From positions 112,074-176,073 of the forward strand of contig PHAI01000001.1 of NCBI GenBank assembly GCA_002840305.1: a stretch of 64,000 bases of DNA. The letters are read 5' to 3'. Under the pieces are notes generated by a model. The model did no database searches. It worked only from the letters and a program-made list of their open reading frames with translations, and was not told the origin of the DNA. This stretch comes from Candidatus Falkowbacteria bacterium HGW-Falkowbacteria-1 (lineage in GTDB: Bacteria > Patescibacteriota > Patescibacteriia > Patescibacteriales > UBA12465). The number at the start of each line of letters is the position of its first letter. Position 1 is the first letter of the stretch. Shown piece by piece: positions 1 through 64,000 of this stretch. The translations under genes were made by a program, and so were the position numbers.

Positions 1-455
1 CGGTTAAACAGATTATTGATTTGTATGAACAGTATAAATGCCCGATTATTGGTTTATCAGAAGTTGATGAAAATAAGGTAGACAAGTTTGGTGTTATAGA
101 TGGACTTGATTTGGGAAATGGAAATTATGAAATAAAAAGATTCGTAGAAAAACCAAAAGTTGGGGAGGCTCCGTCAAACTTGGCCGCCGTTGGTCTGTAT
201 GTTATTACTCCTGAAATTTTTAAAGTTTTGTCTACTATGAAAAAGGGTAAGTCGGGAGAAATAAGATTGGCGGATGCTTTTGATATTATGTTAGAGAATA
301 ATAGACCTTTGTATGGCAAAAAAATAGAAGGAGAATGGCTTGATACTGGTAGCAAGTTTAACTTTATAAAAGCTACTATAAAGTTGGGCCTAAAAAACGA
401 GGAAGTTAAAGAGGATCTTGCTAATTTTATTAAACAAATAAGTAAGGATATATAA
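1..455 (+). CDS. galU: UTP--glucose-1-phosphate uridylyltransferase, C-terminal part (5' end lies outside the window)
   Basis: The translation contains the VEKP motif and a GalU-like C-terminus (…RFVEKPKVGEAPSNLAAVGLYV…). The ORF is open to the window edge. Confidence 0.6.
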   Translation, partial: VKQIIDLYEQYKCPIIGLSEVDENKVDKFGVIDGLDLGNGNYEIKRFVEKPKVGEAPSNLAAVGLYVITPEIFKVLSTMKKGKSGEIRLADAFDIMLENNRPLYGKKIEGEWLDTGSKFNFIKATIKLGLKNEEVKEDLANFIKQISKDI

Positions 456-465
456 TTTATTTATT

Positions 466-1803
466 ATGAACCATTTAGTTCGAAGGATAATATTTTGGTC
501 TTTTTTCTTTATTTTTATAATCTTGACTTTGTATTTGTCCTTGTTGGCTAGTGGGTATATGATTTCTTTTTCCTCTCTCAAGCCTCCATATAAGTTGAGT
601 CTTTTACAAAAGACTGGGATATTGGCTATAAACTCCGAGCCTAAGGGGGCCGAAGTGAGCTTGGTTAAAAATTTTAAGAGTTTTCTAGTCTCTCGTGACG
701 TTTTTAAAGACAAAAAAATAGAAACTCCCTATAAAGCTAAGAATTTAATTCCAGGTGAATATGTTTTAAGGCTTGAATTGGATGGATACTGGCCATTCGA
801 ACAGAAAGTGTATATAAATCAAGGTGAGACAACTTATGTTGAAAATGTGTCCCTGCTTAAGAAGTCTTTGCCTTTAATGATTTTTCCTTCAACGGTTCAA
901 GCTATAGAAGTGGATAGTAATTTTTCTAATGTATTTTTGTCGGAAGATTTGAAAATTTTTAATATAAAAAACGAAACGGAGTTTAATTTAGGCCTAGATG
1001 TTGATAGTCTCAAGTTCTTAGACAATAGTAAGCTTGCGGTCAATGATGATTTAATTTTTGATTTGAATAAAAATAAGTATATTGGATCCAGTCAAGGAGA
1101 TGGTGTCTACAGGAAAAACATAAAAATAAATAAAGACAGAATTTATTATTTAAATTCTGAAAAAAATATTTTTGTTTGTGATTTAGATTTTGAAAATGAT
1201 AGCTTATTTTTTGAAGGAGAAAATATCGATGATTATTTTATTGGTGGTGATTTTATTTTTTTAATTTCAGAAAATTTAGACAAAAAGTATTTTAAAATCT
1301 ATTCTTTTGCAGAAAAAAAACTTGTGAGAGAGCTAGAAATGCCATCTTTCGGTAATTTTCAAATTTATTCTGTTATTGGTAGTTTTGTTTTAGTTCGTGA
1401 TTCTAGCTTTTCAAGCTTGTATATACTGGAGCCGTTTTCAAAAATAAATGTGTTTAGAGGGTTTTTGACAAAAGTAGAAAACATTAATTTTGTAGATAAC
1501 AACAGTTTTGTTTACTCAAGCGGTTTTGAAATTTTTCTTTTTAATTTATCCCTATTTCAAAGCTTTCTAATTTCTCGCTTTGAGGATAATATTACCAGCC
1601 TGCTTTGGCATCCGAAAGAATATGTTATCTTCTCAAATGGCAAGGACATAAACGCTATTGATTTAAAATATAATAAGTATGTGACAAAACTTTTTTCCTT
1701 CGACAAGGTCTCCAATATTGTCTTAGATAAAAATGGCGGAATATTATATTTTACTGGTAAGATAGCCAATCAAGAGGGCTTGTATAAATTGTCTATTCAG
1801 TAG
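466..1803 (+). CDS. Membrane-anchored PEGA-domain protein of unknown function
   Basis: There is an N-terminal TM helix followed by a PEGA-like segment (INSEPKGAEVSLV…PGEYVLRLELDGYWPFEQKVYINQGETTYV). Confidence 0.45.
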   Translation: MNHLVRRIIFWSFFFIFIILTLYLSLLASGYMISFSSLKPPYKLSLLQKTGILAINSEPKGAEVSLVKNFKSFLVSRDVFKDKKIETPYKAKNLIPGEYVLRLELDGYWPFEQKVYINQGETTYVENVSLLKKSLPLMIFPSTVQAIEVDSNFSNVFLSEDLKIFNIKNETEFNLGLDVDSLKFLDNSKLAVNDDLIFDLNKNKYIGSSQGDGVYRKNIKINKDRIYYLNSEKNIFVCDLDFENDSLFFEGENIDDYFIGGDFIFLISENLDKKYFKIYSFAEKKLVRELEMPSFGNFQIYSVIGSFVLVRDSSFSSLYILEPFSKINVFRGFLTKVENINFVDNNSFVYSSGFEIFLFNLSLFQSFLISRFEDNITSLLWHPKEYVIFSNGKDINAIDLKYNKYVTKLFSFDKVSNIVLDKNGGILYFTGKIANQEGLYKLSIQ

Positions 1804-1875
1804 TATTTTGTTATAATTGTATTAAATTAGTAAGCGATATTTTCCGTATTTATTTTATTTTTTAATTGATTTTTT

Positions 1876-3135
1876 ATGTCTAAATTTATTATTAATGGTC
1901 AAAAACCATTATCAGGAGAAATAAAAATTAAAGGAGCTAAAAATTTAGCCTTAAAGGTCATTCCGGCCTCTATTTTATCAGAGAAGCCGATGACTATAGG
2001 TAATTTACCAAAAATAGAGGACATTGATAAATCTTTGCAATTGATCAGAGAGATGGGGTTTAAGGTTGAATTAAAGGGAGACAAAGTAATTATAGAGAGT
2101 AAAAATGTCAAAACTTTTGAGCTGTCAGATAAGTTAGCTGATAAATTTAGAACATCTATTATGTTCGTCGGGCCTTTGCTTGCTAGATTTAAAAAAATTA
2201 AATTTCCTCATCCTGGGGGATGTGTCATTGGTGCCGGTGGAAGGCCGATCGATCTCTTTTTGGATGGTTTTTCCGCTATGGGCGCCAAGATAAAAGCTTC
2301 TGGTAAATATTATTTTATAGAAGCAAAAAAATTAAAAGGAATGGATTTCTTTTTTCCAAAGGTTTCCGTTACCGGCACGGAGAGTTTGATGATGACCGCT
2401 TGTTTAGCTGAGGGCCAAACTATCTTAAGAAATTGTGCCATGGAACCTGAAATAAAATATTTAGCTGACTATTTAAATGAAAATGGTGCCAAGATAAAAG
2501 GTGCTGGCACGTCAATGATAGTAATTGATGGTGTAAAAAAAATGGGTGCTGGTAAAATTGAAATAATGCCAGATAGAATAGAAGCCGGATCTTTTGCTAT
2601 TTTAGCCGCAGCCACCAATTCGGAAATTCTTATAAAAGATTGTAACCCCGAACATGTTTCTGTTTTGTTGGCTATTTTTAAAAGAATAGGTGTTAATTTT
2701 GAAACAGGAAAAAATTGGATAAAAATGAAAAAAAGAAACAAAATCAAAGCTTATAGCATCCAAACTCATGAGTATCCTGGCTTTCCTACTGATTTGCAGT
2801 CTCCTTATGCGGTTTTAATGACTCAAGCTGATGGCATGTCTTTGATTCATGAAACGATTTATGACAGGCGTTTGATTTGGACGGATATGTTATCACAAAT
2901 GGGCGCAAATATTACCATGTGTGATCCTCATCGTGTGGTTATAAATGGTCCAAGTAAACTATATGGCAAAAAATTAATCAGCCCAGATATTAGAGCTGGT
3001 ATTGGTTTGGTCATAGCCGCTTTAATGGCAAAGGGTAGAACAGAGATAGACAATATTTATCAGATAGACAGAGGTTATGAAAAAATAGATGAAAGATTAA
3101 GGAGGCTGGGAGCGGATATTGTTAGAGTGGATTAA
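1876..3135 (+). CDS. murA: UDP-N-acetylglucosamine 1-carboxyvinyltransferase
   Basis: The full-length protein is MurA-like (KIKGAKNLALKVIPASILSE…). Confidence 0.9.
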   Translation: MSKFIINGQKPLSGEIKIKGAKNLALKVIPASILSEKPMTIGNLPKIEDIDKSLQLIREMGFKVELKGDKVIIESKNVKTFELSDKLADKFRTSIMFVGPLLARFKKIKFPHPGGCVIGAGGRPIDLFLDGFSAMGAKIKASGKYYFIEAKKLKGMDFFFPKVSVTGTESLMMTACLAEGQTILRNCAMEPEIKYLADYLNENGAKIKGAGTSMIVIDGVKKMGAGKIEIMPDRIEAGSFAILAAATNSEILIKDCNPEHVSVLLAIFKRIGVNFETGKNWIKMKKRNKIKAYSIQTHEYPGFPTDLQSPYAVLMTQADGMSLIHETIYDRRLIWTDMLSQMGANITMCDPHRVVINGPSKLYGKKLISPDIRAGIGLVIAALMAKGRTEIDNIYQIDRGYEKIDERLRRLGADIVRVD

Positions 3136-3254
3136 ATACAAATAGCCGTTTATTTTTTTGTTGCAATAAATTGTAAAGTTTTTAGGTTCTTATGGCTTTT
3201 GCTATTTTGCCCTAAAATATTTTAAATAAATATTTAATAATCATTATAAAAACT

Positions 3255-4676
3255 ATGCTTAATAAAAAACAAAAAGCTTTTACACTTATTGAATTATTAG
3301 TGGTAATAGCTATTATAGGTATTTTGGCTACTCTAGCGGTTGTAGCTCTACAGCAAGCCAGACAAAATGCTAGAGACGCAAAAAGAGTGGCGGACATGAA
3401 ACAGGTCTCCACTGCTTTAGAATTGTTTTTTAGTGAAAATGGTAGATATCCAACAACTGATGAGTGGAACAGTGGCGCTATAACCTCTTCTAGTACAGGG
3501 GAAATATTTATGTATAGCATTCCTGTTGCCCCAACCCCTGCTGATGGAAATTGCTCTCCCGCCTCTAATACTTATGCCTACATTCCTGTTGATAATGGCA
3601 ATAGTTATGCCATTAATTTTTGTATTGGAAAACAACTTTCAAATCTTAATGACGGAGCCAAGACAATGATCCCTGGTGGTATAGTTGATTATAGTGGCCA
3701 ACTAGAAGAAGAGCCAGGGGGTTGTTTGCCAGAATGTTCTGAGGGTTATATTTGTAATGAAGGAGAATGTGACCTTGTTGCTTGGGTTGAGCAATCACTT
3801 TCTGGTTCAAGAGAATGGTATTCTATAACCTCATCTTCTGATGGTACTAAATTGGCGGCGTGCGCTATGAATGGTTATATTTATACCTCTTCTGACTCAG
3901 GCCAAACTTGGGTGGAGAGAATTTCTGCTGGTTCAAGAAGCTGGGCGGCTATAAGCTCTTCGTCCGACGGAACAAAGCTTGTAGCGGTTAATAATTATTC
4001 TGGTGGAAGTAGTGGCGGGTATATTTATACCTCTTCTGATTCTGGACAGACCTGGGCAGAGAGAACGTCTTCTGGCGAAAGAAGTTGGGAAGGAGTAACC
4101 TCGTCTTCTGACGGAGTAAATTTGGCTGCCGTGGCTTACAATAGTGATTATATTTATACGTCAGATGACTCCGGTGTAACATGGACTGCCAGAACTTCGG
4201 CTGGAGCAAGAGATTGGGACACCATTGATTCTTCTTCTGACGGCTCTATGTTAGCAGCCATCAGTGAATGTGGGTATTTATATACATCTTCTGATTATGG
4301 GGTTACCTGGGTAGAGCAAACTTCTCTTGGGTCAAAATGTTGGAGTTCAGTTGCTTTTTCTTCTGACGGAGAAAGAGCCGTCGCCGTGGCCGCTACTCTT
4401 GATAGTGTTTATGTTTCTTCTGACTTTGCTCAAACGTGGACAGAAAAAGCATCTTCTGGATCAAGAGCTTGGTATTCAGTTTGCTCATCGTCCGATGGAA
4501 GAAAAATATTTTCCGCCGTTTGGGGTGGCTATATTTATGCATCCTATGATTATGGCGAAACATGGGTTGAACAAACTCCTTCTGGCGCAAGAAACTGGGT
4601 TGATATTTCTTGTTCAAACGACGCCAACGAAGTGTCCGCTGCCGTTAACAATGGGTATATATATACCTACAGATAA
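3255..4676 (+). CDS. Type IV pilin-like protein with a C-terminal 7-blade BNR/Asp-box beta-propeller
   Basis: The N-terminus is a prepilin domain ([30 protein letters not shown]). A Cys-rich linker follows, then about 7 repeats each carrying the S-x-D-x-G-x-T-W Asp-box (YIYTSSDSGQTWVE…SSSDG…). Confidence 0.7.
   Translation: MLNKKQKAFTLIELLVVIAIIGILATLAVVALQQARQNARDAKRVADMKQVSTALELFFSENGRYPTTDEWNSGAITSSSTGEIFMYSIPVAPTPADGNCSPASNTYAYIPVDNGNSYAINFCIGKQLSNLNDGAKTMIPGGIVDYSGQLEEEPGGCLPECSEGYICNEGECDLVAWVEQSLSGSREWYSITSSSDGTKLAACAMNGYIYTSSDSGQTWVERISAGSRSWAAISSSSDGTKLVAVNNYSGGSSGGYIYTSSDSGQTWAERTSSGERSWEGVTSSSDGVNLAAVAYNSDYIYTSDDSGVTWTARTSAGARDWDTIDSSSDGSMLAAISECGYLYTSSDYGVTWVEQTSLGSKCWSSVAFSSDGERAVAVAATLDSVYVSSDFAQTWTEKASSGSRAWYSVCSSSDGRKIFSAVWGGYIYASYDYGETWVEQTPSGARNWVDISCSNDANEVSAAVNNGYIYTYR
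3780..4673 (+). repeat. In-frame tandem repeats (~126 nt each, about 7 copies) encoding the BNR propeller blades
   Basis: Nucleotide words recur (tatatttatacctcttctga…, tcttctgacgg…) and the protein shows repeated YxSSDxGxTW…SSSDG blades. Confidence 0.7.
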
Positions 4677-4790
4677 TTTCCGCATTGTTGACAATTTATT
4701 TAGATTTGTTAATATGTATCTATTAAAGGAATATGGTTTTCCTGGTTTTTTGGTTTAATATTAATTTATATATAAATAAAGCATAAAAAT

Positions 4791-5105
4791 ATGACAAAGA
4801 TAGCGGTTATAAAAACAGGCGGAAAACAGTATAAGGTTAAAGAAGGCGATGTTATTAAGATTGAAAAACTCCCTCTCGAAGACGGAAAAAAGGTTAAATT
4901 TGAAACCTTAATGATTGCTGATACCGACGGCAGCTCTATTGAAATTGGAGCTCCTTTTTTGGGAGAAAAAGTTGAAGGAGAAACTGTTTCTCAAGGTAGA
5001 GCCAAGAAGATTTTAGTTATAAAATACAAAAACAAAACTAGATACAAAAGAACTATCGGCCATAGACAAGAATTTAGTCAAGTGAAGATTGAAAAGATAG
5101 CTTAA
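4791..5105 (+). CDS. rplU: 50S ribosomal protein L21
   Basis: The translation begins MTKIAVIKTGGKQYKVKEGDVIKIEKL…, an L21 signature. Confidence 0.9.
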   Translation: MTKIAVIKTGGKQYKVKEGDVIKIEKLPLEDGKKVKFETLMIADTDGSSIEIGAPFLGEKVEGETVSQGRAKKILVIKYKNKTRYKRTIGHRQEFSQVKIEKIA

Positions 5106-5151
5106 TATTTCAAACATATTTCTAAAAAATGAGCCAGTATTTGGCTCATTT

Positions 5152-5769
5152 TTATTTTAACTCATTTCTGTATTTTAAAGCATTACTCAGAGTAGTTTCG
5201 TCCACGTACTCCAGGCTCATTCCAGTTGACAATCCTTGAGCTAGTTTACTTATTTTTATTTTTGGGCTTTTTAATATTCTTTTTAAATAAAGAGAAGTCG
5301 TCTCTCCCTCAATAGTTGGACTTAGAGCTAATATCATTTCTATTTTTCCATTTTTTTTAATTAACTCGTTTATATGTTTTACCAATTTTTTTATATTTAA
5401 TTTTTCTGGTCCAATGTTTTCTATAGTATTTACGAGTCCATTAAGTATAAAATATTTTCCGTTATATTGTTTGGTATTTTCAATGCTGGACATGTCTTGG
5501 AAGTTGGCTATTATACAGATTAAATTTTCTTGTCTTTTGTCGTCAGAACATATTGGACAAATTTCTTTTTCCGAAAAAGCTGAACATTTTTGACAAATCT
5601 TAAAACCATCAAAAATATTATTTAAGTCTTTGGCTAATAATTTAATTTGCCCTGGGCTTTGTTTCATTATATGGAATACGTATCTTTCGGCCGTTTTTCG
5701 GCCTACTCCGGGCAATTTTGAAAATTGTTGGATCAGGTTTTCTATTGTTTTTGGGTAATGTATTGACAT
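5152..5769 (-). CDS. recR: Recombination protein RecR
   Basis: A helix-hairpin-helix N-terminus (LPGVGRKTAERYVFHI) is followed by a C4 zinc finger (CQKCSAFSEKEICPICSD) and a Toprim-like C-terminus. Confidence 0.9.
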   Translation of the reverse strand: MSIHYPKTIENLIQQFSKLPGVGRKTAERYVFHIMKQSPGQIKLLAKDLNNIFDGFKICQKCSAFSEKEICPICSDDKRQENLICIIANFQDMSSIENTKQYNGKYFILNGLVNTIENIGPEKLNIKKLVKHINELIKKNGKIEMILALSPTIEGETTSLYLKRILKSPKIKISKLAQGLSTGMSLEYVDETTLSNALKYRNELK

Positions 5770-5828
5770 TTTTTTTAAAATAGTTTATATTTCTCTAGTA
5801 GTTTTTTAACAATTAAACAAATATCTTT

Positions 5829-6197
5829 ATGGTGACATCGTTTTCTGTTCTTAAATTTCGTAAAATATCCTCCCGCAAGGTAGAGGAAAAACAGAGTATC
5901 AATTCTTTTGTTCTTCGGAACAACAATGGCCAGTTAGTTCAGATAAGGCCTGGGCTTTGCAAATCGAAACCAAAGTCCTTTTTTGAAAAAATTTTCACAG
6001 GGAAAGATGTTCCTAATAAAGTTATTTTTGTCGGAAATTTGGAGACCGCTCAAACAAGGGCGGCTAATCGGCATTATTACGAAAGGGTCTTAAAGTTGAC
6101 CGAAAGTAAAGAATATAAATTACAAGAAGTAGTTTATAATGACCCCCATCATGCTCTCGAGCAAGAGGAGAGGGGTTTTGTTTTCTCGGCCAACTAA
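5829..6197 (+). CDS. Hypothetical protein (small ORF between recR and ybaB, opposite strand to both)
   Basis: The ORF is 122 aa with no recognisable motifs and is followed by a hairpin plus T-run. It has no obvious Shine-Dalgarno sequence. Confidence 0.3.
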   Translation: MVTSFSVLKFRKISSRKVEEKQSINSFVLRNNNGQLVQIRPGLCKSKPKSFFEKIFTGKDVPNKVIFVGNLETAQTRAANRHYYERVLKLTESKEYKLQEVVYNDPHHALEQEERGFVFSAN

Positions 6198-6214
6198 TTT
6201 AAGACATTTATCTT

Positions 6215-6248
6215 CACGCGCCTTCAACAGAGGGCGCTTTTTTATTTT
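6215..6248 (+). terminator. Rho-independent terminator-like hairpin plus T-run
   Basis: The sequence GCGCC-ttcaacagag-GGCGC is followed by ttttttatttt. Confidence 0.4.
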
Positions 6249-6254
6249 CTACAA

Positions 6255-6530
6255 TTAGTTTAATCCTGGTATTCCACCCATTTCTTGCATTTTTTTGGCC
6301 ATTATTCTTTGTGTTTTTTTTATAGCGTCATTAAAAAGATCTTTAGTTGTTCTAGCAATCTCTTCTTTGCTTGAGTCGTTGTTTATAGATAGCTCCATGA
6401 TTTCCATATTGCCGTTCATTACTAACTTTATTCCATTTTTTTCTAATTCAACTTTTTCATCCGCCAAAGCATTTTGCATTGTTTTGGCTTGGCTTCTTAA
6501 ATCTTTTAATTGTTTTAGTTTATTAAACAT
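6255..6530 (-). CDS. ybaB: Nucleoid-associated protein YbaB/EbfC
   Basis: The translation MFNKLKQLKDLRSQAKTMQ… resembles YbaB (…MKQAQ.MQ…). The ATG chosen is internal to the longer ORF in the track. Confidence 0.75.
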   Translation of the reverse strand: MFNKLKQLKDLRSQAKTMQNALADEKVELEKNGIKLVMNGNMEIMELSINNDSSKEEIARTTKDLFNDAIKKTQRIMAKKMQEMGGIPGLN

Positions 6531-6612
6531 AAATTTTTTTGTTGCGCTGTAGTCAAATAAGCACAAAGTGCTTTTATATGAACAAGAGCGAATATTTGAT
6601 TATTGTTAGATA

Positions 6613-7998
6613 TTAATTATCTTCTTTTTTTGATAAATTTCTAAAGCTGGCAGTTTCTTCGGAGAAAAATAGATCTATTTTTCCGGTTGGGCCGTTTCTA
6701 TGTTTGGCTATGTGAATTTCGGCTTTATATCTTTCTTCCATTGATAATTCTTGAACATTAAAAGCTCTGTCGGCCGCTTTTCTGTATATAAACATTACAA
6801 CGTCAGCGTCTTGTTCAATGGATCCCGAATCTCTAAGATGGGAAAGCTTTGGTATTGACGAGCCTGTTTGTTGTTCGGCTGCTCTAGATAATTGGGCTAG
6901 AGCCAAAACGGGGACGTTTAATTCTCTGGCTATACCTTTTAGTCCGCGACTAATTTCTGATATTTCTTGAACGCGGTTGTCACTAAATTTTCCTCGCCCC
7001 TCCATTAACTGCAAGTAGTCGATAACTATTAACCCCAATCCCTTTTCTGATTGAAGCCTTCTGCTTTTTGCTCTTATTTCCATAACCGATGAATTGGGGG
7101 TGTCATCTATATATATTGGTGTTTCGGCTAAAATACCCATAGCTTCTCCTATTTTTTGAAAATCATTATCTTCTTCTTTGTCTGATAAATTTCCGGTTCT
7201 CATTTTCCATAGATTTACATTAGCTTGAGCACAAAGCATTCTGTCTACGAGTTGCTCCTTGCTCATTTCTAAAGAAAATAGTCCTACCCCAACTTTATTT
7301 TTTATAGCTGCCTGACGAGCAATGTCTAAAGCCAAAGATGTTTTTCCGACGCTAGGTCTGGCTGCCAAGATTACTAAATCAGATTTTTGTAAGCCAGCCA
7401 AAAGATTGTCTAAATCATGAAAACCAGTTGATAGTCCTCTTAATTTTCCGCCTTTTTTGTGTAATTCATCTATTCTTTCGAAAGCTTCGGTGAGCAAATT
7501 GTCTATTCCTGAAAATGAATTTTTTAAGTATTTCCTAGAAACACTAAACATTTTTTTTTCTGCTTGGTCAAGAATTTCATCTACATCTCTCTCTTCTTCA
7601 AAGCTTAAGTCCATTATTTCACTGGCTGATATTTGTAGTCTTCTAAGCGTTGCCTTTTTTTGTATTAAGTTGGCATAATAAGAAATATTGGCTGTTGTGG
7701 CGACCGTGTTTGATAGTTGAGCCAAATAACTTCTGCCACCTATTTCGGCTATTAATTTTTTTTCTTCTAATTTGTTAGACAGGGTTATAATATCTACCGG
7801 CTCTTGATTATTGAAGAGCTCTATCATTGATTCGAATATTGATTGGTGGTTATTGTAATAAAAGTCAATCGGATTTAGTATATCCATTACTTTAAAAATA
7901 GCCTCTTTGTCTAATAGTAAGCAACCTAGAAGGGATTGCTCTGCTTCAATATTCTGTGGAGGCATCTTGCCGAGTTGATTTTGCTTTTCTTCAGCCAT
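6613..7998 (-). CDS. dnaB: Replicative DNA helicase DnaB
   Basis: The N-terminal domain (PPQNIEAEQSLLGCLL) is followed by Walker A (ARPSVGKTSLALD) and a RecA-like C-terminus. Confidence 0.9.
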   Translation of the reverse strand: MAEEKQNQLGKMPPQNIEAEQSLLGCLLLDKEAIFKVMDILNPIDFYYNNHQSIFESMIELFNNQEPVDIITLSNKLEEKKLIAEIGGRSYLAQLSNTVATTANISYYANLIQKKATLRRLQISASEIMDLSFEEERDVDEILDQAEKKMFSVSRKYLKNSFSGIDNLLTEAFERIDELHKKGGKLRGLSTGFHDLDNLLAGLQKSDLVILAARPSVGKTSLALDIARQAAIKNKVGVGLFSLEMSKEQLVDRMLCAQANVNLWKMRTGNLSDKEEDNDFQKIGEAMGILAETPIYIDDTPNSSVMEIRAKSRRLQSEKGLGLIVIDYLQLMEGRGKFSDNRVQEISEISRGLKGIARELNVPVLALAQLSRAAEQQTGSSIPKLSHLRDSGSIEQDADVVMFIYRKAADRAFNVQELSMEERYKAEIHIAKHRNGPTGKIDLFFSEETASFRNLSKKEDN

Positions 7999-8149
7999 AG
8001 TTCATGTTTTACGTGTCTATTTTTTAGAATAATTACATAGTATCTTAAAATAGATATTTTATCAAGGTGGTTTTTGGTCTTTTGTTTAGGCAGTTTTCCA
8101 TTCTTTTTCAACTTGTTTTCCACCTGTTACTTGTCGATTGTTTATACTA

Positions 8150-8178
8150 TTGCCAAAACTTTTTTTTTGCTTTATAAT
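8150..8178 (+). promoter_or_regulatory. Putative sigma70-type promoter for the tRNA-Lys/tRNA-Thr unit
   Basis: TTGCCA, a 17-nt spacer, then TATAAT, about 50 nt upstream of tRNA-Lys. Confidence 0.35.
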
Positions 8179-8229
8179 CAAACTAATCATAGATTTTCAG
8201 TTTTATGATATTTTTTTGTTGTAATCTAT

Positions 8230-8302
8230 GCGCCTATAGCTCAGTTGGTAGAGCAGCAGCCTTTTAAGCTGATGGTCGCAGGTCCGAATCCTGCTGGGCG
8301 CA
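8230..8302 (+). tRNA. tRNA-Lys (anticodon UUU)
   Basis: I folded the cloverleaf by hand. Acceptor is gcgccta/tgggcgc, the anticodon loop is cTTTtaa, and the T-arm is gcagg/cctgc. Confidence 0.8.
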
Positions 8303-8434
8303 CATTTTTTATAGGATTATTAGGATTTTTGAAATACTTAGGGCGCTTGGGGCTTTGAAAACGTAAAAGTTTTAACAATAACATTGGTTTTAATAATCTC
8401 AAATATCCCAAGAATCTTAACAGCTCCACTTGTT

Positions 8435-8508
8435 GCCGCCTTAGCTCAGTTGGTTAGAGCGACTGTTTTGTAAACAGTAGGTCGTCGGTTCGAATCCGAC
8501 AGGCGGCT
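8435..8508 (+). tRNA. tRNA-Thr (anticodon UGU)
   Basis: Cloverleaf with acceptor gccgcct/aggcggc, anticodon loop ttTGTaa and T-loop ttcgaat. Confidence 0.85.
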
Positions 8509-8627
8509 CAGATTTTAAAAATACTCTTTTGGGTATTTTTTTATTAGAGTTTTTATTTTTTCTTTAGGTTTAATTTATTTAGAATATTCTAAAGTTTTTT
8601 TATTAGATATTTCTTGAAGAAATTAAA

Positions 8628-9572
8628 ATGAGGATATTGATTAAATATAAAAAAGCATTAGCTATTTTTTTATTAAATTTATTTATCTTATTTAGTTTTG
8701 TTTTTTGTCTCTTTTGTGATCGTCGCTTTATTGGTATTGGGCTTGTTTTTACTTGTTTGTTTTCTATTATTTTTTTAAATTCAATCGTTCTTTATTTAAT
8801 TAAAATTTTAAAGAAAGAAAGAAAAAATATTTGTTTTTGTAGAGAAGATTCAAGCTCAAAAATTAGCGCCTGTCTTAATAAGATGGCCAAAGTTTATAAT
8901 GTGATGGAAATCAGCAAAATATCCTCTGGTATTTATCATGATTTAGCTAATATCTTAACTGCTTTGAATTTGTCTGTTAATCAAATAAAATATGTTGGTG
9001 GCAATGAAAGGGACGTGGGCGTATTAGTTAAAGAAACTTTGAACATTTCTCAAAAAGCTGGCTCGCTTGTTTCTTTTTTGAAAAATCAATGTTGTAAAAA
9101 ATTTGAAATCACTAAATTTAATTTGGCCGATGAAATCAAGAATTGTTTGTCGTTGTTTAACTTTTATTTTATAAAATATGATATAACAATCGAAACGACA
9201 CTTCAAGATGATATTTATTTGTTCGCTAGTCATATAAAATTTGATCAAACTATTATTAATATCATAAGCAACGCCATCGATTCTTTAAAAAGCAAGAGCA
9301 CTAATTGTTCCAGAAAAATATTTGTAAAATTGTTCAGGGAAGCCTCTTTCATCAAAATAATTATTAAAGACGGAGGAGTTGGTATTGATAAAGATAATTT
9401 AAGCAAAATCTTTAATCCATTTTTTTCATTGAAAGATGATGAAAGTAATAATCATTGTGGTTTGGGGCTCTTTTTGGTTAGGAGTATTATTGAAAATGAT
9501 TTTTTTGGAAAAATTAAAGTAAAAAGCGATACTAATCGAGGTGCTAAGTTTATAATTAAAATTCCCGGGTGA
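8628..9572 (+). CDS. Sensor histidine kinase with no adjacent response regulator
   Basis: Two N-terminal TM helices precede an H-box (YHDLANILTAL) and HATPase N/G boxes (NAIDS…, GGVGID…GLGLFLV). Confidence 0.7.
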   Translation: MRILIKYKKALAIFLLNLFILFSFVFCLFCDRRFIGIGLVFTCLFSIIFLNSIVLYLIKILKKERKNICFCREDSSSKISACLNKMAKVYNVMEISKISSGIYHDLANILTALNLSVNQIKYVGGNERDVGVLVKETLNISQKAGSLVSFLKNQCCKKFEITKFNLADEIKNCLSLFNFYFIKYDITIETTLQDDIYLFASHIKFDQTIINIISNAIDSLKSKSTNCSRKIFVKLFREASFIKIIIKDGGVGIDKDNLSKIFNPFFSLKDDESNNHCGLGLFLVRSIIENDFFGKIKVKSDTNRGAKFIIKIPG

Positions 9573-9669
9573 TTAAATGGATCTATTTTTAAATAAATCA
9601 TATCAATATAACGATTTGATTTTTTGATTTAGTAATGTTAATATTTAGTCATATTATTATATTTTTATT

Positions 9670-10668
9670 ATGTCTGAAGATAGAGTTGTGAGTCCAATAG
9701 AAAATAACAGTGATAAAAATTTTGACCTTAGTTTGAGGCCCAAAAGTTTTTCTGAATATATTGGTCAAGAGAACATAAAAACCAATTTACAAATAACCAT
9801 AAAAGCAGCATCTAAAAGGTCGGAACCCATAGATCATGTTTTGTTTTATGGTGCTCCTGGTCTCGGTAAAACTACCTTGGCCAATGTTGTTTCCAACGAA
9901 ATTGGTGCTAATCTCAAGGTAACATCTGGCCCGGCGATAGAGAGGAGTGGGGACCTGGCAACTATTTTAACCAATTTGAGTGATGGTGATATTTTATTTA
10001 TTGACGAAATTCATCGTTTGAATAAAGTAGTAGAAGAAATTTTGTACCCAGCCATGGAAGATTTTGCGCTTGATTTAATTATGGGTAAGGGGTCCGGAGC
10101 CAGAACACTCAGAATTGATTTACCTCGTTTCACCATCATTGGCGCAACCACTAAGGCCAGTTTATTATCAGCTCCGCTTAGAGATCGTTTTGGCATTATT
10201 CATCATTTAGATTTTTATGAAGATGAACATATTCATCAGATTATAAAAAGAAGTTCAAATATTTTGGGCGTAGAAATAGATGAGGAGGCAAGTCTTTTAA
10301 TAGCCGAAAGAGCTAGAAAAACACCTCGCATCGCCAATAGACTGCTTAAAAGAGTTAGGGACTTTTCAGTCGTTGAAGGGAACGGTTTTATCGATAAAGA
10401 TATTTGTCTTAAATCATTTGAAGTTTTAAATATTGATAAATATGGACTTGATCATGTTGATAGAAAAATTTTAAACACAATTATTGAAAAATTTGGTGGT
10501 GGGCCGGTTGGTTTGAATACATTATCAGCAGCCACCGGAGAGGATATGGCTACTATCGAGGATGTTTATGAACCTTATTTAATGCAGCTAGGTTTTCTAG
10601 ATCGTTCTCCCAGAGGTCGTGTCGCCACTGATTCAGCGTTTGGTCATTTAGGATTGAAAAAACAATAA
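9670..10668 (+). CDS. ruvB: Holliday junction branch migration ATPase RuvB
   Basis: Walker A is present (GAPGLGKTTLANVV) within a RuvB-like AAA+ domain. Confidence 0.9.
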   Translation: MSEDRVVSPIENNSDKNFDLSLRPKSFSEYIGQENIKTNLQITIKAASKRSEPIDHVLFYGAPGLGKTTLANVVSNEIGANLKVTSGPAIERSGDLATILTNLSDGDILFIDEIHRLNKVVEEILYPAMEDFALDLIMGKGSGARTLRIDLPRFTIIGATTKASLLSAPLRDRFGIIHHLDFYEDEHIHQIIKRSSNILGVEIDEEASLLIAERARKTPRIANRLLKRVRDFSVVEGNGFIDKDICLKSFEVLNIDKYGLDHVDRKILNTIIEKFGGGPVGLNTLSAATGEDMATIEDVYEPYLMQLGFLDRSPRGRVATDSAFGHLGLKKQ

Positions 10669-10674
10669 ATATTT

Positions 10675-11742
10675 ATGAATTTAGCTGATTTTGACTACGA
10701 ATTACCAAAGAATCTTATTGCTCAAGAACCAGCAAATCCACGGGATCATTCCCGTCTTTTAATTTATAATCGTGCCAATGGGGAAATTGATCATCGGCAT
10801 TTTTGTGATTTGTTTAATTATTTAAATAAAGATGACGTTCTATTTATAAACAATTCAAAAGTATTTAATGCCCGTTTAATTAGTAAAAAGGAGAGTGGCG
10901 GGAAGGTTGAAATTTTTTTACTAAAAGTTGTAGAAAAGAATAAAAATATTTGGAAATGTTTGCTTGGTGGAAGAGTGGTGGTTGGCAAGATACTCAAATT
11001 GGCGCAAGGTATAAAAGCTGAAGTTTTAGAAAAAAACGAGGGAACGTTTTTGCTTAAATTTGATCTGGATTATGAAAGGTTTATAAAAAAGTTAGAAGAG
11101 ATAGGAGAAACTCCTTTGCCGCCTTATATAAAAAGAAGCGAAAAATTAAACAGGGATGTTTCAAATTATCAAACTGTGTATGCCAAAAATGAGAAGATAG
11201 GCTCATCGGCTGCGCCTACTGCGGGCCTGCATTTTAATAAAGAAATTTTAGAAAAAATAAAAAGTAAGGGAGTGGAGATAGTAGAGGCAACGCTTCATGT
11301 TGGACTGGGAACGTTCTTACCAGTTAAAACTGAAAATATTCTGGAACATAAAATGCACAGCGAGGATGTCGAAATTTCTCTTTCTTCAATTAATAAGATA
11401 GTAGAGGCAAAAAATAAAAAAAAGAGAATAGTTGCCGTTGGAACAACTTCTTGTCGCATATTGGAAAGTCTAAATAATTTTTTAAAGTATGATTGTGAAA
11501 AAAATAAATTTTTGGAATATAAAGGGCAAGATTTAAAATTTTCTACTGATATTTTTATTTATCCAGGATACGAATTCAAAATAGTAGATTCTCTTATAAC
11601 TAATTTTCATCTGCCAAAATCTAGTTTGTTAATGTTGGTGAGCGCTCTTGCCGGTCGAAAAAATATTTTAGAAGTTTACAATAAGGCAATAGAAGAAAAA
11701 TATAGGTTTTTCAGTTATGGTGACGCGATGTTTATTGTTTAG
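10675..11742 (+). CDS. queA: S-adenosylmethionine:tRNA ribosyltransferase-isomerase
   Basis: The N-terminus DFDYELPKNLIAQEPANPRDHSRLL is QueA-like. Confidence 0.9.
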   Translation: MNLADFDYELPKNLIAQEPANPRDHSRLLIYNRANGEIDHRHFCDLFNYLNKDDVLFINNSKVFNARLISKKESGGKVEIFLLKVVEKNKNIWKCLLGGRVVVGKILKLAQGIKAEVLEKNEGTFLLKFDLDYERFIKKLEEIGETPLPPYIKRSEKLNRDVSNYQTVYAKNEKIGSSAAPTAGLHFNKEILEKIKSKGVEIVEATLHVGLGTFLPVKTENILEHKMHSEDVEISLSSINKIVEAKNKKKRIVAVGTTSCRILESLNNFLKYDCEKNKFLEYKGQDLKFSTDIFIYPGYEFKIVDSLITNFHLPKSSLLMLVSALAGRKNILEVYNKAIEEKYRFFSYGDAMFIV

Positions 11743-11911
11743 GGGGTGATATTGTTTTTTTGTTTTATTTTTTTGAAAAAGGTGGCACAGAAATATATAC
11801 ATGTTGATTTTTAATCATTTTTCTGCTAAATTTTAGTTATTGATAATCAAGGTTTGTTAAAAATATTATTTCTGTTTGAATTAATATTCAAAAATAGCCT
11901 ATATAATTTTT

Positions 11912-12469
11912 ATGCTTAGAAATATATTTGAGTTTATTAAGGTGGTCGTTGTGTCTCTTTTAATAATTTTGCCAATAAGGTTTTTTGTTATTCAGCCGTT
12001 TTATGTTAAAGGGGCTTCTATGGAGCCAAACTTTCATGATCATGAATATCTTATCGTCGATGAAGTTTCTTATCGTTTTAATAGCCCAAGTCGCGGAGAA
12101 GTTATTGTTTTTAGATATCCTTTAAATCCTAAGGAGTATTTTATAAAAAGAGTCATTGCTTTGCCCGGTGAAGAAGTTGAGATTGTTGATGGTGATATTT
12201 ATATTTACAACGAGGAAAATCCTAATGGCTTTTTGTTAAAAGAGTCTTTGTATTTGGATGATAGTGTGGACACGTATAATGTCGAAGAAGGGTCTACGGA
12301 ATTAGATGGTGATGAATATTTTGTTTTAGGAGACAATCGACATGCCTCTAAAGACTCCAGAAGTTTTGGTCCAGTAAATAAAAGCTTTATTGTTGGAAGA
12401 GTTATGTTGAGGGCATGGCCTTTTAGTAGTTTTAGTCTTTTTAAACACATGGATTATTATAATAATTAA
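11912..12469 (+). CDS. lepB: Signal peptidase I
   Basis: A TM helix precedes SM (GASMEPN) and GDNRHASKDSRSFG, the Ser/Lys dyad motifs of S26 peptidases. Confidence 0.85.
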   Translation: MLRNIFEFIKVVVVSLLIILPIRFFVIQPFYVKGASMEPNFHDHEYLIVDEVSYRFNSPSRGEVIVFRYPLNPKEYFIKRVIALPGEEVEIVDGDIYIYNEENPNGFLLKESLYLDDSVDTYNVEEGSTELDGDEYFVLGDNRHASKDSRSFGPVNKSFIVGRVMLRAWPFSSFSLFKHMDYYNN

Positions 12470-12534
12470 ATATCCGCCCTTGCATACGTAAAAGCATTTC
12501 GCGCTAACGTGGCCATGGTGTGACAAATAAAAAT

Positions 12535-13902
12535 ATGGGCAGGAGAAAAAAAACCGAAAAGAAAGTTTCTTTTGTTAAAAAAAATAGTAAAATTGGCAAT
12601 AGAATTGTCAAGGAGAAGGTTACTGTCAAAAATTTTTTGCGTCTTTTGGGTATGAAGGATGTTTTACCAGTTGATTACAAATTTCTAAATCCAATACTCA
12701 AGAAAATAGAAGATACTGCAAATAGTTATAGCTTTAACAAGATAGAGGTTCCTATCATAGAAAATTTTTCTTTATATAAGAAGGCATTGGATAAAAATAA
12801 AATTAAATCTTTATTTTTCATTGAGCAAAACGGTCCGGACAGAGCATGTTTGAGGCCCGATCTTATACATGGTATAGCCAGGGCTTTAATAGAGCACAAT
12901 ATTTTGAATACTCAAGAAAGACCATCAAAGTTTTTTTCTATGGGGCCTGTTTTTAGACAAGAAAAGGTTAGGGGCGGTGTTTACAAGCAGTTTACTCAGT
13001 TTAATCTTAGTATTTTTAACGATATTAAACCATCGTCGGATGCTTTTTTGATATTTGTTATTTATAATATATTTAAAGAATTGCAAATAGATGTTCAAAT
13101 TCAAGTTAATAGCCTAGGTGACGCTCCTTGCCAGAAAGAGTTTTTGGCAAAATTTTTAAAAGCTTTTAAGGAAAAGAGTAAGAAAAATAAATTATGTCCA
13201 GAATGTAAAAAGAACTTGACGAAAAATCCTTCGTTATTATTGGAGTGTCAGGAAGAGGGTTGTTTAAATTTGAGAAATGAAATGCCGCAAATAATTAATC
13301 ATCTCTCCGAAGAAGGCAGTACTAGATTTTATAAGACTCTAGAATTTTTAGATGAAATGGAAGTTAATTATAACTTTAATCCTTATTTGATAAGTGACGT
13401 TGGTTATTATAACGACTTGATCTTCGAGGTTTGGCCAATAGAGAAAAACGGAGAACTAAATAGCAAGTTGTCCCTCGGTAGAGGGGGTAGATATGACAAC
13501 CTCTTTGGTTCTTTAACGGGTAGAGATTTACCGGTTTTAAGTTTCAATGGTGGAATCGAAAGAACCTTGATTAAGTCTAAGGAAAATAATCAGACAATAG
13601 AAGAAAACAGAGACGATGTTGTTTTTTTGGCTCAGATTGATAATCAGGCTAAGGTTAGAGCAGTATTTTTATTCAAAGAATTAACGAAGAGGGGGTTTAA
13701 TGTTTTTCAAGCTTTTCATTTGGATGATTTAAAAGGTCAGATGGAGGAGGCCAAGCAATGTAAGGCCAATATAGTTCTTATTTTGGGGAAAAAAGAAATT
13801 GCCGATGAAACAATTTTGTTCAGAGATACTGATTCTGGTGTTCAAGAAATAGTTGCTCAGAAAGATTTAATCTCAAGGCTTGAAAAAAATATTAAACTGT
13901 AG
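12535..13902 (+). CDS. hisS: Histidine--tRNA ligase (start uncertain; lysine-rich N-terminal extension before the conserved GMKDVLP)
   Basis: The translation has …LGMKDVLP…, FFSMGPVFRQE, the GRGGRYDNLFG class II / HisS motifs and an anticodon-binding C-terminus. The ORF-track start is GTG, so I used the first ATG. Confidence 0.8.
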   Translation: MGRRKKTEKKVSFVKKNSKIGNRIVKEKVTVKNFLRLLGMKDVLPVDYKFLNPILKKIEDTANSYSFNKIEVPIIENFSLYKKALDKNKIKSLFFIEQNGPDRACLRPDLIHGIARALIEHNILNTQERPSKFFSMGPVFRQEKVRGGVYKQFTQFNLSIFNDIKPSSDAFLIFVIYNIFKELQIDVQIQVNSLGDAPCQKEFLAKFLKAFKEKSKKNKLCPECKKNLTKNPSLLLECQEEGCLNLRNEMPQIINHLSEEGSTRFYKTLEFLDEMEVNYNFNPYLISDVGYYNDLIFEVWPIEKNGELNSKLSLGRGGRYDNLFGSLTGRDLPVLSFNGGIERTLIKSKENNQTIEENRDDVVFLAQIDNQAKVRAVFLFKELTKRGFNVFQAFHLDDLKGQMEEAKQCKANIVLILGKKEIADETILFRDTDSGVQEIVAQKDLISRLEKNIKL

Positions 13903-13946
13903 TATAATATTTTTAAATATAATTAAAAAAATAGAAAGGAGGTCCT

Positions 13947-14180
13947 ATGGCAGATTTAAAGAGAAAAAAAGGAGAGAGTTTTGAAGCTTTTTTAAGGCGT
14001 TTTAAGGGTAGTTTAAAAAACAACAAAAGATTAGAAACCTTTAGAGGCAAACAAACTTTTAATAAGAAGAAAACTAAAATACAGTTGAAGAAATCGGCTT
14101 TGGCCAAAATCAGTTTGGGCAAGAAGTATGAACTTCTAAGAAAAACTGGCAAACTCGAAGAAGGCAAGCGGATGAGATAG
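13947..14180 (+). CDS. rpsU: 30S ribosomal protein S21
   Basis: A GGAGG Shine-Dalgarno precedes a basic 77-aa protein with the ESFEAFLRRFK…LKK pattern typical of S21. Confidence 0.8.
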   Translation: MADLKRKKGESFEAFLRRFKGSLKNNKRLETFRGKQTFNKKKTKIQLKKSALAKISLGKKYELLRKTGKLEEGKRMR

Positions 14181-14182
14181 AC

Positions 14183-14230
14183 AAAAAAAAGTAGGCGCGC
14201 AAAATTTTGCGGGCCTACTTTTTTTTTATT
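14183..14230. terminator. Bidirectional Rho-independent terminator between rpsU (+) and the RSH gene (-)
   Basis: An A-run is followed by gtaggcgcgc-aaaatttt-gcgggcctac and then a T-run. Confidence 0.55.
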
Positions 14231-15677
14231 TTTTGAACATTTTTTTGATTTTATAAAGAGGATTTGTCTGGGAATATTGTTTTATTCTTTCTTTGGCGTG
14301 TTTCGTTTTGACAAAATCAAGCCATTCAGCATTGGGTCCTTTTCTGTTTTTTTCAATTATTATTTCTACAATATCTCCGTTTTTTAATTCTTGGCTTAGT
14401 GGTGATATTTTTTCGTTTATTAATGCCCCAGAAGCTTTATTTCCTATGTCCGTGTGAATGGCATAGGCGAAGTCAACCGGAGTTGATTTTTCTGGTAGCT
14501 CTATGACATCTTCCTTGGGGGAAAATACAAATATTCTATCCTGAAATATGTTTGTTTTTATTTCTTGAACAAATTTTTCAGTGTTTTGGTTTTCTTTTTG
14601 TATTTCCAATATTTCTTTTATCCAGCCTGGTTTATCGTAATCTTTGTTTCCACTTTTATAACTCCAATGCGATGCTAGTCCGTACAAAGACTCATCATGC
14701 ATTTCGTGGGTTTTTATTTGAAATTCAGTTGCCTTGCCGTCTGGTCCGATTATAGTTGTGTGCAAGCTTCTGTATCCGTTAGGCTTCGGTACTGCAATAT
14801 AATCTTTAAATCTCCTTGATATCGGCTTCCAAATTGAATGGATTACGCCCAATATTTTATAACAGTCCTCTATGTTGTTTACCACGACTCTTAAAGCGAA
14901 CACGTCGTAGATTTCATCAAACTTCCTATCTTTCCTTTGCATTTTTTGCCAGATACTATAGAGATGTTTAAAGCGGGCAGTTATTTCATAATCAATTTTT
15001 GCTTCTTTTAGCTCTTCTTCCAATCTATTTTTTACTTTATTAAAGAATTGGTTTCTTTCTGCTTTTTTTTCAATTTCGTACTTGTATTCTATTTTTTTAT
15101 ATTCATTTGGGTATAGGTATTTGAAGCAGATGTCCTCCATCTGCCATTTTAATCTCCAGATACCCATAAGTCCTGCTATTGGGGCATATATTTCTAGGGT
15201 TTCTTTTGCAATCCTATGTTGTTTATTTTCTGGTAAGGCATCAAGAGTCTTTAAATTATGTAAACGATCACAGAATTTTATGTATATTATTCTAACATCG
15301 TCGACAACAGCTAAAAACATTTTTCTTAAATTTTCTCTGTATCTTTCTATGCCCCTATATTTTATTTTTCCCAATTTTGTAATTCCGGCTACCAATTTTG
15401 CCACCTCTGATCCGAAGGTTTGCTCTATTTCCTCTATTGTACAAGAGGTGTCCTCCGGTACGTCATGTAATATTCCGGCCACGATAGTGCTTTGGTCTGC
15501 TCTTATTTGGGCAAGATTAAAGGCCGTATGAAGACAATGTTCAATATAGGGCTCTCCACTTTTTCTGCTTTGATCGCCATGTGCTTTTTTGGCAAAATTG
15601 TAGGCCTTTATTATCTCTGAAACATCTATATCTGGGTTAACATCCGTAGCCTTTTTTATTAGTCTTTCAATCGTCAT
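14226..15677 (-). CDS. RelA/SpoT homologue, (p)ppGpp synthetase/hydrolase; short form (HD + synthetase + TGS, no ACT)
   Basis: The HD motif (HDVPEDT) is followed by a RelA_SpoT synthetase region and a TGS-like C-terminus. Confidence 0.85.
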   Translation of the reverse strand: MTIERLIKKATDVNPDIDVSEIIKAYNFAKKAHGDQSRKSGEPYIEHCLHTAFNLAQIRADQSTIVAGILHDVPEDTSCTIEEIEQTFGSEVAKLVAGITKLGKIKYRGIERYRENLRKMFLAVVDDVRIIYIKFCDRLHNLKTLDALPENKQHRIAKETLEIYAPIAGLMGIWRLKWQMEDICFKYLYPNEYKKIEYKYEIEKKAERNQFFNKVKNRLEEELKEAKIDYEITARFKHLYSIWQKMQRKDRKFDEIYDVFALRVVVNNIEDCYKILGVIHSIWKPISRRFKDYIAVPKPNGYRSLHTTIIGPDGKATEFQIKTHEMHDESLYGLASHWSYKSGNKDYDKPGWIKEILEIQKENQNTEKFVQEIKTNIFQDRIFVFSPKEDVIELPEKSTPVDFAYAIHTDIGNKASGALINEKISPLSQELKNGDIVEIIIEKNRKGPNAEWLDFVKTKHAKERIKQYSQTNPLYKIKKMFKK

Positions 15678-15774
15678 AGGGCATTTTATTATTTTTTGTT
15701 TTTATGCTATACTCATCTATATAATACCAAATAGTATTTGAATTAGCAATTTATTAAAAATTATTTATTTAACT

Positions 15775-18279
15775 ATGTTTAATCCTAAAAAAAATCTAAA
15801 ATTGATTATTTTTTTTGTTTTTTTGTTTTCATTGGCGTTTATATTTATTGATAGCAATGCTTTATTGGCTGCTACGACTGACAGTTTGGGAATCAATGCC
15901 GTTGACAGTGAAATAGTATTAGCGAGTACTGACCCGAGGACGGTTGTTGTTAGAATAATCAATATTTTTTTGGGAATTCTTGGTATTGTAGCGGTTTCTT
16001 TAATTATTTTTGCTGGTTTTACTTGGATGACATCTGAGGGTAACGAAGAAAAAGTAAGCAAAGCCAAGGGCATATTAAAGAGCGCTGTGGTTGGATTGAT
16101 TATTGTTTTATCTGCTTGGGGAATAGTTTCTTTCATTTTTAAGGAAATAGCTGGTGGTGGTTCTGAGTCTAGTTTACAAAATAGCAATTCTTCTTTTTTT
16201 CAGAATGGCATTGGGGCGGTCGGGGCTTGTACAGTCGAAAGTGTTTATCCCGAGCCAGGTCAAAAGAGTGTTCCTAGAAATACAATGATAATGATAACCT
16301 TTAAAGAGGAAGTCTCGTCTAGCACGGTACTTGCCAATTCTTCTATATGCTTAGAGCAAGAATTTTCTTTTGAAGATCAAACATGCTCAAATCCTGTTGA
16401 TTTTAGTTTAAGCACTGAGGATAATAAAATATTTGTGATATTTCCTAATTCCTTGCTTGGGAATGAAGATGGCTTTTCTTCTTATGTTGTTTATTTCTCG
16501 AATGATGTTTTAAAGCTTGACGAAAGTGAATCAATATTTGATACTTGCGCCCCTCAATATTTATTGTGGAACTTTGAAGTTAGTAATCAGCTTGATTTGA
16601 CGCCACCAAAAATAGAAAGTATTTTTCCTCAAGCCGACAACCAAAAGGATCAGCTTGAAACAAGTTCTTTATTGGAATATGCAGAGGCTCAAATAAGTGT
16701 TGTTGGTATTCCTAATTATTTCAAACCAGCTGAAATTACTTCTGTAACTAGTGGTGGAGGAACATCCTCTAGCGCCTCTGGCGAGATTAACCCAAATTAT
16801 AACGGAGAATATACTAACTTTACAGTGACTATCCCAACTGGCGCCGACAACAAAGCTCAATTAATGGGAGGTTCAGTTAATTTAGGAGCTTTTGACATTA
16901 TAGAAAATAAGGTTAATTTTACTAATTATTTTTCTCTTGAACTAGAGGAAGGATTTTCTCCTGGCAACTCTTGGAGCGTCCAGGTCAAAAAAATGGTTCC
17001 AGCTGATAAAATAAAAGTTGGTCCATACGAGTATACTTTTATAGATGGCGATACTAATTCTTATAATATAGGAGTTAGGGCTAGTAATATTGGTCAAGCA
17101 GAGCAAATTTATATAGCTTTGAATGATCACCCGAATGTAGATGTTTCTTATTCTTCTAACGTTATAAGCTTGGTGGCTAAAACCGGAGGCTCTTCTGGAA
17201 ATTCAATAGCCCTGCAGTCCTATACTGACAAAATACAAGTCGTAGAATTTAGTGGTGGGGCTGATAGGGTGGATAGAATAATTGTTGGAGATAAAAAGGA
17301 CAAACCAATGAACGCTACTATTCAAATAAATTTTAATGAAGCTATAAACCCATTGACCGTTTCTGGCACTAGTGCAGAACTTGAAGACTATCTTAGGGTT
17401 ATTAATGTGTCAGACGGCGGATCAATAGTAAGCGGAAAATTTGTTATTTCTTCAAATTATAAAACGGTTGAATTTGTGTCAGACTTTAAGTGTGGCGCCA
17501 ATAGTTGTGGTGGCGATGTTTTTTGTTTGCCGGCTAATAGTAATATAAAAGTGGAAGTTGTGGCTGCTGGATTGTTTGATTGTGAGGGGGATGGTATTAA
17601 TTGTGCAAATAAGAGTCCGTTCGTAAATTGTCCAGTTAATATTTGTCAAAATGACGAGGGCAAGAGATACCCTTTGTCTGCAATGCCGGCAAGCGGGGCG
17701 ATGGATTCTTCCGCTAACTCTCTTGATGGAAATGGTGATGGTTATTCTTATGGACCGGCTTCTTATTATTATAAAAACCAAGCTAACCCTTTAACTGGAG
17801 ACAGTTTTTCTTGGTCTTTTTGGATAAATGATAAAATTGATTCAGAGCCGCCAGTTATTTTAGAATTTACTCCAACAACTCCCGCCAACTTATTTAGTTC
17901 AATAGAGATTATTTTTAACAAGCTTATTTCAACTGATAGTCTTAGAACCGGGCAAACCTTAATAGAAAGCGGAGAAGAAAGTGTTGCACATAATAGAATA
18001 AATATATTAAGTGGTCAGTTGGTTGGATATTGGATAAGCTTTGAAAACCAGGATACTAATCCCGTGGACGGGGATCCTGATAGAACGAAGGTCTTTATAA
18101 ATCATGCTAGATTTTTTGAGGGTGCTGGTTATAGGTCTCAAGCTGGTTCGGGGGTTAAAGATATTTATCAAAATTGTTTTAAGCCTAGTGCTAGCATAAA
18201 TTGTAATGCCAACCCCCTAAATCCGTCTTGTTGTGATGGAAGTCCTAGTTCGGGAGCTGACTGTTCGACCGCTGATTAA
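15775..18279 (+). CDS. Large secreted protein: N-terminal TrbC/VirB2-like double-TM pilin domain fused to Big_5-type Ig-like domains and a Cys-rich module
   Basis: Signal/TM, then AGFTWMTSEGNEEKVSKAKGIL, then a second TM, paralogous to the 50787..51158 protein. Downstream are PEPGQKSVPRNT…ITF and TPPKIESIFPQ (Big_5-like), then CGANSCGGDVFC…CEGDGINC…CPVNIC. Confidence 0.6.
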   Translation: MFNPKKNLKLIIFFVFLFSLAFIFIDSNALLAATTDSLGINAVDSEIVLASTDPRTVVVRIINIFLGILGIVAVSLIIFAGFTWMTSEGNEEKVSKAKGILKSAVVGLIIVLSAWGIVSFIFKEIAGGGSESSLQNSNSSFFQNGIGAVGACTVESVYPEPGQKSVPRNTMIMITFKEEVSSSTVLANSSICLEQEFSFEDQTCSNPVDFSLSTEDNKIFVIFPNSLLGNEDGFSSYVVYFSNDVLKLDESESIFDTCAPQYLLWNFEVSNQLDLTPPKIESIFPQADNQKDQLETSSLLEYAEAQISVVGIPNYFKPAEITSVTSGGGTSSSASGEINPNYNGEYTNFTVTIPTGADNKAQLMGGSVNLGAFDIIENKVNFTNYFSLELEEGFSPGNSWSVQVKKMVPADKIKVGPYEYTFIDGDTNSYNIGVRASNIGQAEQIYIALNDHPNVDVSYSSNVISLVAKTGGSSGNSIALQSYTDKIQVVEFSGGADRVDRIIVGDKKDKPMNATIQINFNEAINPLTVSGTSAELEDYLRVINVSDGGSIVSGKFVISSNYKTVEFVSDFKCGANSCGGDVFCLPANSNIKVEVVAAGLFDCEGDGINCANKSPFVNCPVNICQNDEGKRYPLSAMPASGAMDSSANSLDGNGDGYSYGPASYYYKNQANPLTGDSFSWSFWINDKIDSEPPVILEFTPTTPANLFSSIEIIFNKLISTDSLRTGQTLIESGEESVAHNRINILSGQLVGYWISFENQDTNPVDGDPDRTKVFINHARFFEGAGYRSQAGSGVKDIYQNCFKPSASINCNANPLNPSCCDGSPSSGADCSTAD

Positions 18280-18438
18280 GTCGACAGAAGAAAGTTTTTT
18301 ATGTTAAATTTATATTGGGATTAGGCTTATTTTTAGTTTAGTTTACAAGAGTAAGAGTATGTTTTATTTATTAATAATTTAATTGGTTGTTTATTATGTT
18401 TCAAAATTATTTTCTAATAAACAATTATAAAAAGTATT

Positions 18439-19473
18439 ATGTCAAAAGAAAAAAAAACAAAGGAAGTGGGAAAGTCTGGATCAAACAAGGCCGAAGCCGC
18501 TTCTTTGGCTATTGCACAAATTAAAAGTAAATTTGGAGAAGGGTCTATAATGAAGTTTGGTGAGTCCAGAAAAACAAATGTTGACGCTATTCCTACCGGT
18601 TGTTTGTCCTTGGACATAGCTTTTGGTATAGGTGGAGTTCCTAGAGGTAGGGTTATAGAAATTTTTGGTCCTGAATCTTCGGGAAAAACTACCTTGGCAC
18701 AGCATATAGTAGCAGAAGTTCAAAAGTTAGGAGGAATTGCTGCCTTTGTTGATGCTGAGCACGCTCTTGATCCTGATTATGCTGAAAAAATAGGAATAAA
18801 TATTAAGGAGATGTTGATTTCCCAGCCAGATACAGGAGAGCAGGCCTTGGAAATAGTTGAGACCTTGGTGCGTTCAAATGCCGTCGACGTTATAGTTATT
18901 GATAGTGTTGCAGCGCTTGTTCCTCAAAGAGAAATAGAAGGAGATATGGGCGATCAACACATGGGGCTTCAAGCCAGATTAATGAGTCAGGCCCTTAGAA
19001 AGCTTACCGCTATTATATCTAAAACCAAGACAGTCGTAATTTTTATTAATCAAATAAGAAATAAGATTGGTGTGTTTTTTGGCAACCCAGAGACTACCAG
19101 TGGAGGAAATGCTTTAAAGTTTTATTCGTCAGTTAGAGTTGAAGTCAGAAGAAGCGCGCAAATTAAGCAAGGAGATAAAATAATAGGCAATAGGGTAAAA
19201 GCTAAAATTGTTAAAAACAAAGTAGCGGCCCCTTTTAAATCGGCAGAGTTTGATATTATGTATAATGAGGGGATATCTCTTTCCGGCGATCTTTTAGATC
19301 TAGGTGTTGAATATGGTGTTATTAAAAAATCTGGAAATTCTTATTCTTTTGGTGCGCACAAGATGGGAGTTGGGAGAGAGAGTGCCAAGGGATATATTAA
19401 ATCACAAGAAAAATTGATGAAAGAACTTCGAGTTAAAATATTAGAAGAATATAACAAAAAAGAGAATAAATAA
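18439..19473 (+). CDS. recA: Recombinase RecA
   Basis: Walker A ([11 protein letters not shown]) and the L1/L2 loop regions are present over the full length. Confidence 0.95.
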
Positions 19474-19616
19474 TGTTGCAATTTTTATTTAGTTTTTCAT
19501 AAAATACTCTTATTTTTTAAGAGTATTTTAATTATATGAAAGCTTTATTTTTTTCTTAAATAATGCTAAAATATTGATGTTCTGATTTTATTTATAAACT
19601 TATTAGAATAAAAAAA

Positions 19617-20306
19617 ATGACTAATTTTTTTGTTTTGTCTTTGGGTGGGTCATTGGTTTCTTTGGCCGATGGTTTGAATATTGATTTTCTAAAAAAATTT
19701 AAAAAACTCATTGAAAAAAGAGTCGAAATGGGGGACAAATTCATTATTGTAGTTGGTGGTGGGTTTTTAGCCAGGGACTCAATCAAGGAGGCCTCAAGGC
19801 TTTCTAGTAATATTAGTTCTGACGAAAAAGATTGGATAGGAATATCGGCTACTCATTTAAATGCAAATATAGTTAAAGCTATTTTTGGTAATTTATCTCA
19901 TTTTAAACTAGTAGATAACCCTTATGTAAAGGTAAAAACCAAAAAACCACTTATTTTTTCAGGTGGTTATTTACCGGGGAATTCTTCCGATTTTGTTTCC
20001 GTGCTTTTGGCTAAAACTTATGGGGCAAAAGAGATTATAAATATGAGCAATATAGATTATGTTTATGATAAGGATCCGAAAAAATATCCAGAGGCGAAAA
20101 AGATAGAAAATATTTCTTGGCGCGAATTTTTATCAATAGTTGGCGACAAATGGGCGCCAGGACTTAATTCCCCTTTTGATCCGATTGCTTCCAAGCTCTG
20201 TAAAGCAGAAAAGAAAAAGGTAGTAGTTCTAAATGGTTCGAATATTGTAAATTTAAATAATTATTTTTTAAATAAAAAATTTAAGGGAACAGAAATATAT
20301 GATTAA
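19617..20306 (+). CDS. pyrH: Uridylate kinase, archaeal-type (amino-acid kinase fold)
   Basis: GGS…VVGGG…ARD…TNVDGVY-like and DPKKYPEAKKI…IVG match the archaeal-type UMP kinase pattern. Confidence 0.7.
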   Translation: MTNFFVLSLGGSLVSLADGLNIDFLKKFKKLIEKRVEMGDKFIIVVGGGFLARDSIKEASRLSSNISSDEKDWIGISATHLNANIVKAIFGNLSHFKLVDNPYVKVKTKKPLIFSGGYLPGNSSDFVSVLLAKTYGAKEIINMSNIDYVYDKDPKKYPEAKKIENISWREFLSIVGDKWAPGLNSPFDPIASKLCKAEKKKVVVLNGSNIVNLNNYFLNKKFKGTEIYD

Positions 20307-20697
20307 TAAAAATACTAATTTTCAGGGAGACGGTAATTTTTCTTTAAATAATGGGTCTATAAAAAAAATAAGTAAAATTCCAAGAGATTTTTTCAAAGGT
20401 TTATTAGAGTTTCTTAAGGAATATTCTGTTATTGGTTTGGCAATTGGTGTTGTTGTTGGCCAGGCCTCTAAAGATTTGGTCGATTCGATGGTGAAAGGAA
20501 TTTTCATGCCGTTTATTGAGCTTTTGGTGTCTAAAAATAAGTTTGAAAATTTGGTGCTGACTTTTAACGGGGTTAATTTTGACATTGGGAAGGTTATTAG
20601 TTCTTTTTTAACATTTTTAATCATAATGATCCTGCTTTATTTTGTGGTTAAGAAAATAATGAAAAAAGATAAGTTGCTGCCGAAAGGCAAGGCCTAA
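20299..20697 (+). CDS. mscL: Large-conductance mechanosensitive channel
   Basis: FLKEYSVIGLAIGVVVGQA…IFMPFIELL matches the MscL TM1 signature. The start overlaps pyrH by 8 nt. Confidence 0.75.
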   Translation: MINKNTNFQGDGNFSLNNGSIKKISKIPRDFFKGLLEFLKEYSVIGLAIGVVVGQASKDLVDSMVKGIFMPFIELLVSKNKFENLVLTFNGVNFDIGKVISSFLTFLIIMILLYFVVKKIMKKDKLLPKGKA

Positions 20698-20713
20698 TAT
20701 TGGATATTTATTT

Positions 20714-21202
20714 ATGAATAAAGGAAACAAAATAGTATTAGGAATAGACCCTGGATTTGCTGATACCGGTTTTGGTGTTTTGGAGGTTGATGGATCAAAA
20801 ATAAAATGCTTGGAGTTCGGATCAATAAAAACAGCCCCTAAAGATATTTTTGTTGACAGATTAAAGAAAATAGATAAAGCTTTACAGGAGATAGTGAACA
20901 AATATAAACCGAGTTTAGTTTCGGTTGAAAAAATATTTTTTAATAACAATGCTAAAACTGCCTTGATGGTTGGGCATGCCAGGGGGGTTATTTTATTAAA
21001 TATATCCAAAAACAACATTCCAATAGTTGAGTTTACCCCTCTTCAGTTAAAGCAATCTATTTGTAATTATGGTCGAGCTGATAAAAATCAGATAAAAAAA
21101 ATGATAAAAATATTTTTAAATTTAAAAGAATTGCCAAAATCAGATGACGCTGCCGATGCCTTGGGCCTGGCGATTTGTGCTTTAAATTTTTTAAAGAAAT
21201 AG
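20714..21202 (+). CDS. ruvC: Crossover junction endodeoxyribonuclease RuvC
   Basis: IVLGIDPGFADTGFGVL and the RNase H-like fold motifs are present. Confidence 0.9.
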   Translation: MNKGNKIVLGIDPGFADTGFGVLEVDGSKIKCLEFGSIKTAPKDIFVDRLKKIDKALQEIVNKYKPSLVSVEKIFFNNNAKTALMVGHARGVILLNISKNNIPIVEFTPLQLKQSICNYGRADKNQIKKMIKIFLNLKELPKSDDAADALGLAICALNFLKK

Positions 21203-21207
21203 AATCT

Positions 21208-22674
21208 ATGCCAAATAAAAAAATATCAGTGGTTCATGTTTCAGCCGAGGTGGCCCCATTTTCTAAAACTGGTGGCCTCGGAGACGTTGTTAAAAGTTTG
21301 CCAAAGGCTTTGTTTAAGGCTGGCCATGATATAAAAATTATCACTCCTCTTTACGGTCGAATAATTGATATTGAAAAATATAATTTAAAGTTAATTTTTA
21401 AAGATGTAAAGGTCATTGTCGATTCTGAAAATTCTGTAAAAGTTAATTTTTGGCAAGGGGAGTTGATTGAAGGCCTGCCAGTTTATTTTATAGAAAATAA
21501 AAAATATTTTTCTAAACATAAAAGAGTTTATGGTTCCGGGCAAGAAAACGTAAGGTTTTTAATTTTTAATGTAGCCGTTTTGAAATTATTAAACATTTTA
21601 GATTTAAGTCCGGATATAATTCATTGTCATGATTGGCACGCAGGTTTGATTCCTTATTATTTAAAAAGCAAATCTCGTTATACGAAAAACTTATCTAAAA
21701 CAAGAACAATTTTTACTATTCATAATCTTGCTTTTCAAATGGGAAAAAATTGGTTTAATATTCCTTTGGAAAAAAAGGATTATGGACGCAAAAAGTTGCC
21801 ATTGATAAATAATTCTGATATTGAGAATATTAACTTTGCGAAGAGGGCTATACTTTCGGCTGATATTGTCAATACAGTTAGTGAAAAATATCGCGAGGAA
21901 ATAATGACCAAAAAATTTGGGCAGGATTTAAATAGAATTTTGAAAAATAGAAGTAGACGTCTGTTTGGAATAGTCAATGGTATTGATTACAATTCTTATA
22001 ATCCCAGAAATGATTATGGTTTATTTAAGAATTTTGATGAAAAATCTCATTATCTAAAGTTAGAAAATAAAAAATATCTACAGAAAAAATTAGGATTAGC
22101 CATTAATGCCAACGCTCCAATGTTTTGTTCTACTTCCAGAATCACTCATCAAAAAGGCTTTGATTTAATTTTGAAATTATTACCATATTTGTTGAGAATG
22201 GATGTTCAAATTGTTTTCATGGGTGACGGAAGAAACGAGTACATAAAAGAAATACGAGGTTTTTGTAAAAAATTTCCAAAAAAAATAGCCTGGTTAGCTA
22301 TGGATCAAAAAAGAGAGACTCTTTTGTATGCCGCTTCTGATTTTTTTATATTGCCTTCTTATTATGAGCCTTGCGGAATAAATCAAATGATAGCTATGCG
22401 CTATGGATCTGTGCCTATAGTAAGAGAGACTGGCGGTCTTCATGATACTGTCAAAAATTTCAATCCAAACTCAGATACTGGTCTTGGTTTTACTTTTAAA
22501 TACGAAGATGAATTTTCTTTCTTTTGGGCGATAGTTAGAGCTTTAGAAAACTATAAATATAAAAATGTTTGGAATGAGCTCATTAAGAGAATTATGCTTC
22601 AGTCAAGTAACTGGGAGATTCCTGCTCAAAAATATGTTGAGCTTTATAAAAAGGCCATGAGAATTAAAGATTAA
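21208..22674 (+). CDS. glgA: Glycogen (starch) synthase, GT5
   Basis: HVSAEVAPFSKTGGLGDVV carries the KTGGL motif. The ORF-track start is TTG, so the first ATG is used. Confidence 0.85.
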   Translation: MPNKKISVVHVSAEVAPFSKTGGLGDVVKSLPKALFKAGHDIKIITPLYGRIIDIEKYNLKLIFKDVKVIVDSENSVKVNFWQGELIEGLPVYFIENKKYFSKHKRVYGSGQENVRFLIFNVAVLKLLNILDLSPDIIHCHDWHAGLIPYYLKSKSRYTKNLSKTRTIFTIHNLAFQMGKNWFNIPLEKKDYGRKKLPLINNSDIENINFAKRAILSADIVNTVSEKYREEIMTKKFGQDLNRILKNRSRRLFGIVNGIDYNSYNPRNDYGLFKNFDEKSHYLKLENKKYLQKKLGLAINANAPMFCSTSRITHQKGFDLILKLLPYLLRMDVQIVFMGDGRNEYIKEIRGFCKKFPKKIAWLAMDQKRETLLYAASDFFILPSYYEPCGINQMIAMRYGSVPIVRETGGLHDTVKNFNPNSDTGLGFTFKYEDEFSFFWAIVRALENYKYKNVWNELIKRIMLQSSNWEIPAQKYVELYKKAMRIKD

Positions 22675-22685
22675 ATTTAAAAAAC

Positions 22686-23855
22686 ATGCTGTGGATAAAT
22701 TTTCTTCATTTGTATCAGCCGGCAAATTCTGACGCTTATAAAATAAAAGAGGCCGTTGATTTGAGTTATCAAAGAGTAGTAAGTGCTTTAGAAAAAAATC
22801 CAAATACAAAATTTACTTTAAATATTTCTGGTTGTTTAGTATTGAGATTGTCAGAATTGAAATATTCTAACCTAATAAATAGAATAAACAAATTAATAGA
22901 AAAAAAACAAATAGAGTTGACTGGGTCAGCCGCCTATCATCCATTGCTACCCTTAATCAAGGAAGAAGAGGTTGTTTGTCAAATAAAGGAGAATGAAAAG
23001 ATTATGAAAGAATATTTTCCCAAGGCTGTTTTGAGGGGGTTCTTTTTACCAGAGATGGCTTACGGCCTAAAAGTTGCTAAAATTATCAAGAAGCTGGGAT
23101 ATGAATGGCTTGTGCTTGATGAAATATCGCTTGGTTCCAAAAATATTTTAAATTTTAGAGATATTTATAAAGACAAGGGGAGTGGTTTAAAAATTATTTT
23201 TAGATCAAGAGAATTTTCGAATTGCTATGTGCCAGATAAACTAAGTATTTTTATTAAAAAGAGCAAAAAAGAACAAAATGGAAAAGTTATTATAAGCGCT
23301 ACGGATGGAGAATTGTACGGGCTTAGACATAATGATCCTAGTAAAAAATTTGAAAATATTTTGACAAATAGTAAGATTGAAACAATTTTGGTGTCTGAAT
23401 ATATAAAAAGAAAAAGGACAAAAGAAGTGAAGATTAGAAACAGCAATTGGGAATCAACCGAAAAATATCTTAAGAATAATGAGCCGTATCATCTTTGGTA
23501 TGATAGAAATAATAAAGTTCATCTAAAATTGTGGGAATTTGTTTCCTTGGTAGATGAAATTATTGTTAAATACAAAAATGATGATAATCATAAATGGGCT
23601 AGGTGGCATTTTGTTAGAGGTTTGGCCAGTTGTACTTTTTGGTGGGCCAGTGGAAAGGATTTTGAACATAATTTTGGACCTACGGCCTGGAATCCGGATG
23701 AAATAGAGCGAGGCGCCAATGAATTTATCAGAGCTGTTAGATCTTTGGAATATTCAAGCAAAAAGAGTGAAAAAATAAAAGCGGAGCTCTTATTTATAAG
23801 TATAAAAAAGATAATTTGGACCAAGCATTGGTCTTATCATCAAAGTATTAAATAA
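22686..23855 (+). CDS. Glycoside hydrolase family 57 protein (alpha-glucan-acting)
   Basis: N-terminal LHLYQP (GH57 region I), PEMAYG (region containing the nucleophile Glu) and ATDGELYG (acid/base Asp region) are present. Confidence 0.65.
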   Translation: MLWINFLHLYQPANSDAYKIKEAVDLSYQRVVSALEKNPNTKFTLNISGCLVLRLSELKYSNLINRINKLIEKKQIELTGSAAYHPLLPLIKEEEVVCQIKENEKIMKEYFPKAVLRGFFLPEMAYGLKVAKIIKKLGYEWLVLDEISLGSKNILNFRDIYKDKGSGLKIIFRSREFSNCYVPDKLSIFIKKSKKEQNGKVIISATDGELYGLRHNDPSKKFENILTNSKIETILVSEYIKRKRTKEVKIRNSNWESTEKYLKNNEPYHLWYDRNNKVHLKLWEFVSLVDEIIVKYKNDDNHKWARWHFVRGLASCTFWWASGKDFEHNFGPTAWNPDEIERGANEFIRAVRSLEYSSKKSEKIKAELLFISIKKIIWTKHWSYHQSIK

Positions 23856-23862
23856 ATTTTGT

Positions 23863-24900
23863 ATGGAAAAAATAGAAAAGTTGCTTGATCATAGATATGT
23901 TTTAGATTTTTTTAACAAAAGAGTTTTGCCTTTATACCCTGATTTTGGAAAGATTAAAAAAATTAAAATAATACCGCATAAAAAATTTATCTGGACTGGA
24001 ACGTATCACGTCGTTCTTGAATTTAGAGTTTTTTTTCCCGTGAAGGTGAGTAATGGTTCAAAGAAGAAGATAAAACAATTTTCCTTTTTTTGCACGGCCC
24101 ACTCTAGTGAACCGAGAAAAAATGTTTATGATATTTTAAACTATCTTTGGTCCAATGGTTTTTCTAAGGGATTTTTAACAATTCCAAAACCGATACTATA
24201 TTCTAAATATTTTAATGCTTCTTTTTATAGAGGTGTGAAGGGAGACAGTTTATTGGAGTTTATAAAAGAAAAGAATAAACCAGAAATTGAGAAAATAGTA
24301 AAAAAGACAGCTGAATGGTTATCAAAACTTCATAAAATTGCCGAGCCCAAGGACATTAATTTAAATAAAAATAATAAAAAAATAAAAACCGTGGTTCCTG
24401 GGTATAAAAAAATAATTAAAGATATTGAAGATAAGTATGGCGGAAAATACACTCATGATCTAAGGAAGATTTATGATTGTTTGATAGACCTAGAGGAAGA
24501 CTTTTTCAAACTTACTGACAAAAGATGGCTTATCCACGGTGATGTTCATCCAGATAATATTATAAAAATTAGCAAAGACAAGATGGCCATGATTGATTTT
24601 ACCGATATTTGTCTTTCTGATTTTGCTAGAGACCTGGGGACATTTTTACAACAACTTGAATACAAGTTAAAAAGAAATAATTATTCTGGCAGCTATATTA
24701 AAAAAATTCATGATATTTTTCTTAGCAATTATTGTAAAAAAGCCAGAATCAAGTATAATATAAGATTGAGAGAGAGAATAAAGCTATATTACTATTGGAC
24801 AGCCATAAGAACCGCTGTCTATTGGCTTACTAAGCATAATCCGGACCCAGAAAGATCAGAACCGTTGATTTTAGAGGTGAAAAAGAAGTTAAAAATATAA
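23863..24900 (+). CDS. Aminoglycoside-phosphotransferase-fold kinase (possibly maltokinase-like)
   Basis: LIHGDVHPDNII and IDFTD are APH/ChoK-family catalytic motifs. The gene sits next to the alpha-glucan genes. Confidence 0.5.
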   Translation: MEKIEKLLDHRYVLDFFNKRVLPLYPDFGKIKKIKIIPHKKFIWTGTYHVVLEFRVFFPVKVSNGSKKKIKQFSFFCTAHSSEPRKNVYDILNYLWSNGFSKGFLTIPKPILYSKYFNASFYRGVKGDSLLEFIKEKNKPEIEKIVKKTAEWLSKLHKIAEPKDINLNKNNKKIKTVVPGYKKIIKDIEDKYGGKYTHDLRKIYDCLIDLEEDFFKLTDKRWLIHGDVHPDNIIKISKDKMAMIDFTDICLSDFARDLGTFLQQLEYKLKRNNYSGSYIKKIHDIFLSNYCKKARIKYNIRLRERIKLYYYWTAIRTAVYWLTKHNPDPERSEPLILEVKKKLKI

Positions 24901-24903
24901 CAT

Positions 24904-25785
24904 ATGATTATCGATTTGCAATTTCACTCAGTTTATTCAGACGGGTACTTGAATCCTAAGGACCTGGCCAGGTTTGTCGCGTCCAGAAATGTTAAGGTGG
25001 CGGCGCTGACTGATCATAATACTTTGGCCGGGATTAATGAATTTAAAGAACATTGTCAGAGATATAATATTAAAGTTATCAACGGCTTGGAGCTATATTG
25101 TAGATATAAACGAAAGACAATAAATATTTTATGGTATAATTTTGATGATAAAAATGAAAAACTTTTGGGTATTTTAGAGGAAACAAGAAAAAGACGGTAT
25201 TTAATGGTGAAAAAAGCTTTGTTGAGATTAAAAAAAAGGGGATTTAGATTGAATGTTGATGAAATATTGAGTGAATTTAAACACTATATACCCATAAATC
25301 GTTTGGCCGAGAAAATAACCAAGAATCATTTTAATTATAGTAAGATTTTTAAAGAAGTTAGAATAAAAAACAAGTTTGTCAAAACATTGAGAGAGGAAGA
25401 TATTTTGGGTGTGTTATTTTTTAATAAAAAGAGTGACAGATTAAACGAGTCCTATATAAATGTTGAGAGAGTTGTTGAATTAAAGAAAGAAATTGGAGGA
25501 CAATTAATTTTTTGTCACCCAGGTAAATATAATAAATACGCTGGTGATATTATATTAAAATTACGAGATATGGGAGTTGACGGCCTTGAGGTATTGTCAC
25601 CCCATCACACAGTTGGAGCAGTAATGCACGCTCAGTTTTTGGCAGAGACATTAGATATGATTGCTAGCGGAGGATCAGACTTTCATCGTTTTGAAGAAGG
25701 AGAAAATTTTAAAATAAGAAGTTTCGATGATTGGTTTAAAATAGATAGCAAATACTTAAGAAGAATAAAAGAAATAATATCATAA
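24904..25785 (+). CDS. PHP-domain metal-dependent phosphoesterase
   Basis: The N-terminus is FHSVYSDG…ALTDHNTL and the C-terminus is …GGSDFH, both PHP motifs. Confidence 0.65.
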   Translation: MIIDLQFHSVYSDGYLNPKDLARFVASRNVKVAALTDHNTLAGINEFKEHCQRYNIKVINGLELYCRYKRKTINILWYNFDDKNEKLLGILEETRKRRYLMVKKALLRLKKRGFRLNVDEILSEFKHYIPINRLAEKITKNHFNYSKIFKEVRIKNKFVKTLREEDILGVLFFNKKSDRLNESYINVERVVELKKEIGGQLIFCHPGKYNKYAGDIILKLRDMGVDGLEVLSPHHTVGAVMHAQFLAETLDMIASGGSDFHRFEEGENFKIRSFDDWFKIDSKYLRRIKEIIS

Positions 25786-25790
25786 TAAAT

Positions 25791-28241
25791 ATGGGCGCTG
25801 AAAAAAATAAGAAAATTAAAGACAGTAAAGATATTTCAGAAAACAAGATTAAGATTAGTATAATCTCCATGGTGATATTTGTTTTTGGTTTGATAAGCTT
25901 TTTGTCTTTATTTTCTTTGTCTGGGAATTTTGGTCTATTTTTAAGTAAACTTTTATCTTTGGGGTTTGGCTGGGGTAAGTGGTTTTTCCCAGTTTTGCTA
26001 ATAGTTTTGAGTATTGCTTTATACAAAAGAAAGTTATTTTTTTCTAAAAAAATTAATTACCTTGCTTTGTTTTTGTGTTTTTTCCTTTGGCCACTTTTGT
26101 TTCACTTTTTCTTTTCTCAGAATCTAGCTAAATTAAAAGCCTCGGAAGGGCTAGGCGGTGGTTATTTGGGCTTCTATTTTTCTTTGTTTCTAAAAAATAT
26201 TTTAGGTTTTTGGGGTGGGTTAGTTTTAATTTTTGCCTTGTTTCTTTTGTCTTTTATTTTAATGTTTAATATTACCTTGTCGGACTTGGTTGGCTCGAAC
26301 AGCCACTTGATAATGTTTTTTAAGAAGGTATCTTCTTTTTTTGGTAACAAAAAACAAGGAGAAGGGGATGAAGAAACGGGAGAAGAAGAGTATGAAGATG
26401 ATGATGAAGACGATGATGAAGACGATGACGAAGAAATTGATGAAAAAATTTTTAATAAAATTTCTGCAGTCCCAGAAAAGAAAAAAGAAGATGATTTGTT
26501 TTTTGCCAGAAAAAAAATAGGCAGTGACGATATTGAAAAAAATAAAAAGCAAGGAGAGTTAAAAATAAATTGGAAGACTAAAAAAGTTAAGATTGATTTA
26601 CCCCTTGAATTATTAAGTGGTGAAATCGGCAAAGCGACTAGTGGTGATATAAAAAGCAATATTTTGATCATTCAAAGAACTTTGGAAAACTTTGGTATTT
26701 CGGTTGAGATGGGAGAAGTTAATGTTGGGCCAACCGTAACTCAATATACGTTTAAACCGTCAGAGGGAGTCAAACTTTCAAAGATAACAACCCTTAGTAA
26801 TGATTTATCTTTGGCTTTAGCGGCTCATCCGATTAGAATCGAAGCACCGATACCTGGCAAATCTTTGGTTGGGATTGAAGTTCCTAATAAATCTAAAGCA
26901 ATCGTTGGTTTGAGGGAAATTCTAGAAGATAGAGACTTCAAAACTAGAACCAGCAATTTAATGGCCGCCCTAGGTAAAGATGTTTCGGGCAAAAACATTG
27001 TTTATGATATTGCCAAGATGCCTCACTTGCTAGTTGCTGGGGCTACAAATTCGGGGAAATCAGTTTGTCTAAATGCTATTATTATTGGCTTGCTTTATCA
27101 AAATAATCCGGAAGATCTTAGATTTATTATGGTTGACCCTAAAAGAGTGGAACTGCCATCTTATAACAATATTCCTCATCTTTTAACGCCCGTTATAACT
27201 GATGTTAATAAAACGGTTAATGCTTTGAGATGGTGTTTAAATGAAATGGATAGGCGCTATGAAATTTTGAATCAGGCCGGTAAAAAGAACATACAAAGTT
27301 ACAACGAACTAAGTAAAGAAAAAATGCCCTTTATAGTTTTTGTTATTGACGAATTAGCCGATTTGATGATCTCGGCCGCCAAAGAAATAGAGAGCAGTGT
27401 TATTCGTTTAACGCAAATGTCTCGAGCTGTTGGAATCCACTTGATTTTAGCAACTCAAAGACCGAGCGTTGATGTTATAACCGGTTTAATTAAAGCCAAT
27501 ACTCCTTCCAGGATAGCCTTCTCAGTGGCTTCGGTGGTAGATTCGAGAACTATTTTGGATTCATCTGGAGCTGAAAAACTTTTAGGCAAAGGAGATATGC
27601 TTTTTAGTACAGCTGAGTTGTCCAAACCAAAAAGAATACAGGGCGCTTATTTAAGTGATCAAGAAATTTTGTCAATTGTTGGCTATATAAAAGAAAAATA
27701 TGGCACCGCTGATTATTTGGAGGGAATAGTTGAGAGACAAAAGGTCAGCGGTATGGGTGGCGTTGGGCTTGATGGCAATTTTGGTGATGAAGATGAGCTT
27801 TTAGAAGAGGCAAAGGAGGTCATAGTTAACGCCGGCAAAGCATCAACTTCATTGCTTCAAAGAAGGCTCAGAATAGGATACTCTAGAGCTGCTAGCATTT
27901 TAGACATGCTGGAAGATTCAGGAATAATTGGCCCTTCAAACGGTTCTAAGGCTCGTGAAATACTTATATCTAGAGAGCAATTTCAAGGTCCTGCAAGTAA
28001 TGCATTTCCTTCAGCTGGAATTCATAATAAGGCGGAAAGCAAAGCCCCTGATCATTATTTATATGAAGAAGAAGAAAGTCCTTTGATTTTTAGTGACGAT
28101 ACTAGCGAGAAAGTTGAGAACGTAATTGCAGAAGTCGAGGAAGACTCTGACATTGAAGACGGCGAAGTAAAGAATAAAAGTGATATTAAAAAAGAAAAAG
28201 ATAAATCAGATGATGATTTTGGTTTATATTTTTCCAAATAA
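25791..28241 (+). CDS. ftsK: DNA translocase FtsK/SpoIIIE
   Basis: N-terminal TM helices, an acidic low-complexity linker, Walker A (GATNSGKSV) and a winged-helix gamma domain C-terminus. Confidence 0.9.
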   Translation: MGAEKNKKIKDSKDISENKIKISIISMVIFVFGLISFLSLFSLSGNFGLFLSKLLSLGFGWGKWFFPVLLIVLSIALYKRKLFFSKKINYLALFLCFFLWPLLFHFFFSQNLAKLKASEGLGGGYLGFYFSLFLKNILGFWGGLVLIFALFLLSFILMFNITLSDLVGSNSHLIMFFKKVSSFFGNKKQGEGDEETGEEEYEDDDEDDDEDDDEEIDEKIFNKISAVPEKKKEDDLFFARKKIGSDDIEKNKKQGELKINWKTKKVKIDLPLELLSGEIGKATSGDIKSNILIIQRTLENFGISVEMGEVNVGPTVTQYTFKPSEGVKLSKITTLSNDLSLALAAHPIRIEAPIPGKSLVGIEVPNKSKAIVGLREILEDRDFKTRTSNLMAALGKDVSGKNIVYDIAKMPHLLVAGATNSGKSVCLNAIIIGLLYQNNPEDLRFIMVDPKRVELPSYNNIPHLLTPVITDVNKTVNALRWCLNEMDRRYEILNQAGKKNIQSYNELSKEKMPFIVFVIDELADLMISAAKEIESSVIRLTQMSRAVGIHLILATQRPSVDVITGLIKANTPSRIAFSVASVVDSRTILDSSGAEKLLGKGDMLFSTAELSKPKRIQGAYLSDQEILSIVGYIKEKYGTADYLEGIVERQKVSGMGGVGLDGNFGDEDELLEEAKEVIVNAGKASTSLLQRRLRIGYSRAASILDMLEDSGIIGPSNGSKAREILISREQFQGPASNAFPSAGIHNKAESKAPDHYLYEEEESPLIFSDDTSEKVENVIAEVEEDSDIEDGEVKNKSDIKKEKDKSDDDFGLYFSK
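26380..26445 (+). repeat. Short in-frame GAT/GAA tandem repeat encoding EDDDEDDDEDDDEE
   Basis: gatgatgatgaagacgatgatgaagacgatgacgaagaa lies inside ftsK. Confidence 0.6.
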
Positions 28242-28250
28242 GTTTATTTT

Positions 28251-29690
28251 ATGAATATGTTTTCGTCTTTTATAAAAAAAATAATCCCCAAATCATTTTT
28301 AAATAGATTCAGGCCAATCTATCATTATCTTTTTTCATTTTTGGCTCATGTTTTTTACGGCAAGGCTAGTAATAAAATTATAGTTATCGGTGTAACAGGA
28401 ACATCGGGCAAGACCAGTTCTGTTTATTTAATGGCCAAAACTTTAAATAATGCTGGATATAAAACGGGATATACCTCCACGGCCATGTTTAGTGATGGAA
28501 ATAATGAATGGTTGAATAACAAGAAAATGACCATGCTCGGCAAGTTTTTTACTCAAAAGATGTTGAACAAAATGGTTAAAAATAAATGTGTGTATGCTGT
28601 GATAGAAACAACATCAGAGGGTATTAAACAATTCAGACATCGATTTATTAATTACGATGTAGTTTGCTTTACTAGTTTATACCCAGAGCATATAGAGTCT
28701 CATGGTAGCTTTGAAAACTATAAACAGGCTAAGGCCAAGCTTTTTTCCCATTTGAAGAATTGCAAGACAAAATATGTTGACGGAAACAAGAGGGTTGTTA
28801 AAATAAAAACTAATTTATCAAAGATAAATTTTAATAAAGTAAAGAAAACTATAATCGTAAACGGAGACGACGAACATTCATTTTTCTTTTCTGGTTTTTG
28901 GGCCGAAGAAAAATTGTTTTATTATAAGGGAGATTTCGCGGATAAAGACGAGAACGTTATTTTTTATAATAATATTTTGGTTGATAAAAATGAAATTTCG
29001 TTTGACGTTTTATTTAAACAAAAATTATCAAGCGATAATGGTATGACAAACAAGAGGGTTTCTTTATCACTTTTAGGAGAATTTAACGTGTTAAATTCTA
29101 TGCCCCTCTTGGCCTTGTCGGTAAATCAAGAAATAAACCTGGACTTGATTTTAGATAAATTAAAGGAAATAAAGAATATCCCCGGAAGATTGGAAATTGT
29201 AGATGCAGGGCAAAAGTTTCTGGCCATCGTTGATTATGCTTATGAACCGGTAGCTATGAAAAAACTTTATAACACTATTGATTTTATAAGAGAAAATAGA
29301 AAGGAAAAGGGAAAAATAATTCATATTCTTGGTTCGACTGGTGGCGGTAGAGATAAGAGTCGACGCTTTACTTTGGGGGAGATAGCGGGAGAAAAGGCTG
29401 ATTTTGTTATTATTAGTAACGAGGATCCTTATGACGAAAATCCTTTGGATATTATAAATCAGGTTGCATCCGGTTCTAAGGCTGTTGGGAAAATAGAGGG
29501 TGAAAATTTATTTAGAGTTTTAGATAGAAGAGAGGCTATAAAAAAATCACTAAGTTTAGTCGGCGATAACGATATCGTTCTTTTAACTGGCAAAGGAAGC
29601 GAACAAGCAATTTGTGTTGCTGGTGGGAAAAAGATTAAATGGGACGACAGAGTCGTTTTGAGAGGAGAAATTATTAACAAAGTTGTTTAA
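28251..29690 (+). CDS. Mur ligase family protein (MurE-like UDP-MurNAc-tripeptide ligase)
   Basis: The P-loop VIGVTGTSGKTS is followed by Mur ligase central and C-terminal domains. Confidence 0.7.
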   Translation: MNMFSSFIKKIIPKSFLNRFRPIYHYLFSFLAHVFYGKASNKIIVIGVTGTSGKTSSVYLMAKTLNNAGYKTGYTSTAMFSDGNNEWLNNKKMTMLGKFFTQKMLNKMVKNKCVYAVIETTSEGIKQFRHRFINYDVVCFTSLYPEHIESHGSFENYKQAKAKLFSHLKNCKTKYVDGNKRVVKIKTNLSKINFNKVKKTIIVNGDDEHSFFFSGFWAEEKLFYYKGDFADKDENVIFYNNILVDKNEISFDVLFKQKLSSDNGMTNKRVSLSLLGEFNVLNSMPLLALSVNQEINLDLILDKLKEIKNIPGRLEIVDAGQKFLAIVDYAYEPVAMKKLYNTIDFIRENRKEKGKIIHILGSTGGGRDKSRRFTLGEIAGEKADFVIISNEDPYDENPLDIINQVASGSKAVGKIEGENLFRVLDRREAIKKSLSLVGDNDIVLLTGKGSEQAICVAGGKKIKWDDRVVLRGEIINKVV

Positions 29691-29725
29691 TTTTTTAAGG
29701 ATTAATTCTCCCTATATCGCGGATA

Positions 29726-29754
29726 TTGACCGAAATGACTTATTGGTATATAAT
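29726..29754 (+). promoter_or_regulatory. Putative sigma70-type promoter upstream of the pilin gene
   Basis: TTGACC, a 17-nt spacer, then TATAAT. Confidence 0.35.
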
Positions 29755-29847
29755 ATAGATATAATAATATAAGTTTATTTATTATAATTTTATCGTGACT
29801 ATAGCTCGTTTTTTGATGATCTATATTTGCGAACTTTTAAAAAATTT

Positions 29848-30312
29848 ATGACAAAACAAAAGAAAGGTTTTACCTTGATTGAGTTGTTAGTAGTTATTGC
29901 CATTATTGGTATCTTGGCTACTTTAGCTGTTGTAGCATTACAACAAGCTAGAAAGAATGCTAGAGACGCAAAAAGAATTGCAGACGTTCGTCAAATGCAA
30001 ACTGCATTGGAATTGTATTTCAATGATAATCAGTTTTACCCTCCGACAGATGAGATTGCCGCTGGTGGTGAAATCGCTACTAATGGAGTAACTTATATGA
30101 ACATCGTTCCTACAGCCCCTACACCGGCTGATGGTACTTGTGACGCTGGTACAAACGCTTATACTTACACAGGCACCGGAACAGCAGTTGGCGATGCTTG
30201 GGGAAGTTATACTGTTGATTTTTGTTTAGGTGGTCAAACTGGTGGTCTTGCAGCAGGTGAAAAATGTGCTACACCTGGTGGAATCATCGATGATGCTTGT
30301 GAAAATCTATAG
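29848..30312 (+). CDS. Type IV pilin-like protein (prepilin with short leader)
   Basis: MTKQKKG|[28 protein letters not shown] is the prepilin leader and N-terminal helix. The body is paralogous to the first ~150 aa of the 3255..4676 protein. Confidence 0.7.
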
Positions 30313-30332
30313 TAAATAGTTAGCTCAAAGAA

Positions 30333-30368
30333 ATAAAAAAAATAAGCCCTTTCGGGCTTATTTTTTTG
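30333..30368. terminator. Bidirectional terminator hairpin
   Basis: An A-run is followed by aagccc-tttc-gggctt and a T-run. Confidence 0.55.
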
Positions 30369-30441
30369 TGCGCCGTGTCGGATTCGAACCGACGACCATC
30401 TCCTTAAGAGGGAGCCGCTCTACCAGCTGAGCTAACAGCGC
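30369..30441 (-). tRNA. tRNA-Lys (anticodon CUU)
   Basis: The reverse complement folds as a cloverleaf with anticodon loop ctCTTaa. Confidence 0.8.
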
Positions 30442-30454
30442 GTTTTTTTATTTC

Positions 30455-30531
30455 TGGTGGCTGAGGAGGGGCTTGAACCCTCGACCTTAGCGTTATGAGT
30501 GCTACGCTCTAACCAGCTGAGCTACCCAGCC
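30455..30531 (-). tRNA. tRNA-Met (anticodon CAU; elongator-like, could be tRNA-Ile2), CCA encoded
   Basis: The reverse complement gives ggctggg…ctCATaa…ttcaagc…ctcagcc-a-cca. It has a G1-C72 pair and no GGG/CCC anticodon stem, so it is not an initiator. Confidence 0.75.
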
Positions 30532-30670
30532 ATATTAATTAGTATTTTTAAGATTATTAGGATTTTTATGACTTTTGGAATATCAAAATACAATAGTCAT
30601 CTATAAAGTATGGTTATTTTTAATCCTGAAAATCTTAAAAATCTTAATTATCCTAACAATCTTAATAATG

Positions 30671-30744
30671 TGTGCCCAGCAGGATTTGAACCCGCAACCT
30701 TCTGGTCCGAAGCCAGATGCTCTATCCAGTTGAGCTATGGACAC
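30671..30744 (-). tRNA. tRNA-Arg (anticodon UCG)
   Basis: The reverse-complement cloverleaf has anticodon loop ctTCGga. Confidence 0.75.
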
Positions 30745-30817
30745 TAAACACTAAAAGACAATCAGTTAATATTAATTGAAAACAATAAAAACATTATAAT
30801 AAAAAAACATTTTTTAA

Positions 30818-31129
30818 TCAAGCTTTCAAAGAATCTTTTAGTTTTTTTCCACTTTTAAATTTTGCTACTTTTACGCTTGGAATTTTTATTCTTTCTTTCG
30901 GATTTCTAGGATTTACTCCTCCGCGCGCATAACGAGTTTTGACGCTAAAAGTACCAAAACTCGTTAACTTTACAGAGAAGTCTTTGCCTAGTTGTTCAAT
31001 TATTTCATCTATAGCAATCTTTAATATCTTTTCTACTTCTTTTTTTCTGATGTTGGGATTAGAATGCTTTTTACTTACAATCTCGGCCAAATCTTTTTGG
31101 TTGATAGTTTTGTTGATATTTCTTTTCAT
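30818..31129 (-). CDS. hup: DNA-binding protein HU/IHF family
   Basis: KTFGTFSVK…RNPKTGE-like arm: …FGTFSVKTRYARGGVNPRNPKERIKIP. Confidence 0.85.
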   Translation of the reverse strand: MKRNINKTINQKDLAEIVSKKHSNPNIRKKEVEKILKIAIDEIIEQLGKDFSVKLTSFGTFSVKTRYARGGVNPRNPKERIKIPSVKVAKFKSGKKLKDSLKA

Positions 31130-31140
31130 ATAGCACTTTT

Positions 31141-32655
31141 TTATTTAGCGTATTCTATCACTCTTAGTTCTCTAATAACATTAACTTTTATTTCTCCTGG
31201 ATATTTTAATTCTTGTTCTATTTTTTTGGCTATATTTCTGGCCACTTCGTATGATTTAAGATCGTCTATTTTTTCAGGAGAAATAAATATTCTTACCTCT
31301 CTTCCGGCTTGGATGGCGTAACTTTTATCTACCCCTTCAAAGGAGTTGGCTATCCTTTCCAATTCTTCTAATCTTTGAATGTAATTTTCAAAAGAATCAT
31401 GTCTGGCTCCTGGGCGAGCAGATGATATAGCGTCAGCAGTTTTTACTATTACAGCCAAAAGTGTTGGTGGGTTATCATCATGATGCGTGGCCACTGGTAT
31501 TATAATTTCTTCTTGAATATTGAATTTCTTTAATATATCCCTTCCTATTTCAGTATGGTTTCCTTGAACTTCGTGATCAACGGCTTTGCCGATGTCATGA
31601 AGCAAGCCAGCTTTTTTAGCTAAAACTGGGTCGGCTCCAAGCTCCTGAGCTAACATTCCTGATAGATGGGCGACTTCGATAGAGTGCTCTAAAGCGTTTT
31701 GTCCGTAGCTGGTTCTGTATTTTAGCCTTCCTATTATTTGAGTTAATTTAAGATCAAAGGCTGCCACGCCTATGTCATAAACAGCATTTTCTCCGGCTTT
31801 ATTTATATCTATAGTTATGTCTTCTTTAGCTTTTTTGACAGCATCTTCTATTTTTGTTGGATGAATTCTGCCGTCTTTTATTAAATATTCCAAGGCTTTT
31901 TTGGCAACATGTCTTCTAATTAATGAGAAGCCAGAAATGGTTATTGCGTTAGGTGTGTCATCAACTATAATTTCAACTCCAGTCATCTGCTCTATCGATT
32001 TAATATTTCTTCCTTCGCGACCGATAATTCTGCCTTTCATTTCGTCACTGGGCAGGTCGACAGTGGTAGTTGTCAATTCGGCCGTGTAATTTGGGGCCAA
32101 TCTTTGAATCGCAAAGGCTAAAAGGCCTTTGGCTTTTTCGTTTACTATTTCATTTGATTGATTTTGTAGCTTAGCTATTCTAGATACAAGGTCTTCGCTA
32201 TTTTTTTCTTCAATATTTTTCAAAAGTATCTCCTTAGCTTCTTCGGGGCTTAAATTGGCAATTTGTTCTAATTTTTTGATTTGGTCCTCTTTAATTTCCT
32301 TAATTTTTTCCTTTATTTCCTGGACCTCGTTTACTTTGTCGTAGAGCTTTTGTTGTTTTTCTTCTAGGGCTAGTAATTTTTGGGAAAAAGCGGTTTCTCT
32401 ATCTTCTAGTCTTTTTTGTAAGCCGTTTATTTCCTTTCTTCTGCTTGCTTCTTCGTTTTTTGCCTCTTCTATTATTTTTAAAGCCTTTTCTTGAGCTTCA
32501 AGTTCGTATTTTTTTTGTTTTGCCCTTGCCTCGTTTAATATTTTTTCAGCTTTGTTTTCAGCCCCTTCAATTTTTTTGGATGAGGATCTTTTTTGGTATA
32601 AAAAACCAACAAAAACACCACCAATCAATAGTATAGCGTAGATTGCGTATTCCAT
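31141..32655 (-). CDS. rny: Ribonuclease Y
   Basis: An N-terminal TM and coiled coil precede a KH domain and an HD domain (HSIEVAHL…LLHDIGK). Confidence 0.9.
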   Translation of the reverse strand: MEYAIYAILLIGGVFVGFLYQKRSSSKKIEGAENKAEKILNEARAKQKKYELEAQEKALKIIEEAKNEEASRRKEINGLQKRLEDRETAFSQKLLALEEKQQKLYDKVNEVQEIKEKIKEIKEDQIKKLEQIANLSPEEAKEILLKNIEEKNSEDLVSRIAKLQNQSNEIVNEKAKGLLAFAIQRLAPNYTAELTTTTVDLPSDEMKGRIIGREGRNIKSIEQMTGVEIIVDDTPNAITISGFSLIRRHVAKKALEYLIKDGRIHPTKIEDAVKKAKEDITIDINKAGENAVYDIGVAAFDLKLTQIIGRLKYRTSYGQNALEHSIEVAHLSGMLAQELGADPVLAKKAGLLHDIGKAVDHEVQGNHTEIGRDILKKFNIQEEIIIPVATHHDDNPPTLLAVIVKTADAISSARPGARHDSFENYIQRLEELERIANSFEGVDKSYAIQAGREVRIFISPEKIDDLKSYEVARNIAKKIEQELKYPGEIKVNVIRELRVIEYAK

Positions 32656-32953
32656 ATTTTTATTTTGTTTTAGGAAGCTTTTAGCGAATTAAAAGAAACA
32701 AAAAAAGACTCGTTTTTAGTTTTTTGAGAAAAAGAGTTTGTCTTTATTTTTATGTAAGATTTTATTTTACTTATTTTGTTTAAAATGCTCATAATTGCTG
32801 AGTTTCCTAATAACCTTTTAATTTTAAATTTAAACTGTTTTTATTATAGCAAAGGCTTTTATTTTTGTAAAGAAGCTTTTTTGGGGCGCTTTTATTTATT
32901 TTATTTTTGTGGTATATTACTGTTGTGTTGTTTATATAATTAATGTTAAACAT

Positions 32954-35134
32954 ATGTTCAAAATGCCTAATTTTAAGCTAAAGCCGTTTATTATTATTTT
33001 TTTTATCGTTGTTATCGCTGTTTCTTTCTTGTTTTTGAAAATACAGCAAAAATATCAGGCTAGAAACTTTGTTGATAGTAATCCTAGCGGTGATAACTCC
33101 CCGGAGGTAGCCAGTCTGAGTCCCAAATATTCTTCAAAAATAAAGAAATTTGCTGATGTTGCCGATTTTAGCTCTTTCATTGAAAAAAATCAGGTTAATT
33201 TTGAAAATAATTATCTAAAAAGATCGGACATGGCCATGGACATAGCCTTTGCTTCGACAGAGTCTCTTGATTCTTCTCTTGCCAACAATGAAATGGTTGG
33301 CGGAACCGATTTTTCTTTAACGAACGTTCAAGTCCAGGGCGTAGACGAGGCCGATATTGTTAAAACTGACGGATCTTATATTTATTATGTCTCTGAAAAA
33401 ACTTTATATATAGTTGAGGCTTACCCAGTAGAAAATAATAAAATTTTAAGTAAATTAGAATTTGATTCTTATTTGTCGGATATTTATATCAAGGGAGACA
33501 GTTTGGTTGTTTTTGGTAACGAAGGCTTTAATTATGGTATGCCGAAAGATAGACTAGCGATGAGCATAGGTATAATGCCACCAATGTCCAACAGTGTTTT
33601 TTTACAGGTTTTTAATATATCAGACAAAACTAATCCTATAAAAGAAAAAGATTTGAAAATGGATGGATCTTATTTTGATTCTCGCTTGATAGGCGATTAC
33701 CTTTATTTCCTTGTTAACAATTATAATTATTATGGTCAAGGATTGCCAAGAGTTTCATACCAAGACAAAGAGTTAAATTTTAATTGTCAGGATGGTTTAA
33801 AATGTGCTCCTTCGAATATCTATTATTTTGATAATTATTATGATAATTTTAATTTGACTAGTGTAACCTCCTTAAATATAACAGATTTTAATAAAGAGCC
33901 AGAAAGTAATTTTTATTTGCTTCCTGCCGGACAAAATCTTTATGTGTCTCAAAATAATATTTATATTACTTACACTAAATATTTAAACGAGTATGAAGTA
34001 GAAACTGATGCTTTGTTGGAGATCATTTATCCTCGTCTATCAGAAAATGACAGAAAAATTGTTGATGAAATAAATTCTGCTTCAGAAAATATTTTGACTT
34101 TAAGTGAAAAAAGAAGCAAAGTTAGAAGGATTTTGGATTTATATATCAATTTTTTAAGTTTAGCCGAAAGAGAAGCCTTGCAGAAAGATTTGGATAATAA
34201 AATAATGGAAAAATATCCTAATATTTTGGAAGAGCTGGAAAAAACTGTTATTCATAAATTGGCTGTTTTTGAAGGTGCCGTTGAACCTATTTTTATGGGC
34301 GAGGTCTCTGGGTCTGTTTTAAATCAGTTTTCGATGGACGAATTTGATGGTTTCTTCCGAATGGCCACAACTAAAAATAGAAGTTGGTCAAGATTCGCAA
34401 GCCTTGAAACTGATTCTTATAACAATGTATATGTGTTAGATTCAAATTTAGAATTAACTGGTGAAATAAAAGGATTGGCCGAAGGCGAAAGGATATATTC
34501 TGTTCGATTCATGGGTGACAAGGCCTATGTTGTAACATTTAAGCAGGTTGATCCATTATTCTCAGTTGATTTAAGAGATCCTTATAATCCGAAAGTTTTA
34601 GGCGAATTAAAGATTCCAGGATTTTCTAACTATCTTCATCCTTATGACAATAATACTTTGATTGGTTTTGGAAAAGAAACTCAAGAAGAGTCAGACGGAA
34701 GAGTTATAACCGGCGGTCTAAAGTTGTCGTTATTTGATGTTTCTTCTGATGAGCCCAAGGAACTTGATTCTTATGTAATCGGTGACCTTGGTAGTGATTC
34801 AATAGCCTTATACGATCATCGAGCCTTTCTCTTTTCGAAAGACAAGAATCTACTTGCTGTTCCGGTTGTCTTAAGAGAGAGCGCGGGCGATAATTCGTGG
34901 GGCGATATTTCTTTTAACGGTTTGTTGGTCTTTAATATTATTGATAACAAATTTGTTTTGAAGGGACAAATAGATCATTTATTGTCGGAAGGAACAAACG
35001 AGGCTTATAATTATGAAGACTCTGTTAAAAGAGGACTCTATATTAAAGAGTATTTTTATAGCTTGTCCGATAATTTTATCAAAATAAACGAGATCAAAGA
35101 TCTAAAGGAAGCCTTGTCTATAAAACTAAAATAA
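32954..35134 (+). CDS. Secreted/membrane-anchored beta-propeller domain protein
   Basis: A signal/TM segment is followed by repeated strand-rich segments (GVDEADIVKTDGSYIYYV, …YIK…) typical of the Beta_propel-type family. Start moved to the first ATG. Confidence 0.45.
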   Translation: MFKMPNFKLKPFIIIFFIVVIAVSFLFLKIQQKYQARNFVDSNPSGDNSPEVASLSPKYSSKIKKFADVADFSSFIEKNQVNFENNYLKRSDMAMDIAFASTESLDSSLANNEMVGGTDFSLTNVQVQGVDEADIVKTDGSYIYYVSEKTLYIVEAYPVENNKILSKLEFDSYLSDIYIKGDSLVVFGNEGFNYGMPKDRLAMSIGIMPPMSNSVFLQVFNISDKTNPIKEKDLKMDGSYFDSRLIGDYLYFLVNNYNYYGQGLPRVSYQDKELNFNCQDGLKCAPSNIYYFDNYYDNFNLTSVTSLNITDFNKEPESNFYLLPAGQNLYVSQNNIYITYTKYLNEYEVETDALLEIIYPRLSENDRKIVDEINSASENILTLSEKRSKVRRILDLYINFLSLAEREALQKDLDNKIMEKYPNILEELEKTVIHKLAVFEGAVEPIFMGEVSGSVLNQFSMDEFDGFFRMATTKNRSWSRFASLETDSYNNVYVLDSNLELTGEIKGLAEGERIYSVRFMGDKAYVVTFKQVDPLFSVDLRDPYNPKVLGELKIPGFSNYLHPYDNNTLIGFGKETQEESDGRVITGGLKLSLFDVSSDEPKELDSYVIGDLGSDSIALYDHRAFLFSKDKNLLAVPVVLRESAGDNSWGDISFNGLLVFNIIDNKFVLKGQIDHLLSEGTNEAYNYEDSVKRGLYIKEYFYSLSDNFIKINEIKDLKEALSIKLK

Positions 35135-35161
35135 TAAAGTTATTTTTTCGTTAGTTACTAT

Positions 35162-35914
35162 ATGAAAATAAAAAGACTTTTTATCGTTTGCCATCTTTTA
35201 ATATTTTTGTTATTTTCCGTGGCCGTTGTAAAACCTACTTTTTTCTATTGGGTGTTACTTTCTTCCAATCTTATCCTAGTCTTTATTTCTTATAGGATTA
35301 TAGCCCTTCGTTCTGATAAAAGTTTCTTGAGGTATTTAATTTTGCCAGTTTTTTTTATTAATTCTTGTTTTTTTTATTCTAGTTTATTGGTTAGTAAATT
35401 GTTTATTTTCTTAATTTTATTTTCTGCCGTTTTGTTGCTTTATTACTACTACAAAAGTGCATTAAAATATTATTTTATAGAATCTGATAGAAAAAAAAAT
35501 TTGCCCTTTTGGTCTAATTTGTTTGGTTTTTTGACTGTTTTTTTGGGATCCTCGTTTATTTACGGTTTATCTTATTTTATAAAGATCAACAATTTAATTT
35601 TGACCCTTTTATTACTTGTAATTCTTTTTTTGTCTTTTTTCCAAAACATTTTTATTGAGAGATATTCAGGAAGGGCAAATTTATTTTTTTCTTTTTTGTT
35701 TCTGTTTTCTTTAGCACCTTTATCTTGGTCAATATTTTTGTTACCGTTTAATTACAACGTTTCTGGTTTAATAATTTCTCTTATCTACTACAGCGCCTTG
35801 AGTTTTGTTATTTTTTATTTTAAAAAAGAATTGACGGTTAAAAAAATAAAGTATAATCTTTTGTTCGTCGGTTTTGTTTTATTGGTAACTCTTATAAGCG
35901 TAAAGTGGAGATAA
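35162..35914 (+). CDS. Polytopic membrane protein of unknown function
   Basis: Around 7 hydrophobic helices with no other motifs. Confidence 0.4.
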   Translation: MKIKRLFIVCHLLIFLLFSVAVVKPTFFYWVLLSSNLILVFISYRIIALRSDKSFLRYLILPVFFINSCFFYSSLLVSKLFIFLILFSAVLLLYYYYKSALKYYFIESDRKKNLPFWSNLFGFLTVFLGSSFIYGLSYFIKINNLILTLLLLVILFLSFFQNIFIERYSGRANLFFSFLFLFSLAPLSWSIFLLPFNYNVSGLIISLIYYSALSFVIFYFKKELTVKKIKYNLLFVGFVLLVTLISVKWR

Positions 35915-35939
35915 ATTTATAAATTACTTTTTGATTTTT

Positions 35940-37064
35940 ATGGAAAAAAAAGAAAAAAAAATAAAGACATGGTTATTAGTTTTATTGTTTTCGCTTATTC
36001 TTGGTTTTTTGGGCGGAGTCTTTTCTTATATTTATTCCTATAAGAATTTTTACAGCTTATTTCCTTTTTCTCAAGAGCTTGATCTTAATTCTTGGGATTA
36101 CGGAGGAACTAATTTTATTATTCAGGATGCAAAAAAGGTTGTTATTAATCAGGATTTGAAGATAGAAGAAAACATTGCTTACCTCAGTGAGGCCACGGTT
36201 GGTGTTTTTAAAAAAAATGAAGTTAGCCAAGATTTATATTTTTTTGAAGACAGCATCTTAAATGGCCTGGTAATAAGCAGTGACGGCTGGGTCTTCGTTA
36301 ATATAGTCGGTTTGCCTAGTTTTGATAAAAATATTTTAAAAAATGAAGATGAATATGTCATAATATCAAAAAAAAATAAAAAGATTTACGAGATAGAAAA
36401 TCTGACTTATTCTGAAAAAGATGCCCTCTTACTTTTAAAGATAAAAGGTATTGATAATTTTCCTGTTAAGTCTTTTTACAATTTTTCTGATTTGAAAGTA
36501 GGGCAATCTCTTTTGTCGTATACTTTTTCTGGCCAAATAGATCCAGTTTTTTTAATGTCTAAAAATCAACAGTCGGGCATTGTAAATATTGATAAATTTA
36601 GCAATAGTTTGATTTTTAACAAAAAACAGGATGATTTTTTTAGAAATTCTTTTGTTTTTGATTTAAATGGCGATTTAGTTGCTCTTACTTCATTTGATTT
36701 AGAGGTTTATCCTATGAGCGACTTCAAACCCTTAATATTTAATTTTTTCAAAAATAAAGAAATTAAAAAGGCAAAATTTGGTATAAGCTATATAAATATT
36801 TCAAATGTGTTAAGCACTGATAATGATTTTTACTCGGAAGGTGCCTGGGTCTATAACAATGGTTTGTCCGCAGTTGAAAAAGGGGGTTTGTTTGACTTGG
36901 CTGGCCTTAAAACCGGGGATATAATAATCAGAGTAAATGATTATAAAGTTGATTCCAATAATGATCTTTTTGATATTTTGAATAATTTTGTTATTGGCGA
37001 CAAACTTTCCCTTTATGTTTTAAGAGATGATAGTTTTATAGACTTGAAAGTTGATTTGAAATAA
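35940..37064 (+). CDS. Membrane-anchored HtrA-like protein with C-terminal PDZ domain; protease motifs not conserved (likely inactive)
   Basis: A TM helix precedes a trypsin-like region lacking the His (…FVNIVGL instead of NNHV) and GNSGGPL motifs. The PDZ domain is GLKTGDIIIRVNDYKV. Confidence 0.5.
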   Translation: MEKKEKKIKTWLLVLLFSLILGFLGGVFSYIYSYKNFYSLFPFSQELDLNSWDYGGTNFIIQDAKKVVINQDLKIEENIAYLSEATVGVFKKNEVSQDLYFFEDSILNGLVISSDGWVFVNIVGLPSFDKNILKNEDEYVIISKKNKKIYEIENLTYSEKDALLLLKIKGIDNFPVKSFYNFSDLKVGQSLLSYTFSGQIDPVFLMSKNQQSGIVNIDKFSNSLIFNKKQDDFFRNSFVFDLNGDLVALTSFDLEVYPMSDFKPLIFNFFKNKEIKKAKFGISYINISNVLSTDNDFYSEGAWVYNNGLSAVEKGGLFDLAGLKTGDIIIRVNDYKVDSNNDLFDILNNFVIGDKLSLYVLRDDSFIDLKVDLK

Positions 37065-37130
37065 TTTTTTTGTTTGTCCATCCTTGTTGATTTAAAATAA
37101 TAACAATAAATTATTTAATAATAAAAAAAT

Positions 37131-38309
37131 ATGAAGCTTAATAAAATAAATAAAAATAAAATAACCAATAAAAAAGTTTTACTCAGAGTTGATTTTAATG
37201 TTTCTATTTTAAATTCAAAAGTGAAAGAGGACTTCAAAATTAGACAGGTTATAGAAACTATAGACTTCCTTTTAAAGAATAATTGTCGGATAATTTTGCT
37301 TAGTCATTTAGGTCAACCAAAATCAGGTTTTGAAAAAAAATATTCTATGAAACCAGTGGCCTTGCATTTATCAAAAATTTTAGCTAGAAAAGTAGAATTT
37401 CTACCTTTTGATAAGTATTCTAAATTTCAAGATATTAAAAAGAGAATAGAAGCGGACATAAAAAAAAGTGATAAAAAACTATTTCTGTTGGATAATATTA
37501 GATTCTTTGATGGAGAGGAAAATGACAGCTTGAGCCTAGGCAAGTCCTTGGCCGGTTTGGCCGATGTTTATATAAATGATGCTTTTGCCGTGTCCCACAG
37601 GGCTAACTCTTCAGTTTCGGCAGTTAGAAAATACATACCATCTTACGCTGGTTTTTTATTGGAAAAGGAGCTAGAGAATTTAAATAAAATATTAAACCCT
37701 AAAAAACCATTGGTGCTTATAATGGGAGGAGCAAAGATTGCTAGCAAAGCACCTATAATTGAAAGATTGTATGACAAAGCTTCCTTTGTTTTATTGGGTG
37801 GGGCGTTGGTTAATAATTTTTACTTAGCTAAAAAATATAATATAGGAAAATCCTTGTATGATCCTGGCTCAGAATCTTTGATTAAGAAGTTTTTGAACTT
37901 AAAAAAAATAATTTTACCAGTTGACTTAATTGTAGCTTCGAAAAATAACAACGATAAATCCATAAAGAAGATAAAGAAAGTAACCGAAGTTTGTAGTGAC
38001 GAGTCTATTTATGATATTGGCCCAGAGACTATTAGTTTATTCGCTAAGTATATCAAAAAAGCGAAGACTATTGTTTGGAATGGGCCTATGGGTAAATTTG
38101 AAGAAAATGGATTTAAGAGGGGAACCGTTGCGATTGCGAGCGAAGTTGCCTCTTTGTCCAAGGGAAAGGCTTTCGGAGTTGTTGGTGGCGGTGAAACAGT
38201 AGAAGCCTTAAACTTATCTGGCATGAGATCTTATATAGACTGGGTTTCAACTGGTGGCGGCGCCATGCTCGATTATCTGTCTGGAAAAAAAATGCCAGGA
38301 ATTGATTAA
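37131..38309 (+). CDS. pgk: Phosphoglycerate kinase
   Basis: VLLRVDFNV, …GGAKIASK… and GGGA motifs are present. Confidence 0.9.
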   Translation: MKLNKINKNKITNKKVLLRVDFNVSILNSKVKEDFKIRQVIETIDFLLKNNCRIILLSHLGQPKSGFEKKYSMKPVALHLSKILARKVEFLPFDKYSKFQDIKKRIEADIKKSDKKLFLLDNIRFFDGEENDSLSLGKSLAGLADVYINDAFAVSHRANSSVSAVRKYIPSYAGFLLEKELENLNKILNPKKPLVLIMGGAKIASKAPIIERLYDKASFVLLGGALVNNFYLAKKYNIGKSLYDPGSESLIKKFLNLKKIILPVDLIVASKNNNDKSIKKIKKVTEVCSDESIYDIGPETISLFAKYIKKAKTIVWNGPMGKFEENGFKRGTVAIASEVASLSKGKAFGVVGGGETVEALNLSGMRSYIDWVSTGGGAMLDYLSGKKMPGID

Positions 38310-38345
38310 AATTATTTTGTTATATTTATAATTAATCATAATAAT

Positions 38346-39605
38346 ATGTCAAAAATTAAAGAAATAAAAGCTCGAGAAATTTTGGACTCTCGTGGTAACC
38401 CAACGGTTGAAGTTAAGGTTTCTCTTGATAATGGCTTATGGGCCAAAGCTAGTGTTCCGTCTGGAGCGTCCACTGGAGTTCATGAAGCTCATGAGCTTAG
38501 AGATGGAGATAAAAAAAGATATAGCGGAAAGGGCGTACTTAAGGCCGTGAAAAATGTTAATAGTGTTATAGCCAAAAATCTAAAAGGAGAAATTGTATTT
38601 AATCAAGAGAAAATAGATAAGAAAATGTTGCTTCTTGATGGTACTAAGAATAAAAAAAAGTTAGGAGCCAACGCTATTCTGGGCGTTTCTATGGCTGTTG
38701 CCAGAGTAGCCTCTCTAGCCAAGGGCCAAGAGTTATATGAATATCTAGCAGAAACCTTTGATTTTGATAAAAATTATAAATTACCAACCCCGTCATTTAA
38801 CATTTTTAATGGTGGAAAACACGCTGATACCAATCTAGATTTTCAAGAATTCATGATCGTCCCTAATTCTAATATAGAGAAGTTTTCAGAAAAATTGAGA
38901 ATGGGCTCAGAAATATTCCATGAATTAGGCAGAGTTTTAAAAGATGCCGGCCTTGATACTGATGTTGGTAATGAAGGAGGTTATGCTCCAAATATTACTT
39001 CTACTATTTGTGCTATAGAATATATTATTTTAGCGGCTGAGAGAGTCGGTTACCAACCGGGTGTAGATGTTTTTTTGGGAACGGACGTTGGGTCTTCTGA
39101 ATTATATAACGCTAAAGAGAAAAAGTATATCTTTACTTTAGACAATACTAAAATGGGAGCTTATGATTTAATAACTCTTTATCATGAATGGGTCAGAAAA
39201 TATCACATGATGTTTATAGAGGACGGTTTAGCCGAAGATGATTGGGATAATTGGAAAATACTTAGCAAAGAGTTGGGAGATAAAATTATGTTAATTGGCG
39301 ATGATTTGTTTGTGACAAATGAAGAAAGGCTGAAGAAAGGAATAAAAAACAAAGTGGCTAACTCAATCTTGATAAAGTTAAATCAAGTAGGAACAGTAAG
39401 CGAGACCATGAAGACTATCAAGTTGGCCCAAAAGAATAATTATAAATTAATGGTTTCTCATCGTAGCGGAGAAACATGTGATGATTTTATCGCTGATCTT
39501 TCGGTGGCGGTTGGGGCGGAGTTTATTAAATCTGGCTCATTGTCTAGGGGCGAGAGACTTGCTAAATATAATAGATTATTGGAGATAGAAGAAAATTTAG
39601 CTTAA
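38346..39605 (+). CDS. eno: Enolase
   Basis: The protein is full-length with IKAREILDSRGNPTVEV at the N-terminus and SHRSGETED-like …SHRSGETCD. Confidence 0.95.
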   Translation: MSKIKEIKAREILDSRGNPTVEVKVSLDNGLWAKASVPSGASTGVHEAHELRDGDKKRYSGKGVLKAVKNVNSVIAKNLKGEIVFNQEKIDKKMLLLDGTKNKKKLGANAILGVSMAVARVASLAKGQELYEYLAETFDFDKNYKLPTPSFNIFNGGKHADTNLDFQEFMIVPNSNIEKFSEKLRMGSEIFHELGRVLKDAGLDTDVGNEGGYAPNITSTICAIEYIILAAERVGYQPGVDVFLGTDVGSSELYNAKEKKYIFTLDNTKMGAYDLITLYHEWVRKYHMMFIEDGLAEDDWDNWKILSKELGDKIMLIGDDLFVTNEERLKKGIKNKVANSILIKLNQVGTVSETMKTIKLAQKNNYKLMVSHRSGETCDDFIADLSVAVGAEFIKSGSLSRGERLAKYNRLLEIEENLA

Positions 39606-39614
39606 ATTTTGTTT

Positions 39615-40472
39615 ATGGATAATACAAATAAAAAAAAGACAGTCGTTCTCTTGACCATAAATGCCTGGGGAGTTTCTTCTGATGTCGAAAACAATGCGAT
39701 AAGAAAAGCTAAAATTGAAGATTTTAAAGATTTGGTTGCCAGTTATCCTTCGACAATAATCAAAACCTGTTCTGATAAGTTGAGTGAAAATTATAGAATC
39801 TTGGGTCTGGGGTTGAAGAGTGATAATTATTTTTATAACAAAAACTCTTTATCTAAAATTATTGATCAAAATAATTTTAGTCAAATAAAAATAGCTGATA
39901 GTGAAAATTTCCCATTAGTTTCAGTTTTTTTTAATAATCAAGAAGAGAAGTTTATTAATGAGGATTGGAAAATAGTAAAAAATAAAAAAGCCCTGTCCGA
40001 TCTTTTTTTTAGTGTTGATGAAAAGATAATTAAAGAAACCGTTAGTACTATCAAGTCTGGCAAATACGATTTTATTTTTTCTAATCTGTCCGAAATGGGC
40101 GATGCGGCCTTGTCTGGTGATTTTGGTCAAACAATTTCGGCCGTAGAAAAAACCTCTCTTGGTCTAAAAAAAATAGCCAATGCAGTTCTAGAAGAAGAAG
40201 GAACCTTGATCGTGCTTGGAGCTTATGGAGCGGCTGAGGATGTTTTTAATGTTAATACCAAAATTTCTAATTTTTCCAAGACTTCGAATCCGGTCCCTTT
40301 TTTGATCGTGGGGAAAGATTATCAAGGGAAAACTATAGGCCTAGAAGAAGCGCCCAACAATGACTTGAGCTTAATAAAAACTCAAGGTGATTTTTCTGAT
40401 ATTGCGCCAACAGTATTAAAAATAATGGGCCTGGATATTTATCCAGAGATGACAGGTGAGAGCTTTGTATAG
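39615..40472 (+). CDS. Domain-minimised homologue of 2,3-bisphosphoglycerate-independent phosphoglycerate mutase (phosphatase-domain remnants only; catalytic residues substituted)
   Basis: The N-terminus VVLLTINAWG parallels iPGM VxIILDGWG with Asp replaced by Asn. The MGNSEVGH Ser motif is absent. C-terminal AYGAAE (vs ADHGNAE), NPVPFLIV and GDFSDIAPTVLKIMGL…EMTGESFV match the iPGM C-terminus. Confidence 0.5.
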   Translation: MDNTNKKKTVVLLTINAWGVSSDVENNAIRKAKIEDFKDLVASYPSTIIKTCSDKLSENYRILGLGLKSDNYFYNKNSLSKIIDQNNFSQIKIADSENFPLVSVFFNNQEEKFINEDWKIVKNKKALSDLFFSVDEKIIKETVSTIKSGKYDFIFSNLSEMGDAALSGDFGQTISAVEKTSLGLKKIANAVLEEEGTLIVLGAYGAAEDVFNVNTKISNFSKTSNPVPFLIVGKDYQGKTIGLEEAPNNDLSLIKTQGDFSDIAPTVLKIMGLDIYPEMTGESFV

Positions 40473-40490
40473 TATTTATTAATCATAAAA

Positions 40491-40949
40491 ATGAAAAAAA
40501 CAGATTTTAAAAAGTTAAATAAAGTTCAACAGGAGCTTCTCGAAAAAGCTTTTGAGGCGATGAAAAATTCTTATAATCCCTATTCCAATTTTTATGTTGG
40601 AGCGGCCATTTTAAGTGACGACGAAAGGATGGTTGGTGGAGCAAATGTAGAAAATGCGGCTTATGGAACTACTGTCTGTGCCGAGTGTTCGGCCTTGGTT
40701 AGGGCTAGAGCTGAAGGTATAAAAAAAATAATTAAGGTGGCCGTAATCGGCAGAAATAGTAAGCAGCTAGTGTCCGATCCAGTTTCTCCTTGTGGTGCTT
40801 GTCGCCAAATGATATTTGAATTTTCTCAAGTTTCAGATTTCGATATTGAAGTAATTATGTCGAATACCAAGATGGATAAAATTATTATTGCTAAAATAAG
40901 CGAACTTTTGCCACTGGGCTTTGGTCCAAAAAGTTTTGATAAAATATAA
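40491..40949 (+). CDS. cdd: Cytidine deaminase
   Basis: CAECSA and PCGACRQ zinc-binding motifs are present. Confidence 0.85.
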   Translation: MKKTDFKKLNKVQQELLEKAFEAMKNSYNPYSNFYVGAAILSDDERMVGGANVENAAYGTTVCAECSALVRARAEGIKKIIKVAVIGRNSKQLVSDPVSPCGACRQMIFEFSQVSDFDIEVIMSNTKMDKIIIAKISELLPLGFGPKSFDKI

Positions 40950-40994
40950 CAATTTAGTTTATAATTTGGATTGTTTTTGTTTTTTAAATTAAAC

Positions 40995-41026
40995 AAAAAG
41001 AGAGGCAATTTTGCCTCTCTTTTTTA
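40995..41026. terminator. Bidirectional terminator
   Basis: aaaaa-gagaggca-attt-tgcctctc-tttttt. Confidence 0.5.
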
Positions 41027-41066
41027 TATCGAGTTTGGTTGTTGAATATTTTTAATGATTGTTGTT

Positions 41067-41510
41067 TTATGAAAATAATAAATACAATGAAATCGCGATC
41101 ATTATTCCCAACATTGATCCAGCCAAAACTTCTATTTTTGTGTGACCGATTCTTTCCTTCATTTTTGGATATTTTTGGTCTAAGAATTGATCCTCGCTTA
41201 AGTCTTCAACTAATATATTTATTATTCCACCTTGTTGGCCTAAGTACATTCTTAATTTTAGAGCATCGTTTATAACTATTACGGCGAAGGCCAATGACAT
41301 GGCGAATAAACCAGAGTCGAAGCCCTCTACTAAGCCGATTATAGTAACCAAGGAAATAACGAATGCGCTGTGTCCTGATGGCATTCCGGCGTAGGTAAGG
41401 GCGAAAAAATCTTTCCATTTCATCTTGTTTTTTTTATTTAGGATTATTTTTAGAGCCTGCGCCGTTATCACTGCCACAAAAGGAGTGATTAGAATTAAGT
41501 AAGAATTCAT
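41067..41510 (-). CDS. Divergent PAP2 / acid-phosphatase-vanadium-haloperoxidase-related membrane protein (YuiD/DUF212-like)
   Basis: GMPSGHSA is present and about 4 TM helices are predicted by eye. Confidence 0.65.
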   Translation of the reverse strand: MNSYLILITPFVAVITAQALKIILNKKNKMKWKDFFALTYAGMPSGHSAFVISLVTIIGLVEGFDSGLFAMSLAFAVIVINDALKLRMYLGQQGGIINILVEDLSEDQFLDQKYPKMKERIGHTKIEVLAGSMLGIMIAISLYLLFS

Positions 41511-41540
41511 ATTTTTTTATTATAATATTTTTGAATATAT

Positions 41541-43580
41541 TTAGATGTCTAGATTTGAAACATTTTTGGCGTGTGTTTGAATAAAATTCTTTCTTTTAGA
41601 AACATCATCACCCATTAACATGTCAAAGACTATATCTGCTTTGCCGGCGTCTTCTACTGTTACTTGTTTTACTATTCTGCTGGCCGGATTCATAGTTGTC
41701 TCCCATAATTGTTCTGGATTCATTTCACCTAAACCTTTGTACCTCTGAATAAATAATTTTTTGCTCTTTTTTTCTTCATCTTTATCAGCGGATTTTTTAG
41801 ATTTTTTATTTTTTGTTTCTTCCTCTGTCCCTTCTCGACTTTCCTCTGTCTCTTCGGCCGTCTCTTCTTCTTTCACGTCTCCCCCTAATTCTTTAATTAT
41901 TTTGTTTTTTTCTTCTTCAGTGTAGGCATATTTAGAAGAAGATCCTTTCTTGATCTGATAAAGGGGGGGCTGAGCGATATAAATATTACCATTAGTGACG
42001 AGCGGATTGAAGTATCTGAAAAATAGAGTCAGGAGCAGGGTCCTGATATGCGAACCATCAACATCGGCATCGGTCATAATTATAATTCGACTATAACGAA
42101 GTTTTTCTATATCTATTTGGTCCCCAATATTTGTGCCTAGGGCTATGACTAAATTTTTGATTTCGTTGTTAACTAGCATTTTATCCAAACGAGCTCTTTC
42201 TACGTTCAAGATTTTTCCTCTAAGTGGCAATATAGCCTGAAATCGTCGATCCCTGCCTTGTTTAGCACTACCTCCAGCCGAATCACCCTCTACTATATAT
42301 AATTCGCATTCAGCAGCTTTATTGCTTGAGCAATCAGCTAATTTTCCCGGCAAAGTCATTCCCTCTAAAGCGCCTTTTCTTAGAATACTAGCTCTAGCTG
42401 TCCTGGCCGCTAATCTGGCCTGGGCTGATAAGAAGCATTTGCCAATAATACTTTCGGCTTCTTTTGGATTTTCTTCTAAAAACATCGAAAAAGATTCACC
42501 AAAAATTTGCTCAACATAAGTTTTCATTTCTGCATTACCAAGCTTACCCTTGGTTTGTCCTTCAAATTGTGGGTCTGGTAATTTTACACTTACGATAGCA
42601 GTTAATCCCTCGCGCACGTCTTCTCCTGTTAAATTTTCATCTTTTTCTTTTAAAATATTTTTGCTTCTAGCATAGGAGTTCAGAGTTCTGGTGAGAGCTG
42701 TTTTAAAACCAATCAGATGAGTTCCGCCGTCGACATTGTAGATGTTGTTGGCAAAAGGGAGGGTGGTTTCATTGTATTCATCGTTATATTGTAGGGCTAC
42801 TTCTATTTTGCATTCGTTAATTTCTTTTTCAATATAAAAAACAGTGTCATGTTTAACATTTTTTTGTCTATGAAGTGATTTGATGTATGACTTTATACCA
42901 CCTTCAAAATAAAATTTATATTTTTTGGGGCTATGTTTTGGTCTTTCATCGCTTATATTTATTGTAATTCCTTTGGTTAAATATGTTTGTTGTCTTAAGC
43001 GATCTAAGATTTTTCCCCAATCAAATTCTGTTTCAGTAAAAATACTCTGATCAGCTTTAAAACTTATTATTGTCCCTGTTTTTTTTGTTGTACCAACGGC
43101 CTTGATGTTTTTTAAGGGTTTCCCAATTTTGTATTCTTGTTCCCATATTTTACCATCACGGTGTATTTCAGCTTTTAAATATTCACTTAAAGCATTGACA
43201 ACAGAAACTCCTACGCCATGAAGACCTCCGGAGATTTTGTATCCACCTCCACCAAATTTTCCACCAGCGTGCAATTTTGTTAAAACTGTTTCTAAGGCTG
43301 AGAGGCCGGTTACCTTATGTCTTTCAACTGGGATACCACGACCATTATCGGCTACTTCAACTATACCGTTGTTTAAAAGTCTTACGCTTACTTCGTCGGC
43401 ATATCCAGCCATAGCTTCGTCTATGCAATTGTCGACAACCTCCCAGATTAAGTGGTGTAGTCCGGCCGAAGAGGTAGAGCCAATATACATTCCGGGTCTT
43501 TTTCTGACAGGGTCTAGGCCTTCAAGGACGGTGATAGAATCGGCTCCGTAGTCTGATTTAATTTTTTTCTTGTCTTCCAT
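41541..43580 (-). CDS. gyrB: DNA gyrase subunit B (type IIA topoisomerase B subunit) with an acidic insertion near the C-terminus
   Basis: GLHHLIWEVVDNCIDE (GHKL), LHAGGKFGGGGYK, the Toprim EGDSAGG motif and PLRGKILN are present. The insertion is EETAEETEESREGTEEETKNKKSKK. Start set at MEDKKK. Confidence 0.9.
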   Translation of the reverse strand: MEDKKKIKSDYGADSITVLEGLDPVRKRPGMYIGSTSSAGLHHLIWEVVDNCIDEAMAGYADEVSVRLLNNGIVEVADNGRGIPVERHKVTGLSALETVLTKLHAGGKFGGGGYKISGGLHGVGVSVVNALSEYLKAEIHRDGKIWEQEYKIGKPLKNIKAVGTTKKTGTIISFKADQSIFTETEFDWGKILDRLRQQTYLTKGITINISDERPKHSPKKYKFYFEGGIKSYIKSLHRQKNVKHDTVFYIEKEINECKIEVALQYNDEYNETTLPFANNIYNVDGGTHLIGFKTALTRTLNSYARSKNILKEKDENLTGEDVREGLTAIVSVKLPDPQFEGQTKGKLGNAEMKTYVEQIFGESFSMFLEENPKEAESIIGKCFLSAQARLAARTARASILRKGALEGMTLPGKLADCSSNKAAECELYIVEGDSAGGSAKQGRDRRFQAILPLRGKILNVERARLDKMLVNNEIKNLVIALGTNIGDQIDIEKLRYSRIIIMTDADVDGSHIRTLLLTLFFRYFNPLVTNGNIYIAQPPLYQIKKGSSSKYAYTEEEKNKIIKELGGDVKEEETAEETEESREGTEEETKNKKSKKSADKDEEKKSKKLFIQRYKGLGEMNPEQLWETTMNPASRIVKQVTVEDAGKADIVFDMLMGDDVSKRKNFIQTHAKNVSNLDI

Positions 43581-43904
43581 ATTTATATAATAAAATAATA
43601 ATAAAAAAAGCAATAACAAACAAAAACAAGAGTTTTTATTTGCCTAACTCCATTAATATTGTAACAAATTAATTGGGGGGAGTAAAGGGGATGGGGTGGG
43701 ATTCTTGAGATTTTTAAGATTCTTGAGATCCTTGAGATTTTAGAAAAGCGCTGTTTGTGGGTAGGTGGGATGGCCAGGATTAATATTCAAGGGAGCCAAT
43801 GAAATCTGGCATGAAACTGGCTTGACTTTTGCAAGAAAGTGTGCCATAATTGCAAGTTAGTTTCAGGACTTTAAAAAATAAGGGGCTTTAAGTTAATTGT
43901 TAAG

Positions 43905-43975
43905 CTAATCTTTTTCTTTTGTCATCTTGACCGAATGAGGAGAGTGGCGACAAGCGATCAAAGAGATCTGTAAAC
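43905..43975 (+). repeat. Partial copy (5' arm) of the small repeat element family A
   Basis: ctttttcttttgtcatcttgaccgaatgagg…gagatctg matches the 5' half of the 47745..47866 element. Confidence 0.45.
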
Positions 43976-44026
43976 TAGATTGATTTAGCAATTAACTTAA
44001 TTATAAACCTTCAAAAATTAAAAAAC

Positions 44027-44419
44027 ATGAAAACAAAAGAAGTTTTTTCGGCGGAGTTAGTTGAAACAGTTAAGCACGATTTGAAGTGGGAGAGGGGCTC
44101 TGCTGTAATATTTGTTTGTGCATTTTTAGGGATTGGGATATCCGTTTTATTATTTCATTTCCATCTTTTGCTAGGAATAGATCCTTCCTGGCTTTATCTA
44201 TTTATTGTGTTGTGCCCAGTTATTGGCATGATTGTTAACTCTTTTTTTCCTTATTCTAATGATAAAAAAATTAAAAGGAGGCTCGAACGAATTATATCTC
44301 AAAGAAAAAGTTTTAATTCCGACCAAATTGCTTCCTTGATAATAGAGATTGAAGAAAAAAAGGATGAGTTAGAAGAGCTTCGACACGAAACGATGCTCTT
44401 GGGTGAAATTGATTATTAA
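44027..44419 (+). CDS. Small membrane protein of unknown function
   Basis: Two hydrophobic helices with a charged C-terminus. Confidence 0.35.
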   Translation: MKTKEVFSAELVETVKHDLKWERGSAVIFVCAFLGIGISVLLFHFHLLLGIDPSWLYLFIVLCPVIGMIVNSFFPYSNDKKIKRRLERIISQRKSFNSDQIASLIIEIEEKKDELEELRHETMLLGEIDY

Positions 44420-44442
44420 TTTAAAAACAGGAGGAAGTCAAA

Positions 44443-44826
44443 ATGCCGATAATTATTGTGTATGGAATTTCAGAAAAAGAAGATTCTGCTTTTCTCGAAA
44501 TGTTTATTGATCTTGTGCGGTCCAAAGTTGCCAGTATTGAAGAACTGAAAATTAAAAAAGAACAAGTTTCAGTTTTTCTCCAAAGAGATCTTGTGGTTAA
44601 AGGATTGGGCGAAGAAATAATCATTTTCGTTGAAGGTTTGATTAGTAGACCGGAAAGGACGGAGGAAGTGAAAAAAAAATTAGCCATGGAATTGGTTATT
44701 AAAGTGAACGAATCTTTTCCTAAAACTCTTTTTGTTGATTGTATTATCAAACCTTTAAGTTCTGGCGACATTTGCGCTTACGGAGAAATAAAGGGGAATA
44801 TGTTTTTTACCGATTTTAGAGATTAA
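44443..44826 (+). CDS. Hypothetical protein
   Basis: 127 aa starting MPIIIVYG. A good hairpin terminator lies downstream. Confidence 0.4.
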   Translation: MPIIIVYGISEKEDSAFLEMFIDLVRSKVASIEELKIKKEQVSVFLQRDLVVKGLGEEIIIFVEGLISRPERTEEVKKKLAMELVIKVNESFPKTLFVDCIIKPLSSGDICAYGEIKGNMFFTDFRD

Positions 44827-44845
44827 TTTTTTAAATTGGTTTATT

Positions 44846-44876
44846 AGCTGGCATTATAAATTGCCAGCTTTTTTTA
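44846..44876 (+). terminator. Rho-independent terminator
   Basis: agctggca-ttataaat-tgccagct followed by ttttttt. Confidence 0.55.
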
Positions 44877-44895
44877 GATTTAATGTTTAAGATTT

Positions 44896-45050
44896 TTTTA
44901 AAATGCGAACATTGGAAAAATTTTGAAAAAATCATAAGCGTAAAAAGCGTGTAAAATTTAATTGTTTGAGGCTGGATGAAATTTAGCCGAGCCTTAAAGT
45001 TTGCCAGCTTTTATAGTGATTGTTACGAAATCTTGAGTTGCTGGCGATTT
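44896..45050 (+). repeat. Conserved intergenic element family B, copy 1 (candidate structured ncRNA or repeat)
   Basis: By eye this is about 70-75% identical over ~170 nt to the reverse complement of 54318..54510. It shares the exact 23-mer cgtaaaaagcgtgtaaaatttaa. Confidence 0.5.
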
Positions 45051-45096
45051 CCTGCCTGCCGGCAGGCAGGTTGTGCCACTTTTTTAAAAAAGTGGC
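45051..45096. repeat. Two adjacent perfect palindromes (GC-rich 10+10 and 11+11)
   Basis: cctgcctgcc|ggcaggcagg, then ttgt, then gccactttttt|aaaaaagtggc, about 80 bp upstream of the epimerase gene. Confidence 0.8.
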
Positions 45097-45174
45097 TCGA
45101 GAAAAAATGTTTTTTGACTTTTAGGCAGTTTTAATATAAAATTTAAGTATAAATAAAAAAATATAACATAATTT

Positions 45175-46107
45175 ATGTTTAAAATTTTAGTTACAGGTGG
45201 GGCCGGTTTCATTGGTTCCAATTTAGTTAATAAACTGCTTGATTTGGGTCATGAGGTTGTTGTCATTGATGATTTATCTAGTGGCAAAAAGGAATATTTA
45301 AATCCTGTGGCCAAATTTTATCATATTGATATTAACGATAAAAAAGTAAATGACATTTTTAAAGCAGAAAGTTTTGACTACGTTTGTCACTTGGCAGCTC
45401 AAATAGATGTTAGAAAATCGGTAGAAAATATGACTTTTGATAATCAGGTTAATGTTTTGGGCGGGATAAATATTTTAAAAAATTGTCACAATTTTAATGT
45501 TAAAAAAATAATTTTTTCTTCTTCTGGTGGAGCGGCCTATGGCTTTCCTGATAAAATTCCGACCAAAGAACATCATCCAACCTATCCCGTTTCTCCTTAT
45601 GGTATAAATAAAATCTGTTTTGAAAAATATTTAAATTATTATTATAAAGTTTTTGGTCAGAAATATATTGCCCTTCGTTTAGCTAACGTTTATGGTCCGA
45701 GGCAGTACAAAGGAGGAGAGGCTGGGGTTATTGCTAATTTTACCAGCAATGCCATAGCTCAAAAAAAGAGTTTTATTTACGGAGATGGTTTGCAGACCAG
45801 GGACTATATTTATGTTGATGATGTAGTAGAGGCTTTTGTTTTGTCGATTCAGTCTGATTTTATAGGAGAGCTTAATGTTGGTACAGGAATAGAAAAAAAT
45901 CTCTTGGAAGTTGTGGAGGCCATAGAAGCTTCTTTGGGAAGTAAATTAGAAATAGAATATCAAGAAGCAAAATTAGGTGAAGAAAGAAGGAGTGCTCTCG
46001 ATGCTTCACTGGCTAAAGAAAAATTAAATTGGGAAGCAAAAATTGATCTAAACGAAGGAATAAAAAGAACTATTGAGTGGGCAAGTAATAACAATTTTCC
46101 CTCGTAA
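45175..46107 (+). CDS. NAD-dependent epimerase/dehydratase (UDP-glucose 4-epimerase-like)
   Basis: The Rossmann motif TGGAGFIGSN and the YxxxK region (…SPYGINK…) are present. Confidence 0.85.
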   Translation: MFKILVTGGAGFIGSNLVNKLLDLGHEVVVIDDLSSGKKEYLNPVAKFYHIDINDKKVNDIFKAESFDYVCHLAAQIDVRKSVENMTFDNQVNVLGGINILKNCHNFNVKKIIFSSSGGAAYGFPDKIPTKEHHPTYPVSPYGINKICFEKYLNYYYKVFGQKYIALRLANVYGPRQYKGGEAGVIANFTSNAIAQKKSFIYGDGLQTRDYIYVDDVVEAFVLSIQSDFIGELNVGTGIEKNLLEVVEAIEASLGSKLEIEYQEAKLGEERRSALDASLAKEKLNWEAKIDLNEGIKRTIEWASNNNFPS

Positions 46108-46187
46108 CTGAAATTACTACGGAAAAACAAGTTAAATTAATAATAGCTGGATTCCAGCTTTTGCTGGAATGACAAGGCTTTGGGTAT

Positions 46188-46949
46188 ATGTCTAAAAAAA
46201 TAATTGCTGGAAATTGGAAAATGAATTTGGATTACAAAAATTCTTTAATTTTGGCGGAAAAAATTAGCAAAATTTTGGCCTTTAAAAAATCTAGGAATGA
46301 GATTATAATTTTTCCTGATTTTTCTTCTTTGCTTTCCATTTCTCAAATCGTAAAAAAGAGTCAGATAAATATTGGAGCTCAAGACGTGGCCGCTTTTCCG
46401 CTTGGAGCCTATACTGGAGAGATATCGACAGAGACTTTAAAACAAATAAATTGTAAATATATTTTGATTGGACATAGTGAAAGGAGACAATATTTTGGTG
46501 ATAATAACTTTGTTGCTGATAAATTAGAAAATGTTATAAAAAATAGCAAAATTACTCCTATTTTATGTATTGGTGAAAGCTTGGTAGAAAGAAAAAAGGG
46601 TGAAACCTTTAAAGTCTTAAGCAAACAGTTAAGTGATGCTTTTTCCAAAATTAAATTAGAAAATATCGTAAATAGAAAAATAATAATTGCCTATGAACCA
46701 GTTTGGGCAATTGGGACAGGTTTGGTCGCTGAGGTAAATGATATAATTTTGGCACACAGAGAAATAAAAAAATGTTTTTCTAAAATGTTTAAGGGCGATA
46801 AAGTAAGAGAGGTTCAAGTTTTGTATGGTGGCAGTGTAAACGTTAACAACTTTTTAGATTTAGAAAATTTAAAAGAAGTTGATGGCCTATTGATAGGAGG
46901 AGCTAGTTTAAAGGCTGGTGACTTTCTTGATATAGCTTTTAATTTTTAA
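46188..46949 (+). CDS. tpiA: Triosephosphate isomerase
   Basis: AGNWKMN, IGHSERR and …YEPVWAIGTG… are present. Confidence 0.9.
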   Translation: MSKKIIAGNWKMNLDYKNSLILAEKISKILAFKKSRNEIIIFPDFSSLLSISQIVKKSQINIGAQDVAAFPLGAYTGEISTETLKQINCKYILIGHSERRQYFGDNNFVADKLENVIKNSKITPILCIGESLVERKKGETFKVLSKQLSDAFSKIKLENIVNRKIIIAYEPVWAIGTGLVAEVNDIILAHREIKKCFSKMFKGDKVREVQVLYGGSVNVNNFLDLENLKEVDGLLIGGASLKAGDFLDIAFNF

Positions 46950-46953
46950 ACAT

Positions 46954-47739
46954 ATGTATAATATTTGGCCACTTATAATAATTTTAATTAGTTTGTTGGT
47001 TGTTTTGTTTATTGTCATGAGGCGATTTCCTGCTTTGGCAGTGCTAGACGTTGATAACATCCCGGAAGAAAAAGAACAGCAGATAAAAGAAAAAATAATT
47101 AAAAGCAGAATTAAAAGAAAGTTTTCTTATTTAGACAAATTTTTTGCTTTAGTGGGTAGACTCTTTCTTAAAATATCTAAATATATTTGGGATAGTTTAG
47201 ATAATTTTAAAAAAAAGCAAGAAAAAAAAATAGAAAGTAGCATGTTGTCTGGTGTTGGCGAAGGAGAACAGTTAAGGTTTTTGTTTAATCAAGTGGAGAC
47301 TTTAATCAAAGAAGAAAAACTGGAAGAAGCTGAACAAAAATTAATTGAAATGATAAGTCTTGATGATAAAAATTTGTTAGCCTTTTCTGAATTGGGAAAA
47401 CTATATCATTTTGAGGGTAAGCTTCAAGAGGCTAGACAGACCTTGCTTTACGCTTTAAAATTAGCTGAAGTAGAAAATTTGAAAACCGACCAAGCTGAAT
47501 TAAATTATAATCTATCTTTAATAGCCAAGGATTTGAAAGACATAGATGGTGCAATTTTGAGTTTATTGAAAGCCCTAGATAAAGATGCTAAAAATCCTAG
47601 GTATCTTGATTTAATGTTAGATTTGTGTATAATTAAAAAAGATAAAAATCTAGCATTGGAATATTTAGTGAGAATAAAAGAAGTAAATCCGGAGAATCAA
47701 AATATTTTGGAATGGGAGAGAGAGGTAGGAAATCTTTAG
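46954..47739 (+). CDS. TM-anchored TPR-repeat protein
   Basis: An N-terminal TM helix is followed by TPR-like helical repeats (AFSELGKLYHFEGKLQEARQ…). Confidence 0.45.
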   Translation: MYNIWPLIIILISLLVVLFIVMRRFPALAVLDVDNIPEEKEQQIKEKIIKSRIKRKFSYLDKFFALVGRLFLKISKYIWDSLDNFKKKQEKKIESSMLSGVGEGEQLRFLFNQVETLIKEEKLEEAEQKLIEMISLDDKNLLAFSELGKLYHFEGKLQEARQTLLYALKLAEVENLKTDQAELNYNLSLIAKDLKDIDGAILSLLKALDKDAKNPRYLDLMLDLCIIKKDKNLALEYLVRIKEVNPENQNILEWEREVGNL

Positions 47740-47744
47740 GATTT

Positions 47745-47866
47745 TTCTTTTGTCACCTCGACCGAATGAGAGGCGAAGCGACGAATGAGTGGAGATGGTT
47801 AAAACATCAAGAAGCAGATCTCTCTATTCGTCATCCGCAGGATGGCTCAGTCGAGATGACAAAAGG
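47745..47866 (+). repeat. Small repeat element family A, complete copy with terminal inverted repeats (MITE-like or structured RNA), immediately upstream of tRNA-Thr
   Basis: The 5' arm ttttgtcacctcgac pairs with the 3' arm gtcgagatgacaaaa at 14 of 15 positions. The inner pair is gacgaatgag/ctattcgtc. Confidence 0.55.
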
Positions 47867-47875
47867 GATAAAATG

Positions 47876-47948
47876 CCGAGATAGCTCAGTTGGTAGAGCA
47901 TTTCCATGGTAAGGAAAAGGTCGCGGGTTCAAGTCCCGCTCTCGGCTC
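47876..47948 (+). tRNA. tRNA-Thr (anticodon GGU)
   Basis: Cloverleaf gccgaga…atGGTaa…ttcaagt…tctcggc. Confidence 0.8.
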
Positions 47949-47986
47949 AGTTTTTTAAAAACTATTGTTGAACTAAAACTTTCAGA

Positions 47987-48547
47987 ATGGCCAAAGAAAA
48001 AAACAGAAGTGGTCTCTCTAAAAAAAATACGAGAGGAAGAAAAAGAAGCAGTAAACATCCTAAAGCAATTTCTGTCCATCACATCCTTCCGCGTAGTAGG
48101 GGTGGTGGTGACGGGCTTGAAAACAAAGCGAAGATTGTAGCATGCGATCATGAAAAGTTTCATAAACTTTTTAAGAACATGACTCCATTTGAGACTTTAG
48201 CCTGGTTGCAAATTTACTTTTGGGGCTTACAGATTGATTACGTAAGCGAGTACTGTTTTAACCGGGATAAATTTCTTTTTAACAATGGTAGATATAATCT
48301 ATCAAAAAGATCCAGAGATAAAAGCCAAAGAGTTACCTTGAGATTTCATAAGGCTCCATTTATTCGTTATGTTTTTCACGAACCAACCGTGATTCCTTAT
48401 CATAGTGAAATATATTACGAACTTTTTGGCAGTATGACACAATATGAAATTCTGGCCTGGCTCGAGGTGTATTTTTGGAAAAAACAAACCCGTTGGATAA
48501 ATGAATATGTATCCAATAAGGATTATTTTTTGTCCAATTTGGATTAA
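47987..48547 (+). CDS. HNH-endonuclease-like protein with an internally duplicated C-terminal domain
   Basis: HHILPRSRGGGDGLENKAKIVACDHEKFH is the HNH core. It is followed by two similar segments (TPFETLAWLQIYFWG… and TQYEILAWLEVYFWK…). Confidence 0.55.
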   Translation: MAKEKNRSGLSKKNTRGRKRSSKHPKAISVHHILPRSRGGGDGLENKAKIVACDHEKFHKLFKNMTPFETLAWLQIYFWGLQIDYVSEYCFNRDKFLFNNGRYNLSKRSRDKSQRVTLRFHKAPFIRYVFHEPTVIPYHSEIYYELFGSMTQYEILAWLEVYFWKKQTRWINEYVSNKDYFLSNLD

Positions 48548-48742
48548 TGTTTTTAAATTGAGTATTTAGTATTAGATAATTCACCGTCAACACAATAGTT
48601 GGCGGTTTTTTTGTTTATTTTTAGTAGATATTGACATTTTTTTAAAAATATGCTATAATACCGAAACAGTAGCGATTAGCGCTACTAAGCACCTTGAAAT
48701 TTGAATAATATTATAAACTAAAATAAATAGGAGGATTAAATC

Positions 48743-49924
48743 ATGAAATTTTCTGATCGATTTGTCGGCAAAGCGCAGTGGAATGCTTTTTTTGCCATTA
48801 CTTTCTTGCTTGTTTCAATTGCATTACCTGTTATTTTCTTGTTGTTTGGGCTCAATTTATTAATTGGCCTGGCTATAGGATTAGCTCTTTTTCTTTTTAT
48901 TTCTATCATCGCCCTGTTTAAAGGATATCGTTTCTTTTTTAACAATTATCCTGATTGCAAGGACATGGAACTTCGAAGATTTTATTCTGTTCCTGAAAAG
49001 CATGCTGCTTTGGTGGAAATAAATGGACTTTATCCAGAAAAACCTCTTCATGCCGGTTATTACTTTGTTTTTCCCTTTTTTGAAATTGTTACTTTCTCCC
49101 AAACTATTTTCTTGGGTGATTTTAACGGAGTAATTTTTGATGGAGGGGAAGAAAATAAGATTGATTTTAGTAATGGGATATCCACTCCGATAGAGGCTAT
49201 GTATGTAGCTCATCTTTATTCGGGACCAGAATTAGGATTTGACTTAACGGTGGTGGGTAAGACCAAGGAAGAAATTGAAGAGATAGAGGATGTTGTGTCC
49301 ATATTAGCTTCAATGTTGGATAAGGAAAAAGACGAAATTAGAGCGATGAAGACAGTAACGCGCGAATTGAAAAGTGTTATCCTTGACAACAGTATTAAAA
49401 GGTATGCAAAAGAGGAAAATGCTGACGATAATATTCGTGAAATGTTAATGTCTCTCTTGCGTTTAACTTTGGGCAGTCAAGATTCTAATAAAGCCCGAAA
49501 AGATAAGATTGGCTTGGATAAGTTGAAGGAAGAGGATCGTTGTGTTTTTAATTCCATAATAAAACACTACGGTGTAGATATTCGTTCGATAAATATTTCT
49601 GACATCAAGTTGGCGCCAGAAGAAATAGAAATCAATCGCGCCAAATACCAATCTGGACTTAATGTTGAAATTGCTGAAGACAAGAAAAAAACAGCCATTA
49701 TTGACGCTGAGGCTAAAGCCAAGGTTATGGAATTAGAAGGAGACGGTTTGAAAAATCAGATAAAGAGTATCGTTGATGCTGGTGCTTCCGCCGAGAAAGT
49801 TTTGGAATATTTAACCAAAATGAAACAGTGGGAGTCCATGAAGCCAAGCGACAAATCATTTATCATTGATAATGGCGGAACGATTGCCGGAATACTCGCG
49901 GCTATTGGTAGTGTAAAACCTTAA
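48743..49924 (+). CDS. SPFH/band-7 (stomatin/prohibitin-like) membrane protein
   Basis: TM helices precede VPEKHAALVEINGLY…HAGYYFVFPFFEIV and a coiled-coil AEAKAK region. Confidence 0.55.
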   Translation: MKFSDRFVGKAQWNAFFAITFLLVSIALPVIFLLFGLNLLIGLAIGLALFLFISIIALFKGYRFFFNNYPDCKDMELRRFYSVPEKHAALVEINGLYPEKPLHAGYYFVFPFFEIVTFSQTIFLGDFNGVIFDGGEENKIDFSNGISTPIEAMYVAHLYSGPELGFDLTVVGKTKEEIEEIEDVVSILASMLDKEKDEIRAMKTVTRELKSVILDNSIKRYAKEENADDNIREMLMSLLRLTLGSQDSNKARKDKIGLDKLKEEDRCVFNSIIKHYGVDIRSINISDIKLAPEEIEINRAKYQSGLNVEIAEDKKKTAIIDAEAKAKVMELEGDGLKNQIKSIVDAGASAEKVLEYLTKMKQWESMKPSDKSFIIDNGGTIAGILAAIGSVKP

Positions 49925-49936
49925 TAATTAGAAAAA

Positions 49937-50683
49937 ATGAGCGGAGGAAAGACAAAGGGAATACCTTTACCGAAAAAGATTGAGCAGGTTCAAGATCAAA
50001 ATCAAGAACCGGCACAAAACGATAAGCCAAAATCCAGCCCGAGAGAGCCAAATAAAACACTAATGTCTATTAGAAATGTTTTTTTAGCTTTTCTGATAGG
50101 AGTTGTTCCATTTGTTCTAGTTTGGATCTTCATGTACTTTTTTAATTTTGATTGCCCTGAAAAGCTCAAGTATTATTTAAGTTATGAGGAATGGCGGTTT
50201 TGGACAAGGCTTCTAATTTCTCTATTGCTAACCGGAATAACATTAAAATTGCTTGATTCCGTAGCAGAAGAAAAAAACAAGTTTGCCGATGGAATTTCAA
50301 AGGCATTATTACTGACGCTTATCGTGTTTATCTTGTGGTTCTATGGTATTTCTAAGCCATCAAGAGAGCCACAACTGGCAAGAGAGGCGAGCGAAGTTAG
50401 CTGCTTCAATCCGAATCCCTTTAAGGATTTGATGCCAAAGTATGTTTTTACTCTTAATAGAGGAGAAAAAAGTCTTTGGATCGATTTTCCGGCGGGATAT
50501 AATCTAAAAAATTGGGGGAATTTAAACTACTACAAAATCATCTATAAAGATGGTAGCGTGGTTACCATAGACGGTAATAGAGTGGTAAAACTCCCAGATT
50601 TAAACGAGAGTACTCAAGTTCGCTTTGAGTCTTTGTCGGACGGACAAACAATATATGTTTATCTGACAAGAATCAAAAGATAA
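49937..50683 (+). CDS. Membrane protein of unknown function
   Basis: Three hydrophobic helices and a C-terminal soluble domain. Confidence 0.4.
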   Translation: MSGGKTKGIPLPKKIEQVQDQNQEPAQNDKPKSSPREPNKTLMSIRNVFLAFLIGVVPFVLVWIFMYFFNFDCPEKLKYYLSYEEWRFWTRLLISLLLTGITLKLLDSVAEEKNKFADGISKALLLTLIVFILWFYGISKPSREPQLAREASEVSCFNPNPFKDLMPKYVFTLNRGEKSLWIDFPAGYNLKNWGNLNYYKIIYKDGSVVTIDGNRVVKLPDLNESTQVRFESLSDGQTIYVYLTRIKR

Positions 50684-50786
50684 AAGATAAACTTAAAGGA
50701 CGAAGAAATTCGTCCTTTTTTATTTGCTTTTTTTTGAAAATATTGTTATCATATTAATAGATTTTAAATTTTTTAAACTTTATAAT

Positions 50787-51158
50787 ATGATTAAAAAAAT
50801 ATTTTCTTATTTTTTGTTGATATCATTTTTCTTTTTGGCCTCTTCTAGTTTGGTTTTTGCACAAGCCGATCAAAATAACCCCCCTGCATCAACGGCGGTT
50901 AGTCTTTCTAATCCTTTAGGCGCAGGAGCTACAGCTCAAAGCGTTATTGGAAATGTTATCAGCCAGGTATTGGGCGTTGTTGGAGCCCTGGCCTTAATCA
51001 TGTTTATTTATGGAGGTCTTACTTGGATGACTGCGATGGGCAATGAACAACAAATAAAAAAAGGTAAAGATATTTTGATGTGGGCTACATTAGGGTTGGT
51101 TATAATTTTCTCGTCATACGCTTTAGTTAAATTTGTTTTACAAGCCATCGGCGCATAA
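50787..51158 (+). CDS. TrbC/VirB2-like pilin-domain protein (signal peptide + two TM helices)
   Basis: The signal peptide MIKKIFSYFLLISFFFLASSSLVFA is followed by GGLTWMTAMGNEQQIKKGKDIL and a second TM. It is paralogous to the N-terminus of 15775..18279. Confidence 0.55.
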   Translation: MIKKIFSYFLLISFFFLASSSLVFAQADQNNPPASTAVSLSNPLGAGATAQSVIGNVISQVLGVVGALALIMFIYGGLTWMTAMGNEQQIKKGKDILMWATLGLVIIFSSYALVKFVLQAIGA

Positions 51159-51236
51159 CTTTAGTTGACATTATTTTTTTTTATTGTAAAATATTGAGGT
51201 TACTTATTTTAGGTTTTTTAAAAATCTTTTTTTATT

Positions 51237-51319
51237 GGGTCGATACCAAAGCGGTCAACTGGGGCAGACTGTAAATCTGCTGGCATTCGCCTTCGTAGGT
51301 TCGAATCCTACTCGGCCCA
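51237..51319 (+). tRNA. tRNA-Tyr (anticodon GUA), long variable arm
   Basis: gggtcga…gcaga-ctGTAaa-tctgc, a long variable arm, and gtagg-ttcgaat-cctac-tcggccc. Confidence 0.7.
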
Positions 51320-51428
51320 CATATGTTAATTCATCCTGACAAAATTGGCAGAAGTTTTATCAAAATATTTTTGGTTTTATTTTTAATTCTGCTAGTCGTT
51401 GGGGCGATATTAATGCTTATTTAAGTTT

Positions 51429-52307
51429 ATGCCAGAATTACCAGAAGTAGAAACAATAAGAAACGGCCTGAGCCGTTTTGTTTTGTTTAAAGAGATAAAA
51501 AAGCTAGTCTTGCTCGATACCAATCTCTTTAAAGGGGCTGAAAATGATTTGTTAAAATTGAGAAAGGATGAATTTTCTCAAATAGATCGTTTAGGCAAGG
51601 CCCTTGTTTTTTCTTTTAAAAAGAGTGAGAAAAAAATGATTATTCATTTGAAGATGACTGGTCAATTAGTTTATTTTTCTGGAAAAAATTTGAAGGAACA
51701 GGCCATGCTGGCTGGTGGCCATAGTGAGAAAGGGCAAAATAATTTAGATATTTCAAAATTTAAACATCTTAGATTGAGAATAGAGTTTTTTGATAATAGC
51801 TTTTTGATTCTAAATGATACTAGACGATTTGCCTATCTCAAGCTACTAAACATCAAAGAATTTGAAGAGGTGAGTGGCAAATTGGGAGTAGAACCACTAT
51901 CAAAAGGCTTTAGCCTTAGTTATTTTTTAAAGATCTTAGAGAAGAGAAAAAAGAATATTAAAGCCTTTTTGCTTGACCAGAGCTTTGTAGTCGGAATGGG
52001 AAATATTTATGCCGATGAAATCTTGTTTGCTTCAAAGCTAAGTCCGTTCAGGAGTGTTGACTCGCTTGATTTAAAGCAGAAAAAAGTTCTCTATAATAAT
52101 ATAAAGAAAATATTGAAATTAGCCATAAAAAAAAGAGGGACCACTTTTAGCGATTATGTTGATGCTGATGGTAAAAGCGGTAATTTTTCGAGCGTGCTAA
52201 AGGTTTATGGTCGTAAAGGCCAAAAATGCAGGAGTTGTAACGGTTTGGTGGGAAAAACAAAGCTTGTTGGGCGCGGGACTCATTATTGCCCTAAATGTCA
52301 GAATTAA
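51429..52307 (+). CDS. mutM: Formamidopyrimidine-DNA glycosylase
   Basis: MPELPEVETIR is the N-terminal Pro. A C-terminal zinc finger (CRSCNG…CPKCQ) is also present. Confidence 0.9.
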   Translation: MPELPEVETIRNGLSRFVLFKEIKKLVLLDTNLFKGAENDLLKLRKDEFSQIDRLGKALVFSFKKSEKKMIIHLKMTGQLVYFSGKNLKEQAMLAGGHSEKGQNNLDISKFKHLRLRIEFFDNSFLILNDTRRFAYLKLLNIKEFEEVSGKLGVEPLSKGFSLSYFLKILEKRKKNIKAFLLDQSFVVGMGNIYADEILFASKLSPFRSVDSLDLKQKKVLYNNIKKILKLAIKKRGTTFSDYVDADGKSGNFSSVLKVYGRKGQKCRSCNGLVGKTKLVGRGTHYCPKCQN

Positions 52308-52316
52308 AATATAAAG

Positions 52317-52385
52317 AGCAGATCTCTCCATTTGCCCTTCTCCGCCAAAAGGCTACGGCGGGCTCAGTCGAGATGACAAAACTAA
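52317..52385 (+). repeat. Partial copy (3' arm) of repeat element family A
   Basis: gcagatctctc…gggctcagtcgagatgacaaaac matches the 3' half of 47745..47866. Confidence 0.5.
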
Positions 52386-52388
52386 TTA

Positions 52389-52416
52389 TTGACTTTTAAT
52401 CTTTGTTTGCTATAAT
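52389..52416 (+). promoter_or_regulatory. Putative sigma70-type promoter for rpmG
   Basis: TTGACT, a 16-nt spacer, then TATAAT. Confidence 0.35.
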
Positions 52417-52506
52417 ATAATAAATTGCTTGGTAGAGCAGTTTATTTATAATTGTAAATGAAGGGATAGTCATCAAATCAGATATTTCGTGACGGCCCAA
52501 AAAAAT

Positions 52507-52665
52507 ATGTCTCAAGATAACATGATAAAATTGGAATGTACAGAGTGCAAGATGGTCACTTATCATTCTCATAAAAATAAAAAAACTTTAAAAGCTGTTC
52601 GTTTGGAACTGAAAAAGTTTTGTAAATTTTGTCGCAAACACACTCCTCATAAAGAAACAAAATAA
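52507..52665 (+). CDS. rpmG: 50S ribosomal protein L33 (absent from the ORF track, under 60 aa)
   Basis: My own translation is [52 protein letters not shown], with a C4 zinc ribbon in an L33-like layout. Confidence 0.75.
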
Positions 52666-52683
52666 TTATTTTAAAATAAAAAT

Positions 52684-53718
52684 ATGAAAAGTAACAACTT
52701 GGCTAAACCATTTTTAATTTTTTTATTAATTTTAGCTGTTGTTGCTTGTTATTTTATTTTTAAACCCTTTTTAATAGAAATAATAATCTCGGCCGTTTTG
52801 GTTTCTTTTTCTTATAGACCATTTCTTTGGCTTACTAAATTTTTTAAAGGTAAAAAAATCGCCGCTGCTTTAGTGATGTCTTTACTTTTTCTTTTGATTG
52901 TAATTATTCCTATTAGTAATTTGATAATATTTTCAGGTAAAAAATCTTTAGTAGCTTATTCGGAAACGGCAAAATTTATAAATAACGCTGATGTTAATCT
53001 GAAAAATAGTGTCTTATCAAAATTAGATTTTATAAACTTTGAAGATGCTAATGTCAAAAATTTTATATTAGAAACGACAAAGATTATAAGAGATTGGATA
53101 GGCAAAGGAGCCACTCTTATCGTTAAGGGGACAACTAGCTTTTTGGTTTCTTTGATTATGATCGTTTTAACTATGTTTTTCTTCTATATTGATGGAGAAA
53201 AAATGGTAGAAAAAATAAAACATTGGTCACCGTTACCAAACAAGTACGATGTAGAGATATTTAAAAAATTTAGAGAAGTTAGTTATGCGGCTGTAATTTC
53301 CACTTTCGCCACAGCAGGTGTTCAAGGTGTTGTTGGTGCTATTGGTTTTATGATCGTGGGACTCCCATCTTTTTATGCCGGAATATTAATCGCCTTTTTC
53401 TCTTTGATTCCTTATATTGGATCAATGATAATATATATCCCAGTTGGAATTTATTTAATAGTAGTAGGTGAAATTTTTAAGGGTGTGTTCATATTAGCTT
53501 GGGGATTTATAATCATAGGCAATACCGACAATCTTTTAAGAGCCTATCTTCTAAAGGGAAAATCGAATATCAATCCTATTTTTATAATATTTGCCTTGAT
53601 GGGCGGAATTGCCTTGTTTGGTTTCTGGGGTTTAATTATTGGTCCGTTAATTCTAGCTTTGACCAGTACGATTTTTCATATTTATGAACTAGAGTATGGC
53701 AAACAACTAGAGGAATAA
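52684..53718 (+). CDS. AI-2E family transporter (PerM/YhhT, UPF0118)
   Basis: About 8 TM helices with the characteristic topology and a conserved C-terminal region. Confidence 0.75.
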   Translation: MKSNNLAKPFLIFLLILAVVACYFIFKPFLIEIIISAVLVSFSYRPFLWLTKFFKGKKIAAALVMSLLFLLIVIIPISNLIIFSGKKSLVAYSETAKFINNADVNLKNSVLSKLDFINFEDANVKNFILETTKIIRDWIGKGATLIVKGTTSFLVSLIMIVLTMFFFYIDGEKMVEKIKHWSPLPNKYDVEIFKKFREVSYAAVISTFATAGVQGVVGAIGFMIVGLPSFYAGILIAFFSLIPYIGSMIIYIPVGIYLIVVGEIFKGVFILAWGFIIIGNTDNLLRAYLLKGKSNINPIFIIFALMGGIALFGFWGLIIGPLILALTSTIFHIYELEYGKQLEE

Positions 53719-53744
53719 TGAATTTATAATTGATTTAAATATTT

Positions 53745-54275
53745 ATGTTGGGAGAAAAAACAAAAAAAAATCTAGAAGAAGCTTTTGCGGGCGAATCAAT
53801 GGCTAGAAATAAATATGATTATTTTGCTTCCATTTTTAGAAAAGCCGGTTATGTGCAAATTGCTAATATTTTTGAAGAAACAGCCAGAAATGAAAAAGAA
53901 CATGCCAAATTATGGGCTAAACAATTAGGTTATATTCATGAAAATATTAATGATAATTTAAAAGCGGCTATAGAAGGTGAAAATTATGAGCACACCAGTA
54001 TGTATCCTCGCATGGAGAAGGAGGCTCTGGAGGAAGGTCATGACGACATTGCTAAACTTTTTAAAGAGGTTGCCGAAGTAGAAGAGGCTCACGAAAAACG
54101 TTATAAAAAATTATTAGAAAATGTAGAAAAAGGAGTAGTATTTAAAAGAGAAGAGACTAAAAAATGGAAATGTAATAACTGCGGTTATATTCATGAAGGA
54201 ACTGAGGCACCAGAAGTTTGCCCAGCCTGTAGTCATCCTCAAGCTCATTTTGAAATTTTCATTGAAACATATTAA
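53745..54275 (+). CDS. rbr: Rubrerythrin
   Basis: A ferritin-like diiron domain (E…EKEH…E…EEAH) is followed by a C-terminal rubredoxin (CNNCGY…CPACS). Confidence 0.9.
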   Translation: MLGEKTKKNLEEAFAGESMARNKYDYFASIFRKAGYVQIANIFEETARNEKEHAKLWAKQLGYIHENINDNLKAAIEGENYEHTSMYPRMEKEALEEGHDDIAKLFKEVAEVEEAHEKRYKKLLENVEKGVVFKREETKKWKCNNCGYIHEGTEAPEVCPACSHPQAHFEIFIETY

Positions 54276-54317
54276 TATATAAATCTATTTTATACTACTT
54301 TTTTAGAAAAAGTAGCC

Positions 54318-54510
54318 AAAAATCGCCAGCAGCTTAAAACTTCGGGCCAGCTACTATAAAAGCTAGTAAAATTTAAAACTCGACTAAACTTCGTTTAGTC
54401 TTAAACAGTTAAATTTTACACGCTTTTTACGTAGCTGTCTTGTCCGAAATTTTTTCAATGCTGGCATTTATTTTTTAAAATTGTTTGCAATGTTTGCATT
54501 TTTAATGAAA
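54318..54510 (-). repeat. Conserved intergenic element family B, copy 2 (inverse orientation to copy 1)
   Basis: Its reverse complement aligns to 44896..45050 and includes the identical cgtaaaaagcgtgtaaaatttaa. Confidence 0.5.
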
Positions 54511-54590
54511 AGTATAATAAAAAGTATAATAGCATTGAAAAAAATAAATTTTTTGTATATAATAAAGCACATACAATATTAATGAATTTT

Positions 54591-54661
54591 GCGGGCGTAG
54601 TATAATGGTAGTATAAGGGTCTCCAAAACCTTTGGCGTGGGTTCGATTCCTACCGCCCGTG
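54591..54661 (+). tRNA. tRNA-Trp (anticodon CCA)
   Basis: gcgggcg…agggt-ctCCAaa-acctt…gtggg-ttcgatt-cctac-cgcccgt. Confidence 0.75.
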
Positions 54662-54671
54662 CAGGTATTAG

Positions 54672-54700
54672 TAAAAAAGAGCGGACGCTCTTTTTTGTTT
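54672..54700 (+). terminator. Terminator-like hairpin plus T-run after tRNA-Trp
   Basis: aaaaaagagcggacgctc followed by ttttttgttt. Confidence 0.4.
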
Positions 54701-54748
54701 GACTTTTGATTCGCCAGATTATAGAATTAAGATATAAATTTTTATATT

Positions 54749-55294
54749 ATGGACCCAATTAAAATTATTCAAAAATTTTATAAAACTGATTCACTGGCGT
54801 ATAGCTTTTTAGTTCCTCATAGCCAGTCAGTCGCTAAAAAAGCCATAGAAATAGCTATTCGAGTACCTCATCTTAGTCCTGATTTAAAGTTTATTGAAGA
54901 GGCTTCTATGTTGCACGATATCGGTATTTTTTTAGTCAGTTATCAGAAAATTGGTTGTTTTGGCGATGAGCCATATATTTGTCATGGTTATTTAGGCAGA
55001 GAACTCGTAGAAAAAGAGGGTTATCCTAAACATGCGCTAGTGTGCGAAAGACATATAGGCTTGGGTATTTCCATGAAAGATATTAAAATGCAAAAACTAC
55101 CGTTGCCATGCAGAGAAATGATGCCAATTTCAATTGAAGAGAAAATTATTTGTCTGGCTGACAAATTTTTTTCCAAAAATAAAGAATTTTTAACTAAGGA
55201 AAAAAGCATTGATCAAATCAGAAAGGATCATTTGGGGTTTGGAGAAGATAAAATACAAAGGCTAGATGAATGGTTGAGTGAATTTAAAATTTAA
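54749..55294 (+). CDS. HD-domain phosphohydrolase
   Basis: The LHDIG motif is present and the size matches YqeK-like HD proteins. Confidence 0.6.
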   Translation: MDPIKIIQKFYKTDSLAYSFLVPHSQSVAKKAIEIAIRVPHLSPDLKFIEEASMLHDIGIFLVSYQKIGCFGDEPYICHGYLGRELVEKEGYPKHALVCERHIGLGISMKDIKMQKLPLPCREMMPISIEEKIICLADKFFSKNKEFLTKEKSIDQIRKDHLGFGEDKIQRLDEWLSEFKI

Positions 55295-55411
55295 TTTATT
55301 TTTTTGACATAAATTCGCCCCTTATATTATAACGTGTCATTTTGAGTTGTTCTTATTGGGCGGTGTGATTGACAGAAGCATGTTGCGAATGATATACTTT
55401 TTTGTTGTTCA

Positions 55412-55840
55412 TTGAAATTATTGTTTAACCAAAACATGTGGGAAATGAAAAACCTAAAAACAACTGTTTTTTTATCCTGGGCTTGTGACCAGTACTTGAA
55501 GAAAGAAGAATTTCGAGCTGTTTTTATGAAATTTAAATTCGGGGAAGGAAAGGACTCAAAAGAACTTAGTTTTATTGGTCTGAGAGACGACTCTTGGGGG
55601 ATAATCTATGGATGGAGTAAAGCTTGTCCTCCCTCGTGGGACTTTGCTGAAGTTTATTATTGTTGTCACGCTCCTATTGATTCAATCGAATCGGAAGAGT
55701 ATCTTGGCAATATTTTACTCAAAGAAATTGATGAAAAACTTGATTTTTTCCCATCTCCAAATGAACTCGCCACTTCGAAAACTCTAAAGTACGATATTGT
55801 AGCTTTGGGAGAGGGCGCACATGCAATAAAATTATCTTAA
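55412..55840 (+). CDS. Hypothetical protein (ORF-track start is TTG; first ATG at about 55436)
   Basis: There are no recognisable motifs. A terminator hairpin follows (agcggtc…gatcgct + T-run). Confidence 0.35.
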   Translation: MKLLFNQNMWEMKNLKTTVFLSWACDQYLKKEEFRAVFMKFKFGEGKDSKELSFIGLRDDSWGIIYGWSKACPPSWDFAEVYYCCHAPIDSIESEEYLGNILLKEIDEKLDFFPSPNELATSKTLKYDIVALGEGAHAIKLS

Positions 55841-56033
55841 TAAAAACTTTTACTAGCGGTCTAATTTAGATCGCTTTTTTATTTTTTGAATATTTTTAGT
55901 AGATTAGCCCTTATTTTATAGTGTCTTTTATAAAGTTGACTGGCATATAACTAAGTACCTTGCATAACATAGTAATATGTGTTACACTATTTTTATTACC
56001 TGTGGATAAGTATAAAATAATTAAAATTATAAT

Positions 56034-56381
56034 ATGAATATCAAAACACAAAATGACACCGAAAATACTAAGGCTCAGATGCGAAAAGGGTTTTTAGAAT
56101 TCTTAATTCTTTTAATGATATCAAAAGAAAAAATGTATGCATCTGATATTTTAAAAAAACTTAAAATGGCCGACCTGATTGTGGTCGAAGGGACGCTGTA
56201 TCCGCTCCTGATGAGATTAAAAAACTCGGAATTACTGGAGTATGTTTGGGAAGAATCAAAAAGTGGACCACCTCGAAAATATTATACAATAACGAAGGAC
56301 GGCCTGGGAGCGATTAAAGAGTTAAGTAAAACATGGTTTTGTTTGTATAAAGCCATAAACATTTTAATAAAAGATAAATAA
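56034..56381 (+). CDS. PadR-family transcriptional regulator
   Basis: FLEFLILLMIS…YASDILKKL…EGTLYPLLMRLK…PRKYYTIT forms a winged helix-turn-helix. Confidence 0.8.
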   Translation: MNIKTQNDTENTKAQMRKGFLEFLILLMISKEKMYASDILKKLKMADLIVVEGTLYPLLMRLKNSELLEYVWEESKSGPPRKYYTITKDGLGAIKELSKTWFCLYKAINILIKDK

Positions 56382-56402
56382 TTTATAAAATAATTTAATA
56401 GT

Positions 56403-58193
56403 ATGAAAAAAACAATACCAGTGACACTTAGTAACTTCGCCTACATCTTGGATGAGGATGCTTATAAAAAATTAAATGAATACATAGAGGGCATAAGAAG
56501 TCACTTTAGTATCACTGATTCAAAAGAAACCACCGATGAGATTATAGGTGACATTGAAAGCAGCATCGCGGAGAAGTTCAGCTCCAAATTAAATGACTCG
56601 AAACAAGTCATAAGCATTGAGGACGTAGTTGAGCTCGTAAAATTAATGGGCTCTGTGGAAGACATTGCTGGTGACAGAGAAGATGTGCGAGATAAGATTG
56701 GCGAAAGTAATTATAATAAAAACGAAGAAAAAACAGAGAAGGGAAAGAAAAAAAGATTATTTAGAGACACAGATGATGTTATTATAGCCGGTGTAGCCTC
56801 TGGACTGGCTAGTTATTTCGGAGTCGATTCCGTTTTTGTTAGGTTGTTATTTTTCGTTTCAATGTTTTTTGGTGGTGCTGGCGTCGTGATTTATGTTATT
56901 TTATGGCTTGTGGTGCCAAAAGCAAAAACTTCAACTCAGAAACTTGAGATGCAAGGCGATTCTGTAACATTAAAACAATTAGAGAAATTAGCCAGAGAAA
57001 AGACCGAAGAATTTAAGAATATTGACAGGGGCAAAATAAAGAATTTTATAAATTCTATATTTGAAATAATTGGCAAGATACTCAAGGCCTTTTGGAAAGT
57101 TTTTATGATTTTTTGGGCCGCACTTGGTTCTTTTATTGGTGGCGTAATCATAGTGGTTTCAACGCTTGCGCTCACCGTTGTCGGTTTTGTTTTAGCTGCT
57201 ATGGTTTTTAACTCAGACTCACCTTTTATAAATATGCCCGAAGGTTTGATTGAAACTATGGGGCGCGGTATTTTGCCATTGGCTGCTTTTTTTGTAGTGT
57301 TCGTGCCAATAATATTCTTAATATTATTAGGGGCATCTCTTGTTGGAAGAAGAAATGTTTTTAATTTACCAACTAGTTTAACGCTAATCGCTATTTGGGT
57401 GACAGCCACCATTGTTTTTGGAGTTGTAGGGATTGATACGATTCCAGAAATAAAGAAACAAATAGAATTATATGATTCAGATATAAACCTTATTACCAAT
57501 GATGTTGAGGTGAGCAGTTTTGATAGAATAAAAGTGGGCGCTGCGTATAAGGCAAATATTACAGCCGGGGATGAATATAAGGTAACCGCGAAGGGAAGAG
57601 AAGATGATTTAGAAAAAATGAACGTGAGTGTGATTGAAGGAGAGCTGATTATTAAAAGAAATCAAAACGAAATCTGTTTGTTTTGTCACAAAGGAAATAA
57701 TGTGACTTTCGAAATAACCACGCCCAGTTTAAACAATCTAGAGGCCAGTGGCGCAAGCAGTGTTGATGTAATTGGTTTTAGCGGAGAGCTTATACAAGCA
57801 AAATTTTCTGGCGCTTCGAAAGGCGTTCTTGATTTAAATTATGGCAAATTCGATATGGATTTAAGTGGGGCCTCAAAATTAATATTAAATACCGCGACTT
57901 CAACCGAATTGAAAATAAAGTTAAGTGGAGCTTCAAACGCAGAAATATCAGGAGTGGCAGATGTATTTAAAGTTTATATGTCTGGTGCATCAACATTAAA
58001 TTCGTATAAACTTAAAACAATGAGTGCCAAGCTTGAGCTCAGTGGGGCTAGCAAGGCGGAACTTAGTGTTTCTAGAGATTTAGATGCAAATGTTTCGGGT
58101 GCTAGCACAGTTTACTATGAGGGAAATCCTGAAATAAATACAAACGAAGAGAGGTCAATCATTTTAAATAAAGAATATTCAGAGCTATATTGA
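56403..58193 (+). CDS. PspC-domain membrane protein with a C-terminal DUF2807-like (putative adhesin/beta-helix) domain
   Basis: The PspC motif is DDVIIAGVASGLASYFGVDSVFVRLLFFV. It is followed by multiple TM helices and repeated GAS…L segments. Confidence 0.65.
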   Translation: MKKTIPVTLSNFAYILDEDAYKKLNEYIEGIRSHFSITDSKETTDEIIGDIESSIAEKFSSKLNDSKQVISIEDVVELVKLMGSVEDIAGDREDVRDKIGESNYNKNEEKTEKGKKKRLFRDTDDVIIAGVASGLASYFGVDSVFVRLLFFVSMFFGGAGVVIYVILWLVVPKAKTSTQKLEMQGDSVTLKQLEKLAREKTEEFKNIDRGKIKNFINSIFEIIGKILKAFWKVFMIFWAALGSFIGGVIIVVSTLALTVVGFVLAAMVFNSDSPFINMPEGLIETMGRGILPLAAFFVVFVPIIFLILLGASLVGRRNVFNLPTSLTLIAIWVTATIVFGVVGIDTIPEIKKQIELYDSDINLITNDVEVSSFDRIKVGAAYKANITAGDEYKVTAKGREDDLEKMNVSVIEGELIIKRNQNEICLFCHKGNNVTFEITTPSLNNLEASGASSVDVIGFSGELIQAKFSGASKGVLDLNYGKFDMDLSGASKLILNTATSTELKIKLSGASNAEISGVADVFKVYMSGASTLNSYKLKTMSAKLELSGASKAELSVSRDLDANVSGASTVYYEGNPEINTNEERSIILNKEYSELY

Positions 58194-58579
58194 GACAAGC
58201 GATTGGTTGGAAGCGTCTGCCCGAGCCCTTTCTAAATTGTAACAAAAGGGCTATATTTTCGTATACTATTATGTAGAGTATTAATATTACGATAGAGAAT
58301 ATGTACAATAATTTTTATAAAAATCAAATCCATTTAATCGACAGAAATACTGGCGCTTCTTTTGTTTGTCCAATGAATTTGGCAAATAATCGTGGAAATG
58401 GTTTTTATAAATATTATGAACAAAATCAAATTACTAAAACATTCAAACATAAATTGAAAATATAGCTTAAATTGATAGGTGTTAAGATGAAGAATATTTA
58501 CAAGGGCCATCTCCATGAAGGGGGTGGCTCTTTTGTATAAATTTGTTCATTAACAATAAGAATCTTAAACCTATCAGCC

Positions 58580-59767
58580 ATGACAAAAAAAATAATTAGA
58601 AACTATGCAACATTTATGTTGCTTGAAGGATTAGCTCTTAGCTTTTTCTTTGGTACTTATCAGCTATTTCTTTTAGAGAAAGGCTTGAGTTTATTAGAGA
58701 TAAATCTCCTTAATTGTGGATTTATGATTGCTAATTTTTTACTCGAAATTCCTACTGGTGCGATTGCCGATTTTTTTGGGAGAAAGCGCTCGGTTATTAT
58801 TGGTCTTTGGATTTATGCTTTATCGTTTTTTCTTTATTTTCTTTCACAAAATTTTTGGCAATTTTTAGTAGCAGAAATTATTGGTGCAGTAGCCATAACT
58901 TGTATTTCTGGCGCTCTTGAAGCTCTGGTTGTTGATTCTTTGAATCACTATGGTTATGATGGAAAATTAGAAACGATTTTTCGTCGGGGTGAAATTAGAA
59001 GCTTGGGCGTCATTGTTGGAGCGGTTATTGGCTCTTTTGTTGGTCAGATTAATTTGGCTTGGCCTTGGTTGCTCAGTTCTTTGGCTTACGTTTTTTTAGC
59101 CATAGCATCAAATTATTTTTTTTATGAAGATTATTTTATTAAGCCAGAAAAAATAAAATTTGGGCTAGAACCAATGAAAAAGATTGCCAAAGAAAGCATT
59201 GTTTATGGCCTTAAAAATCGTCCCTTAATGTTTGTTGTTGCTTTTTCTGCTATCTTGTCTCTGGCCGTCCAGCCGGTAAACATGTATTGGCCAATTGCTT
59301 TCAAAAACATTTTCGATGTACAAACCAAATACATGGGATTAATTTTTGCTGCTATAGTGATTTCTGCTTATGTTGGTTCTCAATTTTCAAAAGTTTGGCA
59401 GAAAAAAATTAAATGTCAAAAAAATGCAATTTTCTTTTCACAGATTATTACATTGCTGGGAATTTTAGGGGCTTGTTTCTTTTCTAGGTTGCCATTATTT
59501 TTAGCTTTTTTCTTGATTCACGAATTTGGCCGTGGTTTATTTAATCCTCTTAGTCGCGCTTATATAAACGAGAATATTGAAAGCAAAAATCGCGCCACTG
59601 TTTTGTCGTTTGAATCTATGGTCGTGAAAGCTGGAGCTGGAGCTGGTTTAATCTTGAGCGGGTTGATAGCTGATAATTTTGGTATTTTAAACTCTTGGCT
59701 AATAAGCGCTTTGATTTTGGTAATTGGGATTTTTATTTTTTGGAGAAAAAATGGAACAAAAAATTAA
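58580..59767 (+). CDS. MFS transporter
   Basis: About 12 TM helices and the G-x-x-x-D-R/K-x-G-R-[KR] motif (DFFGRKRS). Confidence 0.8.
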   Translation: MTKKIIRNYATFMLLEGLALSFFFGTYQLFLLEKGLSLLEINLLNCGFMIANFLLEIPTGAIADFFGRKRSVIIGLWIYALSFFLYFLSQNFWQFLVAEIIGAVAITCISGALEALVVDSLNHYGYDGKLETIFRRGEIRSLGVIVGAVIGSFVGQINLAWPWLLSSLAYVFLAIASNYFFYEDYFIKPEKIKFGLEPMKKIAKESIVYGLKNRPLMFVVAFSAILSLAVQPVNMYWPIAFKNIFDVQTKYMGLIFAAIVISAYVGSQFSKVWQKKIKCQKNAIFFSQIITLLGILGACFFSRLPLFLAFFLIHEFGRGLFNPLSRAYINENIESKNRATVLSFESMVVKAGAGAGLILSGLIADNFGILNSWLISALILVIGIFIFWRKNGTKN

Positions 59768-59921
59768 AATTCCTAGGAATAGTTTTTATTAAGGAAGTCT
59801 GTAATAGTCTTCCTTTTTTATTTTTGTATGCTTATTTTAGCTTTTAGGCTTTTTGTTTTTAATGACTTAAGGCATTTTATGGTTAATAAAAAAAGAAGTT
59901 TGCACTTCTTTTTGTTTTTGT

Positions 59922-60284
59922 TTATTTTTTGTATTTATAATATTTCTTTTTTCCAACAAAATAAAAAATAATTGAAAAAAGACTGTTCGTCACAAAACCG
60001 GCTAAAATTAAATACCAAAATGTTTCCGGATTATGAAAATGGACAGCGGCTCTGGTTATCAAGGCTATAATTGAGAAAAAAATAATTTCCCCGATTATAA
60101 TAGATGATATCAGACTTTTTCTCCGAATTCCGTAATATTTTTTCCATCTATACCTGTTATAGCCGATGGCATAACCGATTACGCTTGGCCCTGCTATTGG
60201 AATGACGTTGGAGATGGTTACAAGAACAGACAGAAGAGACATGGACATTCTGATGAAAGTTTGATTGGAGTTTCCTTTTGCCAT
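59922..60284 (-). CDS. Small membrane protein of unknown function
   Basis: Three to four hydrophobic helices. Confidence 0.4.
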   Translation of the reverse strand: MAKGNSNQTFIRMSMSLLSVLVTISNVIPIAGPSVIGYAIGYNRYRWKKYYGIRRKSLISSIIIGEIIFFSIIALITRAAVHFHNPETFWYLILAGFVTNSLFSIIFYFVGKKKYYKYKK

Positions 60285-60489
60285 TTTTTATAAATTTTAA
60301 AGTTCGACATCGTTTGATTTGTTATATTATAATAATTATTTATTTTTGTCAATAAATTATTATGAATGATTTCTTTATAAACAAAGAAGTAAGAAATGTT
60401 TTTTATAGCCGGCAAAAAGTGTAATGCATTTTGTCTAATGAGGCTGTTGAAATAAAAAAAGGCCTACTCTTTAAGCCTTTTTGGTTCTT

Positions 60490-61074
60490 TTATAAAATTT
60501 CAATAACTGCCTGGTCAAGCACTCTTTTCAAAATCGGGTGTTTAATTTTATCACCATCTTCTTTAATAAATTCTTCGACTTTTATCGGTTGCCCTTCTTT
60601 TTGGTATTTAGCGGCTCTTACAATCATTTGGAGTTTGTCTAACTGGTGGGCAATCTGGGATCTTTCTGTTTTTTTTTCTTCAAACTCTAGCCACAGTTTA
60701 AATATTTTTTTGCCCTCAATTCCAAGCTCCAAACATATTTTTTTCATGGCAGTTAGTTCTGCTTGATATTTTTCGTCTTTTGTCCAACGTGTGCTTTTAG
60801 GGCAACTATTATCAGTTCTTCTGTCGCCGACATTTTTATCAGATTCTGGCCAATCATGAATCTTGAGCATTTTATTGAGCCCTGGGATATTAAATAATTT
60901 TTCTGCTAAAAAAACAAGTTCGTCGGTATGTTCTCCGACTGTTTCCGGATCCTTAACCTTTCTGTCAACCCAGCCGGTACGTGGCGTTTTGTGAAGAACA
61001 TCAATGACTTTTACAACTTTCGTTAAAGATTTTCCTTGAAAATTTAACGGGTATTGATAGTTTTTGTTTGACAT
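60490..61074 (-). CDS. HD-domain hydrolase (YfbR-like 5'-deoxynucleotidase family)
   Basis: HTDELVF…, LKIHDWPE, and an HD…D pattern are present. Confidence 0.6.
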   Translation of the reverse strand: MSNKNYQYPLNFQGKSLTKVVKVIDVLHKTPRTGWVDRKVKDPETVGEHTDELVFLAEKLFNIPGLNKMLKIHDWPESDKNVGDRRTDNSCPKSTRWTKDEKYQAELTAMKKICLELGIEGKKIFKLWLEFEEKKTERSQIAHQLDKLQMIVRAAKYQKEGQPIKVEEFIKEDGDKIKHPILKRVLDQAVIEIL

Positions 61075-61139
61075 GCTTATCGTTTTTTAAGGTTCGACAT
61101 TAATTAGCCTATTATATTTATTTTTTATTAGCTTGTCAA

Positions 61140-61215
61140 TGAAGTCGCTATTACGTAGTTGACAAATTAGCAAAAAATAATTAGTATAGAGAAAAGTACT
61201 TTGAAAACTAAATAA
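61140..61215 (+). promoter_or_regulatory. Putative promoter with an overlapping 7-bp inverted repeat upstream of the radical-SAM gene
   Basis: cTTGTCAAtgaagtcgctattacgtagTTGACAAa, in which TTGACA is followed by a 17-nt spacer and tagtat. Confidence 0.35.
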
Positions 61216-61226
61216 ATGTCTATGAT

Positions 61227-62327
61227 ATGATAAAATTAAGGAATCCGTTGAAAGCGCAGTTAAAAATTGCGTATCTTGTCGTTACTTATGCGTGCAATAA
61301 CAAATGTAATTTTTGTTATGCCCAAAGTATGCTTAAAAAGTTTATTGAGGGCGAAGAATTAGTTCATATGCCCTTAGAGTTTGCTTATCAAATAGTGAGC
61401 GAGTTGAAGTCTTTAGGTGTTAATAGATTTCATTTAATCGGTGGCGAGCCTACCGTTTATCCTTATTTGCTTGATCTTGTAAGGTTTATCAAACAAGACC
61501 CAAGAGTCTATGTGGCCATAGTGACTAATGGTAGAAAAATTGGAGACGAAGCTTATTTGAAAGACTTAGTTGATGCTGGGGTTAATGGATTCCAGATCTC
61601 GATTCAAGGAGCTGACGCCGAAAGACATAATGCCGTGACTGGTAGTTATAGTTTTGACATGACTTATAAGGCCTTGTTGAATCTGGCTAAATTAAATTTT
61701 CCGCAATTTTCTGCAGCCATCACGGTTAGTAAGGACAATTGCGACCAGATTGAAGGATTTATTCATACCATGAAAAAAGAAATTTTTAATGGTGGCCATT
61801 CTGGAAAAATTTTTATCAATTTTGCTGCTCCAAGTATCAATTTTAATTCAAGCACTTCCGTTAATGGAGAGTATGCTTTAAATCCCAGAGAAGTTGTTGA
61901 TCTTATTTTGAAGATTGACTCTCTCTTTCCAGCAGAGCTGTATTCTGAAATTATTTTTTCTAGTCGCGTCCCTATTTGTATGTATCCGTCTGGATCCTTA
62001 GAAAGACTGAACAAAAATAATCGAATGAGTGCAGGTTGCTCTTGCGGTTTGCATAATGGCAATATTATAACTATTGATCCCAGAGGAGACGTTCTTCCTT
62101 GCACTAACTTTGCCGGGACAAGACTTTTCAATTGTCGTGGTGAAAATAATGTTTTTGATAAAGATTCTTTTATTAATGGGATTAATAGATATTTCCCTAA
62201 GATAAAAGAACTAGCTCATTCTTATCCATCAATTAAATGTAAAGGATGTAGCAAAATTCATCGCTGTTTTGGAGCTTGTTTGTTCTGGTGGTTTTACTTT
62301 AATCCTGATCATTTTATAAAACCTTAA
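61227..62327 (+). CDS. Radical SAM enzyme with a C-terminal SPASM/twitch auxiliary Fe-S domain (anSME/peptide-maturase-like)
   Basis: CNNKCNFCY is the CX3CX2C motif, followed by GGEP. The SPASM region is CSCGLHNGNIITIDPRGDVLPC and CKGCSKIHRCFGAC. Confidence 0.8.
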   Translation: MIKLRNPLKAQLKIAYLVVTYACNNKCNFCYAQSMLKKFIEGEELVHMPLEFAYQIVSELKSLGVNRFHLIGGEPTVYPYLLDLVRFIKQDPRVYVAIVTNGRKIGDEAYLKDLVDAGVNGFQISIQGADAERHNAVTGSYSFDMTYKALLNLAKLNFPQFSAAITVSKDNCDQIEGFIHTMKKEIFNGGHSGKIFINFAAPSINFNSSTSVNGEYALNPREVVDLILKIDSLFPAELYSEIIFSSRVPICMYPSGSLERLNKNNRMSAGCSCGLHNGNIITIDPRGDVLPCTNFAGTRLFNCRGENNVFDKDSFINGINRYFPKIKELAHSYPSIKCKGCSKIHRCFGACLFWWFYFNPDHFIKP

Positions 62328-62329
62328 TT

Positions 62330-62542
62330 ATGGTAAATTCATTAGATTTCCTCGATGAAAAGATTGGTAATCGGCAAAGGATGAGTAAAGCTGATTTAAT
62401 TGGCCTTGTTTTGTTTAAAAAGATAAGAAGGTTCAAAAAAGCTTTTATTTCTTTTTTATCAAAACATAAGTTTTTTTCTTTTTATCTTTTAGCTTTGCTA
62501 ATTTATTTGTTTATTAAGTTTGTTTTTCGTTATATTGTTTAA
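62330..62542 (+). CDS. Small hydrophobic/cationic ORF translationally coupled to the rSAM gene
   Basis: Its ATG lies 3 nt after the rSAM stop codon. The 70-aa product has an amphipathic basic segment and then a TM helix, and contains no Cys. Confidence 0.3.
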   Translation: MVNSLDFLDEKIGNRQRMSKADLIGLVLFKKIRRFKKAFISFLSKHKFFSFYLLALLIYLFIKFVFRYIV

Positions 62543-62561
62543 CCTTTTAAATTGCTTTATT

Positions 62562-62726
62562 ATGGGTCCTTTAACTGGTGGTTTAATTATTGGTGCCATC
62601 GTCGGAATTGTCAAAATTATCAAAGGCGATGATGATAAAAAAGGAAAAGGAAATGAAGGTGGAAAGGGAAAAGAAAAAGATAGTGATTATGACAGCAGTT
62701 GTAACTGTTCCATTGATCAAAATTAA
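62562..62726 (+). CDS. Small peptide: glycine-zipper helix + charged linker + C-terminal SSCNCSIDQN (candidate rSAM substrate)
   Basis: MGPLTGGLIIGAIVGIVKIIKGDDDKKGKGNEGGKGKEKDSDYDSSCNCSIDQN. A terminator follows. There is no clear Shine-Dalgarno sequence. Confidence 0.3.
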   Translation: MGPLTGGLIIGAIVGIVKIIKGDDDKKGKGNEGGKGKEKDSDYDSSCNCSIDQN

Positions 62727-62799
62727 TTTTCCAAACTATTCCATTCTTAAAACTTTTTCTAGAAACTTTATTTTTTAAGCGAAGCTTAAAAGCTTAATT

Positions 62800-62830
62800 C
62801 CCCCTTGTGTAAACGAGGGGTTTTTTATTT
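62800..62830 (+). terminator. Rho-independent terminator ending the rSAM operon
   Basis: cccctt-gtgtaaac-gagggg followed by ttttttattttt. Confidence 0.5.
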
Positions 62831-62902
62831 TTAATTAAAAATACCGTTGTTAAAGCTATTCGATGTTTTGTTTTTCATTCTTTGCTGTGTTATAATTATT
62901 TT

Positions 62903-63244
62903 ATGAATGATTACGCCACTAAATTTCTAGATAAAATAGTTAAAGTAAAAATAGATAGACCTTTAGGCTCTAAGCATCCTAAACATAGTATCTATTATTC
63001 TGTTAATTATGGTTATGTTCCTGGAGAAATGGCGCCTGATGGAGAAGAATTAGACGCATATGTTCTAGGCATTTTTGAGCCGGTAAAAGAGTTTGTTGGC
63101 AGATGCATTGCGGTTGTTTATAGACTTAATGACGACGATGATAAGTTAATAGTTGTTCCTGATGGAATTAGCTATACAAAAGATCAAATTTCGTCCTTGG
63201 TTGAATTTCAAGAGAGATTTTTTGAGTCAATAATTATAAAATAA
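62903..63244 (+). CDS. ppa: Inorganic pyrophosphatase (family I), compact form
   Basis: NYGYVPGEMAPDGEELDAYVLG…VGRCIAVVYRLNDDDDKLIVVP parallels E. coli Ppa NYGYI…DGDPVDVLV…[26 protein letters not shown]. Confidence 0.6.
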   Translation: MNDYATKFLDKIVKVKIDRPLGSKHPKHSIYYSVNYGYVPGEMAPDGEELDAYVLGIFEPVKEFVGRCIAVVYRLNDDDDKLIVVPDGISYTKDQISSLVEFQERFFESIIIK

Positions 63245-63249
63245 ACATT

Positions 63250-63825
63250 ATGAAAATTGAATACGAAGCAACTTTTATTAATGTTAATAAAGATGAGATA
63301 CGCAAAAAATTAAAAGAAATAGGAGCCTCTTTAATTAGACCAGAATTTTTTCAAAAAAGACTATCCTTTGATCTTCCTTCTGGTCATGAAAAAAAAGGGG
63401 CATGGCTTAGGGTGCGAGACGAAGGTGATAAAAATACTTTAACTTTAAAAATAATTGACGGTGAGAAAATAGAGGACCAAAAAGAGATACTTTTAAATAT
63501 TGACGGTTTTGATGAGGCTACTGAAATGTTGTCTCTTATGGGTTGCCGTCAAAAGGCCTACCAGGAGAGTAAGCGAGAGCTTTGGCTTCTAGACGAAGTT
63601 GAGGTTACAATTGATGAGTGGCCATATTTAGAACCCTACGTTGAAGTTGAGGGCGAATCCGAGGAAGTCGTTAGAAATGTTAGCCATAAGCTGGGTTTTG
63701 ATTATTCTAAGGCCTTGTTTTGTTCTGTCGATAAGCTGTACGAGATGAAATACGGTGTCCCCAGAGAAATTATTTGCCAAAATACTAAGAGAATAACTTT
63801 CGATGACCCAAATCCATTTTTATAA
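63250..63825 (+). CDS. CYTH-domain (triphosphate tunnel metalloenzyme) protein
   Basis: The N-terminus is EYEATF (the ExExK-like motif) and the size is CYTH-like. Confidence 0.6.
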   Translation: MKIEYEATFINVNKDEIRKKLKEIGASLIRPEFFQKRLSFDLPSGHEKKGAWLRVRDEGDKNTLTLKIIDGEKIEDQKEILLNIDGFDEATEMLSLMGCRQKAYQESKRELWLLDEVEVTIDEWPYLEPYVEVEGESEEVVRNVSHKLGFDYSKALFCSVDKLYEMKYGVPREIICQNTKRITFDDPNPFL

Positions 63826-63852
63826 TTTTATATTCATAAAAAAATATTTTTT

Positions 63853-64000
63853 ATGTTAAAAATAATTGCTATTGGTGGTGGCGAAATTAGAAGACCAAAA
63901 AAAGAGGGTGGTTTTTATAAAAATGAAACTTTAAAAATAGACAAAGAAATAGTTTCTTTCTCTGGTAAGAAAAGCCCAAAACTTCTTTTTATTCCGACGG
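63853..64000 (+). CDS. Peptidase S51 (PepE/cyanophycinase-like), N-terminal part; continues beyond the window
   Basis: IAIGGGE and LLFIPT motifs are present. Confidence 0.4.
   Translation, partial: MLKIIAIGGGEIRRPKKEGGFYKNETLKIDKEIVSFSGKKSPKLLFIPT

Follow-up and report, generated by a model that had tools for sequence, protein, structure and literature searches.

A gene near one end of a 64,000-nucleotide stretch of the genome of Candidatus Falkowbacteria bacterium HGW-Falkowbacteria-1, an uncultured, ultra-small groundwater bacterium, encodes a 473-amino-acid protein in which a pilin-like N-terminal part is joined through a short linker to a beta-propeller. We refer to this whole stretch as the window, and the positions of the gene, of its parts and of the paralogous pilins are collected in Table 1.

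Table 1. The fusion gene, its parts and the paralogous pilins of the same genome
Feature	Position	Strand	Basis or remark
Whole gene of the 473-aa pilin-propeller protein	3255..4676	+	ORF intact; stop codon 4674-4676
Basic short leader, MLNKKQKA (residues 1-8)	3255..3278	+	N_methyl PF07963 and TIGR02532 matches
Mature N-terminal alpha-1 helix (from F9; model helix residues 11-62)	3279..3440	+	AF2 secondary structure
Globular beta-sheet pilin head (residues 63-146), Cys100-Cys123 pair	3441..3692	+	AF2 model, Foldseek
Linker (residues 147-176)	3693..3782	+	Acidic flexible stretch, then four-cysteine beta-hairpin
Seven-bladed BNR/Asp-box beta-propeller (residues 177-473)	3783..4673	+	AF2, Foldseek, BNR_6
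Free-standing paralogous 154-aa pilin, PKM91705.1, CVU82_00650	29848..30312	+	N_methyl hit; exact NCBI protein match
P0022, propeller pilin			Same genome
764-aa pilin, double propeller	L010:6021-8315		Same genome
P0241, pilin with DUF1566/Lcl_C			Same genome
P0245, pilin with two DUF1566/Lcl_C-like regions			Same genome; stretch between them is Fn3 according to UniRef

The fusion gene is real. An identical 1,422-nt ORF is present in two separately assembled contigs, JGI Ga0246092_1000074 and ENA k141_9293, and the pilin-propeller architecture recurs in 21 of the 120 best homologues, which come from many samples and several of which have the same four-cysteine linker. Furthermore, P0022 and P0021, the latter from another metagenome, are positional orthologues, each lying between infB and rbfA. 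The metagenome-assembled genome does hold errors of the kind that could produce a false gene structure, because its NCBI version breaks the sister gene P0245 up into three ORFs; that error runs in the opposite direction, and no evidence that the fusion gene itself is misjoined turned up. The uniform, native GC3 along the whole gene and the high confidence of the AF2 model of the full 473-aa chain likewise argue against a frameshift or chimeric assembly that merged two separate genes, one for a pilin and one for a propeller, and we rejected this explanation as exceedingly improbable. The fusion is thus conserved and is no artefact. Among the GTDB species-representative genomes, only distant matches, with at most 36% identity, were found.

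The GC content of the gene (42% versus 33%) suggested horizontal acquisition, which we rejected: GC3 is 0.293, equal to that of the housekeeping genes murA, dnaB, recA and eno of the window, and the surplus sits at codon position 2, so that it reflects amino acid composition. A search of the window for a diversity-generating retroelement revealed no pair of template and variable repeats in which the gene takes part.

Pilin module, linker and propeller

The protein begins with a class III (prepilin) signal, MLNKKQKA/FTLIE, followed by a hydrophobic N terminus with Glu at mature position 5. Residues 4 to 28 match the Pfam N_methyl family PF07963 (E 1e-9, 38 bits, cut-off 21.2), and NCBIfam TIGR02532 reaches 32.6 bits (cut-off 16.3). 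Prepilin peptidase is predicted to cut after Ala8. A first-pass annotation of the window had singled out this Ala, in place of the usual Gly before the mature Phe; the residue is indeed there, but it is no oddity: 10 of the 21 pilin-propeller fusions have it at position −1, as do 27 of the family's 101 plain pilins, and homologues use Ala and Gly there about equally often. Ala at −1 is common in the lineage and is a known prepilin-peptidase site, PilD cleavage having been reported after either Gly or Ala (PMC3244431).

An AF2 model of residues 1 to 153 (pLDDT 88.7) combined the long helix with four or five strands. When this model was compared with the PDB by Foldseek, the top 17 matches were all pilins or pseudopilins, at modest E values (6e-3 or weaker); the best were EpsG/GspG, PAK pilin and PulG (probability 0.8 to 0.99). 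Judged by the model, the N-terminal part of the protein is a genuine pilin module.

The linker had been described as EGF-like, a description that was not supported: it has four cysteines (C157, C161, C167 and C172, spaced C157-x3-C-x5-C-x4-C172), and the Pfam hits include no EGF family. In the AF2 model, pLDDT falls below 50 at residues 149 to 154, and the hairpin strands comprise residues 165 to 168 and 171 to 174. A C-x-P-x-C-x-x-G-Y-x-C motif also links pilin to effector in P0003, P0012, P0014, P0018 and P0245.

The C-terminal domain is built from seven repeat units of 37 to 48 aa, starting at residues 177, 219, 267, 310, 352, 395 and 437, with a mean pairwise identity of 48% at the protein level and 59% at the DNA level. 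The first-pass annotation had counted the seven repeats correctly and had assigned an Asp box to each; we found six boxes of the form S-x-D-x-[G/A]-x-T-W (residues 212, 260, 303, 345, 388 and 430, one of them with Ala for Gly) and none in the seventh blade, where the N-terminal strand W177-E179 closes the blade. Another conserved turn, SSSDG, recurs in every blade, as does a G-x-R-x-W motif. These two motifs may be purely structural, so that no ligand site can be identified from the sequence. A DNA repeat finder recovered six of the propeller repeats as one family (D1, spacing 126 to 144 nt). Tandem Repeats Finder reported no array, and with blades only 59% identical as DNA, we rejected recent tandem amplification of the blades.

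As the first-pass annotation had proposed, the domain adopts a BNR/Ycf48-like propeller fold. The propeller emerged from AF2 (pLDDT 92.9), in the prediction of the full-length protein that the annotation had called for, as a closed structure with seven sets of A to D strands and with pLDDT mostly between 95 and 99. BNR_6 of Pfam matched the full protein with an E value of 1.8e-14 (52.6 bits) and the isolated domain with 2e-16 (58.5 bits), against a cut-off of 27. The best Foldseek match of the propeller was Ycf48 (5oj3; E 8e-15, TM 0.72 on the target), with GH74 lobes next in rank. Ycf48/HCF136, the GH74 lobes and the sortilin Vps10 domain likewise have seven blades with Asp boxes in hairpin turns. 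Nevertheless, PSII_BNR (PF14870) scored only 20.2 to 22.9 bits, under its threshold of 27, and NCBIfam NF010237 (PRK13684) only 21.6 bits against a cut-off of 326, and identity to Ycf48-type propellers is 15 to 19%. The SSSDG turn and G-x-R-x-W motif of each blade set the domain apart from those propellers, and Ycf48 itself is a photosystem II assembly factor, which belongs to an unrelated cellular context. The propeller is thus Ycf48-like in fold, yet it lies outside the Ycf48/HCF136 family.

Sialidases and GH74 xyloglucanases are among the known Asp-box propellers, and an alternative reading is that the domain is a pilus-displayed enzyme, sialidase-like or GH74-like, that cuts host surface polysaccharide. 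The GH74 lobes among the top fold matches, the tandem propellers of the 764-aa paralogue, an arrangement found in GH74 enzymes, and a weak NCBIfam match to "F510_1955 family glycosylhydrolase" all speak for it. That match, however, reached 52 bits, far under the cut-off of 175. Furthermore, the domain has seven blades, against six in sialidases, and no [FY]RIP/RIP motif, and its BNR_2 score is 16 to 17.5 bits against 31.4, which places it outside the GH33 sialidases. A single propeller does not form the two-lobe GH74 cleft, and identity to GH74 structures is 13 to 17%. The best phmmer matches of the 473-aa protein in the PDB were Ycf48 (E about 3e-5) and sortilin, which are binding proteins and not enzymes; no GH74 chain was recovered with this protein, and GH74 and GH33 were missing from the phmmer results altogether except for a marginal sialidase match (E 9e-4) of the 764-aa paralogue. 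We regard an enzymatic role as very unlikely.

Paralogous pilins and pilus machinery

Our comparisons bore out the proposal that the first ~150 aa of the fusion are paralogous to the free-standing pilin 26 kb away (55% identity over residues 1 to 145, E 9e-53), and the two genes also share a 132-nt DNA repeat, family D2, that is 80% identical. The length of 161 aa first given for the plain pilin resulted from an upstream TTG start (29827); from its ATG, the protein has 154 aa. It is a candidate for the major subunit. In a six-frame translation of the window, only these two proteins had class III signal peptides.

Elsewhere, the same genome carries further members of this family, so that one carrier module underlies at least six paralogous pilins: one plain, three with propellers and two of the DUF1566 type. 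The carrier of the fusion is 63 to 72% identical to those of the other modular pilins of the genome, and identity across the six paralogues ranges from 56 to 72%. The first 27 mature residues (alpha-1N) are identical in five of the six, P0245 differing at three positions, and Glu5 is kept in all of them. In relatives, the same carrier family bears the Fib_succ_major domain (P0248). Outside pilins, the partners of the propeller family are Ig-like, Fn3, InlB B-repeat and peptidoglycan-binding domains, all of a sort typical of surface proteins.

The window had been said to contain no pilus assembly ATPase or platform genes, and a scan of 40 of its ORFs agreed, finding no T2SSE, T2SSF or Peptidase_A24 family member. 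No pilus assembly genes lie beside the fusion gene in its own genome or in the four relatives examined, and each fusion examined is an orphan between housekeeping genes; conserved synteny with pilus genes was not found. The one component of the pilus machinery located in the HGW-Falkowbacteria-1 genome is PilT (P0257). A conserved housekeeping block contains the gene for the 764-aa paralogue, at a distance of 1.7 kb upstream of pilT.

The presence of PilT bears on whether the fusion might serve type II secretion or competence (Com) as a pseudopilin and not belong to an adhesive, retractile type IV pilus. Its head is nearest to GspG/EpsG-type major pseudopilins in both fold and sequence, and databases label its relatives "type II secretion system protein." PilT, however, is a retraction ATPase and a mark of retractile type IVa pili, and a bulky propeller of 300 residues would be hard to fit into a short periplasmic pseudopilus. 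To our knowledge, Patescibacteria have neither an outer membrane nor a secretin-based type II secretion system. A pseudopilin role is accordingly rated as quite improbable.

The protein could also be a surface-anchored binding protein that has borrowed a pilin signal and that, once processed by prepilin peptidase, stays in the membrane by its hydrophobic N terminus, or in small nonfilamentous assemblies, without ever entering a pilus; the sugar-binding proteins of the archaeal "bindosome" of Sulfolobus offer an analogue. The orphan position of the gene and of all relatives examined, among housekeeping genes, and the lack of assembly genes in the window would agree with such an anchor. Against this, the protein keeps a full pilin head, not a signal peptide alone, and the conservation of this head across the six paralogues, together with the near-identity of alpha-1N and the invariant Glu5, points to selection for filament packing. 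Moreover, PilT is encoded in the genome, and orphan pilin genes are normal (PMC3244431). We consider an anchor of this kind unlikely, if somewhat less so than a pseudopilin.

A probable modular pilin and its possible role

We favor the reading, with a probability of about 0.6, that the 473-aa protein is a modular type IV pilin through which a type IV pilus presents a ligand-binding propeller. The propeller domain probably acts as an adhesin. Prepilin peptidase would remove the basic leader after Ala8, and the shared alpha-1 helix would then allow the pilin module to be polymerised by the type IV pilus machinery of the cell into the same filament as the plain pilin. The flexible linker, stiffened by its four-cysteine hairpin, would hold the propeller off the filament, most likely at the tip. 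There it would serve as a noncatalytic binding module that attaches the ultra-small, probably epibiotic cell to a surface ligand, most plausibly a host cell wall glycan or glycoprotein, and PilT-driven retraction could then draw the cells together. Of this scheme, the sequence, both folds, the conserved fusion, the family of paralogues and the PilT of the genome are shown, whereas processing, entry into pili, place in the filament and ligand are inferred.

This reading has a ready framework, since modular pilins are widespread and have been proposed to act as tip-located adhesins (Raynaud 2021, PMC8179133); examples are PilB with a vWA module and PilC with a lectin module in S. sanguinis (PMC8179133, PMC9934059). 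Like those proteins, the fusion has a class III signal and pilin module (residues 1 to 146), a short linker (147 to 176) and a bulky domain foreign to pilus biology (the BNR propeller, 177 to 473), which is the composition that defines a modular pilin (Raynaud 2021). It differs in that its effector is a seven-bladed Asp-box propeller, so far unstudied in any pilin, that its linker is a disulfide hairpin, and that its carrier shares 58% identity with a plain pilin encoded in the same genome. Furthermore, there are here at least five modular paralogues on one carrier, encoded by scattered genes and not by a pil operon.

The closest functional precedent is PilX2 of the saccharibacterium Nanosynbacter lyticus TM7x, a minor pilin proposed to be a glycan-binding tip adhesin; deletion of pilX2 reduces host binding from 10.6% to 4.6% and leaves filaments in place (PMC11623550). 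According to the published description, PilX2 also comes from the Patescibacteria and combines a pilin N terminus with a beta-propeller of seven blades at the C terminus. Its propeller, however, consists of RCC1 repeats, whereas the 473-aa protein has BNR/Asp boxes and no RCC1 family among its Pfam hits. PilX2 has no predicted PilD signal peptide and is encoded in a pilus locus beside the major pilin, whereas in the Falkowbacteria protein the signal is canonical, with Ala at −1, and the gene is an orphan. The PilY1/PilC tip adhesins of Pseudomonas and Neisseria (PMC8179133) also place a seven-bladed propeller at the pilus tip and have variable adhesive modules. In this case the likeness is one of analogy only: PilY1 is not a pilin and is held at the tip by a minor-pilin complex, its propeller is of another family, and a Pfam search of the 473-aa protein at E ≤ 1 gave no match to PilY1/PilC, whereas the fusion is itself a pilin.

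The earlier suggestion of a minor or tip pilin that might act as an adhesin or carbohydrate binder fits both the modular-pilin concept and the role of PilX2, which has experimental support. With regard to position, the likeness of the carrier to the plain pilin is compatible with a place either at the tip or along the filament. Indeed, since the carrier nearly copies the plain pilin (alpha-1N identical over 27 residues, 58% identity overall), propeller pilins might not be rare tip subunits at all. They might instead be built into the filament along its entire length, competing with the plain pilin and the four other modular paralogues. The outcome would be a mosaic pilus that bears several different binding modules and that, by its composition, sets the epibiont's host range; in such a pilus, the choice of Gly or Ala at −1 could tune the processing of each paralogue. 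We consider this elaboration unlikely.

Modular pilins are a concept that has already been described, and the 473-aa protein extends this concept and overturns nothing. The InterPro census of modular pilins lists many examples from candidate phyla, Falkowbacteria included, and has one protein with IPR012902 and five BNR repeats and one with IPR012902 and a Ycf48-like domain (IPR028203) (PMC8179133). The occurrence of the pilin-propeller architecture in 21 of the 120 best matches suggests that it is far commoner than these two entries of 2021.

A large part of bacterial diversity belongs to the Patescibacteria, and every member in cultivation lives attached to a host cell. Host recognition among them is largely unknown beyond a few oral Saccharibacteria, for which a role of type IV pili and of a pilin with a propeller has been implicated (PMC11623550). 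In the Falkowbacteria genome, which is small (~1.2 Mb in total for the three largest contigs examined), at least five genes nevertheless encode pilins in which one carrier presents different binding domains, namely Asp-box propellers, single or double, and domains of the DUF1566 type. This set of modular pilins provides concrete, testable candidate determinants of host recognition in a lineage without a cultured member.

A pilin fused to a propeller

The fusion gene is a single uninterrupted open reading frame (ORF) whose product matched the prepilin N-terminal methylation motif (PF07963, residues 4 to 28, 38 bits against a cut-off of 21.2) and BNR_6, the BNR/Asp-box repeats (E = 1.8e-14), in Pfam and TIGR02532 in NCBIfam (32.6 bits against a cut-off of 16.3). 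Partial, subthreshold NCBIfam matches to GspG, PilA and ComGC were restricted to the N-terminal 60 to 70 residues. The paralogy with a small pilin proposed in the first-pass annotation held up, residues 1 to 145 being 55% identical (E = 9e-53) to the plain pilin encoded 26.6 kb downstream. The DNA of the two pilin 5′ regions is 80% identical over 132 nt, and a six-frame motif scan of the window found class III signal peptides in these two pilins only. An AlphaFold2 model of the full protein, built from a 61-sequence alignment, had a mean pLDDT of 92.9. Residues 1 to 153, modeled separately, had a pLDDT of 88.7, and their top 17 PDB fold matches were pilins or pseudopilins throughout (probability 0.8 to 0.99, with modest E-values), including EpsG/GspG, PAK pilin, PulG, and Shewanella and C. 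difficile pilins.

Four grounds establish that the fusion is real. Six contigs encode exactly this protein, and the gene is identical across all 1422 nt in JGI Ga0246092_1000074 (302,033 bp) and ENA ERZ27239242 k141_9293, which come from separate assemblies that may share a source or related samples, so that the samples are not necessarily independent. The fusion is also conserved in relatives, a check proposed at first pass: a class III signal peptide is joined to the same propeller in 21 of the 120 best database matches to the full protein, several of these sharing the linker C-x-P-x-C-x-x-G-Y-x-C, and the homologues P0021 and P0022 are positional orthologues from two different metagenomes, each lying between infB and rbfA. 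In GC3 (0.293) the gene matches murA, dnaB, recA, ftsK, eno and gyrB; its higher overall GC arises at codon position 2, which mirrors amino acid composition. A frameshift or assembly error, the circumstance that was to have undone this reading, is thus contradicted by an identical ORF in separate assemblies, a conserved architecture and a native GC3.

The nearest database homologue was 63% identical, with none higher returned from a collection that lacks the exact protein. This homologue, P0012 (341 residues, on a 9,997-bp JGI contig), has the same pilin module (the carrier) and four-cysteine linker, with only about four propeller blades before the stop codon; it is either a shortened gene or one whose propeller is completed through oligomerization.

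Features of the fusion protein, its paralogues and other elements (window positions unless prefixed by a locus, L)
Feature	Size or residues	Position	Description
Fusion protein	473 aa	3255..4676 (+)	Four-cysteine linker and seven-bladed propeller
Leader	8 residues	N-terminus	AlphaFold2 model
Alpha-1 helix	11-62		AlphaFold2 model
Small beta-sheet head	up to ~145		AlphaFold2 model
Low-confidence stretch	149-154		AlphaFold2 model
Linker beta-hairpin	strands 165-168, 171-174		C157, C161, C167, C172; AlphaFold2 model
Propeller	177-473		Seven four-stranded blades; AlphaFold2 model
Plain pilin	154 aa	29848..30312 (+)	No C-terminal module; PKM91705.1 (CVU82_00650), exact sequence match, HGW-Falkowbacteria-1
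P0022	448 aa	568-kb contig	Propeller
764-aa pilin	764 aa	L010:6021-8315, 568-kb contig	BNR-repeat region of ~600 aa, ~2x that of the fusion protein; 1.7 kb upstream of pilT
P0241	330 aa	L001:3308-4300	DUF1566/Lcl_C-like domain; PKM91675.1 (CVU82_00490), exact sequence match, HGW-Falkowbacteria-1
P0245	655 aa	L013:10001-11968	Four-cysteine linker, two DUF1566/Lcl_C-like regions, intervening stretch called Fn3 by UniRef
VirB2/TrbC-like protein	834 aa	15775-18279 (+)	Type IV secretion (T4SS) pilin domain and Big_5 Ig-like domain
Separate T4SS pilin	144 aa	50724-51158 (+)	
Beta_propel protein	741 aa	32909-35134 (+)	PF09826, E = 3e-148; hydrophobic N-terminal segment
RVT_1 reverse transcriptase	~405 aa	L010:12437-13657; L005:13103-14314	Conserved in both genomes, two genes downstream of pilT
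Direct repeat	41 nt, 83% identical	43911-43951; 47742-47782	Intergenic, 3.8 kb apart

The Asp-box propeller

The seven blades proposed at first pass are all present in the AlphaFold2 model, and the Foldseek matches are themselves seven-bladed propellers. The domain splits into seven units of 37 to 48 residues whose mean pairwise identity is 48% in protein sequence and 59% at the DNA level, where the repeats were detected as six copies at 126- to 144-nt spacing. The recurring motifs of the unit are G-x-[RK]-x-W, which precedes strand A, SSSDG, at the turn between strands A and B, and an Asp box, at the turn between C and D. Asp-box repeats are indeed present, but the claim of one in each of the seven repeats was too generous, as we counted six, with Ala for Gly in the fifth. 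Strand W177-E179, at the N-terminal end, closes the last blade as its fourth strand, as is usual in propellers. The order of secondary structure, read by the usual convention for propellers, would put the two conserved turns on one face and the variable B-C and D-A loops on the opposite one, where propellers usually bind their ligands. One B-C loop, in blade 2, carries a 6-residue insertion.

A Foldseek search of the PDB placed Ycf48 first (5oj3, E = 8e-15, TM score of 0.72 on the target), followed by GH74 xyloglucanase lobes and generic seven-bladed propellers, and the closest solved sequence relatives were likewise Ycf48 proteins (E of ~3e-5 to 1e-4). Membership in Ycf48, GH33 or GH74 was rejected. 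An enzymatic role was also considered, and every enzyme-family test tried came out negative. In other phyla the propeller family is joined to Ig-like, Fn3, InlB-repeat and peptidoglycan-binding domains, and its nearest solved relatives (Ycf48 and sortilin) are binding proteins, not enzymes. These domain partners and relatives, together with the failed enzyme tests and published precedent, lead us to read the propeller as a probable binding module.

The 741-residue Beta_propel protein in the window appears to be a further large surface propeller protein.

Paralogous pilins on one carrier

There are at least six paralogous pilins in this genome. All but one begin the mature protein with the same 27 residues, the exception, P0245, showing 3 differences. 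Identity among the five modular carriers is 63 to 72%, against 56 to 59% with the plain pilin, a pattern suggesting that effectors (the C-terminal domains) were exchanged on a single specialized carrier lineage. Among the paralogues, the propellers diverge more than the carriers (44 to 52% versus 68 to 72% identity), and in related organisms the carrier is fused to a Fib_succ_major domain (P0248). The BNR region of the 764-residue pilin reads, from its sequence, as a probable double propeller.

A C-terminal cysteine pair (K-C-x-T-P-G-G-I-x3-4-C) is kept in the plain pilin, P0022 and P0245; both cysteines are lost from the fusion protein (window 3660-3692 versus 30270-30309) and, in the paralogue alignment, from the 330- and 764-residue pilins. 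P0241, encoded on the same contig as the window, 6.7 kb upstream of the fusion gene and ~2.4 kb before window position 1, has the same carrier, Ala at −1 and glycosyltransferase genes around it. P0245 is whole in the ENA and JGI assemblies and is represented in the NCBI MAG by three proteins of 108, 205 and 238 residues (CVU82_02525-02535), a split suggesting that the NCBI version contains frameshift or assembly errors.

The modular genes are dispersed, each alone beside translation or cell wall housekeeping genes, and the neighbors of the fusion gene are murA, rplU, recR, ybaB and dnaB. All those examined (L001, L003, L005 and L010 to L013) stand alone adjoining rplU, infB/rbfA, S1/ftsH/rpmF, rplA or alaS/infA-rpmJ, a neighborhood that may merely reflect housekeeping-rich small genomes. 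The RadC...PilT synteny block of this genome (L010) is preserved in a relative (locus L005), where the 764-residue gene is absent and the pilin-propeller gene, P0003, occupies another slot, so modular pilin genes have been gained and lost at different sites. As stated at first pass, the window lacks a pilus ATPase and a platform protein; a Pfam search of 40 ORFs in it found neither of these, nor a prepilin peptidase. The PilT retraction ATPase of this genome (P0257) is encoded on the 568-kb contig.

The RVT_1 gene near pilT, followed in L010 by an unannotated 566-residue ORF and then a PLDc_2 protein, may represent a retron, group II intron or diversity-generating element. Within the window, the two T4SS pilins would represent a second, unrelated filament system, with a subunit seemingly also fused to an adhesin-like region, and one copy of the 41-nt direct repeat lies ~90 nt upstream of tRNA-Thr(GGT).

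Processing, proposed function and precedent

The Ala at −1, first seen as a departure from the usual Gly, is not anomalous: the 21 pilin-propeller fusions comprise 10 with Ala and 11 with Gly, and P0021 and P0022 differ as Gly versus Ala at exactly this position. When the pilin module was searched by itself, the plain pilins matched had 74 Gly and 27 Ala and the longer (modular) ones 7 Gly and 15 Ala, Ala being commoner in the latter (Fisher's test, P = 4e-4, uncorrected for shared ancestry). In mutagenesis of a Pseudomonas pilin, Ala was reportedly the sole substitution tolerated, with cleavage reduced; if the same behavior applied here, we speculate that Ala could hold modular pilins at low abundance. 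Imam et al. describe cleavage by PilD after glycine or alanine (PMC3244431).

With its canonical prepilin signal, pilin fold, flexible-then-rigid linker and closed seven-bladed Asp-box propeller, in a conserved fusion and in a genome with a retraction ATPase, the protein would act as follows. The leader would be cut after Ala8, the pilin module would join a filament made of the plain pilin or another subunit like it, and the propeller would face outward, most likely from the filament tip, and attach to a ligand on some other cell or surface.

The fusion protein falls within the definition of modular pilins, a widespread group in which adhesion has been proven for the vWA module of S. sanguinis PilB (PMC8179133). 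Another patescibacterium, N. lyticus TM7x, has a heptabladed propeller on its minor pilin PilX2; cells depend on PilX2 to bind hosts normally, and sugars inhibit this binding (PMC11623550). The fusion protein may work like PilX2 and, by analogy, like PilY1, but it belongs to neither family, its propeller being of the Asp-box and not the RCC1 or PilY1 type and its gene context different. The minor- or tip-pilin adhesin suggested at first pass fits the modular-pilin and PilX2 precedents, with tip position and binding both predicted.

A 2021 census holds single entries for N_methyl with BNR repeats and for N_methyl with a Ycf48-like domain (PMC8179133), so the architecture had already been catalogued, though never discussed or studied. 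To this our analysis adds that the combination of a pilin with an Asp-box propeller is common in Patescibacteria, that one small genome has no fewer than five pilins in which a shared carrier bears an effector, a propeller in three cases, that a four-cysteine hairpin is shared as an adapter, and that Gly and Ala can replace each other at −1.

Follow-up and report, generated by a model that had tools for sequence, protein, structure and literature searches.

A candidate modular VirB2-like pilin with a large Ig-like and cysteine-rich ectodomain in Candidatus Falkowbacteria

Much of the bacterial diversity that has yet to be cultured belongs to the Patescibacteria, which are thought to live attached to host cells. 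The DNA analysed here, a 64,000-nucleotide stretch (the window) from the ultra-small groundwater bacterium Candidatus Falkowbacteria HGW-Falkowbacteria-1, contains a complete forward-strand gene at 15775..18279 (CVU82_00595, PKM91694.1) whose 834-aa product begins like a VirB2-type pilin and continues as a very large ectodomain. The locus raises the question of whether such a protein belongs to a type IV secretion system (T4SS) pilus or is a surface protein of another kind. The reading that we favour, tentatively and at slightly under even chances, is a modular VirB2-like pilin in which a carrier module bears an adhesive ectodomain and which serves as a minor subunit of a T4SS pilus. All coordinates below are positions within the window, and the features lie on the forward strand unless otherwise stated.

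The reading frames of the long gene and of a short paralogue (50787..51158) are intact, stop codons included, and the long product is 100% identical to a protein of Falkowbacteria HGW-1. UniRef labels this protein ‘SbsA Ig-like domain-containing’. Promoter and terminator scans of the sequence flanking the 15775..18279 gene gave no signal stronger than that of shuffled sequence. The initial annotation had treated the frame as one gene, while naming a pair joined by sequencing error as the risk. The 834-aa frame is not such a fusion, since the full-length architecture recurs, exclusively among Patescibacteria, in over 100 protein clusters and in 515 species genomes. These homologues are continuous proteins of 820–950 aa with both PF18895 and PF13205 matches, and they come from independent assemblies. 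Given this breadth, and the invariant residues that flank the linker on both sides in the homologue alignment, an assembly or sequencing artefact joining two genes is a practically negligible explanation.

The N-terminal part of both window proteins has the architecture of the PF18895 family, namely a signal peptide and two hydrophobic helices separated by a short polar loop. Kyte-Doolittle hydropathy, the AF2 models and BLASTP agree on this layout, which had been proposed from the sequence, and hydropathy gives each protein three hydrophobic segments, one N-terminal and signal-like plus two more. In the 834-aa protein the signal peptide region (residues 1–33; 15775..15873) has a KK-rich N-terminus, a hydrophobic core at residues 10–25 and a stretch of small residues (...SNALLAA), the cleavage site being read by eye; A32 is invariant in the homologue alignment. 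AF2 places a helix at residues 4–25 and a disordered stretch at 26–53. The VirB2-type pilin module (15934..16149) follows, consisting of helix 1 (residues 54–85), the loop TSEGNEEKVSKAKG and helix 2 (residues 91–125), modelled as a helix-loop-helix with a mean pLDDT of 85.8. It matches PF18895 (T4SS_pilin) at 46.0 bits over residues 58–121, against a Pfam gathering score of 26.6 bits.

The short gene (CVU82_00770, PKM91725.1) encodes a free VirB2-like pilin of 123 aa, with a signal peptide (..LVFA|QAD), two helices and a C-terminus only two to three residues past helix 2. It passes the PF18895 threshold at 39.0 bits, and AF2 predicts a helix-loop-helix at residues 50–81 and 87–122 (pLDDT 80.6). 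The long and short proteins share 30% identity over 119 residues (BLASTP, E = 2e-17), the match spanning the signal peptide, both helices and the conserved loop, and the short protein is thus a genuine paralogue, as had been suggested. ATG 50787 is favoured over TTG 50724 as its start because a terminator-like hairpin (50695..50718, unstranded; a 10-pair stem leading into a T-run) separates the short pilin gene from the membrane-protein gene upstream. The two pilin genes are about 33 kb apart and each is a singleton; when the 64-kb window was searched locally with an HMM in six frames, no other pilin module was found.

Profile searches did not refute the assignment of this module to the VirB2/TrbC type. 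Both proteins exceed the PF18895 threshold, but against PF04956 (TrbC) the 834-aa protein reaches 17.1 bits and the 123-aa protein 26.7 bits, under the gathering score of 27.9 bits. Precomputed annotation assigns PF04956 to the 123-aa protein, and its UniRef label is ‘Conjugal transfer protein TrbC’. A profile combining the short and fused modules was compared by hhalign with nine bona fide VirB2/TrbC proteins, whose genes are flanked by virB1 and virB3 on plasmids of the MPF-T type, and gave a probability of 85.9% (E = 5.2e-6), a score that hydrophobic helices can inflate. The register of the alignment was kept from the ‘TDP’ motif through helix 2, with the loop of the Patescibacterial module about 7 residues longer than in canonical VirB2/TrbC. 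The profile of short pilins only matched VirB2 weakly (probability 12.9%, E = 2e-3). NCBIfam yielded sub-threshold matches only, with the Mbov_0395 pilin-like conjugal transfer protein of a Mycoplasma ICE scoring 35.2 and 33.7 bits where 40 is required. When searched against all PDB chains, the pilin module profile picked up nothing but designed ‘Pizza’ propellers, through spurious repeat matches, and the full-length 834-aa profile returned no match. Foldseek with the short-pilin model found nothing in the PDB at E ≤ 1e-3, the archaeal conjugation pilus 8dfu appearing at rank 47 (E = 4.1); helical hairpins are too simple for this search to discriminate.

What sets the 834-aa protein apart is the part that follows helix 2. 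Among the 150 nearest PF18895 representatives, the tail past helix 2 has a median of 3 aa and a maximum of 158 aa. Free pilins of this family stop about 3 residues past this helix, and a 709-residue tail is therefore atypical; the 123-aa paralogue is a small protein ending just past helix 2, and the 834-aa protein is not. About 690 of the 709 residues are Ig-like (Big_5) and Cys-rich beta domains, and the AF2 model is confidently beta-rich throughout past residue 146. The tail starts with a flexible, Gly/Ser-rich linker (residues 126–145; 16150..16209) with pLDDT of 36–53; at a mean identity to the query of 20%, it and one other segment are the least conserved in the protein. Ig-like domain 1 (residues 146–272; 16210..16590) is beta-rich with pLDDT above 90. 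Across the whole protein, PF13205 (Big_5) scores 52.5 bits in two stretches, the best at 151–249 (gathering score 23.6 bits), and residues 146–275 scanned alone score 36.9 bits. The middle beta-rich region (residues 273–500; 16591..17274) matches nothing in Pfam, and no other part of the ectodomain varies as much. Big_5-like domain 2 (residues 501–690; 17275..17844; weak Big_5 match, E = 0.016) contains an inserted Cys-dense module (residues 573–624; 17491..17646) whose seven cysteines (C573, C578, C584, C603, C610, C619 and C624) are kept in 68/68 homologues. The C-terminal beta domain (residues 691–834; 17845..18276; faint Big_5 match, E = 0.061) ends in five near-invariant cysteines, of which C801, C819, C820 and C830 occur in 68/68 homologues and C810 in 67/68. 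The Gly/Ser linker, Big_5-type modules and Cys-dense module described in the initial annotation are all confirmed by these results.

In a different reading, the protein is a static surface protein independent of the T4SS. The hairpin would then be just a two-helix membrane anchor, perhaps oligomerising in the membrane, and the Ig-like rod a permanent part of the envelope, whether a coat or S-layer-like protein, a spacer or a non-pilus adhesin. We consider this a considerable possibility, though one well below even. The atypical bulk of the tail among PF18895 pilins is in keeping with it, as are the conservation of the ectodomain along its full length, with 12 invariant or near-invariant cysteines, the ‘SbsA’ name in UniRef and the best structural match, the S-layer protein SbsC (PDB 4uic, E = 1.6e-7). 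That match is, however, a generic multi-Ig alignment with a TM-score of 0.11, and Foldseek with the 834-aa model retrieved multi-Ig surface and adhesion proteins only (SbsC, DSCAM, cadherins, LdtMt2 Ig domains), a generic set that, like the modelled hairpin, disordered linker and all-beta ectodomain, also fits the modular pilin. Pfam detected no SLH, SCWP-binding or other cell-wall-binding domain in the 834-aa protein, which also counts against a static surface protein. A search of PHROGs gave nothing meaningful, leaving a phage origin unsupported.

The pattern of conservation bears on both readings. The C-terminal, membrane-distal half of the ectodomain is conserved and not hypervariable; host-range adhesins usually look different, and this counts against the modular pilin. 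No segment of the whole protein is better conserved than the pilin module, with a majority-residue frequency of 0.71 against 0.46–0.63 for the ectodomain, and its loop motif is common to the fused module and the free pilins (WMT-x-x-GN; WMTSxGNEEK). Such strong conservation and the shared loop suggest that the module does more than anchor the protein in the membrane. Neither feature, the loop being predicted to be cytoplasmic, would be expected of a passive anchor, and both thus argue against the static protein and for the modular pilin.

The genomic surroundings of the two genes are less favourable to a T4SS role. As the initial annotation had noted, the 64-kb window contains no VirB4/VirD4 or other T4SS gene. 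The sole FtsK/VirD4-like ATPase in it, at 25791..28241, was rejected as a T4SS coupling protein, having the canonical 4TM, alpha, motor and gamma domains of FtsK. Both the long gene and the short paralogue are sited among housekeeping genes and not in a T4SS operon, and no T4SS gene lies within 10 kb of either among the relatives with annotated or matched neighbours. In a related Falkowbacteria genome every VirB2-like gene was scored ‘VirB4 proximity: No’. The absence of VirB4/VirD4 from the window nevertheless says little, because the source genome, GCA_002840305.1 (HGW-Falkowbacteria-1), is scored VirB4 ‘Yes’ in Table S1 of a Patescibacteria survey (PMC12102498). The orthologue KKQ61274.1 is absent from Table S3 of the same survey, which found no PrgB-like adhesins in Patescibacteria (PMC12102498); that negative and the VirB4 entry are both in keeping with the modular pilin.

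The neighbourhood itself is deeply conserved. A divergent relA/spoT-family gene (14226..15677, reverse strand; Pfam HD_4, RelA_SpoT and TGS) forms part of the block ruvB-queA-lepB-hisS-rpsU-relA(-)-pilin gene, and RelA is directly upstream of the long pilin gene in 73/83 related loci. This strict housekeeping synteny argues against a mobile-element origin, and a gene kept in such a block, far from T4SS genes, also fits a static surface protein.

In roughly 60 of the 83 related loci the long gene is followed in tandem by a second fused-pilin gene, whose product of 1,400–2,400 aa (roughly 2,000) starts with the same module; tandem pilin arrays and virB4 proximity are absent here, and the lineage of the window has the first gene only. 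The downstream protein matches PF18895 at 39.6 bits and carries a TIG/Big_5/Cys-rich ectodomain unrelated to that of the first protein, so that BLASTP similarity between the tandem proteins is limited to residues 3–127. The fused modules form a subfamily of their own: identity between the two is 55%, but only 36% to free pilins. Pairs of fused modules are 68% identical within one genome and 55% between genomes, a pattern found in 58/60 loci, which indicates at the sequence level that the two modules co-evolve within each genome. Such co-evolution with the module of a giant neighbour would again be unexpected if the hairpin were a passive anchor.

How the modular pilin might operate can be outlined from its predicted topology. 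After Sec export and cleavage of the signal peptide, helix 1 would run from outside to inside, the WMTSxGNEEK loop would face the cytoplasm and helix 2 would return to the outside, which would therefore place the entire disulfide-rich ectodomain on the surface of this monoderm. The module would be a carrier recognised by the same machinery as the free pilins, presumably an MPF-FATA-like T4SS with VirB4 whose genes lie in another part of the genome. Free pilins would make up most of the pilus, and the 834-aa protein would be a minor component displayed on it, probably at its tip or at scattered sites on the shaft, with the Ig-like rod acting as an adhesive effector in cell-cell contact. In most relatives the second, ~2,000-aa protein would reuse the carrier with an unrelated ectodomain. 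To our knowledge, T4SS pili have yet to be seen in a Patescibacterium. The lack of a nearby T4SS gene, the sub-threshold TrbC score, the weak match of the short-pilin profile to VirB2 and the non-specific outcome of searches against solved pilins speak against the modular-pilin reading, and a 709-residue tail, far beyond the family norm, may be too bulky for the protein to fit into a filament.

Two variants would deal with the tail in other ways. Should the 834-aa protein be the major pilin itself, it would form a homopolymeric, heavily decorated filament. Its module is complete and highly conserved and, as the pilin termini of solved VirB2-family pili point outward, a C-terminal tail is topologically allowed. 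By geometric estimate, however, the five-start lattice of a VirB2-type pilus would be crowded if each subunit bore 700 extra residues, and the same genome encodes free short pilins, whose family norm is to stop right past helix 2; we judge this variant very unlikely. Alternatively, the ectodomain could be released at the Gly/Ser linker and secreted or held in the wall, leaving the hairpin to enter the pilin pool in an echo of TrbC processing. TrbC/VirB2 pilins are well known to be processed at the C-terminus, which offers a precedent, the linker is disordered and poorly conserved, and the conserved block upstream includes a gene for signal peptidase I. Yet the linker has no visible conserved cleavage motif, the upstream lepB is probably the housekeeping copy and the locus has no protease gene specifically associated with it, all of which makes release improbable, if marginally less so than a decorated homopolymer.

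Comparison with known systems helps to place the modular-pilin reading. The closest are the Patescibacterial VirB2-like pilins of PF18895 (PMC10633639; PMC12102498), with which the protein shares a score above the family threshold, the signal peptide, the hairpin, the WMT-x-x-GN loop and a host that is VirB4-positive (PMC12102498). The described members are small, whereas its tail is 709 aa long, and their genes are arrayed or adjacent to virB4, whereas the 834-aa gene is a singleton among housekeeping genes. Canonical VirB2/TrbC/TraA pilins (PF04956; Agrobacterium VirB2, RP4 TrbC) similarly have a long signal peptide, a ‘TDP...’ mature N-terminus and two hydrophobic helices with a short loop. 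The 834-aa protein differs from them in belonging to a monoderm, in lacking adjacent virB1, virB3 and virB4 genes and in its very large C-terminal ectodomain; with such a tail, the head-to-tail cyclisation of VirB2/TrbC would be impossible.

A proven precedent comes from modular type IV pilins, of which CPR bacteria have many (PMC8179133), and the 834-aa protein would be their T4SS counterpart, alike in design without belonging to the group. Streptococcus sanguinis PilB likewise joins an N-terminal ‘carrier’ through a linker to a bulky ‘effector’, with predicted display at the tip for adhesion (PMC8179133), but it belongs to an unrelated filament with a class III signal peptide (N_methyl), a single alpha-1 helix, a prepilin peptidase and PilB/PilC-type assembly. 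No PF07963 (N_methyl) match was found by Pfam in the 834-aa protein. In the window this domain is matched by the reading frames 3255..4676 and 29827..30312, the former encoding a modular type IV pilin. VirB5, at the pilus tip of Gram-negative bacteria, and the LPXTG-anchored PrgB of Gram-positive bacteria serve T4SS target-cell contact, the role proposed for the 834-aa protein, but rely on non-covalent tip binding or sortase instead of anchoring by a pilin module; Pfam and NCBIfam scans gave no match to either family. The SbsA and SbsC S-layer proteins of Geobacillus resemble it in their chained Ig-like beta-sandwich domains and Big_5 matches, and differ in that the 834-aa protein lacks an SLH/SCWP-binding region and is predicted to be membrane-anchored by the pilin hairpin.

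In the literature on pilin-Ig fusions, VirB2 fusions and Falkowbacteria pilins, we did not find this architecture described. The novelty lies in a ‘modular pilin’ variant of the known PF18895 pilins, found in Candidatus Falkowbacteria. The fused class was apparently missed by T4SS surveys based on HMM coverage, and it challenges the textbook picture in which VirB2 pilins are always tiny. If the modular-pilin reading is true, the ‘modular pilin’ principle is not confined to type IV pili, and the pili of type IV secretion would have independently adopted the module grafting known from them.

The T4SS of Patescibacteria is unusual and was essential in the one species tested; the VirB2-like pilins arrayed in the T4SS cluster of Southlakia epibionticum are essential parts of such a system (PMC10633639). 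The suggestion in the initial annotation of a surface filament or adhesin used for contact instead of DNA transfer stands less firmly than its structural reading, but is plausible and agrees with published views of these systems. A bolder proposal is that the ~830–950-aa family and its ~2,000-aa partner are the first ‘modular VirB2 pilins’, extracted from the membrane via their conserved module and shown along the T4SS pilus or at its tip as the missing adhesins that couple an essential, relaxase-less T4SS to the host surface in ABY1/Falkowbacteria; as a whole we regard it as rather doubtful. A VirB2-type module bearing large, swappable ectodomains, in a family conserved across more than 500 species, is a concrete candidate for the host-contact function.

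The window is AT-rich (33% G+C), with the housekeeping gene set usual for a reduced Patescibacterial genome, and encodes two proteins that carry a pilin module: an 834-aa protein in an intact ORF (15775..18279, + strand) and a 123-aa protein (50787..51158, + strand). UniRef names them 'SbsA Ig-like domain-containing protein' and 'Conjugal transfer protein TrbC', respectively. A local HMM search of all six frames of the window found no further pilin module. Both proteins passed the Pfam gathering score of PF18895 T4SS_pilin (26.6 bits), at 46.0 bits for the long protein and 39.0 bits for the short one, and their membership of this family is established. The proposal that they belong to the TrbC/VirB2 pilins held for PF18895 but not for PF04956 TrbC/VirB2 itself, whose gathering score of 27.9 bits was reached by neither protein (17.1 and 26.7 bits). 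Their matches to the NCBIfam Mycoplasma-ICE model 'pilin-like conjugal transfer protein' were likewise below threshold. Hydropathy and AlphaFold2 concur on a signal peptide and two-helix module in both, and the two align at 30% identity (E = 2e-17) across the signal peptide and both helices, in keeping with the short gene having been called a paralogue of the long one.

The AlphaFold2 model of the 834-aa protein (mean pLDDT 85.8) has a signal-peptide helix and, after a disordered stretch, a helical hairpin at residues 54-85/91-125; in that of the 123-aa protein (pLDDT 80.6) the hairpin lies at residues 50-81/87-122. The Gly/Ser linker that follows in the long protein (residues 126-145) was modelled with low confidence, and release of the ectodomain by cleavage at this linker is a minor possibility. 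Beyond it lie ~690 residues of confidently predicted beta structure. The Ig-like modules read from the sequence were recovered by Pfam, with PF13205 Big_5 above its gathering score at 52.5 bits; in a segment-wise scan Big_5 was clear at residues 146-250 and weaker Big_5-like signals appeared at ~509-565 and 686-757, while residues 273-500 gave no Pfam match. The Cys-dense module is also real, as twelve cysteines in residues 573-624 and 801-830 are invariant or near-invariant among 68 homologues. The observation made in the initial annotation was thereby confirmed in every particular, and its structural interpretation is supported.

The initial annotation had raised the concern that the long protein might be two genes joined by a sequencing error. 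This is excluded: the combination of PF18895 and PF13205 in proteins of 820-950 aa recurs in more than 100 clusters, relatives occur in 515 species (scan of a single genome for each GTDB species), all of them Patescibacteria as judged by title or gene content, and invariant residues flank the linker on both sides in the 68-sequence alignment. Of the public metagenome-assembled records with this gene, many bear the title 'uncultured Gammaproteobacteria bacterium', one Bacillota and one Saccharimonadales (e.g., the loci L005, L008, L011 and L012); since their synteny agrees with the Falkowbacteria window, they are probably mislabelled.

Searches of the pilin module against solved structures were uninformative, giving spurious matches by sequence and non-specific helical hairpins by Foldseek. 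The module was therefore compared, by profile-profile alignment, with nine annotated VirB2/TrbC proteins whose genes lie between virB1 and virB3 on MPF-T plasmids. Free and fused modules together matched this profile over 64 columns (probability 85.9%, E = 5.2e-6), with the 'TDP' motif of the mature N-terminus, and all that follows through helix 2, in register, although the VirB2/TrbC loop is ~7 residues shorter than that of the family found here. The free pilins alone gave a weak match (probability 12.9%, E = 2e-3). Together with the association of PF18895 genes with virB4 in the literature, the alignment makes homology to VirB2 proper likely.

In ~60 of 83 related loci, the orthologue of the long gene is directly followed by a second gene encoding a 1,400-2,400 aa protein with the same N-terminal module (e.g., 12723..18533 in locus L020 and 12734..19408 in L002). 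The L020 product (PF18895 39.6 bits) has 120 cysteines, with TIG and Big_5 domains, and in BLASTP it resembles the first protein in residues 3-127 only; the two ectodomains are unrelated. One carrier with interchangeable ectodomains is a hallmark of modular design. The fused modules of the two families share 55% identity with each other and 36% with free pilins. Across loci L002-L083, modules of tandem genes are 68% identical within one genome versus 55% between genomes, and in 58 of 60 loci the partner in the same genome is nearer than the median orthologue, a pattern that points to gene conversion, or else to co-adaptation with a partner common to both. The clade of the window lacks the second gene, with recA directly after the long gene. 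Two relatives of the short pilin, P0121 (820 aa) and P0124 (606 aa), each carry several pilin modules in tandem within one ORF (8 and 7, respectively), and are putatively either fused pilin arrays or polyproteins.

The long gene sits in a conserved housekeeping block, ruvB-queA-lepB-hisS-rpsU-relA/spoT(-)-gene, with RelA immediately upstream in 73 of 83 loci. Maturation of VirB2/TrbC relies on signal-peptidase-type cleavage; the signal peptidase I gene of this block (lepB, 11912..12469, + strand), which in 59 of 83 loci precedes the fused pilin by three genes, probably represents the housekeeping copy. The short pilin likewise has fixed housekeeping neighbours, in the order SPFH protein, membrane protein, pilin, tRNA-Tyr, mutM, rpmG, AI-2E transporter and rubrerythrin. 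The terminator-like hairpin between it and the preceding gene (50695..50718) makes the ATG at 50787 its more likely start. Directly upstream (48743..50683, + strand) are the genes for the SPFH/Band_7 protein (393 aa) and a 248-aa membrane protein without a Pfam family, which may be functionally linked to the pilin. The same pair precedes the short pilin in locus L084, and in L085 this position holds two unannotated genes of similar size.

As first reported, no T4SS ATPase gene of the VirB4/VirD4 type lies within the 64-kb window; the sole candidate, at 25791..28241, was rejected as a canonical FtsK. This absence is uninformative, because a phylum-wide survey marks the source assembly, GCA_002840305.1 (class ABY1), as VirB4-positive in its Table S1, and in the related Falkowbacteria GW2011_GWC2_38_22, for which it lists VirB4, TrsD, VirB3 and four VirB2-like genes, all of the latter are flagged as not near virB4 (PMC12102498).

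Following Sec export and signal-peptide cleavage, the hairpin would span the membrane and turn its loop towards the cytoplasm, a topology that would place the disulfide-rich Ig-like region outside the cell. The pilin module may then act as a carrier recognised by the same T4SS that handles free pilins, so that the fused protein would be presented on a T4SS pilus, as a minor or a tip subunit, and mediate contact. We hold this reading tentatively, at a little under an even chance; a homopolymeric decorated filament is a minor possibility. The main rival, in which the protein is anchored in the membrane as a static surface or coat component and works without any T4SS, is only somewhat less probable. 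The housekeeping context, a generic S-layer-like fold match (SbsC, E = 1.6e-7) and distal domains that are conserved rather than hypervariable all speak for it. Against it, the pilin module has the highest majority-residue frequency of the protein (0.71, versus 0.46-0.63 in the ectodomain and 0.33 in the linker) and retains the loop motif W-M-T-x-x-G-N-x-x-K of the free pilins, which would not be expected of a passive anchor. What is unusual is the tail. A search of 1.84 billion representative proteins gave 31,056 relatives of the 123-aa protein (E <= 1e-3); in its 150 nearest relatives the chain continues for a median of 3 and a maximum of 158 residues after helix 2, and the 834-aa protein runs on for 709. 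The contact role proposed in the initial annotation is a plausible hypothesis.

Patescibacterial VirB2-like pilins have been described as arrays of 2-11 small genes (PMC12102498; PMC10633639) that are essential in Southlakia epibionticum (PMC10633639), and PGAP already annotates some homologues as 'pilin' or as 'Ig-like domain-containing protein', so the family assignment is not new. No description of a VirB2-type pilin with a large ectodomain was found in the literature searched. The fused class seems to have escaped the survey's screen, as Table S3 omits the orthologue KKQ61274.1 though other T4SS parts of GW2011_GWC2_38_22 are listed (PMC12102498). Two precedents frame the carrier and contact reading: CPR bacteria commonly encode modular type IV pilins, of which S. 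sanguinis PilB is an example (PMC8179133), and the survey found no PrgB-like adhesin in Patescibacteria (PMC12102498). The window itself holds two genes for pilins of the type IV rather than the T4SS kind, both with the N_methyl motif FTLIELLVV (3255..4676 and 29827..30312, both + strand), the first fused to a BNR/Asp-box beta-propeller as in a classical modular type IV pilin; in one genome, therefore, pilins of both kinds carry grafted bulky modules. Two further large envelope proteins of the window are a PspC-domain protein with a fused DUF2807 'adhesin head' domain (56403..58193, + strand) and a 741-aa PF09826 beta-propeller protein (32909..35134, + strand). In locus L001 of a relative, diversity-generating-retroelement-like bAvd and reverse transcriptase genes (536..2465) adjoin an N_methyl pilin-like gene ~8 kb upstream of the orthologue. 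The architecture of the 834-aa protein would surprise T4SS specialists, and it makes the fused pilin a testable candidate for the host-contact factor so far missing from an essential, enigmatic secretion system.

Follow-up and report, generated by a model that had tools for sequence, protein, structure and literature searches.

A Conserved Hairpin-forming Intergenic Module in a Patescibacterial Genome, a Candidate Small Structured RNA

Two Inverted Copies in Long Intergenic Gaps

The window, the whole 64,000-nucleotide stretch of DNA from Candidatus Falkowbacteria bacterium HGW-Falkowbacteria-1 that was analyzed here, has a G+C content of 33% and a gene content typical of Patescibacteria (CPR). 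A gap of 348 nt (44827–45174) separates a 127-aa ORF (44443–44826, + strand) from an epimerase gene (starting at 45175, + strand), and a second gap of 315 nt (54276–54590) lies between rubrerythrin (53745–54275, + strand) and tRNA-Trp (54591–54662, + strand), in agreement with the original prediction, which had called both gaps unusually long (∼350 and ∼320 nt). Each gap contains one copy of the same element, the two being in opposite orientation, as had been proposed. Local alignment of the first (copy A, 44896–45050) with the reverse complement of the second (copy B, 54318–54510) gave a score of 127, compared with 20.7 ± 2.9 (maximum 37) for 1000 dinucleotide shuffles (z = 36), a significant result for the shuffled control that had been called for.

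The pair was also returned by a repeat scan as the longest inverted repeat of the window, with arms of 150 nt (44901–45050 and 54320–54469) that are 77% complementary, and by BLAST, with 76.7% identity over 150 nt. The aligned extents, 44899–45052 (+) and 54316–54473 (−), are 77% identical; the similarity estimated by eye is thus borne out, with the computed value lying above the 70–75% first given. The 23-mer cgtaaaaagcgtgtaaaatttaa is identical in both copies (44939–44961, +; 54431–54409, −) and, like the gccagc/gctggc stem, is present as described, together with the other shared blocks. The homology extends beyond the limits originally set, with a conserved palindromic hairpin found 3′ of both copies. 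Copy B is 100% identical across four independent assemblies. A covariance model (R1) scored copies A and B at 141.8 and 166.9 bits, respectively, and with all filters off detected no third copy in the window or in the 9.8 kb further right (∼74 kb in total). Comparison of the copies revealed no conserved ORF in the module, and coding potential was rejected for a 52-aa ORF at 44976–45134 that is not kept in copy B.

Anatomy and Fold of the Module

The module is comprised of an imperfect hairpin of ∼155 nt (the rod, 50 pairs) and a short palindromic 3′ hairpin, giving a total length of about 190–215 nt. Its parts in the two copies are listed below, where the C lineage is a group of related contigs that carry homologues and MFE denotes the minimum free energy fold.

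44899–45052, + strand: rod of copy A, partly degenerate, with 41 of 50 consensus pairs (alignment, covariance model, MFE)
44939–44961, + strand: 23-mer CGTAAAAAGCGTGTAAAATTTAA, 5′ strands of helices P3 and P4, with a TAAAAT hexamer at 44952–44957
44970–44988, + strand: apical hairpin P5 of copy A, GGCUGGAU-GAA-AUUUAGCC, in which compensatory changes are clearest
45051–45070, + strand: 20-nt perfect GC-rich palindrome CCTGCCTGCCGGCAGGCAGG, specific to copy A, inserted between the rod and the terminal hairpin
45075–45096, + strand: terminal hairpin of copy A, GCCACTTTTTTAAAAAAGTGGC
54316–54473, − strand: rod of copy B, the MFE being the full rod, with 47 of 50 consensus pairs
54409–54431, − strand: invariant 23-mer of copy B
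54382–54400, − strand: apical hairpin P5 of copy B, GACUAAAC-GAA-GUUUAGUC
54295–54315, − strand: terminal hairpin of copy B, CTACTTTTTCTAAAAAAGTAG (CUACUUUUU-CU-AAAAAAGUAG), with one compensatory change, C-G to U-A, relative to copy A and the C lineage
54474–54510, − strand: partial duplication of the module 5′ end at copy B (AAAATGCAAACATTGCAAAC...), within the window-specific insert and outside the tRNA-Trp promoter

The basal half of the rod starts with P1 (GCCAGCA/UGCUGGC), followed by the A/U-rich P2 (10–12 bp) and by P2b (5–7 bp), the register of which varies by lineage. The apical half contains P3 (AAAAGC/GCUUUU) and P4 (GUAAAAUUUAA/UUAAAUUUUAC), and ends in P5, which has 8 bp and a variable loop. 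A conserved 8 × 5 internal loop (NUGUUURA/GAGYY), the largest loop of the rod, is located between P4 and P5; by inspection it fits neither a K-turn nor a loop-E motif.

The same rod is the MFE in five of the six distinct copies. For copy B, the predicted folding energy is −57.3 kcal/mol for the 158-nt rod alone and −70.3 kcal/mol (z = −7.4) for a 226-nt stretch that includes the 5′ duplication and the terminal hairpin. The MFE of copy A is no longer the full rod, its basal stems being weakened: three substitutions specific to this copy create a GCCAGC that pairs with the former P1 3′ strand, and in the alternative 3′ helix UUGCCAGC (45002–45009) pairs with GCUGGCGA (45041–45048). Copy A appears to be decaying or restructuring. 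The linker between the rod and the 3′ hairpin tolerates insertions, with the 3′ hairpin itself kept with one compensatory change.

Gene Order in Relatives

Two relatives, L044 and L048, with rubrerythrin genes 89% identical to that of the window, have the order and orientation of the window (gyrB on the − strand, epimerase, TIM, TPR, tRNA-Thr, tRNA-Tyr, Fpg, AI-2E permease, rubrerythrin, and tRNA-Trp) and lack both copies of the module. In L044, the collinearity persists on both outer sides of the copies. Homology to L048 starts again at 45112, where the conserved promoter of the epimerase gene lies (TTGACT-17-TAAAAT, 45114–45142), and copy A forms the right end of a 1.5-kb window-specific segment (43604–45136) that is missing from L044 and L048. 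This segment also contains a 400-nt GC-rich intergenic region and two ORFs of 130 and 127 aa, the products of which have no match in Pfam, NCBIfam, PADLOC, or PHROGs. Copy B sits where L044 has a desulforedoxin (dfx) gene and its terminator (window 54276–54533 versus L044 10532–10775), and the homology to L044 resumes past the copy, at the tRNA-Trp promoter. The dfx gene follows rubrerythrin in L044, L048, and L052, and is missing from this position in the window genome.

The original prediction had also suggested that the inverted copies could mark an old inversion of the block between them (45.1–54.3 kb), or a boundary. The copies do have their terminal hairpins facing inward, and they lie within 15–20 nt of the ends of the segment collinear with L048 (45112–54274), as might be expected of an inversion scar or of recombination sites at the ends of a 9.3-kb block that is mobile or invertible. 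However, L044 and L048 match the window in gene order and orientation within the block and beyond either end of it, from gyrB on the left to tRNA-Trp on the right, with no repeats present, the arms are just 77% identical, no recombinase is found among the neighboring genes, and the copies of the C lineage are direct repeats 1.55 kb apart, all of which makes such a role most improbable. As the relatives are collinear and without both copies, the copies would be independent insertions, and the inversion is refuted; a false lead is thereby removed. The boundary idea holds in the trivial sense that each copy sits in an indel relative to the relatives, and fails beyond that, with L044 collinear on both outer sides. 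As part of the reading favored below, the sequence comparison tentatively points to the two copies of the window being separate insertions or survivors, with no recent duplication.

Distribution and Genomic Context

Searches of the window against Rfam 15 at the gathering threshold returned eight tRNAs only, as tRNAs alone were returned for the C-lineage loci. At E ≤ 10, the best matches to the two copies were Esr41 (22.9 bits, threshold 102) and rli60 (18.5 bits, threshold 60), which are terminator-like chance matches. Sequence collections were scanned with exact 18-mers taken from the invariant 23-mer, so the breadth of the family is a lower bound, and the invariance of the 23-mer beyond the A/B pair is partly a result of ascertainment, because exact words from it were needed for detection. 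The matches in collections of species genomes and metagenomes were mostly due to chance. The 185,579 species genomes gave one other contig, and the single GTDB contig with the module has two copies.

Four contigs (L008, L058, L061, and L067), which make up the C lineage, proved to have true homologues in BLAST and covariance-model searches; thus, of the search for further copies originally proposed, the remainder of the ∼74 kb of contig yielded nothing and a related CPR lineage yielded homologues. Identity among the C-lineage copies is 90–100%, and they match copy B at 84% and copy A at 78%; the two copies within the window genome (77%) are consequently more diverged than copy B is from the C lineage (84%). 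The module core is 84% identical when copy B is compared with the C lineage, above the 73% of the most conserved coding DNA that is shared, the pilin N terminus. CPR genomes are tiny and compact, and here a non-coding module of ∼200 nt is better conserved between lineages than the coding DNA that they share. The C-lineage contigs are CPR-like, with housekeeping genes at 77–86% nucleotide identity to those of L197. One of them, L008 (CAZNDY010000028.1), is labeled "uncultured Gammaproteobacteria"; its gene content is CPR-like, with ∼78–86% nucleotide identity to Patescibacteria contigs, and it is probably mis-binned or mislabeled.

The module is missing from 17–20-kb collinear stretches of the relatives L044, L048, and L052. 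It may, as a provisional part of the favored reading, be restricted to a few Falkowbacteria-like CPR lineages with a patchy distribution. Among viral contigs, phages, and plasmids, only chance matches were found (three viral pattern scans and two blastn searches, with no blastn match in 72,556 plasmids), and a viral, plasmid, or phage origin was rejected on these grounds. A weak covariance-model match in L101 (32 bits) proved to be a palindromic repeat of eukaryote-like character, unrelated to the module.

The four C-lineage contexts all have the 5′ end of the module ∼25 nt from the ATG of a divergently transcribed pilin-like gene with N_methyl and Fib_succ_major domains. These pilin-like genes are targets of diversity-generating retroelements (DGR): L208 has bAvd and a reverse transcriptase beside one of them, and L058 (9043–9226) and L208 (1360–1543) provide a template/variable repeat pair. 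L208 is 94% identical to L058 in the flanking genes and is without the module, the covariance model finding nothing in its DGR locus. At the module site upstream of its pilin gene there are three GC-rich hairpin repeats, and the first pilin codons differ too. None of the pilin-like genes of other relatives (L197–L213) has the module, nor do those of the window itself (starting at 3255 and 29845). Because the module is linked to pilin-like genes in one lineage, it may provide a way into the regulation of DGR-targeted surface proteins. Trans base-pairing of the module with the 5′ ends of pilin mRNAs was rejected, as the duplex energies are ordinary (25th–70th percentile of window segments), and a vestigial pilin start codon upstream of copy A was rejected with a non-significant alignment (z of 2–3.4).

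Two further observations concern pilin-like genes. Those of the window (3255–4676 and 29845–30310) encode a prepilin N terminus, and the first contains six tandem repeats of ∼126–144 nt (3873–4630); their homologues in relatives are DGR targets. RVT_1 reverse-transcriptase genes are found near T4SS-pilin or pilin-like genes in L052 (3473–7551) and L202 (1–326), consistent with frequent DGRs or retroelements in the clade.

Selection on Base Pairing and Strand Preference

In an alignment of the six sequences, 94.6% of the cells are paired, compared with 34–53% when the partners are slid by 1–3 columns. Both partners have changed in six pairs, of which four belong to P5; the Rfam and covariation analysis originally recommended has therefore produced compensatory changes and no Rfam match. 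Copy B and the C lineage differ by 13–15 substitutions in paired columns, yet 47–50 of the 50 pairs are intact, whereas random placement of an equal number of substitutions among paired positions leaves 37–38 ± 2 of 50 intact (P < 0.0002). The excess of pairing is still significant for the degenerate copy A (P ≤ 0.002). The fold model behind these tests comes from the six sequences themselves, which stand for three effective lineages. Paired columns differ between lineages by 13–15% and unpaired columns by 30–33%. The sequence comparison thus indicates that base pairing is maintained by selection.

That the copies could be functionless remnants of a duplicated intergenic segment, conserved by chance or through recent ancestry, is very improbable. 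Copy A, with 41 of 50 pairs, is partly degenerate as a remnant would be, but pairing has been kept against 13–24 substitutions per comparison (P ≤ 0.002), the stems evolve more slowly than the loops, and the module outdoes coding DNA in conservation between lineages. Taken together, these data reveal a hairpin-forming non-coding module that is real, is under selection, and belongs to no described family. The original proposal of a functional RNA or cis-element rather than chance is upheld, both by the significance of the similarity and by the selection on pairing that the homologues of another lineage reveal.

The wobble pairs are not symmetric with respect to strand. In the sense orientation (+ for copy A, − for copy B) there are 18 G·U cells versus 6 A·C cells, and the sense RNA is predicted to be 8–15 kcal/mol more stable than the antisense RNA in five of the six copies. 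The favored strand is unchanged whether the module is co-directional with its neighbors (copy A) or opposed to them (copy B and all C-lineage copies). This independence from neighbor direction argues against mere co-transcription with the flanking genes and favors either an independent transcript or a single-stranded role of that DNA strand.

A Small Structured RNA as the Preferred Reading

The reading that we favor, still tentatively, is that the module is a gene for a small structured RNA that would probably bind protein, a gene restricted by lineage and patchy in its horizontal distribution. It is preferred because the wobble bias consistently points to one strand, the copies are few, the 3′ hairpin is conserved, and the apical half is invariant in sequence. 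Transcription as an independent RNA and action through protein binding are both inferred. The product would be a discrete, strand-specific RNA of ∼190–215 nt, transcribed in the + direction at copy A and in the − direction at copy B. Its rod would act as a protein-binding platform, with the binding site carried by the sequence-invariant apical half (P3, P4, and the internal loop) and P5 serving as a structural clamp only.

Several features count against a small RNA. The 3′ hairpin has no canonical U-tail, and no consistent sigma-70-like promoter was found upstream of P1, where only copy B has a weak match (TTTTCA-16-TATTAT, 54541–54514). The absence at syntenic sites and the identities (77% within the genome versus 84% between copy B and the C lineage) fit a mobile element at least as well, and a cis role is hinted at by the constant association of the C-lineage module with a pilin-like gene.

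Of the known RNAs, 6S RNA resembles the module in its length (∼160–200 nt) and irregular rod, to be compared with the ∼155 nt and 50 pairs of the module rod, and in having conserved internal loops flanked by covarying helices. It also occurs as two diverged paralogues in one genome, as in Bacillus. In contrast, the module has no large open central bubble of the kind with which 6S RNA, which binds sigma-70 RNA polymerase and templates pRNA, mimics an open promoter; its center is a 5–7-bp helix in every lineage (CAGCUAC/GUAGCUG in copy B, GACAG/CUGUC in the C lineage, and AAUCAU/GUGAUU in copy A). No Rfam 6S model scores even at E ≤ 10, and unlike 6S RNA, which is a housekeeping RNA, the module is missing from the collinear stretches of L044, L048, and L052. 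A 6S-like identity was rejected for want of a central bubble and of a model match. The literature searched surfaced no lineage-specific non-coding RNAs of CPR/Patescibacteria, and the module is a concrete candidate in CPR for either a new structured RNA or a new small mobile hairpin element.

A Palindromic Repeat as a Close Rival

The second of these would be a palindromic intergenic repeat, non-autonomous and of the MITE, ERIC, Correia, or REPIN type, that has spread or been exchanged as DNA. It is somewhat unlikely, and stays a close rival of the small RNA because of the patchy spread, the indels at syntenic sites, the presence of further palindromic repeats, and the fact that no promoter is found consistently. 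As such a repeat, the hairpin would be kept for mobility or for a cis role as a transcript end, stabilizer, or insulator, with copy B being the terminator of rubrerythrin. The whole unit is an imperfect palindrome of MITE- or ERIC-like size that is polymorphic for presence and absence at syntenic sites among relatives and occurs in unrelated contexts in both orientations. Copy A is additional DNA, with a terminator upstream of it and the conserved promoter of the epimerase gene on its other side, copy B replaces dfx and its terminator of L044, and the three GC-rich hairpin repeats of L208 stand where L058 and L061 have the module. Other small palindromic repeats are found in these genomes as well.

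With respect to the cis role, the basal stem of copy B reads GCCAGCA...UGCUGGC on the + strand and is followed by AUUUAUUUUUU, and copy B is the only terminator-like structure between rubrerythrin and the tRNA-Trp promoter; judged from this arrangement, the stem may have been co-opted as the rubrerythrin terminator. Like intrinsic (bidirectional) terminators, the module has a GC-rich basal stem flanked by an A-tract and a U-tract, and copy B lies exactly at the place of the dfx terminator of relatives. Unlike them, it is ∼five times longer, with a sequence-invariant interior and a second hairpin, and the terminator scan did not call it. The wobble bias also runs the opposite way to that predicted for a co-transcribed cis element, favoring the strand antisense to the flanking genes for copy B and the C lineage.

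Other properties of the module are at odds with a repeat family. The copy number is very low (two in ∼74 kb) and the copies are old (77% identical), and no genome has copies that are nearly identical to each other. Neither a target-site duplication nor a clean empty site can be defined: at the comparable sites (L048 and L044 for copy A, L044 for copy B, and L208 for the C lineage) other DNA replaces the module. With regard to terminal inverted repeats the picture is mixed, in that the whole rod is one long inverted repeat and the 3′ hairpin lies outside it, which makes the unit asymmetric. No transposase or recombinase is found among the neighboring genes, and the plasmid, phage, and viral collections contain no match.

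REPINs have been described previously (PMC3116915). Together with ERIC, Correia (CREE), and RUP/BOX elements, they share with the module an imperfect palindrome of 100–200 bp that folds into a long hairpin, a strictly intergenic location in either orientation, presence or absence at orthologous sites, and a conservation of fold that suggests selection at the RNA level. Correia elements have promoter-like hexamers in their arms, as does the module. Compared by description rather than by sequence, these families differ in having tens to hundreds of similar copies, whereas the module has two in ∼74 kb that are 77% identical, no terminal-repeat or target-duplication signature, no RAYT or transposase nearby, and an extra asymmetric 3′ hairpin.

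Other recombination-associated hairpins were also considered and rejected. An attC site was dismissed as by inspection there are no R″/L″-L′/R′ boxes (RYYYAAC...GTTRRRY) at the stem base, the module precedes genes in L008, whereas attC sites lie at the 3′ end of cassettes, and no integrase was seen. For attC, retron, and DGR RNAs alike, no reverse transcriptase or integrase is found among the called genes of the window from 43.7 kb rightward, and the covariance model is blank in the DGR locus of L208.

A Possible Promoter Cassette or Single-stranded DNA Promoter

The module could also be a promoter cassette for the adjacent gene, although this is improbable. In its strong version it would be a hairpin promoter in single-stranded DNA, like Frpo/ssi or the M13 minus-strand origin, with the A/T-rich P2 acting as an UP-like element, a −35-like GACA in P2b, a 17-nt spacer across P3, a TAAAAT −10 box in P4, and the internal loop at about +1. 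Transcription would then proceed round the loop and out of the 5′ side of the module, into the neighboring gene. The motif (A/G)(A/G)GACA-17-TAAAAT occurs on both arms because the module is palindromic: in copy B it lies at 54441–54413 in the sense orientation, with GGGCCA-17-TAAAAT at 54344–54372 on the + strand, and in L008 and L061 it is found on both strands. The folded strand is the template of the gene at the module 5′ end for copy B (tRNA-Trp) and for all C-lineage copies (pilin-like genes), and exchange in the C lineage involves the module together with the first pilin codons, as a single block. For copy A, there is no such gene and the folded strand is not the template of the downstream gene; the TAAAAT of the 3′ arm is mutated there, with the 23-mer of the 5′ arm intact. 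Moreover, tolerance of G·T pairs would give the same strand bias as G·U.

However, the promoter-like matches occur at the frequency expected by chance in AT-rich DNA (2–4 found versus ∼2.3 expected), and the −35 boxes are weak compared with genuine promoters of the window (TTGACT, TTGAAA). A strong promoter belonging to tRNA-Trp itself lies beyond the module (54535–54563) and is conserved in L044. The module sits among chromosomal housekeeping genes, without a relaxase, an oriT, or a Rep protein in the vicinity and with no similarity to any plasmid sequence (blastn, 72,556 plasmids), and a plain double-stranded promoter leaves the selection for pairing in P1, P2, and P5 unexplained.

Frpo and ssi are single-stranded DNA promoters of conjugative plasmids (Masai and Arai 1997, as cited in PMC11541004). 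They and the M13 minus-strand origin have in common with the module a long imperfect hairpin, a stem from which −35 and −10 boxes 17 nt apart could be rebuilt, and A/T-rich pairing upstream of them; the likeness to Frpo/ssi extends to the folded strand being the template of the adjacent gene in two of three independent contexts. The module differs from Frpo/ssi in being chromosomal and outside a plasmid leading region, in having no oriT, relaxase, or ssb/anti-defense genes, and in its weak −35 boxes. By analogy, there is a slim chance that it is a chromosomal hairpin promoter, Frpo-like and unrelated in sequence, in which the folded template strand would recreate UP, −35, and −10 elements and a pre-opened start site, and that would drive the adjacent gene before second-strand synthesis, the targets being DGR-diversified pilin-like genes in one lineage and tRNA-Trp in the window. 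CPR bacteria are thought to depend on DNA uptake via type IV pili, and such a promoter, if real, would tie incoming or exposed single-stranded DNA to the expression of uptake or adhesion machinery.

Other Repeats in These Genomes

A second intergenic repeat family is present in the window, with copies at 43911–43951 and 47742–47782 that are 83% identical over 41 nt and GC-richer. The full element spans about 47744–47868. The copy just upstream of tRNA-Thr forms a ∼120-nt hairpin with ends TTTTGTCAYCTCGAC...GTCGAGATGACAAAA (z = −3.5), and the copy upstream of the 130-aa ORF looks truncated. GC-rich palindromic TGTCAT... units, similar to this repeat, occur upstream of pilin genes in L058, L061, and L208.

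Tiny GC-rich palindromes are also found inside single copies of the module, at 45051–45070 in copy A and at 6035–6062 and 6077–6137 in L008. In copy A and in L008 copy 2 they separate the rod from the terminal hairpin, and in L008 copy 2 they also occur within the loop of that hairpin, which suggests a separate class of tiny mobile hairpins. Finally, intergenic arrays of octamers resembling TTAAGATT, TTGAGATT, and TTAGGATT are found by tRNA genes and gyrB (43700–43746, 8388–8420, and 30536–30650) and, in similar form, in upstream regions of L061 and L208; from their sequence, these arrays may be protein-binding sites.

Follow-up and report, generated by a model that had tools for sequence, protein, structure and literature searches.

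The window, a stretch of 64,000 nt from Candidatus Falkowbacteria bacterium HGW-Falkowbacteria-1, carries a small repeat-type element between the end of a TPR-protein gene and tRNA-Thr(GGT), and its presence was confirmed. The 5' arm ttttgtcacctcgac (47748-47762) and the 3' arm gtcgagatgacaaaa (47850-47864) were found where a preliminary description of this DNA had placed them, and they pair at 14 of 15 positions. The motif TTTTGTCAYCTYGAC occurred four times in the window with at most one mismatch (43917 and 47748 on the plus strand, 47850 and 52367 on the minus strand); with up to three mismatches 10 matches were found versus 1.8 expected, a number that was reached by none of 100 shuffles. 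When the four motif-bearing segments were aligned in one orientation, a 3' end GAGAGATCTG was common to three of them and, therefore, the repeat is a module of approximately 50–65 nt. The anatomy first proposed, one complete copy and two half copies, was wrong: the element beside the tRNA gene is an inverted dimer (units B and C), and the supposed half copies are whole singlets (units A and D, Table 1). An inner pair, gacgaatgag/ctattcgtc, had been described within the dimer and is indeed present, but it is no separate feature, because both dimer units are homologous and the pair consists of their inverted 3' parts.

Table 1 Repeat units and neighbouring features in the window. Genes are from Pfam matches except tRNA-Thr; bit scores and E-values are those of covariance model R1.
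Feature	Position	Strand	Description	R1 (bits)	E
gyrB	41541-43619	-			
Unit A	43917-43970	+	singlet	24.9	1.7e-3
Short-form unit	46147-46174	-	in epimerase-TIM spacer; SRM pattern match		
TPR-protein gene	end at 47739				
Unit B	47748-47797	+	left unit of tags-outside (HH) dimer	25.3	1.4e-3
Dimer spacer	47798-47814		TTAAAACATCAAGAAG-like, ~17 nt		
Unit C	47815-47864	-	right unit of dimer	42.6	2.7e-7
tRNA-Thr(GGT)	47875-47948				
fpg	end at 52307				
Unit D	52319-52381	-	singlet, best preserved	50.3	6.1e-9
rpmG promoter	52389-52416		TTGACT-16-TATAAT		

The long-form unit is a hairpin of approximately 50–65 nt with an unpaired 5' tag (T)TTTGTC, in full TTTTGTC, a stem that starts with an A-T and a T-A pair (AT-YY-C with G-RR-AT, ATYYC/GRRAT), a GA/GA step, a variable inner hairpin and an unpaired CTG tail. 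Unit C reads TTTTGTC-ATCTC-GAC-TGAG-CCATCC-TGC-GGATGA-CGAATA-GA-GAGAT-CTG on the minus strand. Unit B is laid out as the tag TTTTGTC, the stem strand ACCTC and GAC-CGAAT..GCGAAGC..GAGT-GGA, and is degraded in the 3' stem strand and the tail, with GAT-GG where GNNAT-CTG is expected. Unit A has an intact tag, intact stem ends and an intact CTG tail and a diverged interior. Conservation is greatest in the tag, in the AT ends of the stem and in the C that follows it, and extends even to the decayed unit A; GTC-AT...AT-C is kept in units A, C and D. The distance from unit A to the gyrB start is 298 nt and that to an ORF at 44027 is 57 nt, the unit being upstream of both. Unit D is situated 11 nt past the fpg stop codon and 7 nt ahead of the -35 box in the rpmG promoter. 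The five units, four of the long form and one of a short form, all lie within 8.5 kb of each other, and no further unit was found in the 83 kb that make up the window with its 10-kb flanks.

The ~120-nt hairpin proposed earlier for the dimer was borne out in so far as the region folds long. As RNA, 47740-47870 (131 nt) gave -44.8 kcal/mol (z -3.5) for the plus strand and -50.5 kcal/mol (z -7.2) for the minus strand; folded as DNA, z amounted to -3.3 and -4.8. Covariation, however, backs the local hairpin of each unit and not the 120-nt one. With standard parameters for DNA or RNA, the folds of single window units did not surpass those of shuffles (z about 0); the units, therefore, look partly decayed.

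Insertion sites in syntenic relatives

Homologues of the TPR protein led to graded relatives among the Patescibacteria (85–68% identity), which have the gene order gyrB - epimerase - TIM - TPR - tRNA-Thr ... fpg - rpmG - AI-2E transporter in common. The TPR-tRNA-Thr spacer comprises 135 nt in the window, in four relatives 18–89 nt, and contains no unit there. No unit was found in the gyrB-upstream spacers of the relatives L146 and L147, and in L147 the fpg stop codon is followed by CAC and TTATTGACTTT, where the window has ~75 extra nt including unit D before the same TTATTGACTTT promoter box. All three sites are without a unit in syntenic relatives; therefore, the window units are insertions, few in number, lineage-specific and partly decayed. 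Neither a target-site duplication nor a defined insertion mechanism was visible at any of the three sites in the comparison with relatives without the unit. The proximity to tRNA-Thr, which had been linked to the frequent insertion of MITEs next to tRNAs, looks incidental, because relatives keep the TPR-tRNA-Thr junction without the element.

The published pattern for Ssn-related motifs (SRM) had one match in the window (shuffle mean 0.027), the short-form unit TGTCATTCCAGCAAAAGCTGGAATCCAG. It reads TGTC-ATTCCAGC-AAAA-GCTGGAAT-CCAG, and its DNA fold amounted to -7.8 kcal/mol (z -3.2). With an 8-bp stem, a 4-nt loop and a CCA tail it fits the Di Nocera family CGTC-1 exactly. Degenerate copies of the short form are present in the epimerase-TIM spacer of three relatives (L142, L144 and L145), indicating that this unit is older than the long-form insertions.

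Copies in other genomes and covariation of the hairpin

A first gapped pattern was derived from the window and used to scan species-representative genomes. It found the module at 20 genome loci in at least five phyla, the hosts being Patescibacteria (several MAGs, including Cerribacteria and Moranbacteria), Pirellulales, Bacteroidales, Gammaproteobacteria and a deltaproteobacterium. A second pattern with the inner positions left free found at least 120 loci on metagenome contigs; viral contigs scanned with the unit pattern gave 0 matches. A covariance model (R1) was built from foreign units only and used to search the window with filters off. It recovered exactly the four long-form units (E 6e-9 to 2e-3), the next match having 11.8 bits and an E-value of 1.1. 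By sequence and structure the window units thus belong to a widely distributed family.

In 845 kb of fetched loci, 445 unit heads were counted versus ~3 expected, and the base preceding GTC was mostly T. A full element at the 20 genome loci consists of a left unit, a loop of 7–60 nt and, on the right, a like unit in reverse complement; spacers of dimers in other genomes measure 8–60 nt or hold an ssn-like gene. Pairs with the tags outside (HH) numbered 108 versus 30 TT pairs; from head to head, HH pairs measured 115 nt in the median, compared with ~110 nt in the window dimer. Singlets were as frequent as pairs, nested partial duplications of heads (head-tail pairs) were common, and several foreign contigs carried both short-form and long-form units. 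In one genome (MAG138) the copies lie within longer inverted repeats, and at another locus (L098) an IS110 transposase is inserted within a unit. REPs are known targets of IS110 elements.

Since the search patterns imposed the conserved ends on the foreign units, only unforced positions count as evidence. For the covariation analysis, the two inner positions of the first stem were left free on both sides; both were paired in 95 of 100 unique units, by the combinations TC/GA (33), TT/AA (32), CC/GG (15) and CT/AG (10). An alignment of 41 sequences (A1), for which we specified the structure, had the consensus TTTTGTC-ATYYC-GA-C-C/T-GRA-P2...P2'-GRA-G/A-Y-G-GA-GRRAT-CTG; its interior comprises a C-G pair, one bulged pyrimidine, a further pair (C-G or U-A), a purine-rich internal loop and an apical hairpin that varies. 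Paired cells amounted to 95.1%, versus 75.4% in shuffles and 26–59% with the partner slid, and 92 double-change cells were found versus 30.8 expected. Covariation was observed at every unforced pair, including the C-G/U-A pair beside the bulged pyrimidine, which supports the local hairpin of each unit. Non-canonical purine pairs would probably form at the GA/GA step (tandem G.A/A.G) and in the GRA/GRA loop. GNA accounted for 25 and closure by C-G for 34 of the 41 apical triloops, C-GAA-G being the commonest. Loops of this type correspond to d(GCGAAGC), a DNA mini-hairpin of unusual stability, and are not typical of stable RNA loops. At the free stem positions, G-T pairs (5) were not in excess over C-A mismatches (3); these numbers are uninformative on the RNA strand and give no RNA-strand signal.

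Neighbouring GIY-YIG genes and known repeat families

Single-domain GIY-YIG ORFs (PF01541) were found nine times in the 845 kb, which had been fetched purely via the unit pattern. These genes came from a later search for small ORFs; the first neighbour screens had missed them because of their size cut-off (ORFs of at least 110–120 aa). Five of the nine have units on both sides (≤ 500 bp), as compared with 1.7% of random intervals, with the ssn-flanked loci L022, L062 and L099 representing one population and not independent cases. In a member of the Patescibacteria (L013), a 94-aa GIY-YIG ORF starts ~75 nt after a tags-outside dimer; at L133 two inverted units, 322-364(+) and 706-747(-), enclose the gene exactly, and at L019, L071, L062 and L099 it is flanked by unit arrays. 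The L019 protein, classed via PF01541, has Tyr/Tyr/Glu spaced as Y6/Y17/E64 of SsnA. These findings demonstrate that, in other genomes, the units are associated with GIY-YIG genes at the level of PF01541. No Ssn-like gene was found in the examined 83 kb around the window units. ORFs of at least 120 aa near units, when clustered, gave no dominant family, and 150 neighbouring ORFs yielded 135 housekeeping Pfam families plus two IS110 transposases. Several neighbouring ORFs of ~346 aa were considered as transposases and rejected; all were housekeeping genes.

The preliminary description held that the element was not catalogued, which fails for the kind: CGTC/TGTC-tagged REPs as well as Ssn-related motifs have been published. 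The CGTC-tagged REP superfamily has an unpaired 5' tag CGTC, often TGTC, with a CCTC variant allowed, a stem of 8–9 bp that opens with A-T and T-A, a loop of 4–5 nt and an unpaired 3-nt tail with the consensus CCA; it takes in dRS3 of Neisseria and RPE-4/RPE-6 of Rickettsia (Di Nocera, De Gregorio & Rocco 2013, BMC Genomics 14:522, PMC3733652). These repeats occur mostly as HH dimers with spacers of 20–100 bp, are intergenic and often located just downstream of ORFs, and neither a tyrosine transposase nor a dedicated transposase is linked to them (PMC3733652). TGTC likewise starts all four long-form units and the short form, and units A, C and D as well as the short form have the stem start ATYYC/GRRAT, which is AC in unit B. 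Also alike are the 3-nt tail, the excess of HH pairs, to which the window dimer belongs, the intergenic location and, among the neighbour families listed, the lack of an attached tyrosine transposase. Unlike the CGTC repeats, the long form has a perfect stem of 5 bp, followed by GA/GA, the bulge, the purine loop and an apical hairpin of 4–10 bp, so that 20–50 nt and not a loop of 4–5 nt separate the stem strands. Its tail is CTG instead of CCA, nested partial head duplications are frequent, and the hosts Patescibacteria and Planctomycetota are outside the five phyla listed for CGTC repeats.

The second relative is the Neisseria repeat NTS, CGTCATTCCCGCGMAVGCGGGAATCYRG, with its nuclease SsnA, a 94-aa single-domain GIY-YIG protein (cd10448) that binds and cuts NTS solely as ssDNA and on one strand and does not act on RNA (Nat Commun 2025, 16:2388; PMC11893778). 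Cleavage depends on the 3 nt upstream of the palindrome and binding chiefly on the C directly behind it, and across bacteria SRMs flank the ssn genes (PMC11893778). Long-form units are hairpin repeats, too, and their most conserved positions are those that determine cleavage and binding by SsnA, namely the GTC tag and the C behind the palindrome. Elsewhere, GIY-YIG genes of ~94–105 aa are located beside or between the units, like the arrangement NTS-ssnA-NTS. No long-form unit matched the full SRM pattern HGTCWYN(0-2)YYVSBRHN(0-5)WNVSBRGN(0-2)RNCYNB, because the units are too long and have GA after the stem; the ends alone fit (HGTCWY...RNCYNB). Further differences are the low copy number in the examined window genome, compared with hundreds of copies in Neisseria or Wolbachia, and the lack of an ssn-like gene in the examined 83 kb.

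A full-text literature search for GTCATCTCGAC returned chance primer matches only, the RepRanger paper does not mention the long-form family, and nothing relevant was found on repetitive extragenic palindromic repeats in Patescibacteria. The kind of repeat is known, but the literature searched appears to contain no description of the long-form architecture, of its range over several phyla or of its occurrence in Patescibacteria.

Competing explanations and proposed role

The earlier suggestion of a MITE or a structured RNA was right in that the element is multi-copy, structured, intergenic and inserted, of the MITE/REP kind; a discrete RNA is not favoured. The refuting outcomes named along with it did not occur: other genomes carry many further copies, and hairpins are backed by covariation. 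An RNA reading would make the units a structured ncRNA or a cis-regulatory RNA (3'-UTR stabiliser, terminator, ribozyme or sRNA family) that is co-transcribed with the flanking genes. The strong base-pair covariation, the two copies that begin 8–11 nt past stop codons and the minus-strand RNA fold of the dimer would suit such a function. Neither the window, in which only tRNAs were matched, nor the 20 genome loci gave an Rfam match to the units at gathering score, and a scan of 47600-48000 at E ≤ 10 found none for the element. Core motifs of self-cleaving ribozymes (hammerhead, twister, pistol, hatchet and hairpin) were absent from the unit, and this candidate was rejected. The units occur in both orientations, relative to genes as well as within every dimer, close relatives lack them at the same gene junctions, and a terminator scan found no site at long-form units and no terminator-like T-run after them. 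Neither the ratio of G-T to C-A nor the GNA triloops, which are of the DNA type and not RNA tetraloops, speak for RNA. Although many REPs have been argued to act as RNA hairpins (Di Nocera 2013, PMC3733652), SsnA is inactive on RNA (PMC11893778), and overall we consider an RNA function improbable.

Still less probable is a classical MITE, that is, an internally deleted DDE-transposon with terminal inverted repeats that is mobilised in trans as dsDNA. The paired termini, the small size, the intergenic location, the orthologous sites without element in relatives and the copies within longer inverted repeats in MAG138 would be expected of it. However, target-site duplications are absent from all three sites, singlets are as frequent as pairs, and each end is a covarying hairpin, for which a dsDNA-binding transposase has no need. 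Among the 150 neighbouring ORFs there was neither a transposase gene with TTTTGTCAT...ATGACAAAA ends nor a parent IS, and the only recurrent cargo between units is the GIY-YIG gene.

We give just as little credence to mobilisation by RAYT, an HUH Y1 transposase, which is the situation of the REP/REPIN families in Pseudomonas and E. coli. Those systems have the architecture in common with the present units (Nunvar 2010; Bertels & Rainey 2011): a 5'-tagged hairpin, present as singlets, which there are decayed doublets, and as inverted doublets that fold into a long hairpin, with a single-copy nuclease gene flanked by repeats. The tag, however, is TGTC and not GTAG, the nuclease is of the GIY-YIG type, and no RAYT was found: Y1_Tnp was not among the 25 listed of the 135 families (150 neighbouring ORFs, ≥ 110 aa), and a crude search of the window for an HUH+Y motif gave no match. 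A tyrosine transposase linked to CGTC-type repeats was not found in the published study either (PMC3733652). The four long-form units in 83 kb, all clustered and two of them degraded, might be taken for remnants of a local duplication or for similarity by chance, without any family to which they belong; both readings are refuted by the matches of the foreign-built model (E down to 6e-9) and by the hundreds of copies in unrelated phyla, which the search for further copies revealed.

We regard the units as, most likely, DNA-level REP-type hairpin repeats of the CGTC/TGTC-tagged superfamily, which includes dRS3/NTS of Neisseria and the Ssn-related motifs. During a single-stranded stage of the DNA (replication, repair or uptake) a unit would fold, and an Ssn-type nuclease, small and with GIY-YIG as its single domain, would bind the folded unit and nick it beside the GTC tag. 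Units and tags-outside dimers may be non-autonomous derivatives of a unit-ssn-unit cassette, as REP/REPIN are with respect to RAYT. Recognition and cleavage by Ssn as well as this mode of spread are drawn by analogy with SsnA and RAYT. Apart from side effects on transcripts nearby, the units are probably without a cellular role of their own in the examined Patescibacteria genome.

A more far-reaching idea is offered tentatively, and we would sooner doubt than defend it. The long form might be a distinct, cross-phylum Ssn branch whose nuclease reads an extended hairpin with G.A pairs; unit-ssn-unit arrangements as in L133 might be autonomous ssDNA elements and gene-less dimers such as B/C their non-autonomous partners, together a GIY-YIG counterpart of RAYT/REPIN that is active now or was recently, even in the reduced genomes of Patescibacteria. 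If neighbouring GIY-YIG proteins did cut long-form units, they would provide new ssDNA-cleavage specificities, and unit-gene-unit cassettes together with gene-less dimers would support Ssn genes as present or past mobile elements.

The family is a common, unannotated repeat of environmental genomes and MAGs that can be tied, at the level of PF01541, to the recently characterised site-specific Ssn ssDNA nucleases; the pairing of repeat and putative Ssn would thereby be extended to Patescibacteria and to a recognition hairpin which is longer and escapes the published search pattern. In the window, the units are to be annotated as repeat insertions and neither as genes nor as RNAs that regulate tRNA-Thr, fpg or gyrB. 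Such repeats also create spurious ORFs: the ORF 47712..47912 crosses the repeat and enters the tRNA gene and is, as had been proposed, very likely one of them.

Arrangement of the units in the window

Within the 83 kb of the contig that were examined, comprising the window and 10 kb on each side, all five units detected lie in a single 8.5-kb stretch (window 43917-52381), in the neighbourhood of tRNA genes and of gyrB and fpg. Such clustering could be due to local spread or to chance; clustering has also been reported for the NTS repeats of Neisseria. Unit D, a long-form unit, is located between the stop codon of fpg and the -35 box of the rpmG promoter. The short-form unit has degenerate copies in the epimerase-TIM spacer of the syntenic Patescibacteria relatives L142, L144 and L145 and, therefore, it is older than the long-form insertions. 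R1, the covariance model built only from foreign long-form units, gave a weak further match inside an MFS transporter ORF (58580-59764), which is probably a chance match and possibly a relic unit.

Features in the window
Feature	Position	Strand	Remarks
Textbook short-form REP, CGTC/TGTC-tagged, NTS-like	46147-46174	-	TGTCATTCCAGCAAAAGCTGGAATCCAG; epimerase-TIM spacer
Weak match to R1	59601-59633	+	11.8 bits, E 1.1; TTTTGTCGTTT...AAAGCTG
rpmG, small gene for ribosomal protein L33	52389-52665		promoter included
rpmG promoter	52389-52416		near-consensus, TTGACT-16-TATAAT
Intergenic pair, segment 1	44880-45070	+	GC-rich palindrome CCTGCCTGCCGGCAGGCAGG at its end
Intergenic pair, segment 2	54300-54490	-	a short distance upstream of tRNA-Trp (54591)
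Short tandem GATTCTTGAGAT-like repeats	43700-43750		upstream of gyrB
Complementary segment	8388-8420		between tRNA-Lys and tRNA-Thr
Six tandem repeats	3873-4630		within ORF 3255-4673

Units with cargo, interruptions and larger palindromes in other genomes

In the foreign locus L133 (322-747), a GIY-YIG (Ssn-like) gene is bounded exactly by two inverted long-form units, in the order TTTTGTCATTCC...GGAATCTG, GIY-YIG gene, CAGATTCC...GGAATGACAAAA, and this arrangement looks like an "autonomous" counterpart of the gene-less dimers. In L098 (35-1207, minus strand), the right unit of a dimer is broken by an IS110-family transposase gene (PF01548 + PF02371) with the junction ...GATCTGattaaaatAGA|, and the related contig L050 (9499-9620) has this dimer in uninterrupted form. 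REP sequences are known targets of IS110 elements, and the interruption fits this habit. Further, a longer conserved inverted repeat (TTAGACTGTAGAAGAACAT ... GTGTTCTTCTACGCCCTAA) surrounds the dimers of Patescibacteria MAG138 (L003, L014, L016 and L020); in this genome, a larger palindromic element appears to carry the dimer along or to serve as its insertion site.

The spacer between the TPR gene and tRNA-Thr carries a different inverted-repeat element of ~70 nt with TTGTC termini in the relative L145 (2787-2875; TTGTCGTGTCCAAGCAAA...TTTGCTGGGCTGACAA), which was not matched by R1. Elements seem to have landed in this spacer repeatedly.

Other repeats in the window

Two intergenic segments of ~160 nt, inverted to each other and 9.3 kb apart, share ~80% identity. 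No Rfam match was found for the pair, which could be an unannotated RNA or a promoter-leader duplicate. The short tandem repeats upstream of gyrB are 82% complementary to the segment between the two tRNA genes, possibly representing another small repeat family. Finally, the six tandem repeats, each ~126-144 nt long and 63-75% identical, presumably encode a repeated protein domain.
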